The notes beneath the pieces were generated by a model. That model saw nothing but the letters and a program-made list of their open reading frames with translations. It ran no database searches and was not told the origin of the DNA. The position numbers were made by a program, and so were the translations under genes. A stretch of 64,000 bases of DNA from Girardia tigrina (taxonomy: Eukaryota), in NCBI GenBank assembly GCA_001938485.1, contig MQRK01232961.1, forward strand, positions 1 through 64,000, read 5' to 3'. The stretch's first letter is position 1; each line of letters starts with the position of its first letter. This document shows positions 1-64,000 of this stretch, in pieces.

Positions 1-29
1 GATGAATATGGAATCAATTATGCATTACG

Positions 30-600
30 CTCTACTTGAAAATGTTTTAGAGAGAAGTTGAGTGTGAAGCTTGAATATTAATTTTTTGATCCATGTATCT
101 TATTAATAAGGCCTCACACTTAATTCTCCCAGTAATTTTTTTTAAAATTTTTACATAGAATTTGAAAATTATTTTCTTCGATTTTCTTTTTACAATTTAA
201 ATTATGTTCAGCATTATTGCTCCCATTATCCAATCGACTTTGCTATTTGATTCATTTGCAGAGATGACAAGATGTCTCTCCAAGGTATGTGGTGTTACAC
301 CCATTACATGTATATTTATAAACGAGATATAAGCACAAACCAAGTGGAAATTGAGATTTATTGCTTAACATATCACGAATTTTATATGATTGTGAAATAA
401 TTTTAAGATTCATGGTATTTAGAATTAGATTTTTCAAAATTGATGAATTTAAATGTTTAAAGCCCTCTGAATAAGGAATCCATAATATACACCTTGATTC
501 AATTAGGTTATAATTTGTATTAGGGGAAATGGTATGATGAATCGTATTATTAAGATTTTCATTATTACTATTTTTAGACTCATTTAGGTTTTTATCTAAA
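30..600 (-). mobile_element. Penelope-like element (PLE) 3' fragment, GIY-YIG endonuclease, decayed
   Basis: ORF 252-437 reads NKSQFPLGLCLYLVYKYTCNGCNTTYLGETSCHL (GIY-YIG with CxxC). It is colinear with the copies at 24725-25404, 39620-40210, 48340-48860 and 61245-61568. Confidence 0.85.
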
Positions 601-679
601 GTTATCTAAAATCGAAAAGTTCTCTTCAAAGGGAAAGGCTCTCGAAAAGATTCAAATAACTACCGAAACATTTTTCTTT

Positions 680-1240
680 TAGATGTAGGAGAAAAGATAC
701 TAGCCAGAATCATCGCAAATTGAATCACTCTGATCACCGAAGCGATACTGGATGAGTGGTAGTATAGATTCTGACCTGCAAGAGGAACTCAGTGCGCTAT
801 AAGTATCTTGAGAAAATTGCAGGATGAAGTGCAAAAGAAGGACATTAATATGTATGTCATCTTTATCGACTTGGAGAAAGCATCCGACAGTGTTCCACGG
901 GAGTCTCTCTGGAGCTGTTTAAAGAGACCTGGGAAGAGGGGGAGAATATTAGAGATCATCAAAGCTTTCCATGAGGGATTTGAATGTTCTATAGTGGATG
1001 AAACCTTCAACATGGATAAAGATGTGCGTCTTGGTTGTGTTTTAGAGCTGCACTTGTTCAATATTGTATTCGAAACGGCTGTACGAAGTCCACGAATACA
1101 GCCAAAGGTACGCAGAACCATCGGTATACAACCCATGGGGGGATCATTTCTCACAGGAATACCGAAAAGATCTCAAAGATCGAAACTATCTGACTCCGTA
1201 GGAGGCTTATCGAGGGGCTGCTAGTGATTCTTATGTTTGG
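680..1240 (+). mobile_element. Non-LTR retrotransposon (RTE-like) reverse transcriptase fragment
   Basis: GEKILARII...RGT...LRKLQDEVQKKDINMYVIFIDLEKASDSVPRESLW and VRLGCVL...LFNIVF correspond to the RT motifs FxDxxKAFDSV and QGCxLSPxLF. In-frame stops are present. Confidence 0.8.
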
Positions 1241-1300
1241 GGGACCTTTTAAAGAGCCTAGAGGCACAATACCATTCGAAAGAGATGGGAGGCTCACTAA

Positions 1301-1382
1301 TAAACATTACTCATCTCTTTATCTAGTTATTCAAGAAAGTTAATGGAAAAGGAAATTACACCCAATTTCTCTTTTCATTACA
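1301..1382 (+). repeat. ~80-bp direct repeat, copy 1 (copy 2 at ~2336-2419)
   Basis: aaacatta.tcatct.tttatcta.ttattcaa.aaagttaatggaaa.ggaaattacacc.aattt...tttcattaca is present at both positions. Confidence 0.85.
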
Positions 1383-2609
1383 TTACAGAAACAAACTTCA
1401 AATCTCGCCTCCAAGCTATTCAGACAAAAATAAAAATCAAAATCAAGGTCAGAACAATCTCAATATAAAAATGCCAAAACAATATGAAAAAGCTACCTAG
1501 TTCCACTTTTTTAACGAAGTCTAATGGCTACTATATATATATATATATATATTTAGTGTATATATGAAAATAAATAATTATCATTTTCGATTTCGTTCCA
1601 TAACATAAATGAAATAATCAGATGAGTGGATTTATTTGTACTTTCTTTGCAAATTCAATCACAATATGCGGATTACATCAATTTTATCGCTTTTAATACC
1701 TGGAATTTATGTTTCACAACAATAACAATCGTGACCCACGCGACGATGAGAATGAAATACAGCGTAAAATATCGAAATCTCATCTACCAACAGCCATAAC
1801 ATTGTAGTTATTCGGATTTTTAAAACGGTGTCGAGATATTTGCCGTTTCGGTGTTGAGAGTTTTGATAATGCTGATTAAAGTGCAGTGATTTCAAGCTTT
1901 GTGTAATTTATAGATGCACGTTATCGCAAAAATCCAAATAATATTTCAATTCACCTTTTCTACTCTAACGATTCGAATGTACAATTATTTAAAGACAACT
2001 TCAACTATAGTTCTTCATCGTACAACTTTGAAAAAGAAGTCAATTCATTGATTGAAAATTGCCAACAACAGAGAATGATGCGACATCATATGTCGAAATA
2101 ATATGTTAATATTCAATGCCTAAGTATTCAGGACAATTCGAAAACTAGCGGCACCTAAACCACTTACATTGCGAGTTGACCCGGCAAATGTTTAGTAAAA
2201 GATCAAACAGGGAAATCAGTATTTGTACAAAAAATTCCATGTTACGATTTCAGCTACACTCATTTAGACTATGTCAGAAAAATAATTATTTTCGCTGAAT
2301 GATTTGACAATTAATTATATTCATGACAATCTGAATAAAAACATTAATCATCTTTTTATCTAATTATTCAATAAAGTTAATGGAAATGGAAATTACACCA
2401 AATTTTTCTTTTCATTACACATATTTGTAATGCAACAGCGGGCTCAGCGGTTTTGAGGCTGCGGCACGCCAGCGGCGCGGAGCGAGCGTCAGGTCGGGGG
2501 ACAAATAAAAAATCATCTCACATTGTCCATCTACGATCTGAGATCCAATCTCTGTGCCCTCATTCAAATTTTGTCCGTTAACGAGCATTTTTATTACCAA
2601 ATATAACGG

Positions 2610-2972
2610 CATTTTCTGTAGAGACTCAATGAAACCATCGGCATTACATCTCTGATCCATCCAGGTAATCAAATTCTAGTACCGATTGTAGCCCGATTCG
2701 TCCTTGTCGTCATTCCAAAACAAAACACCGTGCATTTGTCTTGATATTCCAATATGTCTCACATTATTCAAACCGTCACCCTTCATTTCATTTAATATCT
2801 CTCGAATCGCTTCAAATATTTTGTCAACATTTTGCTCGGGATAAAATTGATTTTGATTAATAATCGTGGAATTAGTGTCTTTTATCGAAGAGTTCAGTAT
2901 TGTTTTATCTTTAGCATTGCTTAAAATAACCTTTACAGATTTCGTACCGATATCGATTCCGAGGACGTTCAT
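2610..2972 (-). pseudogene. SHPK: Sedoheptulokinase (FGGY carbohydrate kinase) 5' fragment, pseudogene
   Basis: MNVLGIDIGTKSVKV...EQNVDKI...HIGISRQMHGVLFW...Y*NLITWMDQRC. The FGGY motifs GIDxGT, GQMHG (here RQMHG) and TWxDxR lie in one frame across a single TAG at 2676-2678. Recognisable similarity ends after FIESLQK. Confidence 0.8.
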
Positions 2973-4093
2973 GCTGCTTGAAGAACGATATCAAAACACA
3001 AATATACCAAAAATATCAAATTTTGAAAGAAAAATAATAAAAATAACGCTGAAATTTTAATTGATAATTTGAAAATACATTTTTTCAATGGCGACTTTCG
3101 ATTATTTCAAAAACAAAATAAAGTTCGCGCCAAAAATTAAAATAACATTAATTCGGTAAAACAACAATGAAAATTTTGTCACAAAAAATAAAAAATACAG
3201 TTTTTTACCATTCGAATTCTCACAACGGTCAATCAGAAACTACCGGTATTAACATTGTTTTTTTTAAATCAAAAAGTAATATATTTATAAAAAATTCACA
3301 ATTTCTATCGATATTTAATTAACAGTTTTTTTTTCCAAATCAATTCGATCAATTTCATGTTTCGATGACAATTAAAATTTTTGAGTTTTCGATTTTGTTA
3401 ATAAGTCATAAAGGATTTTCATTCTGTTTTTTGTCAAATTTTTTAGATTCTGTAATTACCGATTCATTGTTTTGACTAGTGAAAGAAGTTAAATTTGACT
3501 TTGTTTTCAATTGAGAGATGGGGGTCATTTTCAGTTTTTTTGATACGCCTGTATTATCATTGATGTCAGAGATTTCCGAATTCATCCTCTCATTTAGCAT
3601 TTATTTTTTTAAAATTATTTAAATTAAAATTTATCGCGAAACACACACACATTTATATATAATATATATTTGTAATTATCAACAATAAGAAACGGAAGGA
3701 GAAAAAAAGTTTATGAATCATATTCTTAATAAAAACAGAGTTGTATAGGGAAGACTAATGTAAATAAAATCACGATTTTCCTTGGCAATTTTGCGGAAGT
3801 AATACGAATTATCTGAGATTTATTGATCAAGGAAAATAATATCGTTTATGACTTTAACCAGATAATTAATATAGTCACATTTTGAAGTTAGGTTCTTAAA
3901 TTATGATTGATTTGATTTTGTACAAATGAAAGATGACCAGGATGACGAACAAATCTCGATTCGTTTGACCGTTAAAACGATTTAACTAAAGAATTCATTT
4001 AAATAAAAAATCATTAAAAATAATAAATAAAATAAAATGTATATATATTAGATGATATTTTATTATATATAAATATGTGATTATCCTTACAAT

Positions 4094-4698
4094 TAAGGTT
4101 GCCAGATGTCCGGTTTTGAACCGGACAGTCCGTTAATTCAACTGGTTGTTCAGTATAAAAAAATTATAAAAACCGGACTTACATTTGAAGGTATTTCTCC
4201 CGAAGCTTATTTCCACAATCTTCAAATATGAGGTATACGTATTTTTTTATTTTTTGGTCGCTCAAAGTTTTGAAGGACAAATAAACATTCCTAAATGGTA
4301 ATTTTTTTATCGTAGAGGGCTATGGAAAAATTTATTTTGGTTTAATACGAAATACAAAATATTAAAGTATTAATTCAAAGTTTTCTGCTGGTGATAAAGG
4401 GATAAATTAAATATTAAGGATTTTTAGTGTGATGGGAAATCTATGGACCAACGAACGTAATCGAATGTCGTTTAATTTACTTAAAAGTGAACTTTGTATC
4501 TTCTTTAATATTCCTTATACATGCCAAAATATAAGAGAAATATTTTCTAAAAATAAAAAACTGCTAAAAGCTACATCGCAGAATGAAAAATATATAAAGA
4601 ACCAAAAATAATAAATAAAAATATATGGAAAATAAAATTTTGTTGTTTTATTTTTAAATTTTGTCCGGTATTCTTCGAAGTTCCAACTGACAACCCTA
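4094..4698 (+). mobile_element. Non-autonomous hAT element (Blackjack-like ends) with 8-bp TSD
   Basis: TIRs taaggttgcca / tgacaacccta and exact TSD CTTACAAT (4086-4093, 4699-4706). The internal remnant FSVMGNLWTNERNRMS...LKSEL...NEKY resembles the hAT C-terminal dimerisation region. Confidence 0.9.
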
Positions 4699-6789
4699 CT
4701 TACAATATGGTATTTAAATTTATTTTTTCATTCCAACAATATTTTCAAATATTTACTTTATATTTAATTTAATTTTAAAAGAGCTTTACTTTGCCCTTCA
4801 TCTGCGATCATTCAAATTTATTAAATTTCGTGTAAATCTACAGGCTTTTATTACATTAACCTGAAAGTGTACTGTGAAATCCTTATAAAAATACTCATAA
4901 ATTATCGATAAAAATAATAAAAGGTAATTTCTTAAACTTTTGTTAATAAACAAATATAAATAAAAAATAATTGAATTACAATAATAATGACAAATATTTG
5001 AATTTAGCCATAAGAATGACATGGTCAAGACAAAATTTATTATTTATCTTTTCTAAGACTATAAAATATGTTTTTAATTTGCAGTAATTTATATCTTTGG
5101 ACCCTTGGGAAAACAGTTTGGGAAATTTATAAAGAAAAGTATGAATACGTATGAAATACGCACATTAATTTATGGGAATAAAATCAAATATTCTTTTCTT
5201 AAGCATCTTTTCAGAATTTCCAGCTCTAATTTATAGAAAAGCATTTAATTATCATTTACGTTAATCATGTTTTTGGAAAGCTTGTAAAAAATAAAATAAA
5301 ACGATGAAAAATGTGTAAAAATTTTGATTTCTTTAATTAAAAAAGACAATTATTAAACAATTTATAAATTATAGAAATTTTCAATGGCAATTGTAATTAC
5401 TTTGACGAAAGTATTTCTCAAATAAAAATCAATTAAAAACAAAATTAAATTTTGAAATTTATTGTAAAAAATAACTAAAAGAAACAAAAATTAAAAGAGA
5501 ATGAAAATTTTAATTTTCTTTTTTTTAATTATTTAAATCAAAAAGACTTGAAAAATATGATCAATTAATTATTTTTTTTATAAATTAAAATTAAACAAAT
5601 AAATTCAATTATAAATTTTTAATATAAAACATTTTTTATAGCGAATAAGAACTTAAAAAAGAAATTATATTTTGAAAAAATATAATTGAAGTAATCAAAT
5701 TTGTTAAGTGTTTTATTTAAACACTTATTAAAGATGATTTATTTATTATAATAATTTAAATAAAACTATTTACAAAACTATTTGTATTAAATAAATTATA
5801 TATTCGGATTTTCTTTTTGTTGTTATTTGTACTACGAATTTTCTATCAAAAGTCATTTATCTGTCATTGATGCAGACAGATTTACTACTCTTATCAAAAA
5901 GATAAAATAAGATAAAGGAAATATACTGTCAAGTATTAGAAGAATAAATATTTCGGAAACAGATTTGTTTAAATTATTATATTATTATATAGATTGGTAT
6001 TCAAATTAAAATATTTAAAATAATTAAAATAAATACGACATTTAATTAAGTTAATCATTATAATCCAAATCAAATTTGTGACTTTAAGCAAATAATAATT
6101 TGAGTTACAATGTACTTTCACAGCTTTAAAATTGTTATTTATATTTTAATGGAGTAAATTTAATGTAAAAATTATTCTAAAGATTAAATTCATGTTTTTT
6201 TAAAATTATAAAGTTGTTTTTCTTTCTAAATATTTGAGTAAAACTTAAGTGAAATAATAAATTCTTACTAAAAAGATGTTTTATCGTTTTTCACTATGGT
6301 GAAAATAAATATATACATAATCACATATATATATCAATATATATAATCACATTCATAACTCTTTCAACAAGAGAACTCTAATAAATTTCAAGTTTTAAAA
6401 TTATATTATTTTTCATTGAAAATATGAATACATTGATACTATGGATCTCAATAATATAATATTTTCATGAATCTCTAAAATACAAAAAAATTTCCGTACA
6501 ACTAATTACAACAAAACTATTATATTTTTCAAATCTACTTTTCTTAATATTAACTTTTTTTCTGATGACGAATAAAAGTATCATAACTTATATATTATAT
6601 TATATTTAATTGAAATTCCTTGTAAATGGTTTGAAACATTCAATCTTATAAATATCGTTAATACCTTGTGACAACTTTCTATATATTTTTTTATTTTAAA
6701 ACTTTTAAAATTCCTATTTCAATTGTTTATAAGTGAATAAATATTGTTGGTAAGAAAAATGAAACTTTTTATATAATTAAAAAATTTCC

Positions 6790-7047
6790 TATCTTTATTG
6801 AACTGATTCCACAGGTTTTATTAAATGTTGTCAAAGAAAAATTATTGTTTAGAACATTGAGACAATTTTCATTGGAATTTTTATTACATTTAGAGCCATC
6901 ACTGTAAAACCTTAATTGAAAAGATTCATGGTTAGTACAACAAATATCCACAATAAAGGATTTACAATACCTAATGTTATTACTTAATCCAAACCAAAAG
7001 TAATTCATTGTTACATTAAATTAATCTTGGTTGGGTCATAACACACA
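6790..7047 (-). pseudogene. Decayed Cys-rich, N-glycosylation-rich extracellular exon-like segment
   Basis: An acceptor-like gatgcatag is followed by VCYDPTKIN, a 1-nt frameshift, then NVTMNYFWFG...CKSFIVDICC...SFQLRFYSDGSKC...NKTCG. No family assigned. Confidence 0.35.
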
Positions 7048-8710
7048 CTATGCATCAATAATTAACAAAAAAAGGATTAATGAGGGATAAACAATGTAAC
7101 ATATGAATAATGAATATAATTGAACGAGTGACAATTACCAAACTACAACTTAATAACGTAAATAACAAATTTCCAAATGCGTAAAGTTATGATGATATGA
7201 AATTAACGATAGCTGGATTATTTCGAAATTTAACGATGAAAATAGAAATGTTTCTCTACAGTGTAGATAATGTGTAGAGTCTACACATATGACAGCGGGA
7301 ATACTCTGATATGATAAAAGTCTTCTTATGCAGAGCTAGATATTGATATGAATTTAGATTAAAATTTATAGACAAAATAAATCAGTTGTAGTTGAGAAAA
7401 GGAATTGAGATTCGTTAACAGATCTTCTTACTTCTGGAAAAAATGTAATCGGTCTTCTGTTTTATATCCTCACGAATTCAGACTGTAGACGTCAAATTTC
7501 CAACTAAACTGTCCAATTCCTTGGTAAGTAATTACTTGTAATTTTTTATTGATTTTTTTTAATTTTTTAGATCTATTTTAATTATTATTATTTTTAATAA
7601 TAATTATTAATTGTGAAAAGGGGGTGAAATAAATAAAATTTCTGTATTTTTTTAAACTTTATTTTCTTGTCTTTATATTTATTTTCCTTTTGAATCTTTT
7701 ATAATCTTTTCCTGTTCTTTATTTCCCTTCTATCATCTTTTTACTGCATGCATGGCGCCTTTGATTAACAATCTATGTAGATTTTCTAGGAGCGGATGTT
7801 CTTAAAACGTCTAAAAACAGCAAAAAACATTAATTATGACTTTCTTTGTCCGGATTCGCTCCTTCGAGAAAAAAGTATATCGTTTCATGGATTTACCGAT
7901 CAATCCGCCTCTAAAGTTCATCCATGCGCATTGAAAAGACAATATGAAACTGAAACATTTATTTACAGATAAATCTAATGTTTTACTGGTCACCACACAA
8001 AATCCTCGTATCAAAATTAACATGATATTATTTTGGTCAGCGATATATAGGCATATTGAATTTTTTTGTATTTTTGTCTATATTCGCAATTTTTTTAATG
8101 ATTGAAATATATTGATGTGATTTGTTATATATATTGAGCGATGGCGATATGTGTGACATGTATCGACAAATTGATTTTTTTAAAAGGTCAATGTGATTTC
8201 ATGTGTGTCTTTTGGCCGTATTCGGAAATTGTGCCTCTTATTTGTTCACATAAACAACCATTGCTTTTTTGTTAATTAATTATTTTTTTTAATAATTGTT
8301 TTTTTTGTATTGAGTTTCTTGATATTTATTTTTTGATAATTGGGTTTTCAATTTAAGTTCAGTTCTTGGTTGATGCTCTGGTTTTTTGATAGAGCTGATT
8401 TTAATAATTTTGATGATTTAGAATTTAGAACAAATTAGAAATTCATTGTGAACTTTTAAATGGTGATTAGGCGCTTTCTGAATAGAATTTGTGATGATTC
8501 ATCAGATGGATTTCATCCCTTTTCTTGGTGTGGAGTGGCATTGGACGAAACACTTGTACTAAATTTTGTTGTGAGTTGATTGGAGTAAGAAATTGTTGTT
8601 TTGAATGATTATATTGTATTAGTAGAAATTAAAATTGTCCCAAAGTAAATTTTAATATCATTTAAAATTTTTATTTTATAAATCAATTAGTGATGTATAT
8701 ATATGATCAC

Positions 8711-8768
8711 TTTAAGCCAACAATCTGCAGGTAGCAGCTTACAGTATTGCTTCCCAGATGGAACTGGT
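8711..8768 (-). other. Candidate small exon (PVPSGKQYCKLLPADCWLK)
   Basis: GC-richer 58-bp block between a tttgtttgtttag acceptor and a gtgatc donor, with an open frame. Confidence 0.3.
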
Positions 8769-8929
8769 CTAAACAAACAAAATAAGAGTATATTATTTTA
8801 TTATAAATAATAAATATTGATATTAATTAATTGTACGTATTTATACCAATACTTATTTGTGAACTAGCAATTACATCCTAAAATTTTCTTAAATGTTTAT
8901 ATATAAATCAAGACAATAGGATATGGAAA

Positions 8930-9090
8930 AAGTATATAACCGAAGGTTAAATGACAGGGAAAGTAACAGTAAACTCATTATCATATTTCTTTTATTTATC
9001 GGCCCCAATAACGGCAATAACGGTATTCATTCAAGTATCCTTCTGTCTCAATGGCCATTCTTCCTGTCAATTAGTAAATTTAAATATTAC
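8930..9090 (-). mobile_element. PLE RT-thumb relic
   Basis: LLIDRKNGH*.. and ..KRNMIMSLL match the PLE segment at 45230-45370 (LIIDRKSENFET...YKMNMINVLL). Confidence 0.45.
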
Positions 9091-10384
9091 CGTTTCTAAT
9101 TTAAAATTATTTATTTTTATAACTATTTTGTTTTCAAATTTTTACTAGTAAAATGAATAAATATTTTTTGTTTCATAGATTTTGTCCATATAATTAAACA
9201 TATTTATCCTTTTTCATTTATTAATTATCAAAAAAATGTAAAAAATCGGCAAATTTGACAATTTATATATTATATTTTAAAATAAATAAAACAGGCATTA
9301 TTGTTTTATAACTCTTGGGATTTGACAAACAAATTTTTAAAGAACAATTTTTGAGCAAATTAATTCTGAAGCTGAAAAGAAAGTCCCATATAGAAAATAA
9401 ATAAAGTTTTTTTTCAGTAATAATAAATAAAAAGTTTTGAATTAGAAAATAATCGAATTTTTTTAAAGCATAGAAATATAATAGAATCTTCATCACGCAA
9501 TAAACTAATAACTTTGTTATAATACATAATAATATATACTTTTTTTCTCTTCTGTCGAGTTTTCCAAGACAAAAATTAAAACTAAAATCCAAAAAGTCAA
9601 ATAAAATCTCTGAACTGGAAGATGGGGAAAAATTTCTTTAATTTTATGTTATTTAATTATTTAGAATTTATTTTTAATAACTTTTTTCCTTTTTTTTTCA
9701 TTAATGAAGTGGTTCTAAAAAAATAGAATAATTATAATTAAAAAAATAAAAAAAACAATTTAAGATCCAATTTAAAAAAAACTTGCAAAGAAAATTTTGT
9801 CTATTTTATTAAACAGTTTTATTTTGTCAATTTTAATAAATATATCCAAAAAAACAAAATATATTAATTTATTTGAATTTTGTATTTAAAATATTTATCA
9901 TTTTTTCAGCCGCAAATGTAATCAGAAAATGTACAAAATATCGTTATAAAATAATTTTAATAATTTGAACAAAATTTATTACGGTTTTATTAATTATTTA
10001 TCTATTTATTTTTTAAAACACCCTTAACATAATAAAATTCCACAAAATATTTTTTTGTTTTTACTTCATTTATTCTTCGTTTTGTCTTTTCACTTTTATA
10101 TCCCGATAGTTTATATAGAATTCTGTGAAAAAAATTTTATCCACGTAATTTCGTCGGTTTTTTTAAAAATCCTCTTGCTAATTCAGTGTCATTCACTATC
10201 TAAGTCTAGACATGAGACAATTTATTGTCCTTTTTCTTACAATTATTTTCGATTAAAAAAAGTGGAACTTGGCTAAACAGTATTAAAAACATAATTTTCA
10301 TTTTCATTTAATTTAATCATATTAATATCTTTTAGGGAAAAGGAAAATTATTAATGACATTAGTTTTCAAAATATTTTAATATA

Positions 10385-10555
10385 AAGGGTGTCCGGAAAT
10401 TATGGAAACGTTTTTTGGTGCATTCTTATAAATGCAGATCACATCTCTTTTGTGGATTTAATTTTTCTAAAATAAGATATATATTAATAATCATTCTAGA
10501 GCAGTGAATGGAAAAGACAAAAATGAAATTTTTTTCTTAATTTCCGGACAAACTG
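10385..10555. mobile_element. Tc1/mariner-type MITE
   Basis: TA-aagggtgtccggaaatt ... aatttccggacaaactg-TA: imperfect TIRs with TA TSD. Confidence 0.7.
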
Positions 10556-11689
10556 TAAACTTTTTGAATATAATTTTGATTAGGAACAAGAATCTCCATT
10601 ATGTACATGTAGTATGTAGATTCAGTCTGGGTATGAACGTTAAGACTGGCTTCTTACTCGTTGATGGCAAATCTAAAAAACCTGCTTATACTTACAAGGC
10701 AAGGAATGTTGTTACGAATATCATTCAACTAAAAACGTTAACGGATCTCTGTCTCATAAGCTGACCAAATCAAGAACATCAAAATGACAGATTTCGTCAT
10801 CAAATTGAGTATATCATTTTATACTAATTTTCAGATTGAAAAGTTTCAGTTTCGTAACAGACACATCACAAAAAGTGAGATTTTTAAATACTTGTATATT
10901 GAATTGTAGAGCAAAATCATTTTAGTCAAGTATAAGCCGAGCCTTACCAAATTCTTGTACAAAAAGATTCATTTGTCAGTGACAGTAAGAAAAGACTTTA
11001 CATATTCCCAGAATTAAAATTCATTTCAAAGTTTAAGCAAATTCAAAATTGACATTTATCTTCATTCTCGAAATGACAATCACTGATTCATTTTATTGCT
11101 TTGATTCCCTTTGATATATATAATATGAATTAAAACTTAAATAAAAGAAAATAATTAAAAAAAGAATTTAAAAGAAAAATTATAGAAAAAAATTAATAGT
11201 TAAAATTTGAATATTTGAAAAGTTTAAAAACCCGAGAAAAGACATCTTTGTCCGGGTTATAATTATTATTATTGTTTACCGGTTAATGATTCATTCTGCA
11301 ATGTTGATAATTAATTTGGCAGTATGTGTGCCTTGTGTACCAAACCAAGTTTGTTATTGTCCGAACTTGCTCTGATTAGCTAGCCAATTAGAGCGAGGTG
11401 ATGGCTCGAGGTAAAAGGTAAATTTTGACAATGTTATTATGAGGGGTTAATTTAAATTTTTATCTCGCCTGAATAATTTATTATTTTTTTAATTTAAAGG
11501 GTAAAATATTTTTATGTTAATATGCTTATTCAATATTTTAAAATTAAAAATGATATTATAAAACAACTATTAAAAAATCAAAAACGTTTTTAAAAATAAA
11601 ATATTTTTAATGTGTTCTTAAATATTTTTATTATTTTTTCAAATAATTCATTATCATTTTAATTATTATACAATAAGTTTTGAGTAAAT

Positions 11690-11870
11690 ATTTTAATAAA
11701 ATATTTATTTCTCCATTTCCTAAAAAATAATAAGAATTAATTCATTAATCAATTTAGTTTAGAATGCACTCGTACGAAAGCTTTGACAAAGATTGTCTTA
11801 AGGACAATCAAAATTGTTGTTTAAATAAAATTATGAAAACTCAAATTGGTGTTCTTAATAATGGTGATGT
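11690..11870 (+). repeat. Dispersed repeat (inverted copy at ~49190-49365), probably PLE N-terminal region
   Basis: gaattaattcattaatcaatt...gtacgaaag.tttgacaaagattgt.t.aaggacaatcaaaattg.tgtttaaataaaa...tcaaattggtgttcttaataat is shared with the reverse complement of 49190-49365. Confidence 0.7.
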
Positions 11871-12312
11871 ATTAATATATAAAATACTTTGATAATTTTT
11901 ATTGCTTCCAAGAATATTTAACAATAAACTTTGAAGTAAATTAATTTTTAATTTTAAGTAACTAATATTTTACATTTAAAAAGTTATTAAACTGTAATTA
12001 ATTTTAGTAAGTTTGAAATAAATAAATAAATCCTGATTCATGTTTTTTGCGGCCCTCTACATTTTTTGTACGAAACCCAAAATCAACTAAATATAGAAGA
12101 AATTATTTGTTGCAATAATATTTTTAATTCATATTTAAAATTTAATTTCAATGTCGATCATTATGGAATATTCCTTCGTTACAGAAAAATAGAATAAAAT
12201 TTACTTTTATCAATTATATACAATTTTAAATAACTATTATCAGTGAATTTCAAGTTACTGACTTTATATATAATTTTATTTTTTTTTTGTTTTTACAAAT
12301 ATTTAAATTGAT

Positions 12313-12516
12313 TTATACTAAGAATGAGCAATACGCGGAACACCTTTCTATACACTTTTGCTTTACAATTAAATTCAGTAATCCACCTGTAAGTTTTAAA
12401 TTGAGAGGGATTTCTTCACCATCGACCTCCTCTAATTTCTGCATTATTTCATCACTTTCAATTATCCTTTTAAGCAAAAACTTAATTATATTACACTTTT
12501 CAGGGACAGATATCAT
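12313..12516 (-). CDS. Short ORF of unknown function (weak SAM-like EEVDGEE..L motif)
   Basis: 67-aa ORF with protein-like composition, preceded by a TTTCGCGATAA motif 12 bp upstream of the ATG. Confidence 0.25.
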   Translation of the reverse strand: MISVPEKCNIIKFLLKRIIESDEIMQKLEEVDGEEIPLNLKLTGGLLNLIVKQKCIERCSAYCSFLV

Positions 12517-12719
12517 GTTTAATTTAATTATCGCGAAATACGTCTGATAATATATTCAAACATTAAAGCAGAGGCGATAATTTTTACCTATGTGAAAGTC
12601 TTTCTTTCGCATAAACCTTCGTGTTAATTTATTAGTTATTAATGTATTAGTCTACGGAAGTTTTGATGTCACCACGTAAAAGAATATTTGTAAAATGCAA
12701 GTACAACATAAGAGTGTGC

Positions 12720-12990
12720 TTAGCACGTAAAAAGTGTTTCAAATTTATGAAAAGAGGTAATACTGAGACTGTTTCAATTACTTCTAATTATCAAAAATAT
12801 TATTAAAAGGTTTTCAGGGAAAGAATAACCATGGAAGAAAACGAACATTTCTTTCGAAAAGAAGTGAACAACTAGGAATTTGAGTGTCAGAGGAGAGGTC
12901 ACTTTGTCGGAGTGGTTTTGCAAATATAAATCTGAATAAACTTGCAGCGAGTTATTCGGACGAGAGAAGTCAGTAGGAGGCTGCTTGGAA
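12720..12990 (+). mobile_element. Tc1-like transposase HTH relic
   Basis: Fragments NIIKRF..., GRKR and VxRRL in broken frames. Confidence 0.35.
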
Positions 12991-15898
12991 GAGCAGAACT
13001 TCAGATAGTTTTAAAATAAATGTTATGGACCTAAGTGATGTCGAACCCCCATTTTATCCGTATCCATGTACGATCTAAACAATATTCTTTTTTATTTTTA
13101 CCTTGTTTCTTTTACTGAACATTATTAAGTTAAACACTCTGCATCCTTTAAATTTTTCTTAAATAAAACTTCAAATACTGAGAAAAAAATCTATTTTTAT
13201 TGAAAAAGTCCTATTAATTTTACCAAAAAATATTTATTGAGAAAATATTATATATTTCACTGAGCATTTATTAAAAAATATTGTGCAAAAAAATTGCTGT
13301 TTTTAAAAAATATATAAAATACAAGATTAAATATAAAGTAAGTTAAAAAGGGATCAATGAAACTTGCTTTTTAATACACAATTTTTCGTTTCGTTTAAGA
13401 TTATAAAAATGAAGGACCGGATAGGCGTGAGTCAATTGACTCAATACATCGTGGAAAATGATTTTTTTATTAAATGGTTTAGTTTTGTGGACCCTGATTC
13501 GGTTAATTGAAGAATCCGTATTGCTTATTTAACTGAAAGGCAGGGCATAATTTGATTTTTAGATCAAAAAAATGCTTTTTTTTCACTATAGTTTTTACTC
13601 TTTATCCTGAAAGATTTTAGAAAAAATATGATTTTCTTGGTCACGGTTATAATTATTTAATCGATTTTAACCTTTTGCTTATTTTGTAAAACTCTCAAAT
13701 AAATACAAGTTATTTTAAATCACAAAACAACTTGCGATCTCTAATAATTCTATTCGTTATTTTCAATTATAATTTTTATCGTTTATTGCCAAGCTGATTT
13801 TATTATTTTAATTATTTTAATTCGCTTATTAGTCGTAAACGTCAGAAAATAAATAGAAAACAAAAATAATTTGATATTGAAAACTTTGTAAAAGATTGAT
13901 TAAGGTTTTCCATCTTAGTTCGTTTTCATTTTGGTTGAAGTAGAATTGGATAAAAAACTTTAAAATTGACTGATATAATAAAAAAAAGAAACTCAATTAA
14001 TAATAAAAAAGTCAGTGAAAATAATAACATTTACCATTATTTACCGAACAAAACTGATAAATAATTCCCTAGCATTTTTACATAAAATATGATCATATGT
14101 TATTAAAAATGACCAAAAGCCATGAACGAAACATCCATGTCAAAAGTCTTTATATATATTTCATGACAAAAGATTTACTTTATTGAGGCTACCTTACATT
14201 AAAAAAGCAAATAAATTTAATAAATATTCCTCTTGTTTTAATGCAAAAAGAATAAAATATAAATAATAAAACGATATAATAAATGTAAATTTTAAAAATT
14301 TAATATTTGAGAGATAAAGCAAAGGATTATAAATGAATATCAAACAAAAGAAAGTGTTTTTTTTAGTAGAAATTCAACCACAAATTAGAAATTTTAACGT
14401 GTTTTATTTTTCCTCAATCACAAAAATTTTTGAGTTCAGGTAGATTTGAGACAAGATTTGATAATGGGTAAAATTGGTGATTGATAAATAGAAATTACTG
14501 CTGAGTCGTCTGTTATTTAATAAATTGATTTTATTAATGTCTTGATTGTGGAAATCTAATGTTTGCGACCTATGTCAATCTTTGTAAACCCAAGCAATAA
14601 ATATGACCCTAAAGAGGACCGTTTTACATTTTTTCTCTCTCGGATAAGTACGGACCCCTGCTTGTAAATGCCATATTAAGCGGGACCAATATCAGATCGC
14701 GTCATGAATATAATCATGCCTCAACCCATTCCCGTCACATAATCCGATGGAGTTGATTATCCCAGAAATTTTTATTCATCGACCTTTAAAGAAAATATCG
14801 GAATGTTTCATTTGACATTCCCAAATGTTTCGCAGCTTCCTTTGAAATATCGAAAAAGTGATTCATAGATTTATAATCACTAGAAGCATTTACGGTGCTC
14901 ATAATTTGAAGTACAATTCAATTATTTGAATGTGTATATACTGTTTTTGTTGAAATATAATTTAATACTTCAAATATTTCAGCAAAAATTATGAAATTTA
15001 TTGATAAAATACGTCTTACACGAACAAGGAGCTTAATCATCCTTCAAGCAATTCCACAAGAACTTCAAACGAAAAGCAGTGTAAATGTAGCATTGAAGTC
15101 TTGTGGGTAATTACGGTGGTTCTTTTAAACCATTGAAAGTACATATGCTTTACTTTTTTGTACATTCATATTATTATAAATATTCTACTTTACCATTAAA
15201 GAAAAAAAAGCTTACTATTTTTTTGTTAAAAATGTTAGTTAATTTTAATGAAAAAGCAACAAAATACAATTAAAAACCCGATATTTAGATACAGTGTAAC
15301 AAATTGTAATAATATTTTTTAATGAAGCAAATTAATTAAAATTTATAAGTTATTAAAAGCCGTCTAAAATACCATAATAATAAGCTTTTTAGTACTAATA
15401 TCGAATTAGCGTCATTGCCGAATTACCGAACTAGCTAATTTTTTAACATATATTGTGCAAAAATATGCCTAATTTAAACGATAAAGTAATTTTGGTTTTC
15501 TGAGGGAACATAGAAGTGTAAGAGTCCATTTTAAAAGCTTCGTGGTATGTTGTGAGATTTTGATTTGAAAGGAATTCGATTTAATATATTATCTTCAAAT
15601 TTTTCGGTTTTTGAACTTTGTTTTGAATTTTAAATGTCTCATTAAAAATATTACGTGACTATATTGACACAAATATTAACATATATTAACAACATTAACA
15701 TCACTCAAATAAAAGTCGGTTCACAGACATTCGTTCAGAAAGATGATGAATACGTTGTCGTAAATGCAACCTCCATGATCAATATTTCTCCGCCTAGTTT
15801 TTGAGAAGTGTTGAATCCCGTTCTGAAAGATGAAGTGGACACGAATGCTCTCGGTCCCCAAACACTCAAGTACAGTGGCGATTACGCAAATTTGCTGT

Positions 15899-15899
15899 A

Positions 15900-15958
<59 letters not shown>
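15899..15958. repeat. (CA)n(TA)n compound microsatellite
   Basis: Direct reading. Other (TA)n tracts lie at ~1532, 16586-16692, 20728, 46132, 53185 and 63108, three of them abutting N gaps. Confidence 0.95.
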
Positions 15959-15961
<3 letters not shown>

Positions 15962-16660
15962 ATTGTTGAACATTTTCTAGAATTTTCTATACCAATTTAA
16001 TATTTATCGGTAATTTGATAAAAATAACTTTTTAGTTTATTTTTATTTTAAAGATATTATTGTATAAATATCGAAAAATATTTTTTAAAGTTTAATTAAA
16101 ACATTTTAGAATTTTAAATGCTTTTTTTGGCCAATTTGAAAGTTTGTTCATGGGATGTAGTGTCTTATTATTACTTATTCATAAAACAGCCTCTCATAGT
16201 GTGAATGAGAGCCTTCCTGTAAAATAGAAAACTCATCATTTGAAACAAAAGAGATTCTATTTTACAATGTAACTAAATGATGAAGAACCTTACTCGATCG
16301 ACTCGATTTGGAATGCTCACTATTACGAGTTATGAGATGCATATTTGTTTTATACCTTCAGGTTTTATAGTTCAGGTTTTATACCCAGGACAATAAAAAC
16401 AGAATAGCTAGCAATCCACAAATCGTTTTTGATTTATTTGAGAGATAGCTTTGAACTTTGATTGTCAAAAAACATGAGTTAAAAAGGAATAAAGGAAGTA
16501 AACAATAAAACATTCCGAAAAATGTGCTTAAAAATTTTCTTAAATAAGCTTTAACAAAATTATTTTACAAATATATATAAGTATACATATATATATATAT
16601 ATATATATATNNNNNNNNNNNNNNNNNNNNNNNNNNNNNNNNNNNNNNNNNNNNNNNNNN

Positions 16661-16694
<34 letters not shown>

Positions 16695-17103
16695 TTATAT
16701 ATTTATATAAAGTTTATATTCAAATATATTTTCTTTATCCAATTTATATTTTTTTTCTTTATCGGGTAATGCGGTTTCATATAATATTAAACGTTAAAGT
16801 AAAGAAATAAAACGTTAAAAAAGTTCACTTTTAAGAATAAATATTTATGTTATATAAATTAGTAAATCAAAAAAATCTCTTTTTAAAACCATGATTTATG
16901 CGAATAAAGGTCTTTCAAAAATGGATTAACAAATTCTCAATTTTTAACAATTCAATAGATTTTGCTTCGATATTCCGGTTTTACAATTCGAACTAGTTGT
17001 GTGATCGAGTCAATTTGGTTGACAAAATATCCGGTCAATTAAGAAGTGTATTTGAATATGTGTTTATCTGCTGTGCTACTCTGTGATCATGATTGAATTG
17101 TTA

Positions 17104-18396
17104 TTAGCGTGAACAAAAGTGCCTTCCTTAAGAAACGATCTTGTTTCGCTACCAGTTTCGCCATTTGTCCGGGGTCCAACCATTGATTTTGTTGGTCTGG
17201 ATTACTGAAGTAAATCCACTTTTCATCGTAAGTTACAAGTCGACGGATGAAATGGTCATCGCGCGGATTTTCAAGCAATTTTTGACAAGTTTCAAAACGC
17301 TTTTCAGCTTGAATTTGTGTCAATTCATGAGACACTTCTCGACAATGTCTATTGACCTTGCCAAGAGCGTGAAGGTGTCGCACAATAAATGTTTAAGGAA
17401 AATCGAGTTCGGCCGACAATCTGCGAGTACTTATTGATGGATTTGTCTCGACGGCTTCACGAATTGCTCCGGAATCCACGGTGATAGGTCGGCCTGAACG
17501 TGCATTGTCTCCGTTGATGTCGCCTTCGTTGAACTTTTTGAACCAATTTTGTGCAGTACGATTTAAGGCCACATTATCGCCTTCAACTTCGCATATCTTC
17601 TTTGTTGCGTTGAAGCCCTGTAATGGCAAAAAATAACACGAATTTCAAAATTTTCCATGATTTTTCTAAAAGACTATAAAAATTAAATTAACGAATAATT
17701 AAAAGTTTTAATATATATTGTGATAGAGCAGTTCAAGAGCTTTAAAAACATATAGCACAAGTGTGTAAAATATATTTATTTAGTAATAAGAAACTATTGA
17801 ACAAAAAGACGTACCGTGTTTCACCGATAGTAAGACACCCCCGATTGTAAGACGTATCGGGAGTTTCAGAAGGGTCAGCTAATATAAGCCGTACCCCGAA
17901 AGTAAGACATATGTCTTACTTTCGGGGAAACACGGGGGATTTGCCTCCAGTGATGTGCGGTACAAAGAGTGGGGCTGGGGGTGCGAGCCGCACCCTGGGG
18001 GGGGTTCCACAGGATCCTAAGAGTGCAGATGTTTATGATGATATCCCAGAGAATGATGACATGGTTGTCATGGAATAAATTTGTCTTATATTCCAGTATT
18101 CCACTGTTCCTTCTTACCATTTTTCATTGTTTTACATGTTATGCAATGTTGTAACAAGACATTCTTGGCACTTCCTTTTATTAACCTGTTTTGGGGTGAA
18201 TACAATACTATTCAGGTTGTTAATAAATGTTAATATTATGGTTAAAACAAAAAATTCGACAATTTTTTTCCCAATATAAGACATACCCCGGAAGTAAGAC
18301 ATAGTGGGGCTTTTAGGGATAAAAAGAAAGTAAGACACTGTCTTACTTTCGGGGAAACACGGTAGAAAATACGAAAAGACTTTTGGTTCACCCTAA
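17104..18396 (-). mobile_element. Mariner element, internally deleted, interrupted by a MITE
   Basis: TIRs ttagcgtgaacaaaagt (17104) and ttagggtgaaccaaaagt (rc, ends 18396) with TA TSDs. Transposase pieces: NATKKICEV...RTAQNWFKKF...RSGRP...STRRLS and VSHELT...LVTYDEKWIYFSN. The coding sequence runs directly into the TIR, so the C-terminal half is lost. Confidence 0.9.
17814..18362. mobile_element. Tc2/pogo-like MITE nested in mariner
   Basis: TA-ccgtgtttcaccgatagtaagaca ... tgtcttactttcggggaaacacgg-TA, with multiple subterminal ccccgaaagtaagaca repeats. Removing it restores the mariner 5' end. Confidence 0.9.
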
Positions 18397-18769
18397 TAGC
18401 TGTGCTGTCTTACTCGATAATGATTGCATAATTTATTACATTTCAATATTCTGGTTTTTCAGTGCCGTTTTCGTAATTTAATCTATTTTAAAAAGGCAGC
18501 TTAATTATTAATTTTTAAATTTAAATTATATCAGATTATTAAATCTTTATTGGTTTAAAAAATATCAATTCTGTTAAAATGATCATTTATGGTAAATACT
18601 AGAAAACATAAATTTTCTAAATGAGTGAGAAAATTACAATTCCAATATAAATCTCAAATCAACACAAAACTTTCATACACAATTTGAAATATTCTTCATA
18701 ACTTTAAAGGATACATTTGATGAACAAAGTACATCATTTTGTTGTATACGATAAGACTTACTTTAACAT

Positions 18770-19445
18770 TTTTTAACTGAAAGTTATTCCAAGGTCGTAG
18801 GAAACAGCTGCCCAAACCGTTAATCCCGGCGATTTCATAGGTACACGAATCAAACGATGTTCATTCTCTTCAAAATAATAAAAAAAGATTATGCTTTCAT
18901 ACATGACCATTAAGGTAAAACGATGCCTCATCAGAAAAAATAATTCTTCCGCAAAAATTGATGCCATTTTCGTTGATTATCCAAGAACAAAATTCAATTC
19001 TTCGATCTGGGTCATCTTCTGTTAACTCTTGTTGAAAAGAAAACTTGAAAGACTTTACCTTTTCTTGCTTGAGGTAACGATGAACAGAACTCTGCGAAGT
19101 ACCAAGGACACGTGCAACCCATCGTTGATTTGCAGTATCGTTTTCTTTTACATACTGAACAACACTTTCTTTCATGTGTTCATCAGATGGTCTTCCTGAT
19201 CGCGGTTTTGTTGACAAATTCCCCGTTTCTTCGAATTTCTTCTTCCAATGCTGAACGGTTGTTCTCGGTGGCGGTTCACGTTTGAAACGCTCTTTAAAAA
19301 TTTGACACGCTTTTGTGCAGCTTTCATAAACGATTGCATGACTAGTGATGAAAACTTTATCTTTAATAGAAAATTCGACATTTCCACTTTCTTCAGCCAT
19401 TGTAATGGCAGTTGGCGCATTTAAATAAAAGTGAAAGTGCACAAA
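18770..19445 (-). mobile_element. Tc1/mariner-superfamily transposase N-terminal half (HTH plus first catalytic Asp), frameshifted
   Basis: PPRTTVQHWKKKFEETG...RSGRP...SSVHRYLK...QELTEDDPDRRIEFC...IIFSDEASFYLNGHV, then ...SPGLTVWAAVS. Confidence 0.85.
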
Positions 19446-19589
19446 CTAATATTACACATATAAAATTTCAATTTCATAGATATTGAATAACCGGATAATC
19501 AATCGATAGGCCGTAAACAATCAAAGGAATAATTGAATATGAAAGTCTGCAGAAAGCCATAGCTTTTCTTTGCTTTATAAAGAAAAGGC

Positions 19590-19698
19590 CGAGTCAGACA
19601 TCGATCACCGCATCTTTTGAAAATGCTACACGAATTTTGTGGAGCGATGCAATCTGTGTTTGCAGAAAAATGCTGAACATTTTGAACAATTATTGTAA
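19590..19698 (+). mobile_element. Tc1-like transposase C-terminus on the opposite strand
   Basis: NFVERCNLCLQKNAEHFEQLL* resembles the typical C-terminal R...C....G.HFE.LL motif. Confidence 0.6.
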
Positions 19699-21921
19699 AA
19701 CCTTTTTCTTTTCATGTCTTCAAGTTGTACTGCGTAAAAAAACCATGTCGTAATACATTTATATCATATTCAAAAAGTTTTACATTACATCGCAGTATAG
19801 TTCCATATCTTGAGACGACGACTTATGAATCGCATGGTATTTAAAATTCATTAAACGCTCTCATTAAATGAAAGGGTTGATTATATCCTCTAAAAAGATT
19901 TAGCAATATGATTTCATTCATTACTTTATGGCAGCACAAATATAATATATATTTATAGTGTAGTAATCAATCTGTTACTATTGTTTTATCCGCGATGATA
20001 ACTTCATCTCTGTTTCCATTTAAAAAATCGGCTTTCTATCAAAAATCATATATTACATCCATTGATTTATGAAACATATTTCCTTTGGTTTAATTCAATA
20101 CTTGGTTGTTTATATTTTATTGTGAATTGTAGGTATCATAATATCTGTACCAGTATTGAAAGAAGAATAACCGTATGGTTTTTGTAAGTAAGTTTGCTTC
20201 AAAATCATAGAATAAGAGCAAATCTTCACTATAAAAAACTCTGAAAGATCTTGTACATCATTTTATATTTTCAGTTTGCATGGGATTTAAATTACTGCTA
20301 ACCTTTTCTATTGTATTATTCTGGTATACGTAATTTCTTTTAAAATAAAATATATTTCCGGTTATGTTATTAAAATATTTCTTTCTTTTAATTTATCTGG
20401 TATACCTTACAACGTTACTGAAATATCCTTTTTTATTATATAAGCAATGTTTTCATTTACTATTTCATAATTAGTTCCTTTTATTTTCCTTTTAATAATT
20501 AAATTTCCATTTTTTCCAGGTTTAATAGTTGAGGACAGATGATCTCATCAATCTACTGAAATAATAATTCCAACGACAAAATTGAATTAAACATTAAATA
20601 CATTATTCCAAAAAAGTTATTAAAGACTGATAAATTGTCCACCAAATTTATTTAATATTAAAGCAATTCCAAACTCTCATTTTTCAATCCATAAAATATC
20701 AATTTAATAATTAATCTCATTAATGTAATATATATATATATATATATATATAAATATATATACAATATATACATACATGTAGGTCACTACATTAATAATC
20801 TTAGAATATTTTTAATCAAATATCGATTCTGAAAATCAAAGACTTAGAAATTAAAAAAGTAAAAGTATTTTGATTTTTTGATTTCGGCGACTCTTCATAA
20901 TTCTGTTTTGTGGTTTATTTATTGTTTTATATATAAATATATATTTGAAGCTTGATTTACTAAAATATAAATTATTTTATTTTGTTTAGACCAATAATTA
21001 TGTCTGTTTAATTAGATTTCAAAACGAATATTAATCGATTAATTATGTTATGTATTTTGTTTTGATAACCATTGAGATATTTTTTCAAATATTCTTCAAA
21101 GAATTTCATCTATCCGGTTCATAATTGAATAAATCCGGCATATATTCATATAAATATAAATAGGAAATATATCAATATAAACATTACATTGATATAAAAA
21201 TATAAAATATGATATAGTCATGCCAATAAACTTTATTCACTCAACGTGAAACATCCTTGGTAGTACTTGTTCAATTTCTAATACAAGATGAATTGAATAC
21301 TGACTTTTATTGGGGTTTTAATAGTCGTGATCTAAATAAAACACTATAGCAGAGTGCAGTTATACGTTAGATTTAGTAGAGAGTGAATATGGTCATTCCT
21401 TGGAGTTAAGAATATATTGTGGCTTGTGTAGTGACAACTATCTAAAATAAATATAGCCGAACTGAAGTGACAGGTTATACGATAATATATAAAATCAAAA
21501 CTAAAAATATTAGTATAAATTATAATTAACTATAAACAAGTAATAAACTAAAGTGCGAAAGACGTTTTGATCAAGATAACAATAAAAAGACAAGGGTTGC
21601 AATAATGCAAAAATAGCAATGGTAAAACATGATACTTAAATCAATAGGATATGGAACTACCAGATGGTTCTTATTAATAAATCCATTGAATTATATAAAA
21701 TTCTTCTCTATATTAAAGAAAGGAATATCTCGATTAGTCACTTGTGATTTTTGGAATGGAAGATTTTTTGATTGTGACAACTTACGAATTCTATCGACGA
21801 ACTGAGTATGTTTGTTAAGGATTGAAAATTAAATGTATTTTTGCAGTATTTGTCGTAGATGATTGTAGACTTGAAATCCTTTTTTTTAGGTTACCTTTTA
21901 TTATAATAAATTATATAAATA

Positions 21922-23108
21922 TGTTATGCCAAATTCATGAATTAGGCAAAAAAAATTGCTAAATTCGAGAATTAGCCATAAAATTGCCGAATTCACGAAT
22001 TAGGCAACAGTTTGCTGAAATAGTGTAATTGCCAAATTTATGAACTCCTCAATTTTTGCAAAATGCACTAACTATATGATAAATTTACATTTTAAAATGA
22101 AAATTTCTCGATTTAAAATAAAAGTATTTAATATGCAAAAATATCAATTGAATATAAAAAAAAACAATTTAATATGAAAAATATGTATTTAATATGAAAA
22201 AAATTCAATTTAATATGGGAAAATATCAATATGATATCAAAAATTCTGTATTTAATATGAAAAAAATATCAATTTATCATTGTGAGGAATATTTTTGAAT
22301 GGTGTTTATTGTGTGTTGTTTGGTATGTTGTTTTAGGATTCTGTTTCTCCCACCCAGATGGAGGATTGATATTTTAAATATTTTAAAACGTCGGGTTGTT
22401 TAATCAAGTATTAAAATTTAAATAATCACTTTAAAATTAAACTAATATTTCATAAATAATATTTTAATAATAATTTTCTTAAAATAAATAAAAATTATTT
22501 TAAATTTTAAGTATAAATAATTTTTATAATAATTAAATTATAATTTAAAGTATAAATTATTCTTGTAAGAATTAAATTGTAATTTAAATTTGTTTGAATA
22601 ATAAGACGTTTAAGAATATTATTAAAGATTATCAATCAAGAACGTTGACGTGCTACGCAAGTTTTACGGATAATTGTTCTAGTGACAATTCAAATTGTGA
22701 TATAAATAAATGTAAGGAAAACCAATTAATGTTCTTAATAATCATTAAAAATTATCAATTTAATATGAAAAAATAAATTAAATTTGAAAAAAATCTTGAT
22801 TTATTATGCAAAATAGATTCCAAATGTTAAATTTTTATTCATAGTTATTTTACCTTCTTCCTTGGTTGCAAGCTGAATTACAAACGTTTGTATTTTAAAA
22901 GCATTTTTCATATAAAATTGATATTTTTTCTTATTAAATACAATTTTCTTATTAAATCGATATTTTATTCAAATTAAATTGTTTTTTTTCATATTAAATT
23001 GATATTTTTTCATATTAAAATATAATCAATTTCATAATTGAATACAAAAAAATTTTAAAAAAATTGCCGAGTTCGTGAATTCAGCAATTATGCAAATTCA
23101 GCATAACA
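21922..23108. mobile_element. Unclassified TIR element with subterminal GCCGAATTC-like repeats
   Basis: Ends tgttatgccaaattc... and ...gcaaattcagcataaca. Repeated tgcc.aattc.cgaatt.ggca units lie at both ends, and aatttaatatgaaaa arrays lie inside in inverted orientation. Confidence 0.65.
22281..22740 (+). mobile_element. Solo LTR (family also at 57510-57931)
   Basis: Starts tgtgagg and ends taata (decayed taaca), with exact 5-bp TSD ATCAT (22276-22280, 22741-22745). Colinear with 57510-57931. Confidence 0.85.
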
Positions 23109-24461
23109 TATATATGTGCGTGTATAATCCATATTTAGGCATAAATAAATAATATAACGCTGAGCACTACAGTTGTTTCAAATTATTATTATTACGTGTA
23201 CTGTATGATGCCTTTGCTTATTGCATATTTTAGAAATATGAATATTTATATTCTCATTATAACTAAATTAACTAATAATTTTTAATATAAATTTTATCAT
23301 TTATTTTTTTGACAAAACATTCTTTTGTCAGTTAATAAAAAATAATTTCTCATTTTAATATTAAAAAAATAAAATCAAAATTAGACTTTATCTAAAAATA
23401 TAAATTTAATAACAACTTTTATATAATAACTACCCTTGTAAAAATCAAAAAGTGGAAAATTCATATAATTCAAGATTTTCTTATTGAAAAAGAAACATAT
23501 TATAAATGTCAATTAATTTAATTTATATGAATTCATTAATTTGTATTTATTACTCTTTTATAAAAGAAATATTTTCAAATCAAATACATAAATTTAAAAT
23601 ATGCAATTTGAATTTAATGAAACAAAATATTAAATTATTTTATTATTGTCTTTTCTGTGATAATCTAATCAAAAAGAATCTTTGAGAAAACAAACATACC
23701 AAAGAATAAATTTAATAAAATTTATTGAACAATAAAACATTCCCATAAAAATAATTTATTATGTAAACTGTCGTGTGATTCTATCAAAATTCACAATTTA
23801 TTGTTCAAAAAATAAATGATAAATGGCATCTTATGTAAAGTTTACAACGAAAAATAAGCACTTCAAAGAAATATATATTAATGAAAAAATAAAAAAGAAA
23901 TAGTTTACCTTTCTTCATCAGAAAAAGAGAGTTTAGTTTACAAGAACTATTATTGGCTAATAAAATTAATTAATTTTAAAATTAATTATTAACCAATAAA
24001 AATGATTTAATTTTAGTAATTATAATTTTTTTAAATATTTTTTTCACTATTATTTGAATTATTTTAATAAAGTCTTTTGACTAAAAACAATATTTTAAAA
24101 AATAATTTTTTAAATAAATTAATTACAAAAAAAAATTTTAACTTATAATTTACTAATTTTTCTCATTATGGTTCAATAATTAAAAGATTCCTAAAATTTG
24201 TTAAATATTTAAATTTTAATTAATAGATGAATGTTAAAATTTACACCTAGTAACAAACAATATTATTGATCGATTTGCTAAATTTTCTGTGTTCTACAGT
24301 ATTACTTCCATCCAAATTACGGTATTGTTCTTGGATTATATTATTATAGAAATATTTGAATTACATTTTTATATTTCAAAAAATAAGAATGTGAAAACTC
24401 AAGATGAAGTTTGGCTAAATTATATCAGAGTCCAATTTTTCATATATTTGTTATTAAAATC

Positions 24462-24584
24462 CTATAATTTTTTGGATTGGTTAATTTCTAAGCTATTATT
24501 CATTAAGTTATTATTCATTAGGTAACAACGGTACTCATTGGGTACACAAAATTTGTAAACTGTCACACTCCATAATTCCTTGCT
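24462..24584 (-). other. Candidate terminal exon
   Basis: Acceptor tttttatttcatag followed by the open frame SKELWSVTVYKFCVPNEYRCYLMNNN...KKL*. Confidence 0.3.
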
Positions 24585-24724
24585 CTATGAAATAAAAAGA
24601 AAACAATTCTCAAGTTTAAATAGAAAAAAAGAAATAAACAGAAAAAATGTATTTATAATTCAATTTGAAGAAAACAGAATTATAATTGTAAAAAAAGGAA
24701 ATTCACAAGAACAAACATGCGTAA

Positions 24725-25404
24725 AAAAATTAATAGTTTAAACATTGAAACCTGCTTTACACTTGGGTATACTCTAAGCTTACCTTACTCCGAGGGTTTT
24801 AAACACCTCAAGAATTCGATCTTGAAATCAATAAATAATATTTTAAATTTAAAAATTATTTCTCAATCATTTAAAGTTGAGAATATGTTTTGCAATAAAT
24901 CACATACTCCTTTAGGATTGTGTTCGGATATTGTTTATCAATACACATGTAATGGGTGCCAATGCCACATACATCGGAGAGACTGCCCGTCATCTCTGCA
25001 AAAGAGTCCAAGAACACAGTCAAAAAGGGGGAAAGAGTAATATTGCTGAGCATAAAGAAACGTGTAAATGTAATATGAGCATAAATGATTTTAAGATTTT
25101 GTGCAAGCATTTTAAAAATTATTGGGAGAGAGTGTCATGTGAAGCATTGTTCATAAGATCATGTGATCCTAAAATCAATGTTCAAACAGCACTCTCAACT
25201 AATTTGTTAAGAGTTTTCGATTAGACTTACGTAAGTGATTACATAATCATTCATTTCTTATATAAAAGCAATAAAAAAAAGAACATAATCAGTGATCTGA
25301 TGATGACGGTTAAACCGTCGAAATATATTATCATAAAATATATTTTTAAATGGCGTTTATTTGTTTTTAATTAAAAATTGCCATCTTTTTTCAAGTTTAT
25401 TTGT
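24725..25404 (+). mobile_element. 5'-truncated Penelope-like element with pLTR and 12-bp TSD
   Basis: LPYSEGF...NKSHTPLGLCSDIVYQYTCNG(fs)NATYIGETARHLCKRVQEH...NIAEHKETC...EALFIRSCDPKINVQ* is a GIY-YIG domain. It is flanked by aaacatgcgtaa at 24713-24724 and 25405-25416. Confidence 0.92.
25293..25333 (+). ncRNA. Minimal type I hammerhead ribozyme (PLE pLTR)
   Basis: tgat-CTGATGA-t-gacggt-taa-accgtc-GAAA-tata-TT-atca: stem I tgat/atca, perfect 6-bp stem II, palindromic minimal stem III, predicted cleavage after 25329. Confidence 0.85.
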
Positions 25405-27270
25405 AAACATGCGTAAGTTCGAATTTTTGTTTAAATTTTCCTTTCCTGCACAAAACGTGCTGATGAAATATCGATTAAGGAAAGGGGTTCAGTGTAAAAA
25501 AGAAATTCATAAATGTCTTAAAACCGCAGAATAATAGTTTTTCAGAACATAATTCTTGAATATAATTATTTAAATCAATTATCAATGGTTATAATGAACA
25601 AAATTAAAAAAAAATTATTAAAAAAGATCAAATACTTGAAGCATTAGATAAATACAAAACATATTTAAAATAAAAAAAGATAATTAATTTCTAAGCAATC
25701 TGACATTAATTATTTATTGTTCAAAAATTAGAAAATAATCGGAAACAAAAACTTAAGTATTAAATTGCAATTTTTTAAGCAAATTAAATATTTACCGAAC
25801 ATGTTCTACCAAATATTTTTAATTAAATATTCTTGAATATTTGTAAGGTACTTCTTGCCAGTTTTTCCATTGACTTTAGATGCATAAATATAAAGCCAAT
25901 GTTTTCATAGATGTTAATAGACTAATTTTTAAAACATAATTCAAAACCAACCGATTCATTCATTTTTATATTAATTATATAATAATATCCCTTAATACAT
26001 TAGTGGGTCACAAAGGATGGAATATTCCACACATGCTTGATGTTAAATTTATTAATAAATTTATTTTAATTAACATGTATAATTGTTCAATTTTTAAGAA
26101 GTTAAGTATAATTTCATTAAATATGAAGTTGTATAAAATCTTTTTGATTGGAAATAAAATGATAAGAGAAAGAATAATGAATGAATTTTAACTATCTTTC
26201 CTTCAAATATTATAATTGATCTTTATTTAATTCATTTCGATCATTCTTTTTGAATTTGGAATGTTTTTGAATGTTGCATCAAGGATATAAACTTTCATGG
26301 AAAATTGATAGTAATTTATTAAACTATTGATAAAATATTACTGGACTTCTTCTTTTAAACTTTTTTAATTCAACTCCAATGATTACAAACTAATGGGATA
26401 TCACATTACAGCCAGACATTTGATCTTATAGCTGAAAATTAATGCCCTTAGCACATTATACCTAAAAACGGGGGAACACAACTGAATCTATTACCGATCT
26501 ATTCGAAAAGGCGGTTTTTGGATTAAATTGAAAGGCAATTTTCTCTATAAAATATTATATTTTTCGTGTATTGTATCACGTATATTTTTATCATTGCAAA
26601 ATTAGTAAAATTTGACAACAAAACTATACTTTTTCGATGTTAAATACGATTACGAATATTATAATACTTAATATTTATTAATTATTCATACTGATTGTAT
26701 TACTTTAATTTCTTTTTGGAAAGCCTTATTATCAATTACCAAAAACGATCTTTAGATGAAAGATAATTATTTTTTAATAAATAATTAAATAAATTAATAA
26801 TTTCATCATTACATTAAAAACATCGAATTGCGTGATAAAAGATAATATCTTTTCATTTAATATTCTCTGGCAGCCATTTTTACGAAATACTTTCTCACGA
26901 TCAATTTTCTATTAAAGTTCTGTAGACAACGGAAGTTTATTCGGAAGGATTTGAAAATATATTTTATTTTCATTAACAAACTAATAAACTTAATAACTTA
27001 AGGAAATTTTATCAAAGAAGAATTATTGTTAATTTATTTACAAATAAAAATTAAAAGAAATAATTTTTTATTATATATTTTCTATTTTTGTTTCTTTATA
27101 TACCATTTCTTTATATCTTAAATTAATATGTATAATACTTATTTCTATTTAAATATACTTTGTAGATATTTATTTTGTTTGTTTTAATAGAAAATTTACT
27201 TGTATGTAATTTTAATATATCTTATCTATTGATTTAAATAAGTATAATCATACCAAAAAAATTTTTGGCG

Positions 27271-27631
27271 TACAAGCTTTTATAATTTGTCATATGTTTG
27301 CGGTTCTGTATCTATTTCACCCACTTCCCACATTTTTTTGACTGAATTATCAAAGCCTACTAGGTGAAAACCCGCTTTCTATTTGCATTTAGATGTAGCA
27401 AATTTCAAAGCCTACTACTGAGGAAAACATGAGAACGACACTTTAATTACTTTTTGAGACCAAACTAAAGGTAGTAGATGAGCAGTGACAGTGAAAAAGT
27501 GTATTGTCACCTAGAATACATCAGTCCTGAGAGTTTCATGTCGTTAGGTGAATGGGAAGTGGGTGAATTTTCGATCGCAAGATTTGATGCATCCAGACAG
27601 ACAAACAAATGAAGCGTACTTAAAGCTTGTA
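27271..27631. mobile_element. Non-autonomous inverted-repeat element, Helentron/DINE-like
   Basis: Terminal IR tacaagcttt/aaagcttgta, perfect internal 15-bp IR ttcacccacttccca (27316-27330 / 27553-27567), and a cagacagacaaaca microsatellite before the right end. Confidence 0.65.
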
Positions 27632-30600
27632 AAAAACAGAAATTCGAAGATTTTAAATAAAAAACATGACTGACAAAAATTCTATATCCATCATTAATAT
27701 ATAATTAAGTAATTAATAATAAATAAAGTAATTATTATTGTTCTTTATATTTTCCTTTCTTTTTCTACTTTTTTATTTATTTTTTTATTGTGGTCAAAAT
27801 AATGATTCCTTCAATTTAAGTACATCGTATTTAGTCAAAATAAATTTGCATTTCCCTTTCATATTGAAATATGACGGCGGAAGTTAAATGTATATAATTT
27901 TAGGGTACTGATTAGACAAAGTTTCATTTTCAATGCTTTGGTTCTCACAATTTCGAAATTCCTTGTCTTCCGTTTACTTAAATAATTTTAATCAAAAACA
28001 GATTATAATATATGTATGGAAAATTTTACTCAAATTATATATTTATTATACAACAACATTCAAACAAATTTTCCAACTATTTGCTTAAGTAATAATTAAT
28101 CAGCTGATCTTTATTTTCAAATAATTTTTCATCCATCAAATCAAAAATAATATTCATCTTTTAAAATTTTAAATGAAAATATTTATCAAAATGATTTTAT
28201 ATATATTTAATGTTTTAAAAATATTTATTGTTTAAATTTGTTTTTTTACTTTAATCCTTTTAAATTTTTTTTTCTAATTTTGCGTTGTTCTATTATTTTA
28301 GAAAGAATAAAAATACGTTAATTTTTTTATTTTTTAATCATATGAATAAATTAATTTAAAATTTGAAAATACATTTTTGCAAATATTAACATTTTTTAAT
28401 CGGATTTAAATTATTTTAAAAATACTGTTTTATTTGTTATATGTTTTGATCACTCATTTTTTCTATCAAAATACTATTTTGATTCAAAATAAATTTATAA
28501 ATAATGTCCTTAAATTCAAATTTAAAATACTTAATTAATTCTAATTAATTTTTAAAATTATCAATTTGATTTTAATTCAGAATAATCTGTTTTAAAAATA
28601 TTAGAATTTTGATCAGCGAACCAAAATTAATAACCTCCTCAAAATTTAAAAATTTAACATTATAATATTTTGTTACAGTTTAACTTTTTAATAAGAGAAA
28701 CCAAGAAAAATCTATATATTTTAAATTATATAATAAAGGTCAAAACATAGTAGTCTAAAACATAGTAAAATGTCAAGATTAAGAAATACCACAAATTTAA
28801 AATACAAAAATGAGATTAATAAAATTAGCTTTTCCACACTTTTACTAACTTATTTCTTTCTAAAATAATTCTTTAATCAAACCAAAACAGAACTTAAAAT
28901 TTGATCTTTGATCCTGAAAATTCGATATTCATTTATTATGATCGCATTGCTTTTCTCCGAAATCTAAACAATTCATAATTTCTTTTTAATTATAAGTACA
29001 TAATCTTTATAATATATTCGAACCATTTTGTTACTTAAGATGATTTACAAACAAATATCCAAACGAACAACTGTTTGATTTAGGATCTTTCCAGCTGTTA
29101 GAATATTTATAAAAATCCCTCTAATTCGCACTCCGTTTTCTTGTTAGCACATTATTTTCGAATTATACTTATTTTCAACTATGATCTTTATTTCTTTTTT
29201 TCGGTTACAATATATCATTCAGGCAAATTATTGCATCCCTGTCAGAAGAAAATGTTAATTTTTAAGAAATGATCAAAGTCTGAATATGAATTATCTTCTA
29301 TTTATAAAGGAAGTATAAAATGAAGTCCTAAATTCATATATTCATAATAAAATTTATATGTGATCATTCTTTAGAACAGACTTTATTCTATACGAAATGA
29401 CTGTTTAATGTAAATCTTTGACTAAACAATAAAAATTAAATTATAGCTATAGACCCAAACTGCCGTATCTCCAGTATTTTTAATATTGATTTTTTATTGT
29501 TCGGATATTTTTTTCTCTCAGGAGAAAGTCAACGATTTCTGATTCTTTTGGTTTCGGTAAATAAACAGAAAATAAGTTCAAACTCGAATAGTCGGAGAAC
29601 ATTTTCCTTGGAGACATTCTCGAAAACAGCATAGCGATAATATTAACACCAGAACAACTCTGTTCTGGAAAACGACCCAAATCGGCAATTCTCCGCTCCA
29701 GAAGTAAAAGAAAAATAACTGTTCTTTAATCTTAAAGAGTCATTGGTTGTTTGATTTCTGCTGGAGTACTGATCACTTAATTTGTCTTGGTGATAAATCA
29801 TCAATCACAGAAATTTTTATTGGAATAAATAGACCTTCGATGTTCCTATTAATACATTCTTGACCAAAAATAAATATATCATCTGTAAGTTACGGGATGA
29901 TTCCAATTATATAACGTTTTGTTATCGTTAATGAAAAGTAGTCACGATTTTATGAATTTTGGATATTCATTTCTTTTTCTAACTTGCAGTTAATTTTTAA
30001 CAATATTTTTATTGATTTTTTTTATTAATTTTTTATATAGTAATATATTATATATTATATATTATACATTATTATTATTATATTATCACACCTTTTAAGT
30101 GGTCATTTATATATATGTGTGTGTCTATATAAATACATGTATATATTAATGAGCTCCATATTCAAAGTAATGATCAAAACATGACATACTTTGGGTTGTG
30201 CATATGGTAAGAAAATATAGATGTATAGGAATAATTTTATGAAGTTTTTATGGAACTTGATTAAAAACATTTTCCTCAACTCATTTTTTAGCAATTTTTT
30301 GAAATTTCTTGGGAAGATTCTCTATTCTGTCAACTTTCAAAGAATGTTGATGTCTCCTAGAGTTATCATTGAAATAGTTATTATTTATCTGTTAATTTCT
30401 ATAAAACAGTTCTTTGATTCATTGATTGCATGATGATTGCATTTTTTTATTATTGTTTGAATTTTTTAGTGAAATAATTTTGGTAAGAATTGAGAATATG
30501 CCTTTGTCGATGTTTTTCTGATCAAAAAAACTTTGAACAATACGTGACCACTCACAAACTCGTCAATACTTACTCTAAGTGCACAAGAATACGACCACCC

Positions 30601-32042
30601 AACTCACATGCAACCCTACGAATACTCAAAAACCAAAAGATTAACACAATGCAAAATCACCAAAAAAATCTTGTTATTATTAGTTATTTGAATTTTAAAA
30701 AGAATTTTTTTAAACTTTGCTAACATTAAACTCTTATTAAATTCTTTTTTGTTTTAATTTAAAATGAAGAAATTAAAAAAAATTAAATATTTTAAAATAA
30801 TAATAAACTTTAATTCATGTAAATTATCTGTTTTATTGTTAAGTAAAGGAAGTTTTCAAAGTTTTAAAAAAAACTCGTCAATGGAAAATAATACTTCTTA
30901 TACGTCTCTTATAGGATAATCAAGTTAAATCCCTTTGAAAATATATCAAATAACTTCAAGTTCATTTTCTATAAATCGATATAAACAAAAAAAATAATTG
31001 AAAATAAAAAATAAATCAAAGAATTCTTTAAGCTCAGTTGAAATAAACTTTAAAATGTTTTTTTTAAATTACTGAAACTGTTAATAAACGTAAATAGAAA
31101 TAAATAACTATAAGATAATGAAATCATTATAAAGCAAAATTATATGAATGAAAATATCGGTTCGTCTTAAGTATAAAAGGGGAACAATAGATATTGCCTG
31201 CAAAACTGGAAGCTGGCTTTACAAGAATTTCACCTATTGTCAGTTTAGGTCGTAAATAAAGTGTTTTATTGATCTTTTTATTGTCTTTTGTTGTCTTTAT
31301 TTCAAAAGAGCATTACAAATATAAAACATCAACTATAATGAAATATTTGCATTGTCTTTTTTCATATGATTGAAAGTTATCAAAGTCTTTAAAAAAATAT
31401 TTTACTTTAATTAAAAATTTGTTTAACTGTTGAAAACAAAATATTGGTTTAAAAGGTTGCAACAAATAAAAAGAAATTAATTCTTCATTATTATTATTAT
31501 ATTTAATTTAATAATGAATTATTCAGTTTTATAAAAAAACAAATTACAATTTTTCTTAGAAAAAGACAAATCATTTATAAATAATATTTCCTTTTGTAAT
31601 TATTTAAATTATGTTTTACGTGATTAACAATTTTTTTCTTTTATTATTTGATTTATTTAATCATTAAAAGATGTTACATTCGAACAACTCTTTCCTTCTA
31701 AAAATTGTTTCAGATTAGCAATAATACAAGATATACTTTAATAAAGTCCATAAAAAGACAATAAATTATTCATTATTATTAGACACTTCACTGTAAAACA
31801 TTCGTAATCTCAATTCTATTTAATATATAAAAAATATATTTGAAAAATTGAACAAAAAAGACATAAACTTGAAAGGAATTTTAATGTTTTATCAATTATA
31901 AATGGAATACAAAGTAAAACTCAAAACAAAGTTTAATCATATAATATATAAATGTAAAAATTATATTTTTAATCCTTCTTCAATTTTTATTTATAATTTA
32001 ATATTTTTTATATATTAATTTTAATAGAAATATAAATCTCAC

Positions 32043-32081
32043 CGGATTTATACGGCAACTTTTTTACTGGTTCTGTCGCAT
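32043..32081 (-). other. Candidate 39-bp symmetric phase-1 exon (DATEPVKKLPYKS)
   Basis: tttttattactag acceptor and gtgag donor, open frame, GC-richer than its flanks. Confidence 0.5.
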
Positions 32082-32379
32082 CTAGTAATAAAAAATAAAT
32101 TAAATTGTTTTAATAAAAAATAAATTTCTGAATAAATATTTAGAAAAAAAAGAAAATAAAAGAAATAATACGTTTATTTGAAAATATTTTTCTTTGAAAA
32201 CAAAAATGATGACTAAAAAGTGTTTTTATTAATTAATTTATTTAATAAATACTTTGTTTTTCACGAAAAATGGAAATATTTGTCTATTTGTTTTATTATT
32301 TCTTTGCTTAAAATAACTTAATTCAAGACGTAACGTTTTCGATTTCATTTAATAAATAATTTATTAAATTTAAATTTGC

Positions 32380-32830
32380 TATTATCATAATTTAAAGAAA
32401 TTTAAGTTTTGAACCATCAGGGAATTTTGCTGTGTGATATTTTGCAAAGAATCTTCATAAGAATGGAAGTCGAAAGTTTTGTCTATATTTCGCGAGATTT
32501 TTAATTATTTTCTGTAAACCCTTGATAGAAGTCTGTTGGGGATTTGGGTGATGAAAAGAAGAGATTTAAATGATAAGAAATTTTTAAAGACTTTTTATAT
32601 GCTAAATATTTTATTGATTTGTGTCAAAAAAAAGACAAACAAAGATTGAGGATCCCATAAAAATTGGCCAATTTCTTAATTTATTAACATCAAAAAAATC
32701 ATGAACATGGAAATGTTTGTTATTATTCTCCACCATCTTTTTTGTAATAAAATTTAAGATATTTTCAGTTGACTTTAGCAACTCCAGTGGTCTCTTTTTA
32801 CTTCTTATCGTTAGTACTACGTTTTATGTT
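32380..32830 (-). pseudogene. Decayed exon encoding a possible transmembrane segment and cytoplasmic tail
   Basis: ...LELLKSTENILNFITKKMVENN...LRNWPIFMGSSIFVCLFF, a frameshift at a T8 run, then KYLAYKKSLK...SSPKSPTDFYQGF. Confidence 0.3.
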
Positions 32831-34531
32831 CATTTTTTAATGAATTATAAAGAAATTCAACCAAAAAATACTTCTTGTTTTGTTAATTTCTATAAAAACA
32901 TTCTGACGATATTTCAAAAGACATAAATTTAAAATGCATAAAACATCGAAAGATTACAATATTGTCTACTCAACTTTACTCAAATAAAAATACTCAATTT
33001 TATGTAATAAATTCAAAATCATTAAAAAACCCGAAATTATTTTTTATTAATTTACGTAAATTTAACATTTTACTATTTTAATATGATTTTGAATTTGATT
33101 TAATTTTGAATTTTCTTTGTTTTATAATTGGTATAGAAGGATATTCATTTTTTGGTATTATTTCGTTTTGTAAATCATACTAACTTTGAATATTTTTTTC
33201 ATATTTTTAATTAATAGTAAGTTGAAAAAGTGTCTGAATAGATGTTTATGTACGCAATGTATATTTCAGTTCTGAAAATTTACTGTTGAGTTACCATCAT
33301 TTTCTGAAAGATATATACATTTGCTTTTTTTGTAGTACTATTTTTGTAGTACTTTTGCTTATTTAAAAATAAATTTAAAAAACATTATTTTTATTCATTA
33401 AATTAAAAAAATGGGAACTTGATTTTAAAAACAAAAACACGCCATTTGAAAAAAAACATTTATTTTTGCAATAGTACAATAGAACTTAGGGTTTATATCA
33501 CTAACTCGTTTTTTATATATAAGTGTTGCCAGAGGTTTTTTTTATTTGGATGTAGGTTTTCTTGCAGCTTTTATGTTTCGAAATTTTGAAATTGCTTTAT
33601 TATAATATTAATTAGCGATTATAATTTTTAATTTGACGTCTTTCTCTTTGAATGATCACGAATCAATTGTTTTTCAATATTCTCATAATCAGAGTCTTAT
33701 CCAAGTTTGATTGGCAAGATCGCTGAATAATGTTTATCTAGGTATATGTTAAATAACCAGAATAAGAATTAAATTAGGAAAATAAAAAATATTAATTTAA
33801 ATAATAATAATTATTGATAAGCTTCAATCTTGATGAAAATGTATAAGTAAAAACAAAACTTATCCATTTAAAATACATTTAGAGACAATATATTGTAACA
33901 AATCAACTGTAATCCTCAGATCACTGATTAATAAGCCTCCTCCGACTGAACAGATAACTGAGTATTGTAGAGAATACAGTACCAGCATTGGCGTTCAGAG
34001 TAGTGAGTCATAGACTTTGTGTCAGGTAAAATTTAAAAAATTGACAATACAGAGCCTACTAACTTTCTCGCACGGCTTTAGATGCCAGAATGCGAGTTTT
34101 CAGTGCATGGGCATGCTCCGGTTTTCCAGTCCGAAAGGATCAGCCATGATCCCTCTTACTATGGTTCTGTAATCTTTGACTGTGTAAACATATTTCTTAC
34201 AATGAATAAAGAGACACAGAAATATTCACACATCAGTTGTATTACTTAACCAAAAGTCGAGAACGACACTTGGTATTACCCTTGAGTAAAACGGTTTATT
34301 GTATTCTTTTTTTGTGCAATAGACAAAAAGATGTACTTGAGACAAAGAGAGTATTAAACTCTGAAATTACCTCAAGAAATATAAAAGTCAGAGACCGGAA
34401 AAAGCAGTTGATGAAAGAGCGTTTTGCCCGTGATATGTTCTGGTCATTTGGAAAATCTGGTTGAATACCATGGAATGCTTGTATGATAGAGGAACACTCA
34501 ATACTGACGCAGAAGTCAAACACCTGATCAA

Positions 34532-34947
34532 AGGAACTGTGACTGAAAAACTGCTAGTATCGCGGAGGGGCACTGACACATCATGCATCGCCAACGATTT
34601 AAAAGATTTTGTGCATCCTTTATCTACATTATTTTGTGAAGCACTAGAACCACTAGTACTGACTTGGGTTAGATGATCGATCAATAAATGTCACTTAAAC
34701 CACCATTCGTTTTATATGTCTTGTGACAATTTTTCATAGGACATTGGAAAGGTTTGTCACCATTCTGACGCTACGGTGTCATAACCGAATGCACGTTTCT
34801 GATGTGTCTTTTTAGTTCCTTCTGTTCCACAAAAGCTTTGAAACAAGAAAGATACGTGCATTCACTCTTTTGATACGCGGCTGGATTATTTTTGGATACT
34901 TCTTTCCTTGTTTAATCCCTTCTAGCAGTTTTTCAGTCACAGTTCCT
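34532..34947. mobile_element. Kolobok/T2-type MITE
   Basis: Perfect 28-bp inverted repeat aaaggaactgtgactgaaaaactgctag (34530-34557 / 34922-34949). Ends AGG...CCT are flanked by TCAA/TTAA (TTAA TSD with one substitution). Confidence 0.8.
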
Positions 34948-35559
34948 TTAATTTGAATCGCAGGCTATAATTATTGTAACTTACTCATTTCACAACGCAA
35001 CAGCTAACTGATTGCAGCTACCACATGTCGTCAATATACTGCCGAGGTAGTGATTATTAATTGATTTTTCCCTGTATATGAAATGCAAAAATAATGATAA
35101 TGTTGTTGATTTCATCAAATCAGGTTAATCGAAAATTCCCAATAAGCTCGTTGAGACTACCGAATGAACATTGATTTTATGGTAACGTGACATAAGGAGG
35201 AAGAGAAAAGAGCAAGAAGCGACATTGTGAAAGAGCTGAAAATAATTTGATTTGATTTATATGATTCAGGCAGTGAATTTAATTATTGTTTATGTATTAT
35301 TATAGCCATCACTAATTCTAATAATTTAAATAAAAGTAAGTTTACTTCACAGAATAAGAAATTTTAAAAATATTTTCATTTTGATGTTAAAAATACAATT
35401 TTAAATTTGAATAATGTAAATTTATCTAAAGATTAGATCAATATGTTAAAATATAAACCTAAATATTATTCAATAAAACCAAAATTTAATAAATTGTTGT
35501 GATCTGTGAAAAAAATAATCAATCAAAAGTTAGGTGAGGTGAACTATTAAGTTTTGAAA

Positions 35560-36160
35560 CATTAAATGATCATTTTCTTTTCAATAATGAGTTGTATAAG
35601 TGAACTGATGCGGTTTCCATGGATTCACCATTAGCACCAATGGTAGAGTCTGTTTTTCTTTCGAAGATTGAAAATAAAATTAAATTGTTTTCACACTTTA
35701 TTATAAAAAATATGTTGATGATAAATTTTTAGGTTTTAAAAATAAAACATTATACTTTCATTTTTAAATATTACGAATTATTTATATTCAAATGTTGTTT
35801 ATACCGTTAAGAGAGAAACAAATGGAGTCTTATCATTTCTAAATCTTTTATTTAAAAAAAACTTTAGTTACGAGACTGTAATTTATATGATACAAATTTA
35901 TAGAGGTTTATATACTTCATCGGACAGTTTTTGTGAACTAAATTATAAAAGAAACATAATTAGAGGCTAAATTTATCGTTCTTTATCTGTGTTTTAAACT
36001 TTTCCTAAATCATTAGAAAGTTTTAATAAACTAAATTCTTTCTTAAATCTAAATGATTATTTTAAATGTTTTCTTGAAACATTTATAAAGGAAACAGTAG
36101 ATAAGAAATTTTTGAAAATCAGAGTTTTGCTTCTCCTGATGCTGCCAAGAAAGAAATTGA
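35560..36160 (+). mobile_element. PLE reverse transcriptase fragment
   Basis: HFLFNNELYK*TDAVSMDSPLAPMVESVFLSKIE...KKYVDDKF...ETNGVLSFL correspond to the GxxMGSPL and YVDD motifs. Confidence 0.8.
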
Positions 36161-36449
36161 AGTAACATTAGATATTGATAATATGCTTAAATATTCCTAC
36201 AATTTATTTTATTCTGAAATAACAATTTTTATTTTATTTAAATAACAATGCATAAAATTAAAAAAACTATATCAAAATCGCAAAAAATTGAAATATGTTC
36301 AGTATTTAATCTAATACAGGGTGCGGCAGTTATTTGAGAACAAAATGACATAAAGTTCAAAAAATGAATATACAACAGAAAAATAACATTTATTACATTT
36401 TAAAATTTTACATATATTAACACGTACATAAAGGACTACATCATTCAAT

Positions 36450-36871
36450 NNNNNNNNNNNNNNNNNNNNNNNNNNNNNNNNNNNNNNNNNNNNNNNNNNN
36501 NNNNNNNNNNNNNNNNNNNNNNNNNNNNNNNNNNNNNNNNNNNNNNNNNNNNNNNNNNNNNNNNNNNNNNNNNNNNNNNNNNNNNNNNNNNNNNNNNNNN
36601 NNNNNNNNNNNNNNNNNNNNNNNNNNNNNNNNNNNNNNNNNNNNNNNNNNNNNNNNNNNNNNNNNNNNNNNNNNNNNNNNNNNNNNNNNNNNNNNNNNNN
36701 NNNNNNNNNNNNNNNNNNNNNNNNNNNNNNNNNNNNNNNNNNNNNNNNNNNNNNNNNNNNNNNNNNNNNNNNNNNNNNNNNNNNNNNNNNNNNNNNNNNN
36801 NNNNNNNNNNNNNNNNNNNNNNNNNNNNNNNNNNNNNNNNNNNNNNNNNNNNNNNNNNNNNNNNNNNNNNN
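36450..36871. other. Assembly gap (others at 16611-16660, 46067-46122, 57161-57243, 63154-63203)
   Basis: Runs of N. Confidence 1.
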
Positions 36872-36879
36872 TCATCGAC

Positions 36880-37300
36880 TTCCCAGGGTTCTCATCAATG
36901 ACAGATTGGACTCGGCTTACAAATTCTGCATTTCTGATACTGTCCGAACGTCTACAAACTTGTTTCCGTTGCGAAGCTTCAGCCCCATCATGTTATTATT
37001 TTCCCAGCCCCATGTTCTGATATTGATTATAAATATATTTGTAAGATATGAGATGTCACATATATTGGAGAGTGTACACATCTCCCTGCCAACTAATTCA
37101 AGAACATGGTAGAAAAGATTAAGCGTAATATTGTAGAACATTTTTTCTCTATAAAATTCTTGATCAGCTTTTACACAGTCAAAGCTTAAGTGACAGTCAA
37201 AAGACATGAAAAATGCATCATTCCATCTTTCTATTGAGTTGTTTCTTCCTGGTAGATTACCCTCAACTCGATCAGAAAAGTAGAAAAAAATGTTCAAAAA
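36880..37300 (-). mobile_element. MULE transposase C-terminal relic
   Basis: RVEGNLPGRNNSIERWNDAF resembles the MULE motif (L)PRTNNxxEGWHxxF. Confidence 0.55.
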
Positions 37301-38439
37301 ATTTAATTCTACAGTTGTATGTGGCCAGCATTATAAATCTTCCGGAATTTAAATAATTCCTATTTATATTTGTTAATTTATTCTTTTTATTTATAATTTG
37401 TCTGGCAATTTTTTTCTTTTTGAAAGTTTTTTTTCGATTTTTTTTCAAATTTAAAAATCGAATTTCATCAAATTTGGAAATGTTATTAACTAATGTTTAA
37501 TACTATTATTTTTTTGAATGAGCTGATATTTTGTTAAAGAATTTGTATTTTTCAATTGTATGTTAGTAACAATTATTTTTTTTACAAAAATAAGTCATTT
37601 TATCGCGTTTGTCCTACGCTTCTTTGTCGGGTTATGGTAATAATTACTTAAATTATTTTTTATTTTCCTTTTAACTTAATCTTTTTAGGTTAATTATTTT
37701 AAATTATCACGAATCTGATCAAAGACGAATTGATTTGAGTTGAAAACTGTCTTGGGTAGAGGAAGGAAGACATTCAAATATATAACGATAATAACAACAC
37801 ATAAATAGGAATGAACTCAAAATTCCGAAATAAATATTATAAATTATATATCATAAAGTGACTTTAACAACTTCTATGTGTAACATATTTGCAAAAGAAA
37901 GTAATCTTAAAGTATTATTGATTTCTTAGACCGTATAATTTCTGATTTTTATATATTATTTATTATTTTTAATTTGAATATATTTAGATAGTTTTAAATA
38001 GTTGTTTCATTTAAAAAATATTTTAGTCATAAGATTGAATTTGTTATAAATGAAATTATTATCAATTTCTTTTTTGAAAATATCCGGCAGTAGGAGACTT
38101 CTTAATTAATTTTTTTTAATATTTTACTTTTTATATACATTGGTATAAATTTGTATTTATTGATATACAAAACTTTTGAAAATATTATGAATGTTTAATC
38201 AAAATAAGTAATTTAATAAACACATTTCTTTGCAATTTTGAATTCAAATATGTTCTAAAACTAAAGAAATTGAAGATAAATGTTCCGATAACTGCACGTT
38301 TAGCAAAGTCTCTCTAAATGAACAAATCAATAATTTCACACTGACAGAGAATCGAGAATCTCGCAATAGTTTCCAGGTATTCTGAAGGTTGCAAGATAAC
38401 TTTACTGGGAAAAACATCTCATCGAAAAAATAACTTGAT

Positions 38440-38570
38440 CAAAGCTTTAATCTACAACCAATGTGAGAAGCAATGATGTTCTTTCAAGACGGGTATTAGT
38501 AATTGATGCATTAAGTATGTTAATCTTTTTGATGCTATGGGGAAAACTTTCATATCATCTCGACAATTAA
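38440..38570 (-). mobile_element. Possible hAT dimerisation-domain relic
   Basis: VFPIASK(fs)KINILNASITNTRLERTS resembles FPxL..IL..PxTxxxxERxFS. Confidence 0.3.
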
Positions 38571-40215
38571 ACAAATTATTCCCACTGAAATACCATACTA
38601 TTGGTCCATCTGGTGTATAGAGCGCTGTAAATTCTACTAGCTTATTCTTGATTTACTCTAAGCTTTGAGGTATTAATGATTGTCTTTACTGATTGTTTTT
38701 TGGATGTCTTTGATCTAAAATCTTTAGTTCAGTACTATGCAGATTCGAAAAATAATTAACATATTTATCTTCCTGATTCAATTTAACTATAATGTGACGA
38801 TGAATTACGGGATAAATTTTATATATGTAAATATAAAAATAAAAGCGCTCTTTATATAGTAATATGAAATGTTAAGAAATTATTAAACAATTAACACATG
38901 AAAATAAAAGTTACGAAAATTCAAGAATAACATGGAAATTCGAAAAATGTTAAACACACTGTTTTTCTCTTTACAAAAAGTTTCAATCATTTCTCGAAAA
39001 AAATAGTTACCATTTTTTGTAAATTAAATAAAAAATTATTTTATATTTATAATAAAAAAGAAAAAAGTTACACTTAGATATATTTATAGTAAAGTACATT
39101 ATGGGTATATTTTTGTAAATGAACTCTGTAAATTTTTGTGTTGAGAGGCAGCAGTGAGCCAAAAATAAATGTCTAAAAATAACAAAATTGAATAAATAAT
39201 TGAATCAATAATTATTAATTGAATCGAAAAATTTGGATTTGGAATTAGAAGAATAAGAGGTTTCCTAGAAACCATCATCACTTCACCATTTCATTAGCCA
39301 ATTCCCTCAATTTCCAATCAGTGAAAGAAAGTTCCGAGATCCCGAATTATTATTATCCGAATGAAATAATAATTAAACAATTCAATTTTTTCCAACAAAG
39401 ACGAAAATTAAATAGTAATTGTAAACTATAATTATTCCGTCTTTCATCAACCAATCCCTTCAATTTACAACCAGTCAATAATAAAAAAATCAAATATCTA
39501 ATTGGAGACATTCATAATCAAGACGATCTGAGAAAGGCAATAACCTAACAATTCAGTTCTAACGAAAAATAAGGCAAGTAACGTATATTTCTTTAATTTA
39601 ATTGATTTAATTTCCGAAAATTATAATATGTTAATGATGAGTTGAAGTGTATTTGTTAAATGGTCGATGTAGTTCAAGATATAGAGTTGTCTCTCATTCT
39701 TTCCGATTCTAGTTCGAAAGTTTTCCTATGCTCAGCAATATTACTCTTACCACATTACCACGGGCAGTCTCTCCAACGTGTGTTACATTGCAACCATTAC
39801 AAGTATACTGATAAAGCACGTTCAAACAATAACTCGTGGGAGTAGAGGATTTATTTAAAATTATATTTTCAACTTTATCGAACTGAGATAAGATTTTTAA
39901 ATTTAAAAGATTATGTGTTGCTTTAAGAATATAATCATTTAAATGTTTGAATCCTTCAGAGTAAGCTGAGCTTAATACGTACCTCGGTATGAAATAATTT
40001 TTAATCTTAAGATTCTTCTCGACTTTATCCTTTTTTTTAATCCATAGGTGAATTTATTGTCTTAATTTGTGCTCTTTCAATTATTTTGCCTAGAGTCTCA
40101 CAAGTGACTTTCTGAATAAAAGACTAAGAATATTTATTGTTATTCAACAATTTACTCGATGGTTCAATTTTTTTATTAGATTTAGTAAAAGCAGAGTAAA
40201 AGGGTCAAGAACGAT

Positions 40216-40469
40216 TGTAAGATTTATAAGTATGATAATATTTATAATAAACGGTTAAAAATAGAAATACTAAAAATATCGTCAAATAAAAACAGTTGTT
40301 TAAATAAAAAGAAATTTTGTGGAAAATTCAAAAATTGTAATTTAATAAATTATTTTAATCCAGTCGTATTTGTTCGTTATTTAACTTCGGAAGAAACTGG
40401 AGACATTTATACGACCAATGTCGTTCATATTACTAATGTCTATTATTATTCCTATTATTATTAATAACA
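40216..40469 (+). repeat. 5' LTR
   Basis: tgtaagatttataag...taataaca; the core is near-identical to the 3' LTR. Confidence 0.9.
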
Positions 40470-40483
40470 TGACGACCATGACC
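40470..40483 (+). promoter_or_regulatory. Primer binding site (decayed TGGCGACC type, tRNA-Arg-like)
   Basis: tgacgaccatgacc lies immediately after the 5' LTR and resembles the TGGCGACCGTGAC PBS of 412/mdg1-type gypsies. Confidence 0.55.
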
Positions 40484-43400
40484 TCGGAAATACTCCTGGT
40501 CACAGCAATTCCAGACCGGTATACAAAAGGCAATGACGTGGAATTATTCATCACCAAATGCAAGCGATTCTTTGAGCTAACGAACATCAGAGAGAGCATG
40601 AAAGCTATCATTGTAAAGACTCTATTGGACAACGAATCAATTAAAATATACGAAGAAGTCGACATCAGTATAAAAAATTTCGATGAAAAATTGCGGAAAG
40701 CGTTTTCGCAAACTTCGAGATTTGAAGATATGGTGGAAATATTAAATTATCGACGGGGATCAGAACCTTTAGAAAATTACTTCAAAAATATCAAAAAATT
40801 TGCAGCAAAATTGGCGTCATACAAATGGAATGAAGTAGAACTGGAGAAAGAAATCCTGCAACATTGTCTGGACGATAAAGAAATTAAAAAAAAGAAGTTG
40901 AAATGCGCGTTAAAAAGAAATGGAAGATATCAAAGAAACAATGAAAAAATGGATACGATCTAAATGAAATACGACAAAATCAAAGCGATGGGTGAAAATA
41001 AGACGGGGAAAACGAAATAAACGGAAGAATACTGACCGTATGCCAGACGCACATAGAGCAATGTACTTCAGAGTCACCCACCAAATAAGAGGCAACCACC
41101 CAAAACCGGTCATTTAACGCGGCAAAGTCTGAGAAAAACAAGACAATGCTGGACTTGCAATTCAACCGGCCACTTGAGCAAAGATTGCCATACACGGAAG
41201 ACTCAAGTTTGCTACGGATGCGGAAGGACCGATCATATTTGACGAAATTGTTTAATCAAGTGCTCAAGGTGTGAAATAAATAGCTACAATGCGAATGACT
41301 GCTACACAAACCCGACAAAAAGGCGTGAAACTCTACGGTACAGAGAATCAGAGTTGAACAGCCGGCCGATATATTCGAACAGATATCGAGAAAGAATTTC
41401 ACAGGTGACCCGAATCGTCACAGACAGAATGAGGAAATGTACAACAGTGGAAGACGATATCCGGAAACTGATTACAAGAGAGGACTCAGGAGAGGAAAAG
41501 AAATTGCTTTGATCGAGATGGAGGAAGCTTGAAACGACGATTGCGATACTGATAGCCAAAACAGTAACGGCCCGACTAGAGAAGAGTCAATCGGAGCCAT
41601 GCAGTAGGTAATTCTATGTGTAACCATTCATGTATCAGTAGTATATTTTATACTTATAATAAAGTATAACGATAGTATAATAATATAGCTGGTAGTACAA
41701 TATTCAAGTATAATAAAAGTAATTTTGTAAATAATTTTAATAAAGATTATAATGACTTATGTAATAATATTAATCATAATGTGAATATGAAAAACGACAT
41801 AGGACCGATGAAAGACTGCAACGATAAGGATTTACAGAAGAAAGAAACAAGTCAGGCAGAAATTAAAATTGTTAATTTTTTTTAAATAAAGAGAGACAAA
41901 CGGAATCTGCGAAATCAGGAATACGACAACAAATAAAACACTGGAAACTAGGACCACGGAGATCATATCGTACGACAAAATGCAAGACAGACCGAGATTA
42001 AATGTGAACATTCACGGCATGTATGTGGATTGTTTATTGGATACAGGTGCGAGAGTCAATGTCATGAGTCCGGACATAGCAAACCACATACCGGGTGCAA
42101 AGATAGAACCTTCAAACGACAAGTTGAGATGTGCAAACGACAGCAAATTAGAAGTGTCGATCGGCAAAAGAGAAGCGAAAATCATATTTGTGGTTGTAAA
42201 GAATATAAGCCCAGCAGTGATCGCTGGAATTTATATGCAGAGACAACTAGGTATCGAATTACAATGATTGACATAACACTTGACAAACCAGAGGAGTTTA
42301 TTTGCGACATTGAGGCAAAATTTGGACAAAGAATAACGAATGAGGACAGTATGGAAAAAATAAGGATGACTATAGACCTGAACAAATCTCCTCGATTGAT
42401 GGATATAATTTCCAGAAACAGGGGTGTTTTCATGGCGAATAAATGGGATATACAAAGCTAATAACTCATAAGATTGTTAACAAAGGTGAACCCATAAATA
42501 TGAAACCTCGGAGACAGCCGATGCATTGATACGGTAAAATAAAAGAAACAATCAAGAACCTGTTCGACAATGGAATCATTCGGAAGTATAAATCCCCTTG
42601 AAATACACCATTAGTATGCGTGTGGAAGAAAGAAAGTGCAGATGTGAGATTATGTTTAGACTTCCGACAGCTAAATCAAATTACTGAAAGACAAGCCTTT
42701 CCCATGCCAAATGCGGAAGAGATGATGGATACCTTACACGGGACAAAGTATTTCCATACGATAGACTTGGGTAACGCATTTTATCAGATCGAACTAGACC
42801 CGGAGTTACAAGAAAAAACAGCCTTTTCGACAAAATCGGGCCAATTTTGTTTCACAAGATTGCCATTTGGAATATCGGCGGCCCCCGGTACATATCAAGA
42901 AGTTATGTCGAAAATACTCGCCACTTTAAAGAGTGGGGCATCAATATACTTACATGACATCATAGTGGCAACCGAGACGTTAGATGAACACTATGCAGTC
43001 CTAGAAGAAGTTATCAAGAGAGTGGGCGACGCGAGACTCCGTTTGAACCCAGAGAAGTTAAAATTCCTGAGAAAAGAAGTCAGATATCTAGGAAATATAA
43101 TTTATATATATGAAATACAGACAGATCCAAGCAAAATAGACGCTATCAGACCGCTCACCAGACCTAAATGCATGAAGAGTATTCGAAATTTTCTTGGAAT
43201 CTGTAGTTACTACAGATGATTTATTAAAGACTATGCAAGATAATCCAGAGCCCTGGAAAGTATGTGTGGGAATAATCAGGCGAACTAGTCTGGACAGATG
43301 CCTGTAAGACAGCTGTTGACGAAATGCAGAAAGCTTTAATGGAAGCCCCGATACTGACGTTCCCAGATTTTAAGAAATAATTCATATTAGACACTGACGC

Positions 43401-44918
43401 CACCTTTGATACAATTGGGGCGGTACTGTCTCAAACAGATGTTTTAGGACGGGAATTCGTTATCGCGTACGGGTAAAAAACGATGAATAGCCATGATAAA
43501 GGAAATTGCATAACCAGAAAAGAACTTCTGACTGTATACTATTTTTGTAATCATTTCAAGCATTATCTGTACGGAAAACGATTCGTCGGACCACAAGGAC
43601 AGACCACAAGGCCATAACGTTTATGATGAATAAAAGGAAACCAATCACGGCACAGTTTCAGACTTGACACAACTATTTCAGCAGTTTAGACATTGACATG
43701 CATTTCAGGAAAGGTTCACAACACGAGAAAGCAGACATGTTGTCAAGAAAAGATTGTGGTATGTGTACACAATGTTTGATGGAGCATGAAGACGCCAAGA
43801 AACACAAAATGAAAACACGGATATTAACGATGTCTCCATTAAAAAAGTATCTCATACTGGCAGGAAAATGACAAGGATATCGAGAAAATTAAGAAGTCAG
43901 AAGACGGGGGACGGTTTACCGTCAAGGATGGAACAGTCTATACGGAAGACGGAAATATACCAGATAACAAAAGAACAGAATTTATTACATACATCCATAA
44001 ATTATTATGTCATGCAGGTGCGGAAAAAACTGACAAATACATCAAGAACAATTTTGACATGAATACAATGGGGAAAACCGTAAAATATACGATTGAAGGC
44101 TATATTTCATGCCAACAGACAAAAACACTGACAACATCAACGAAAGAAGAAACAGTAAAGATACAGACAGATGAACCATTCGAGAAAATTTTCATTGATA
44201 TCTGCGGGCCTTTTAGAGAAACTTTAAAAAATGAAAAATATATTAATGCTATTATTGATCACTTCAGTAAATACATAGTTCTGACGCCTTGTGCAACGCA
44301 AGAAGAAGCCACGCTTGTAAACATCATCAATAAGAACTGGATTATGAAATTTGGCTCACCTTAAGAAATACATGTGGATTGTGGAAAAAGCTTCATATCT
44401 AAGAAGATGGCAGACCTAGCGGAAGAAGTAGGTATCACCTTAATATTTTCCAGCACACACCACCACAATACTAACAGAATCATAAAAAAGGCAATTCAGA
44501 ATGATACGGGATATATAAATGCTTCGATAAAAGACAGAGACAAAACAAATTGGGCTACATTGCTTCCTGAAAAAGAATTTAGTTTGAACGCCACAGTACA
44601 GAAAACGACAGGTTTCAGTCCCACTGAAGTAGTATTTGGAAGGCAGATTAACCGTTCGGGTTGGTTACCAATGAACAAGATGCCACCGGCTGATATTATA
44701 AAAAAATTAGATGGAAACAAACAAAGAGCACTGAAATAACACGACGTCATTTTCAGATAGAGAAGGGTGGTTGGATAAAGAAAGAGATTCGAGAAAAGCA
44801 CCAAAACAAGTACGAAGGTCCATATACAATTATAGACCAAATCCACGATAGGAGCTACATAATTCCTAACTCCGACAACTAAGTAGCCACTGGTAAAGTT
44901 TGAGAAATTAAAAATCTT

Positions 44919-44931
44919 AAAAAAGGGGGGA
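44919..44931 (+). promoter_or_regulatory. Polypurine tract
   Basis: aaaaaagggggga directly before the 3' LTR. Confidence 0.9.
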
Positions 44932-45222
44932 TGTAAGATTTATAAGAATAATTTATTAGATATTTTAATTCTCAACATTTAAATAATTATTATTGTTATT
45001 AAATATCTATATCTATATCCACATCTATATTTATAATAAACGGTTAAAAATAGAAATACTTAAAATATCGTCAAATAAAAACAGTTGTTTAAATAAACAG
45101 AAATTTTGTGGAAAATTCAAAAATTGTAATTTAATAAATTATTTTAATCTAGTCGTATTTTTTCGTAATTTAAATGTCGAAAGAAACAGGAGACATTTAT
45201 ACGACCAATGTCATTCCTAACA
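44932..45222 (+). repeat. 3' LTR
   Basis: tgtaagatttataag...cctaaca, followed by TSD acgat. Confidence 0.92.
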
Positions 45223-46127
45223 ACGATAAAGCAAAACGTTAATCATATTCATTTTATATCTAGACTCAAAAACTGTCTGATGATGCATATAAACCAGTAT
45301 TTCTTTACGATAAATTTGTCTCAAAATTTTCGGATTTTCTATCAATAATTAAATTTAGAAACGGTAATTTTTAATTTATTTCTTCCTCCACAACAGACAC
45401 CAGAAAAAACGTTATCAACATATCTTTTATAAAACAGAGACTTAATACCTGAATACGAATCTATTTTACTTTCAATATATTTTGAAGTGGTGTGGTTTTT
45501 ATTTTTTTTAAAAACTGCCATGGTTTTTTATATTTATTTACAATTTGTGTTTATATCACATTATATTTAAGTAAAAAGATTTTGTCCTAAATAAGATGTT
45601 CATCGAAAATTCGTTTAAAAACACATATTTTGCATTGAATTAAAATTTTGGTATTATGACATCTCAGTTTGAAGTCAAATCTTGATATCGGTTTGAAGGA
45701 CCACAGCGAACCTAACAACCATCTTTCACAATTTGTCTCGTGTTATAATATTTATCTTTTTAACATAAATACGTTTTGGAATTCTAAGAAATTTTATACT
45801 TGTAAATTTTAACGTGAAATTTTACAAAACTTTTTCAATATTCGAATGAAAATATTTGGTTAATAATTATTATTATAATAATTTAATCATAATAACCAGT
45901 CTAAAGTAAAAGATTTTAGCAATTAGTTTTCAAAAATAAAACTATTTGAATAAAAATGTTGAATAAAAAAATAAAATTTTTAATAAATTTTAATAATATA
46001 CTTTGAAATAGATATTAAGTGGTCTTTCGCCTGAAGCAAAGAAAAATCTGTAAAGAAATCATTACTNNNNNNNNNNNNNNNNNNNNNNNNNNNNNNNNNN
46101 NNNNNNNNNNNNNNNNNNNNNNTATAA

Positions 46128-46175
<48 letters not shown>

Positions 46176-47125
46176 TTTTATAAAACACTTCTGATTTAAA
46201 TTCCCTACATAAAATTGTTTTGACAAAATATGAAAGTCCCTCATAGTTTATAATCAAGGTTTAGATTCCATTAATAAATAAATTCTTTTGAGTTAATATT
46301 ATTTTCTTCATAATTCCTTTGGATGGGTACTAAAGAATCTCACAACCTGCTTCCCTTAACTCTTAATTATAAATATGATATATTCAGTCATATTATTTTT
46401 TTTAAATAATCACTTTTAACAATTTTGTTAGAAATATTTAAAGGATTTTGAATTACAGATTTTCTTTAAATGTTTAGGTTAGGTGTAATAGGAAACGTGT
46501 CGCACTTTCAACATTTATTGTAAAAAATTTAGTTTAAGAATCAGTGTAAAAGTTTCCACTTCAGACATTTCTGTGTTCACTTAAATACTGTTGGTATTAA
46601 ATATGTTTTGATATATGTTGATATTATTTTAAAACTTGTAACATTTAAAGAAAAATTATTTTATAAATTTTTACGCTTTTTTGTGTCAGAACGTTTGTGA
46701 ATGTTTATTTTAATGTATTTATACTTATTTAACTTTTACATTCCTACAAATTAATAAATAACCTTTTTCATTTTTATAATGATTTACACATTTTTTTAAG
46801 TTTAAAGGAACTAAATATATTGTCAATTATAAGGAAAATAATATAAAAGCAAAATAAAATTAAACTTCTTCTTCATGTTAAAAAAAATTAAATCATGCAC
46901 GTTTGAAACGTGCTTACTTAGATAAGTATGAAAAATATAAAAGTCAGTCTATCATTTTTGTTTTCACTTATTTATATAATTTTATTATTTTTATTTAGGA
47001 AATGTTTTGGTACAATTTTGAAAAAAGCATAGATTATTTAAAAATATATTTCAAAAAAATTATTATTACAATAATAATAACTCTTACATTGATAATATTA
47101 AAAGACGGTATAAAATATAACTAAC

Positions 47126-47333
47126 CAATGCAATTCGTATCTGTTGGGAGAATACATTGATTGAGATCAAAGCTTCCAAATGGGCATTGTTGACAAACTG
47201 AATATAAATCACTTAAATCTAGTTTTTTTGAAAGATTTTCCAAAGATATTTCTGTTAGAAATGATAAAATAAAATAAAATTCGAAGAGTTTTCGAGTAGA
47301 GTTTTTATTAATTATAGCAGACATCATAATCAT
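47126..47333 (-). CDS. First exon of a putative secreted/receptor protein with a TNFR-type Cys repeat
   Basis: Hydrophobic N-terminal stretch (LFEFYFILSFL), then CQQCPFGSFDLNQCILPTDTNC (CxxCxxGx5Cx4DTxC). It ends at a phase-1 donor G|gttagt. Confidence 0.6.
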
Positions 47334-48339
47334 TTTGATTCAAATAAATTCGATTGTGAAAATATTCGCAAATAAAAGTTAAAAGTTTTTATAATAAGTC
47401 ACATCTCAAAATTATTAAAAAAATGTCAAGAAATAATTATTTTTAAAATTTACCGAAAATGAACCAATAAAATTTTGATTAGCCATTTATAATATTATCA
47501 AATCAAAATGAAGAATAATAAATAATATTAAAAAATACTAGATAATATAATGTATACAAATAATGATAAAAATAAATAAATTCAAATATTAAAGAATTGT
47601 GAAAGAAAATATAAATTAATTTTTTTTTAAATTTTGTTTATCCAATTAACATTTTTATCAAATATTTTTTTCTAATTATTTTATTTGTTTTTTTATTTGA
47701 AAAAAAGGATGACTTAATGATTATTACTTATAATAAAATTATCCACTAATATTAGATATGCTGAAAATCATTTAATACTTAATAGAACAAAAATTTATCA
47801 CAAAATAAATGATTAGAAAATCTGAAAATTATTATTAAATCATATCTTATATTATTGTATTTATAATTTTATATCTCTTTTATGCAAATAAAAATTTTCT
47901 GTTTTTATATGTATTTTACATTTGGATATATTGCTAATGAAATACGTTTCCAATTATCTCAGAAAAAAAGACAAATCTTCTTAAAGATATAGCAGGAATC
48001 GTTATTTCAAAATTAAATATTTTAGAACCAGTTCCGATTTTGATGCAAATTATGTTTTAGAATTAAAAAAGTGTTCATGATGAAATAAAAACTTAATCTT
48101 AATTTTATTTCTGAACCTGATAAAACTAAAGTTTGTACAAAGTAATGTCATTTGCAAGTGAAAAAAGATTAAATTAAAATTTCTAACCCCCAAAAAGAAT
48201 TATTAATATAATGAGAACAATTGAAAATAAAATTTAAATACGAAATCTATAAAAAATAAGTTTTGAAATGAAAGTTTAAATAAATTTGAAAAAATTGAAA
48301 TTTTTTTTAAAATTAAAATTAATAAGCTAATTAAATTAT

Positions 48340-48860
48340 TTAAAATTGTTTATTAATTTCGACGGAATAATCGTAATCTTCAGAACAACTGGTTTTTTTA
48401 AAAAAGAAATGTACTTATATACTGCCGAAATGATTATACGTCATTAATATATCATTTAAAAACCCTCAATAAAGTTGTCGATAGTGCATTTTGAATGGTT
48501 ATTTTATGATCCAAAATTTATATATAACGCTTTACATAATTTTTCAAATGAATGCACAGAATTTTAAAATTATGGGTATTTATGTCCCCTTTACAATGTC
48601 TACTATGTACATTTACTTCCACTTTTCTAACGATTGTGTTCATGGATTCTCTTACAGTGATGACAGTCTCTCCAATTTATGTGGTATTACATGCATTATA
48701 TATATTTTGGTAAATGAGGTCCGAACACAATCCTAGTGGTGTTGGAGATTTATTGCTAAACATACTTTAAAATTTTTTGATACGGGAAATTATTTTTAAA
48801 TTCTTTTAAAAGTAATATTGCTGGGCTTGCTAAATATACTATAGGGGAAAAATAAATTAA
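48340..48860 (-). mobile_element. PLE 3' fragment (GIY-YIG plus pLTR)
   Basis: PLGLCSDLIY...ACNTT*IGET...HNFKILC...KITIQNALSTTLLRVFK*, followed by a pLTR. Confidence 0.8.
48346..48388 (-). ncRNA. Minimal type I hammerhead ribozyme, stem II partly decayed
   Basis: ttgtt-CTGAAGA-t-tacgattattccgtc-GAAA-ttaa-TA-aacaa: intact core, 5-bp stem I and palindromic stem III. Confidence 0.7.
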
Positions 48861-48864
48861 GTTA

Positions 48865-49000
48865 TATTAAATTGATGACGTATCGATTACATAACCATTA
48901 TCGACAGTATATAAATCAATTTCTTTTTTTAAAAATCGGTTGTTCTGAAGATAAAGGTTAATCCTTCAAAGTTAATAAACAGTTTCAAACATTTTAATTG
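48865..49000 (+). repeat. Inverted pLTR with degenerate hammerhead (48941-48981)
   Basis: Matches the reverse complement of 48346-48450: tgtt-CTGAAGA-t-aaagg-ttaat-ccttc-aaag-ttaa-ta-aaca, with the GAAA box mutated. Confidence 0.65.
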
Positions 49001-49899
49001 GTTTGTTAATTTTAATTAAAATTATATTTTCAGAATCACAATTTATAATCCGTAATTTTGTAATTTGTAAACTAACAATTCTTTATTTTTGTGATATCTT
49101 TCATCTTAAGATTTCTGAGTCTTCATTGAATGAAAAACATTATTATGATCTACAAAAATTTGCAAATAATGTTCTGACAATTTCTACCATTGAGATTATT
49201 AAGAACACCAATTTGACTTTTTATATTTTTATTTAAACAGCAATTTTGATTGTCCTTTAAACAATCTTTGTCAAAACTTTCGTACATTTGCATTCAAAGC
49301 AAAATTGATTAATGAATTAATTCTCATTATTTTTTAGCAAATGGGGAAATAAATATTTTGCTAAAATATTTACTCAAAACTTATTGGATAATAATTAAAA
49401 TGATAATTAATTATTTAAAAAATATTAATTTGATTTATTTATTAAATATTATTGTTCGGTTTCGTTAAAATTAGAATTTAAATAAGTTAATATTATATTT
49501 CAAAAATTTAGAATTTGTTAAATTTAGAATTTCGCTATATAAAGGATTCTAAAATAAAGTAAAATTTATGTTTTTCGTAAATTAATGTAAATTAAGTTAA
49601 AAAGTAAAGAAAAAAATAATATCTTAAATACTTAATTTAATGATAAAATTGCATATATATATTTATATCATCGTTTTATATATATATATGTAAATATTTG
49701 AAATTTGGTTTTGTTTAAAACGTTGAAATTATATGCGGTAACTCCGCTAATTGTCAGAAATATTTAATAATCAATAAAATTAATTATATGCTTTTTTGAT
49801 GCTTTATGAGTTGAATTTGGATATGAACGTTTTCATTGAAAAACTGGTAAATTGGAAAAATGAGTCGAATGAAACCGATATGGAAATGAAATTGACAGA

Positions 49900-50240
49900 T
49901 ATTTACTACATCAATAATAACGGTGAATATGTAGATCGAAGTCGTTTTGGACTGGAAAAGATTTGTCTATTGTTTGCCTATAAACTCAAACCTCCGAATG
50001 GTTTCTATCTGTTGCGGGGTAATCACGAAAGTCAGGACGTAACGAAAATCTACGGGTTTTATGATGAATGTAAACGTCGTTATGATATAAAATTGTGGGA
50101 AACGTTGGTCAATATGTTTAATTATCTACCGATTGCGGCGGTGATTGAAGACGAGATCTTCTGTTGTCACGGAGTTGAAAGACCGATCGATACTCCATTG
50201 GAAGGACCTCTAATTGATTTGTTGTGGTCAGAACCGANGG
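49900..50240 (+). pseudogene. PP1-like Ser/Thr phosphatase (PPP family) fragment, intronless with deletions
   Basis: [19 protein letters not shown]...FYLLRGNHE...[17 protein letters not shown]...[22 protein letters not shown]...DLLWSEP. It lacks the GDxHG motif and the C-terminus, and has a deletion after HG. Confidence 0.88.
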
Positions 50241-50309
50241 ATACGGACGTTTGTGGTGCCGAAAATGTCGGGTATATATTTATATATATTTGCATATTAT
50301 ATATATATA

Positions 50310-50716
50310 TGAATAACGATAGGAACATAAATAAAGATAATGAAATTAAAAATAATAAAATTGAGTATATCACTAATGAAAATAAGATCAATATAAATAG
50401 TAAAAATAAAAATAATGACAATAATAAAATAAACAACAACAATCAAAAAATCGAACCCACTTCCCTCCCCTTGATACCCCGCGGGAGGACGGGATGTGTT
50501 AAACGCTTCCACTGCGCTGCTGCCGCAACAATTATAAAAATTAATTAACTTATTTAAAATTTTAAAATTATTTGAAATTTAAAATAAATTTAAACATTAC
50601 ATATTTTAGATAATAAGAATTAAAATATTAATCAGCCATCTGGGTAGGAGGGACACATTTCCAAATCAACATACACATTCAAACAGAAAACATCAAACAT
50701 TCAAATATTCCTCGTA
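50310..50716 (-). mobile_element. Solo-LTR-like unit related to 22281/57510, containing a tRNA-like cassette
   Basis: The 5' part tacgaggaatatttgaatg...cct(a)cccagatgg..gattaatatttta aligns with the 22281/57510 LTR. It ends ...ttattca at a (TA)n tract. Confidence 0.55.
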
Positions 50717-50961
50717 GAGATGAACCATAATAATAGTTCATGTATATGATCTTATGTAATGAAATTATTACTTTGTTGTCAGAAAGTTTTAAAGATATGT
50801 TGACTACCGAAAAATCATAGATTTCACTATACGTCGTCTTCTGCAACACAAAAATTACTTCATAAAACTGCGATATTTGATGTCTGAAATCATCGCACCG
50901 ACGAAAATTTAAAATGTCGTAATAAAAATTTTAATGTTCTTGTTAAAATAAAACCGTTAAT

Positions 50962-51086
50962 AAAATTATTATTAAATCATATGTTATATTATTTTATTCA
51001 TAATTTTATATCTCTTTTATACAATTAAACATTTTCTGTTTTTATATGTATTTTACATTCGGATATATTGCTAATGAAATACGTTT
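50962..51086 (+). repeat. ~125-bp direct repeat (other copy ~47824-47949)
   Basis: aaaattattattaaatcatat...attttctgtttttatatgtattttacatt.ggatatattgctaatgaaatacgttt is present at both sites. Confidence 0.88.
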
Positions 51087-52154
51087 AATTTGCTATCCGA
51101 AATTACTAAGAAGGATTTAAAAAAAATTATCAATAGCGCCTTTATTTTACATATACCAATAATAATTAAATAAAAAGGGAACATTTTGGTGCAAACCTTA
51201 CGTAAGGATTTTATGCTTTAGTGCCCACTGACTACCTTCAACTAAGTCATCCCGAAAATTTACGCATAGTTTATGTGTATCATTTAAGGGAATATTGGAC
51301 AAAAAATTGGACAAAATGTCAAAAGAAGCCATAATTTGTCTATCTGAATTAACTTTCTTTTGCAGAATTTATTCTATAAATTCAAAACTGTCCTGTCATT
51401 CTAACTGGTTAATGATTAAAGTTTTAGTACTTTAATAAGTGCCTTATCAAATGTATATGGGAAACAAATATTGAAAAATGAATTCTTTCTAATGAAATAC
51501 AAAAGCAAATGTTTCAGGAAAATTTTAATGTATTTTCTATCATAAAAAAAACTAAACATTTTTAGAGGATTGTAAAACTTTGATTGTAAAATAATAAAAA
51601 ATAATAATGTTTAAATAATACTTTAATGGATTTTGATTTTGAGTTCTTTTTAATGATTTTCAGTCTTACTTAAGTGTATCAAATATTCTAAGAAACAATT
51701 TATTAAAAAAGTTAATTTTTAATAATTATTATATAGATTTCAGTGATTTCGTAAGAAAAGTGAGGGAAAATTATAGTTTAACTTCTTCCAAGATACATAA
51801 TGCTTAATATATTTATTTTTTCTAAAGAAATTTTAACAAAGACCAAATATTTTTTAATTCATATATTTTTCTTTTTTATTTCTATAATGAAAACAATTTT
51901 AAATTTCACAATCAATGAAATTTTAATTATCGACTTGAAGAGAAAATTCATTATGTTCGGATGACCACTCTTGTACTATTTTCCAAAATATAGGTTATTC
52001 AAATTTTTGAAGCAAGCAGCAAAATAAGCTCAAAATATTTTTATATAATAAAATTATTTATTAAAAACTTCAAACTTGAAAATTCCATTTATTAGTTTTA
52101 CTTTAAATAAATTATTATAAAAGATATAAAATGAAATCCGGATGACAATTTTTT

Positions 52155-52350
52155 ATTGCAAACAAAACTCATCCATTAAAAATATATTTCAAGACAATAT
52201 ATTTTGTCGGATCAACCGTCATCTTCAGGTCATTGATTAATAATTCATTCACCTGTATATAAATACAAAAAATGATGATTATACTAATTAAAAATTCTCA
52301 ATAAGCTGCTTGAGACTGCCGAATAAACATTGATTTTAGGGCAACGTCAC
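52155..52350 (+). repeat. Paralog of 33850-33934 joined to 35061-35190 (empty-site or deletion form)
   Basis: aaacaaaact.atccattaaaa...tca.tgattaataa|...cctgtatat.aa.t.caaaaa...caataagct..ttgagact.ccgaat.aacattgatttta.gg.aacgt.ac. Confidence 0.75.
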
Positions 52351-53014
52351 CTAATTAACACTACTTCACACGAAACTCTCTCCCAATAACTGTCAAAATG
52401 CTTACACAAAATTTTGAAATTATCTATATTAACATCATAATTACATCTTTTCCTATCAATATTCGCAACATTGAATTACCTACAGTTCATTTTCCCCACG
52501 AAAGATCATAATTATACGTCTGAAAATCAACTTTGACATTAATTAAGCTTTTTTGATACAATTTTAAATTTAAATTATTTTTATATAGGCAGAAAATATC
52601 GTTTTTATTTGAAATTCTTTATTTCAAATATTTTATATATTAAAAGAAAATATCATTTTACGTCGTTTATCTTTGAATCGTGTTTGAATCGAGAGAAAAT
52701 ATCGTTTAACAAAATCAGCGCCAAAATATTAACAACAACAAAAATCAGAAATTATAAAGTAGTCTAAGATAAATTATATAGTCAAAAATTAATTTTCACT
52801 CTGGCCAACTACATGATCTGATTGGCTATCCAATCAAAGCGAGTTTACAATTTCAATTCCCAATTTCTCTCCCTTCATATTCCAACAACATATTATCAGT
52901 ACACATAGTGGCCGTCTCTCTCTCTAGTTACATACAAAGAAGCAGATAACACGATAAATTTTAAAATAATTTCCCGTATCCGAAAAATTGAAGGTATGTT
53001 TTTTAATATATCTT

Positions 53015-53070
53015 CAACACTGTTAGGATTATGCTCGGATCTCATTTACCAATATACATGTAATGGGTTT
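53015..53070 (+). mobile_element. Tiny PLE GIY-YIG fragment
   Basis: LGLCSDLIYQYTCNG. Confidence 0.7.
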
Positions 53071-53084
53071 TATGGGACTCAGAT

Positions 53085-53179
53085 GAAACTTTTTCATAAT
53101 CAATTATTGTCATCGAGAATGAGTAAGTAAGTTTGGAGTAAATTGATCGAGTAAAATACCTTTAAAAATAGGTTTCTAA

Positions 53180-53222
<43 letters not shown>

Positions 53223-53260
53223 ATATATGTAGAAAGTAAGCTAATAAAAATAATGGAAAC
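53085..53260 (+). repeat. DINE/Helentron-like dispersed repeat (second copy ~58230-58345)
   Basis: The string ttattgtcatcga.aatgagtaagt...aagttt.gag.aaattgat.ga...ataggtttctaaa is shared, with an internal (TA)n here. Confidence 0.55.
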
Positions 53261-54089
53261 ATATATAGTTTGCAATCTCTTGTTAATGTATAGTGCTCAA
53301 GTGCATTGTCCATCAACTTATACACATGCGTATGTACCGATTAAAATAACGCCTTTTTTGGCCACGTTAAAAATGTGCTAAAAATGGTTAAAGTAATTTT
53401 AATTATAACAAAGGTTGCAAATGTATCAAATAAATACTTTATCAATCTTTATATATTTTTATATTTATGATTCTTTTACTATAATTTTGAAAATATAGTA
53501 ATTTATAAAAATTTGTAAAAAATATAATATTTTAATTATCAGTAATTCATGTTAAATCTAAACTGAGTCTAGAAAAAATTATCTTGGCAACCTCAATTAT
53601 AATTGTTTCTATACATGACCTATGTTATCGTTTATTATTAATAATAATATTAACAAACACATATTATGTTATTTTTCATGTTCAATTACTTATTCAGTAT
53701 TATACGTGTTACTATTATTTTAAGACAAATAACTTATTTTTGTCTTTTTATCATGCCAAAATTTCAAAATTGAAAAATAACTCATATAAATTTACAACTA
53801 AATAAAAAGAACATCATTAGGAGACCGTAGTTCTAATTGATTCAAGAATTCTTATTCCAAAATTGATACTGCAGGGTGTATAAATTATTTATAAAATTTA
53901 CTTTAATAATTATAAATAATAATTAAACTCTGATTTTTATGTATTAAATAAGCAAGAAAAAAAATGCTAAATAATCAAAATTAAATATTGTATAAGGAAT
54001 CTTTACTGATTAATAAATGTCAAGAATTTTTTCACTAAATAAAATCAGAAAAGGACGTCTAACGTAATGTTTTTAAAATGAAGGCCTTT

Positions 54090-54400
54090 TTGATAATGTT
54101 GAATATCTTGTGGAAAGATAAGAGAACAGACTAGTTTGTTAGGAAGAGAATGACAGATACACTTGATGAAAGATATTAATCAATAGAAGAATATATTAAG
54201 AGAAGAAAGCTGAAATTCTATGGACATCAAATAGGAAAACAACCACTTGAATTGAGAGTTAAAGGACAAAACCAAAGAGACAATATGAATACGACTTAAA
54301 AATGAAGCTGATAGAAGGTTTGAGATGAGTGGCGGCATATAGAGAGTAGTAGCAATTGCTTGTACATATTTGAGTGCTACAACAGCAAACCGGCTATGAT
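54090..54400 (+). mobile_element. RTE-like LINE 3' relic
   Basis: IEEYIKRRKLKFYGH...RVKG resembles the RTE C-terminal RRLxWxGH motif. Confidence 0.55.
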
Positions 54401-54599
54401 ATAGAAGAGGAGAAAGAGAATAAGCTTCTTCTAAATATTTATTGGTACAAGTTTCATTCGTTTAAATTCGATGCTAATCTGTTTGGTAAGAAAAGATTGG
54501 TACGAAGCCTTTCTTTCTGATTAAAATAGCACTTATATACTTCTTTTATTAAATTTACTAAAATTTGCATTATTCACCAATAAATTGATTCAACTAATT

Positions 54600-55440
54600 C
54601 TTACTAAGCTATTTCTAAATCATTTATAAGAACAAAAATCGGGAGATCAGGAATTTTGTTAGGCCTAATATAACCTATTAATATTAAGCCGAATTAATTT
54701 TTAGTTTACAGACCATTTTAGTTTAATTAATGCCCTATTAAAAAGTTTTATTAATAGTTTGATTATTTGTACCATTTGCTTGTATCTTGTTTTTGATATT
54801 TTTAGTACATAAAGCAATAGCAATCAATAAAAATGTTAGAAAAGGACGCCCAAAAAGAATTTTAGCAACAGTCTCAAAATTCTAATAAACAAAAGTTAGT
54901 TTTTAGGTTGACCAATATAACTTATCATCTGAACCATATTGGTGAATATCACTTTTTTTGTATATAACCTTGATGTCACAAAACCATGTCGTTCAACCTA
55001 TAAGAAGGAATTGATTCCTTTTAAAGCATTTTGTTATTTCCAAATGTAATTTGACTAAAAGAAAGTTCTCATTATTTATAGTTTGAAGGAAACAATAATT
55101 TTAGCCAGACTTTGAGGCTGCAGATTTAGTCTTTTTGTTCGCAGAACAATCAATCCTACTAAATTTGCTTTTCGGAATAAAATTCACAAACTTTCATCAA
55201 GCAACGGCGCAGTTGCTGTAAGCTATTTTGCATGTTATTTTCATGTTTTTTATTCTTGTAATCTCAATATCTGAGAAAAAACTGTGATGATTATGTTCAT
55301 TTATTAGTAATAAGAATTTCTAATCGGATTTTTGGTTTTGTACACGCGCTTTATGAGATGATTTGTCTTTTGTTTTCACAACGCCATAAATTTTTCGTTC
55401 TATCAGGTCTAGGTTTATCAAAAACCACCCTACATCGAAT
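54600..55440 (-). mobile_element. MULE transposase relic with FLYWCH-like zinc finger
   Basis: VFDKP...LWRCENK...KARV, NH, NENFLL, TTWF and EF/ETVAK fragments occur in MULE order across frameshifts. Confidence 0.5.
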
Positions 55441-57509
55441 GATTACGTTGATGTCTAACAATTGCTTCGATTTATATGAATTTTAGTCCTTTAAAAAAAG
55501 AAAATTATGTTTATTTTGGCCATGTATACTTAAAAAACAATTATAAGATAGTTTCTTTAAAAAATTTTATTCCAATATGATATAATATTTATAAAAATAA
55601 ACATCGCCAAAAGGATTGCATCTAAATTACCATTTTGAGGTTCCAAAGCACCTACATGACAGCTTCAAAATTAACCCCTAACTTTAAAAAAAGCGTTTCG
55701 AAATAATTTTACTTAAATATTTTATCTTGTTTACTATGCTGTGTATGACTCAAACATAATTAAATTTACACATCTTTTTGGAAAATAAAAACAAAAATAG
55801 AAAATAAAAATAATAGGATATTAATTTTCTGTTTTTCTTATCAAATGTTACTTGTTTAAAATATACATATTATTAGTACTAATTAATTGCTAATTAATCA
55901 TTAATTAAAAACGATAGAAAATTTATAAAAAACGAATAAAATATTATTAAAAAAATCATGATATTGAAAACTTTACCCACTCAAAATAATAATAATTTAT
56001 TTACAATAATTTTTTCAGTTGGCTTTTATTTCTCTTAAACAATAAAAAAATCAATAAATTACAAAAATGATCAAAGAATAAATAACAACAGACAGAATAT
56101 AAAATAGACAAAAAGTTTTTTTTTACTTTTATGTTTGACTTCTGTTTTTTATTTTAATTGTTCGTTTTGATATTAAAGATATTATTTATTTTATATATTT
56201 ATTTTAAAAATATAAATAAACAACTTAATATTCAATTGATTATTTATCTTTTTGTTTATAGTTGACAAACATAAACATATTATATTATACATGTCTATTT
56301 TAAAAATATTATTTGAATGTAACTTTAAGATAAAAGAAATTTAATAATCAATAAATAATTAATAAATATAAAATTTAAAAAAATAAAAACAGGTGATAAA
56401 CTTCAGGTTACCTTGCAATATGTATTTAGTTTTGTTTTAATGAAGATACTTAATAATCTTAAAATATTAATATCTTAATTTAAACAAATATTTATTTGAA
56501 AACAGAAATTATTATTGATTGATATATAAGTCAGTTTTAAATTGATTTATTTGTTTTGATCATAACATTTACGAAGACCGCATAATTTTGATTATGTTTC
56601 AAACAAAATTAATTTTAATTAATTGATAAAAACAAAATGCAGAAAATTTTGATATTGTTTTGATAACAAATTTGTTTTCTTTGTCAATTGAATTTTTTTT
56701 AATAATTTATTTACTTTTCAAAGCAATCAATCAAACACGCTTCAAAGGGTACTCTGCTTTTTATACATTCAGTAAAAGAAAACAGAAATTATTATTAGGA
56801 AAAAACTGATCAGCAATTTTAAAATAAATTAAATAATAAAATAATAAGAAACAAAATTTAAAATTATATAAAGACATGTTGTTCTTAAATTAATATTTGA
56901 TCGGCAGTCTCTTATTGAGGAGCTTTTTATTAGCGTGATTGCATGCAATCGATTACATAATCATTATATTTGCATTTATATACAGGCGAATTAAATTAAT
57001 TATCAGTTACCTGAATGCGAGGGATAATTTGGAATGTTGTAAGTTTGTATGCTGTTTAGATTTGTGACTCTCCTACTCAGATGGGATTGATATGTTTATT
57101 GATTGATTATTTGAATCTAATGAAATTAATTTAATGATATTAATTTTAAGTACTAATTAANNNNNNNNNNNNNNNNNNNNNNNNNNNNNNNNNNNNNNNN
57201 NNNNNNNNNNNNNNNNNNNNNNNNNNNNNNNNNNNNNNNNNNNTTTTTATCCAATAAAATTATGAGAAATTAAAATGTAATATTAAAATTTCCCATTCAT
57301 TGATTTTTTCATATTTGAATATTTAATCAAAAACTATATCAATCAAAGAAAGATGACCTCTGTAAATTGTTGTGAAGATTATGTTTGTGTTGTAAATAAA
57401 TGTTTGCATTCAAATTGTGATGTTGTTAATATATTGAAGACGGTAGATCCGTGGAAATTTATTATCTATCAATATATTTTAAACTAGTAAACCAAAATAA
57501 TTTTATATA

Positions 57510-57931
57510 TGTAAGGAATATTTTTGAATGGTGTTTAGTGTATGATGTTTTGTATGCTGTTTTAGGATTGTGTTTCTCCCACCCAGATGGAAGATTGATA
57601 TTTTAAATATTTTAAAATGTCGGATTATTTAATCAATTATTAAAATTTAAATAACCAATTTTAAAATTAAATTAATATTTCATAAATAATATTTAATAAT
57701 AATTTTCTTAAAATAAATAAAATTTATTTTTAATTTAAAGTATAAATTATTTTTGTAATAATTGAATAGTAATTTAAATTTGTTCGAATAATAAGACGTT
57801 AAAGAATATTATTAAAGATTATCAATCAAGAACGATGACGAGCTACGCTAGCTTTATGGAGAATTTTTCTAGTGGTAATTCAAATTGTGATGAAAATAAA
57901 TGTAATGAAGACTTAATTAATGTTTTTAATA
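57510..57931 (+). mobile_element. Solo LTR (same family as 22281-22740)
   Basis: Colinear over ~420 bp; flanks atata/atatc are consistent with a 5-bp TSD carrying one mismatch. Confidence 0.8.
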
Positions 57932-60900
57932 ATATCCATTTTTTATGCAGACATAACTCTACTGAGCAAAGAAAATTTTAATTAAAAAAATATTTTCAAA
58001 AAACATGATAAAAATTAAAACATTCTGTTGGCCACGCAGAGTTCCGCCCGTATGGAGTATGGTTATAAAAAAATATTTTTTTGATTTTTAGTTAGACTTT
58101 AAATCGGTTTATTGTACTGTATTTATTTTAAGCGTAATATAAACTACTTATAATTGATAAGTAAATTTTTTTAAATTAATATTGTGCAGGAATCCCGACT
58201 GGACAATTTTGGGACCTTAAAATATTTTTTGATCAAATTTTCGCATAGTCATTTATTGTCATCGAAAATGAGTAAGTGTGTAAAGTTTAGAGAAAATTGA
58301 TTGAAACAAAAGGCCTTCAAATATAGGTTTCTAAAAAAGGAATGGAAAAAGAAGAATTTTGTCTTATTAAATTTTTTTAATCCGAATTCAAGTTTATCAA
58401 TAATAACATGATAATTGTTGATCAATTTAATAAAATTTCATTTATATTTAATACAATTTAAGAATAAAGTTAAATTAATTCTAACATACAATTTTGGGGA
58501 AAACTTATTCAGATATATATGTATTATAAATAAAAATAAGCCAACTTTTGTTTTTGAAAGAAATACTGTTTAAGAATAACAAAAAATTAAAAAATTGAAT
58601 ACTGATTTTAAATATAAGAAAAAATAAATTGAAGCTATTCATTTGTTAAAATGGATCAGAGAAATTTAAATGGCAAAAATGAAATATAAATTTTTTGTTG
58701 GCATTGTAATAAGAAATAAATCTTTTGTGGAAAATATGTGTTCTTCCTCTTATTCAAAAATTATATTGTATTATTGACACCGAGTGGTTCAGCAGCTGGA
58801 TCATGGTCGACACCGAATGGTTTGGCATAGAAAACATTGTCGTATGGCCGGACAATCAGACTAGTTCCGCGGTTCGTGGCAAATGTCTTGCCCGCATAAT
58901 GAAAGAAATACTGTCGGTAACAAATCGACGACGGTAGGCGGTGGCTTGTTGTTGACAACGATGAATTATCAAGAGTTATCGATTGAATAGAAGTATAGTA
59001 GCGATTTCAAATAATTTCAAATCGATTTTAATTCACAATTTGAATCTCATAAATCAAATCATTTCTTTTGGAAATCAGAACAAAATTTATTATTATTTAT
59101 ATTTTTCAGTCATTCGAATAAACAAGCTGATTTTTTTAATAAAAAAATTATTATTAGTGTTTTTGTAAGGTGTTGTGAACTGTTTTTTATAAATATGAAT
59201 ATGGGATTTTAATATATAGATATATTTACAAATAATAATATTTAATTTTTTTGTCACTTTAAGTACTAATAAATTGTGGTATGGTTACAAGGCTGAAAAT
59301 GCAAAAACAGTTTTTTTAAATTTTTTTGTAGATTAAATTAAATTATGCTTGTTAATTTTTATTATTATTTTGATTATTATTATTATTGCTATTAAAGAAT
59401 CTATTTTTCTCCCAATGAACAATTTTTGACATCCTGACATAAAAACAAAAAAATAATAAACCTACACAAAGGTCTCATTCTTCAGTAAAGCAGTGTTCAT
59501 TTTGTTATCAAAATAAACATACGTAAATCTTAGTTAATATTTCAATTGAGATTTAAGTTTGAGCAGAATTTTTAAATGTCAAGTTGTGTTTTAATAATAC
59601 TTTAACAGGTAATATATAAAATTTATCATAAAACTAATATTATTTTCCTTCACTGTATCGAAAGAATTTCCTGTATAATTCTTTTACTACATAATATTAC
59701 TTATTCTTATTTTAGAATTATAAATTTAATAAAATAATTTTAGTTATTATTTTTTCTTTAATCCCTGAAAATAATATAAAATGCAACTGTAAATGAATGA
59801 AAAGAAATTTAATCAATCTACTCTAAAGTTTCTTAAATTTTAGAAAAATTCTCCATAGTTTCCTAACTTCAGTGAAGTCGGAAAAGGAAAGTCCAGATTC
59901 AAATGATAAGCTATGAATAGTTATTTTCTGCAAATTTTGTCAAAATATTGTTCAACGTCTGAAAATAATTTAGTTTTTTAGTAATAATAATAGTAACAAT
60001 AATAAAATGAATAATAATAAATAATAATAATAATAACAATAATAAATTACTAATAGCTTTAATATTTTTAAACAAAACTGTAATAAACTGAAATTCTAGT
60101 AAAAATATATAATTAAAGTATTTAGACGTACAACCTTGTAAAGCAATTATGTATTATGAGATATTGATTTTTTTAAAAAATATTTATATATATTAAGGAA
60201 TTTAATAAACAATGGTAAATTATAATTGTAATGAAAAGAGCAATAGAGTGTATTTTCCTCTTCTATTAACTTCGTTAAATAATTATATATAAAAAGATGG
60301 GAAATATTTATTAGTTAGCACAATAAACATCAAGTTGTTATGGATATAGTTAATTGTCAAAGCCTTTGGCGATATAGAAATAAATAGATTGGGTTCCTGA
60401 ATTCCAGACCAACTATAAGTGTGGTTCTGGTCAAGTCAAATGAGGATATCAAAAGCGCTACATGAGGTTTGTTGAACAAATGCTGATTTCTTTGTTTAGT
60501 CTGTTACTCAAACATTAGTCAGGTAAACTTGCAATGCACATGGATTAGATGCCAGTTGTGTAATAGAAATTCATCGGCGAGAGCACAGTGAAACGAATTT
60601 ACAGCTCTGGTTAATCTAGGAAACCCGACAAATGATTAATGATCCGGTTGGATGTGTCACAGATAATATTGAAGTTTCTCAATGCAACAAAATTAACGGA
60701 AATCGACTGGTCCAGAATACTTAAGTACTGAATTGGAAAAAATAGAACTTGCTGAATGATTGGTTTATTAATATTGATTTTTAAATCCTTTGTCACTTAA
60801 TTAAGCGAACGACTGATATTCTAAGTGAGTTCTAAAGATATATCTTCTGTGGGAACTAAGTATTCCAGATATACTTCAAAATGTTTAGCGTTGTTTGAAA

Positions 60901-61244
60901 GAGATTTCTTTTAATTATTGTAATCAATGTAATTTGTACTTGGTTGCTCCAACTTTGATCAACATTCAACTGGATGTTCAACAAAATTTTCGGTTTCAAA
61001 ATTATTCGAATCCGATTTGATTGTGGAAAGCAGAATGTCATAATTTTTCATAATTCCTGTAGCTTGGAGGAATTTTTAATTTAGCATTTTAAATTAAATT
61101 ACATTGATTATTATCAATAATATTTTGAATTGTTATTTTCATAATCTATATTAAATATATATTTATAATAGTAGTAGTAGGTTAAAAAAATAATCAATAA
61201 AAAAATTGAATGCGATTTTTCAAAATTTTTGTAAATAATTTACC

Positions 61245-61731
61245 CCCCATCGTCAGACTAAATTAACATTATTTTTGTAGATTTTATATGAAAGGGATGA
61301 ATATGGAATTAATCATTTCATAAAGACTCTATCTGAAAATGGTTAACAGAGAATTTGAGTGTGAAGCTTGAATATAAATTTTTGGATCCATGGATCTCAT
61401 TAATAAATTACCATACATTACTCTCCCCTAATAATTTTTAAATCGATTGCACAGAATTTGAAAATCCTTTTCTTTGATTATCTTTTTACATCTGAAATTA
61501 TGCTCAGCAATTTGGCTCCTATTATCCAATCGACTATGCTCTTTGATACGTTTGCAGAGATGATGAGACATGGATCCAAAATTAATTTTCGAGCCTCACA
61601 TTCAAATTCTTTGTTAAATATTTTCAAGTAGAGCCTTAATGTCATGATAAATTTTATAGTCATCACTTTAATATATTAGCTGCGAAAACTAATGTTAATT
61701 TAGTCTGACGATGGTGGTCAATCGCAGTATC
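61245..61731. mobile_element. PLE 3' fragment (-, 61245-61568) with inverted 3' duplication (+, 61569-61731)
   Basis: catggatccaaaa...cacactcaaattct.tgttaa..attttca...aatgttaatttagtctgacgatgg is present in both orientations, and both copies reach a CTGACGA hammerhead box. Confidence 0.8.
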
Positions 61732-61733
61732 TA

Positions 61734-63067
61734 TTAACATGGCAAGAAAGTTTTTCCGTTACTCTCCACTTCTAAATAAGAAAAAATTACCATTCTAATG
61801 CTATTTTTTTGTTAATTCATGTTTATAAATATTTTTTGACAAAAAAATCAATCAATATATGTATATTAATTTGTGTCATATGATCACTTTTCTTATTGGA
61901 TTTAAAAGGTTGTCGGTAAAAATGGAGTTTTCAAAATCTAACAGTTAATTCTATGCATACGTTTAGTGGAAAAATGGAACGACTGCAGCTGAAACCTATA
62001 GAAAGTTGTTCAATGCCTTCCTTGATGATTGCCCAACGGAACGCACAATAAGAAACTGGTACTCAGATTTTACCTCAGGCAAGCGGCTAACGTTGGACGA
62101 TCACCCACGGCGTGGACGTTCTTCAGCAACAACAACTGATGATTTGATTGAAAAAGTTAGGAACATAATTGAGCAGGATGAAAGAATGTCTTTAAGACAC
62201 ATAAGTGAAATGCTTGATGTCAACAAAGAATCAATAAGGACAATCATCCATGAAAATTTGAACAGGAAAAGGATTTTGAGCATCTGGGTGCCTTATCAAC
62301 TGACTGATGATCACAAACAACAACGTATTAAATCCTCCAGAAATTTTTTGTAACTTCTGCAACAATATTGGAAAGAATGCTTGATGAAACGATGAATAAC
62401 AGTTGCTGAAACGAGGATATCATTTCCCACTACATTATGGAGATCCGACTTACAAGTATGTGCAAGTGGAGATGATCCTCGACCATGTGCTGTTCAAAAC
62501 AAAAAATTTGGACGAAGAACAATGCTTATTTTGGTATTCACAGCTGATGATATATTTCACATCGAAATAACAAAATCTGGTGAGGTTATCAATTCTGAAA
62601 GATATACAGAATTCATTCAAAATAGTCTTACGAAGTTTAGTAAAGACAAAGGACGAGTGAATATGCGAGAAATTCTTTGGCAGCATGATAATGCTCGACC
62701 ACATTCATCCAACTTTACCATGGAGTTTTTTTCAGAAAAAAACACGTTGAATTGATTAAACAAGCTCCATATTCACCTGATTTAAATCAGTGTGACAAAT
62801 GGCTATTTAAAGTTTTAAAAGGATCACTAAGAACAACATCATTTGCAAGTGAGGAAGAAGTCTTTCAAGCGGTCAGTGATATTTTGAGGAATCTCTCACG
62901 AGAAAAACTTTCACATGAATTTGATAAACTTTTTATATATGCTGAAAATGTTATTTGTTGTAATGGTGAATATACTGTTATGTAGAACTATATATTTGTT
63001 GTTTTATATTTGTTTTATTTAGAAATTAGAAATACAGAGGAGTAACGGAAAAACACTGCCATATTAA
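61734..63067 (+). mobile_element. Full-length mariner element, pseudogenised
   Basis: TIRs TA-ttaacatggca..gtttttccgttactc / gagtaacggaaaaac..tgccatattaa-TA. Transposase: ERTIRNWY...PRRGRS...WVPYQLT...WQHDNARPH...APYSPDLNQCD...GEY, with stops and frameshifts. Confidence 0.93.
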
Positions 63068-63105
63068 TAATATCCATAGACTTTGATGGCGCTTAATTTT
63101 TTTAA

Positions 63106-63153
<48 letters not shown>

Positions 63154-63299
63154 NNNNNNNNNNNNNNNNNNNNNNNNNNNNNNNNNNNNNNNNNNNNNNN
63201 NNNTATATATATATATATTTATATTGATTTACTATACTTGGGAAATCAGAAAACTATTTTCAATGTATCTTTACATTATTTTATAGAAAATAACTCTTA

Positions 63300-63966
63300 A
63301 CAGATCTTTCATAATGTTTACAAAGCCTAATGTATTTTTGACATAAATTTATAAATCCAAATACTAAGATTAAATTCTCAAGTTGAATTTCTTGAGTAAA
63401 ATTGTCTGGACAAAATTTGTAAATAACGAATAAGTTTTTTCCATAAATTTTTAAATTTGTTCAAAAAAATCGATACATGGGATCATTTTATTCAAATAAA
63501 TTTAGTTGTAATCATTAATTATTATATTTTAATATAGAGAAAAATATTCATCGTATATTATTCGAATCTAAGAAATATATAAATATTAAGAACACCAATA
63601 TGATTTTCCTTACTTATTTTTGATCAGTTTGAATTGTCTTTACGGCCATTCTTAGTAAAATTTTCGTAATTTGATATTTAGCAAAATTGATAAAAATTCG
63701 ACAATCAATCCTTTAAAACATTTATTCGAACAAATTTTTATTTAATACGTAGACATTTTGTCAAGGATTTTATTATTTTTTTGATTTACTAATTTTTTCA
63801 ATAGTTTCACCAAAAAATTATTTTATTAAAATTATTTTCATTTAAAAACATTTATTTAATCGACTTCCAAATTCAGTGTAAAATATTTTTTTAATAATGT
63901 AATTAATTTCCTTTTAATGGTGTTAATTTTAAAATATCTTATGTTGTAATTTAAAATTTAAATCAT
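63300..63966 (-). mobile_element. Possible PLE 5'/N-terminal relic
   Basis: Shares attggtgttcttaata with the 11690/49190 repeat; decayed K/I/N-rich frames. Confidence 0.3.
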
Positions 63967-64000
63967 TCTTGAAAAATTAATTATCGCGAAAATCCAAAAT

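Follow-up and report, generated by a model that had tools for sequence, protein, structure and literature searches.

Does the hammerhead ribozyme motif carried by a Penelope-like element (PLE) in Girardia tigrina still cut its own RNA, and what would such a ribozyme do for its element? The question arises at positions 24725 to 25404 of the window, the whole 64,000-nt stretch of contig MQRK01232961.1 that was analysed, where a sequence-only reading had proposed an intact minimal hammerhead, perhaps still self-cleaving, in the pLTR of a TSD-flanked PLE. Our best explanation, to which we assign a probability of about 0.8, is that a truncated and frameshifted 680-bp fragment of a high-copy PLE carries a minimal type I hammerhead at its 3' end, that this motif is a passenger copied from uncut RNA and would cleave little or not at all, and that in the active parent it likely governs the mRNA 5' end and the start codon.

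The insertion and its parent family

The insertion is made up of the following features.

24713..24724 (+): left TSD AAACATGCGTAA, 12 bp; its last 1-2 A are common to the element
24725..25404 (+): Penelope-like insertion, 680 bp, 5'-truncated, with one hammerhead and without RT (sibling alignments)
24725..25224 (+): remnant linker and GIY-YIG endonuclease (EN), frameshifted near 24960
25222-25224 (+): EN stop TAG, 68 nt 5' of stem I
25405..25416 (+): right TSD AAACATGCGTAA; its first bases may be common to the element end

The 12-bp word AAACATGCGTAA sits flush against both junctions, which bears out the claim that a TSD flanks the element. Sibling copies (median identity to the window insertion 96% in 52 alignments) align with the window from 24724 to approximately 25401-25410 and then run upstream into RT, so that the window copy is a 5'-truncated fragment; a non-autonomous element with a fixed 5' end at 24724 was rejected because the siblings carry on into RT. 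The EN remnant is divided between two frames, and a GIY-YIG match is absent when the window's two EN pieces are searched alone; sibling L055 matches PF01541 with an E-value of 2e-5. Instead of an intact ORF between two pLTRs, the window copy has a frameshifted EN and no RT and, since it also carries a single hammerhead, it has neither a pLTR pair nor a dimer partner in cis. The description of the locus as a PLE therefore stands for its derivation and not for its integrity, what survives being a frameshifted 3' fragment; likewise, its location in a pLTR is correct in the sense of a 3'-terminal repeat unit, although no second copy is present. Type I hammerheads within PLE-derived sequence are also a feature of non-LTR retrozymes, in the accessible part of bioRxiv 10.64898/2026.07.22.740005, but the locus has no tandem array and keeps EN coding sequence, making it a truncated PLE rather than a retrozyme.

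Both RT (PF00078) and GIY-YIG (PF01541) were found in siblings, and in L118 a 465-aa frame reads from RT into EN, giving a single ORF with a C-terminal GIY-YIG. Siblings L111 and L154 show a partial tandem, and the PLE traits of 5' truncation, inverted pieces, an optional 30-40-nt tail and a TSD are all found. Sibling translations inspected by eye contain SKFDKGNG (DKG) and TCNGC..EH..EH (CCHH in EN), and the linker finger is absent. Because the available text of PMC8557442 gives the DKG motif, CCHH in EN and the lack of a CX2-5CxxC linker finger as traits of the Penelope/Poseidon clade, the parent family looks like Penelope/Poseidon by its motifs.

TSDs were surveyed in the 40 sibling insertions that were usable out of 57, the other 17 having been dropped for contig ends or N. 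Where an insertion includes an inverted piece, its junctions share a word of at least 10 bp in 16 of 23 cases, against 1 of 17 for simple insertions (control 5/116). Priming of reverse transcription from both nicked strands would give this pattern. The window copy belongs to the small number of simple insertions that do have a TSD. TSD-like words around the siblings (L002-L060) are 10-15 bp long. The Penelope of Adineta vaga likewise has TSDs on inverted-end copies and none on a simple partial tandem, as far as the accessible part of PMC3846280 describes them, but these are 8-10 bp in length rather than 10-15 bp, and the window copy differs in having a TSD without an inverted piece. Neither an empty site nor a paralogous flank was found, the right flank being single-copy, and 8 nearby short frames gave no Pfam match that would mark a host exon near the insertion.

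The window also contains at least 8 older PLE fragments that are approximately 70% similar to the 24725-25404 copy.

2-488: older PLE fragment
33832-33930: older PLE fragment
35126-35256: older PLE fragment
39719-40014: older PLE fragment
48278-48802: older PLE fragment
52141-52454: older PLE fragment
52955-53068: older PLE fragment
61269-61580: older PLE fragment

Those at 33.9, 48.4 and 52.2 kb retain decayed hammerheads, and all hammerheads in window fragments other than the 680-bp insertion are decayed.

The hammerhead motif and its genomic copies

Re-reading of the letters at 25293-25333 reproduced exactly the motif, complete core, stems I and II and palindromic stem III that had been placed there, and the distance of about 70 nt given from the GIY-YIG stop measures 68 nt. 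The parts listed below the whole motif were read from the letters themselves.

25292..25334 (+): minimal type I hammerhead, whole (sequence, descriptor scan, covariation)
25293-96 (+): stem I 5' strand UGAU
25297-25303 (+): core CUGAUGA
25304 (+): extra U, between A9 and G10.1
25305-19 (+): stem II GACGGU/UAA/ACCGUC (arms 25305-10/25314-19), perfect 6 bp
25320-22 (+): GAA
25323-28 (+): palindrome AUAUAU (stem III)
25329 (+): U17; predicted cut after U25329
25330-33 (+): stem I 3' strand AUCA

Both boxes, C3-A9 and G12-A15.1, are intact in this copy, and stem I amounts to 5 bp (25292-96/25330-34) once G25292.U25334 is counted. Helix II is long (6 bp) and helix I short; in the majority allele stem I has 3 bp and a mismatch, and it is A25333 that gives the longer, 5-bp allele, which is carried by 3 of the 41 top siblings and by 419 exact copies genome-wide. 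The G10.1-C11.1 pair is present, and GC in 68 of 68 aligned rows, its G and C having belonged to the selecting pattern. As proposed, the triplet before the predicted cut is AUU, an NUH triplet, and U17 is found in 41/41 aligned siblings; private damage at the cut site was ruled out by exact counting, the variable base being 25333. In the available text of PMC4209133, the minimal hammerheads of PLE pLTRs share with the window copy the type I topology, the CUGANGA/GAAA core, the extra nucleotide between A9 and G10.1, the G10.1-C11.1 pair, a long stem II, a short stem I and a small palindromic stem III, and they likewise number in the thousands, for the most part as single copies left by truncated PLEs. 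The 6-nt palindrome is closer to the Drosophila/rotifer variants than to the loop-less form in that text, from which our families A-C and F differ, as compared by text, in their fixed U17 (AUU).

A sceptic might hold that the motif is a by-product of AT-rich coding sequence that arose by chance and has no kinship with ribozymes. A loose hammerhead descriptor run over both strands of the 64 kb gives a single match, the 25292-25334 motif, which is weak evidence alone since 11 of 100 Markov simulations yield at least one match. The suggested check with Rfam hammerhead models also failed to recover the motif, cmscan of 20000-30000 at E<=10 returning 5 chance matches and none to hammerhead families. 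With this chance rate and no Rfam match the single locus is not self-proving, and the motif region is also coding. The genomic copies nevertheless speak strongly against chance. The 41-nt motif has 1,543 exact copies genome-wide and hence at least 1,543 copies, and degenerate patterns gave 7,891 matches for related families (0 with the reversed-pattern control) and 13,497 for further families (101 with the control), so that more than 20,000 matches stand against about 100 in controls. Moreover, palindromic stem III is perfect in six families, in three different sequences: AUAUAU in 70/76 copies of family A (that of the window copy), 45/48 of B and 19/21 of C, ACAUGU in 37/42 of D and 8/8 of F, and ACGCGU in 19/21 of E. 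The genome-wide pattern matches comprise at least six families, with U at position 17 in A, B, C and F and C in D and E, and (TA)n often terminates the family D and E copies.

Covariation was scored in 68 distinct copies, drawn from families A, B and C with a few strays besides; the set represents about three related lineages rather than 68 events, and its cells are not independent. The score for stems I and II is 0.311 against 0.166 in shuffled alignments (0/500), with slid controls at or below 0.172; 84% of cells are paired against 76% after shuffling, and changes on both sides are seen in 107 cells against 39. Pair 1.1-2.1 is UA in 30 copies and CG in 28, and stem II contains pairs that are AU in 47 and GC in 15, and CG in 45 and UA in 13; the outer two pairs of stem I are poorly conserved (28/68 and 42/68 unpaired). 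The families encode MTVKPS, MTVDPS or MVENPP, and because compensatory changes in stem II are non-synonymous, selection acts on the pairing itself and not through the protein. The covariation anticipated for stems I and II is thus present across three related families and marks a genuine minimal type I hammerhead; together with the palindromes in six families it refutes the chance origin, to which we give a negligible probability. Judged from its sequence, and with the descriptor, the covariation and the features in PMC4209133 in agreement, the motif is a hammerhead of the published PLE kind, as had been claimed, and an ordinary new example among minimal hammerheads already published.

A likely start codon and promoter-like sequence

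The core of the ribozyme contains two AUG triplets in one frame.

25303..25305 (+): AUG formed by A9-U-G10.1, likely PLE ORF start codon (frames in siblings)
25300-02 (+): second AUG, same frame (sequence)

In the window copy the frame from the A9 AUG closes after 23 codons. In the partial tandem L111 the terminal repeat leads directly into the ORF, and the A9-U-G10.1 frame is open for approximately 249 codons; among 22 motifs translated from 29 ORF-start loci, 9 rows (8 distinct) are open for 100-245 codons, and the remainder are mostly 3' or inverted copies ending in flank. The conserved extra U is likely, on the evidence of these frames, the middle of the PLE ORF start codon, in which case the cut would fall after codon 9. 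The motif had been described as invisible to the ORF track; with a likely start codon in its core, it is not purely non-coding. Such an overlap has already been published for PAc (Poseidon, Anolis carolinensis), in which the ORF begins at stem II, the cut falls approximately 26-27 nt after the ORF start, RT begins within the ORF, approximately 100-120 nt from its start, a tail is optional and targets are AT-rich (PMC11167929), all of them as in our family. Unlike PAc, the window copy is the dead 3' remnant of a family that is AT-rich and of the invertebrate type. The extra U does not serve as part of a start codon in every family, since the A9 frame of family D ends at codon 14-18; 80 extra stretches (81 motifs) held no ORF-start copies of families B-F. 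Family D copies (e.g. L124 and L131) have an AUG within the ACAUGU palindrome, adjoining the cut site, that opens a frame to the element end.

Between the EN stop and stem I lie several promoter-like elements.

25227..25246 (+): octamers TTACGTAA (25227-34) and TTACATAA (25239-46) (sequence)
25259..25268 (+): TATA-like box TATATAAAAG, approximately 30 nt 5' of the putative initiator
25289..25293 (+): initiator-like TCAGT, predicted start A25291

We take TTACGTAA and TTACATAA to be putative bZIP-like sites, of which 1-3 are found in 56/60 family A copies. TATAWA stands 26-36 nt 5' of the A in TYAGY in 55/60 copies of family A, 8/9 of B and 8/9 of C, against 5/185 sites in the window background. 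These motifs predict a TATA/initiator-like promoter directly upstream of the hammerhead, with a spacing kept in three families. The pLTR of Adineta vaga Penelope similarly holds a putative TATA, an initiator and the first ORF codons, with a TATA-initiator gap of approximately 20 bp in the accessible part of PMC3846280 as compared to approximately 30 nt here.

The same sequence could be read as an intron of approximately 60 nt that runs from GTAAGT (25231) to a 3' splice site in TAATCAG before stem I, so that splicing, and not the choice of start site, would unmask the ribozyme core. GTAAGT is present in 54/65 and TCAG in 62/64 scored family A copies, and in D. virilis Penelope, whose internal promoter lacks a TATA and is accompanied by an intron (PMC2377424, accessible part), the intron end abuts helix I (PMC4209133, PMC2377424, likewise in part). 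However, families B and C have no donor at the homologous place and yet keep the TATA-initiator spacing, and GTAAG is half of a palindrome, CTTACGTAAG. A search for spliced genomic copies gave 0 matches, which counts weakly because PLEs retain introns. We consider the intron quite improbable, and weaker than the promoter reading.

Cleavage and the template for insertion

The promoter-like sequence bears on folding, because AUCAG at the initiator is complementary to the CUGAU of the core. In the predicted fold of the window copy these two segments pair and mask one half of the core, and a second structure covers the other.

25320..25346 (+): predicted 10-bp alternative hairpin GAAAUAUAUU / AAUAUAUUUU, covering GAAA, stem III and the cut site

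GAAAUAUAUU is predicted to pair with a second AAUAUAUU downstream, and the 10-bp hairpin is predicted in family B as well and not in C. Under folding models, which score neither the tertiary core nor help from protein, stems I and II come out 5.3 kcal/mol worse than the alternative fold, the probability of the first stem I pair is at most 0.03 in all predicted folds of the window copy, and the AUAUAU duplex contributes -0.8 kcal/mol. When the RNA is started at A25291, U4-A6 are predicted to be freed, with GAAA still paired; for U4-A6 in family A, a start at the initiator A lifts the predicted unpairing from 0.02-0.05 to 0.87-0.93, and the trend is similar for U4-G5 in family B and weak in C. 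In published systems, a single S. mansoni minimal hammerhead did not cleave and dimers cleaved little (PMC4209133, in its accessible part), and PAc cuts only with its protein (PMC11167929). Eight of nine Xenopus dimers did not cleave, and one cut. Appreciable cleavage by the lone window copy is therefore unlikely on these models, and the suggestion that it may still self-cleave finds no support, as there is no tandem partner, predicted folds mask both halves of the core and published monomers are inactive.

Cleavage might be rescued if the window copy were transcribed and paired in trans with sibling RNA through AUAUAU, cutting appreciably at 25329/25330. Its core bases are all intact, stem II is a perfect 6 bp, the 5-bp stem I is the longer allele, the promoter-like TATA and initiator motifs are intact, and more than 1,500 siblings make a partner in trans conceivable. 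Family-like sequence is also present in runs recorded (2) or guessed as RNA, but these are silent on the window locus, and the 21 runs with such sequence are all contigs, which show no RNA ends. Against this proposal stand the absent cis partner, a palindrome duplex of just -0.8 kcal/mol facing an alternative fold approximately 5 kcal/mol better than stems I and II, U17 in place of the most effective GUC triplet (PMC2238771), and the inactivity of published monomers and weakness of dimers. The available portions of PMC11875169, PMC5314366 and 10.1101/2022.01.19.477025 hold nothing usable on U17 rates. We regard cleavage in trans as distinctly improbable.

Insertion ends bear on what the ribozyme does in the family. 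Among 74 usable siblings, none has its 3' end at the cut site (+27), the lowest being +39; the ends cluster near +97 to +111, with most true ends from +72 to +114 and a few tails beyond, while values at +64 are spurious, caused by a run of N in the copy used as reference. Of the 29 ORF-start loci, 7 extend past -145 and 1 is cut short by a contig end; in the other 21 the mapped 5' breakpoints are scattered from -131 to +114, with 1/21 at +28 (L172). The L162 piece terminates at +27. In this small sample, insertion ends show no enrichment at the cut site, and ends of siblings as fossils of cleavage were rejected since they are not piled up there.

The function of PLE hammerheads is called unclear in the accessible text of PMC8557442. 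In the model of Cervera and de la Pena, hammerheads cut tandem precursors to unit-length RNAs, re-ligated circles serve as RT templates, and ligation rejoins the AUG to the ORF. Selection on ribozyme structure, as seen in the covariation, and the existence of partial tandems (L111 and L154) fit this model. Copies in the genome continue without interruption through the cut site, as a re-ligated circle would equally predict. Nevertheless, insertion ends are not enriched at that site, and PAc inserts from unprocessed RNA, its catalytic mutants inserting normally in vitro (PMC11167929). We consider circles as templates unlikely for this family.

Our preferred reading is that the family terminal repeat would be a promoter-plus-5'-end module, with bZIP-like sites, a TATA box and an initiator that precedes the AUG by approximately 12 nt. 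Where repeats form a partial tandem, the mRNA would begin in the upstream repeat copy, just 5' of the ribozyme. A cut after codon 9, for which a partner RNA and the element's protein would likely be needed, would take away the cap and AUG; it would thus act as a brake on translation and would not be what produces the template for insertion. Uncut RNA would be reverse-transcribed from a point approximately 70-110 nt 3' of the cut site, by which the window copy would have acquired an intact hammerhead before being 5'-truncated and inserted at a staggered nick, giving its 12-bp TSD. In PAc, the cut is not needed for insertion, and RNA-seq ends at the cut site are absent (PMC11167929). The predicted folds would also allow a translational off-switch gated by the start site, although we hold it to be rather doubtful. 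Since UCAG is the reverse complement of catalytic CUGA, the initiator would hide the core in read-through RNA (the 3' copy and RT template), and RNA started at the initiator would free the ribozyme, which with the element protein would cut off cap and AUG after codon 9; because the second hairpin still hides GAAA in families A and B, this switch would need a chaperone.

The window locus itself matters little, being a dead copy with thousands of others like it. The role of PLE hammerheads could usefully be tested in the family: approximately 180 nt of its sequence bring together the promoter, the ribozyme, the start codon and the sites where RT starts, compensatory variants occur naturally in three families, and the positions of the insertion ends speak for uncut RNA as template.

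Other features of the window include a broken LTR-retrotransposon pol at 41890-44739 (+), with protease, RT and integrase pieces in separate frames, and Tc1/mariner-like transposase remnants at 17087-17392 (-), 18897-19445 (-) and 61967-62353 (+). Host-like exons encode an FGGY kinase N-terminal domain at 2676-2990 (-) (E 2e-12) and a calcineurin-like phosphoesterase at 49784-50548 (+) (E 3e-18). Two copies of an unclassified repeat of approximately 450 bp (78-91%) lie at 22260-22722 and 57489-57912, and 21927-22066 is a hairpin-rich stretch with short GCCAAATTCATGAATT-like repeats.
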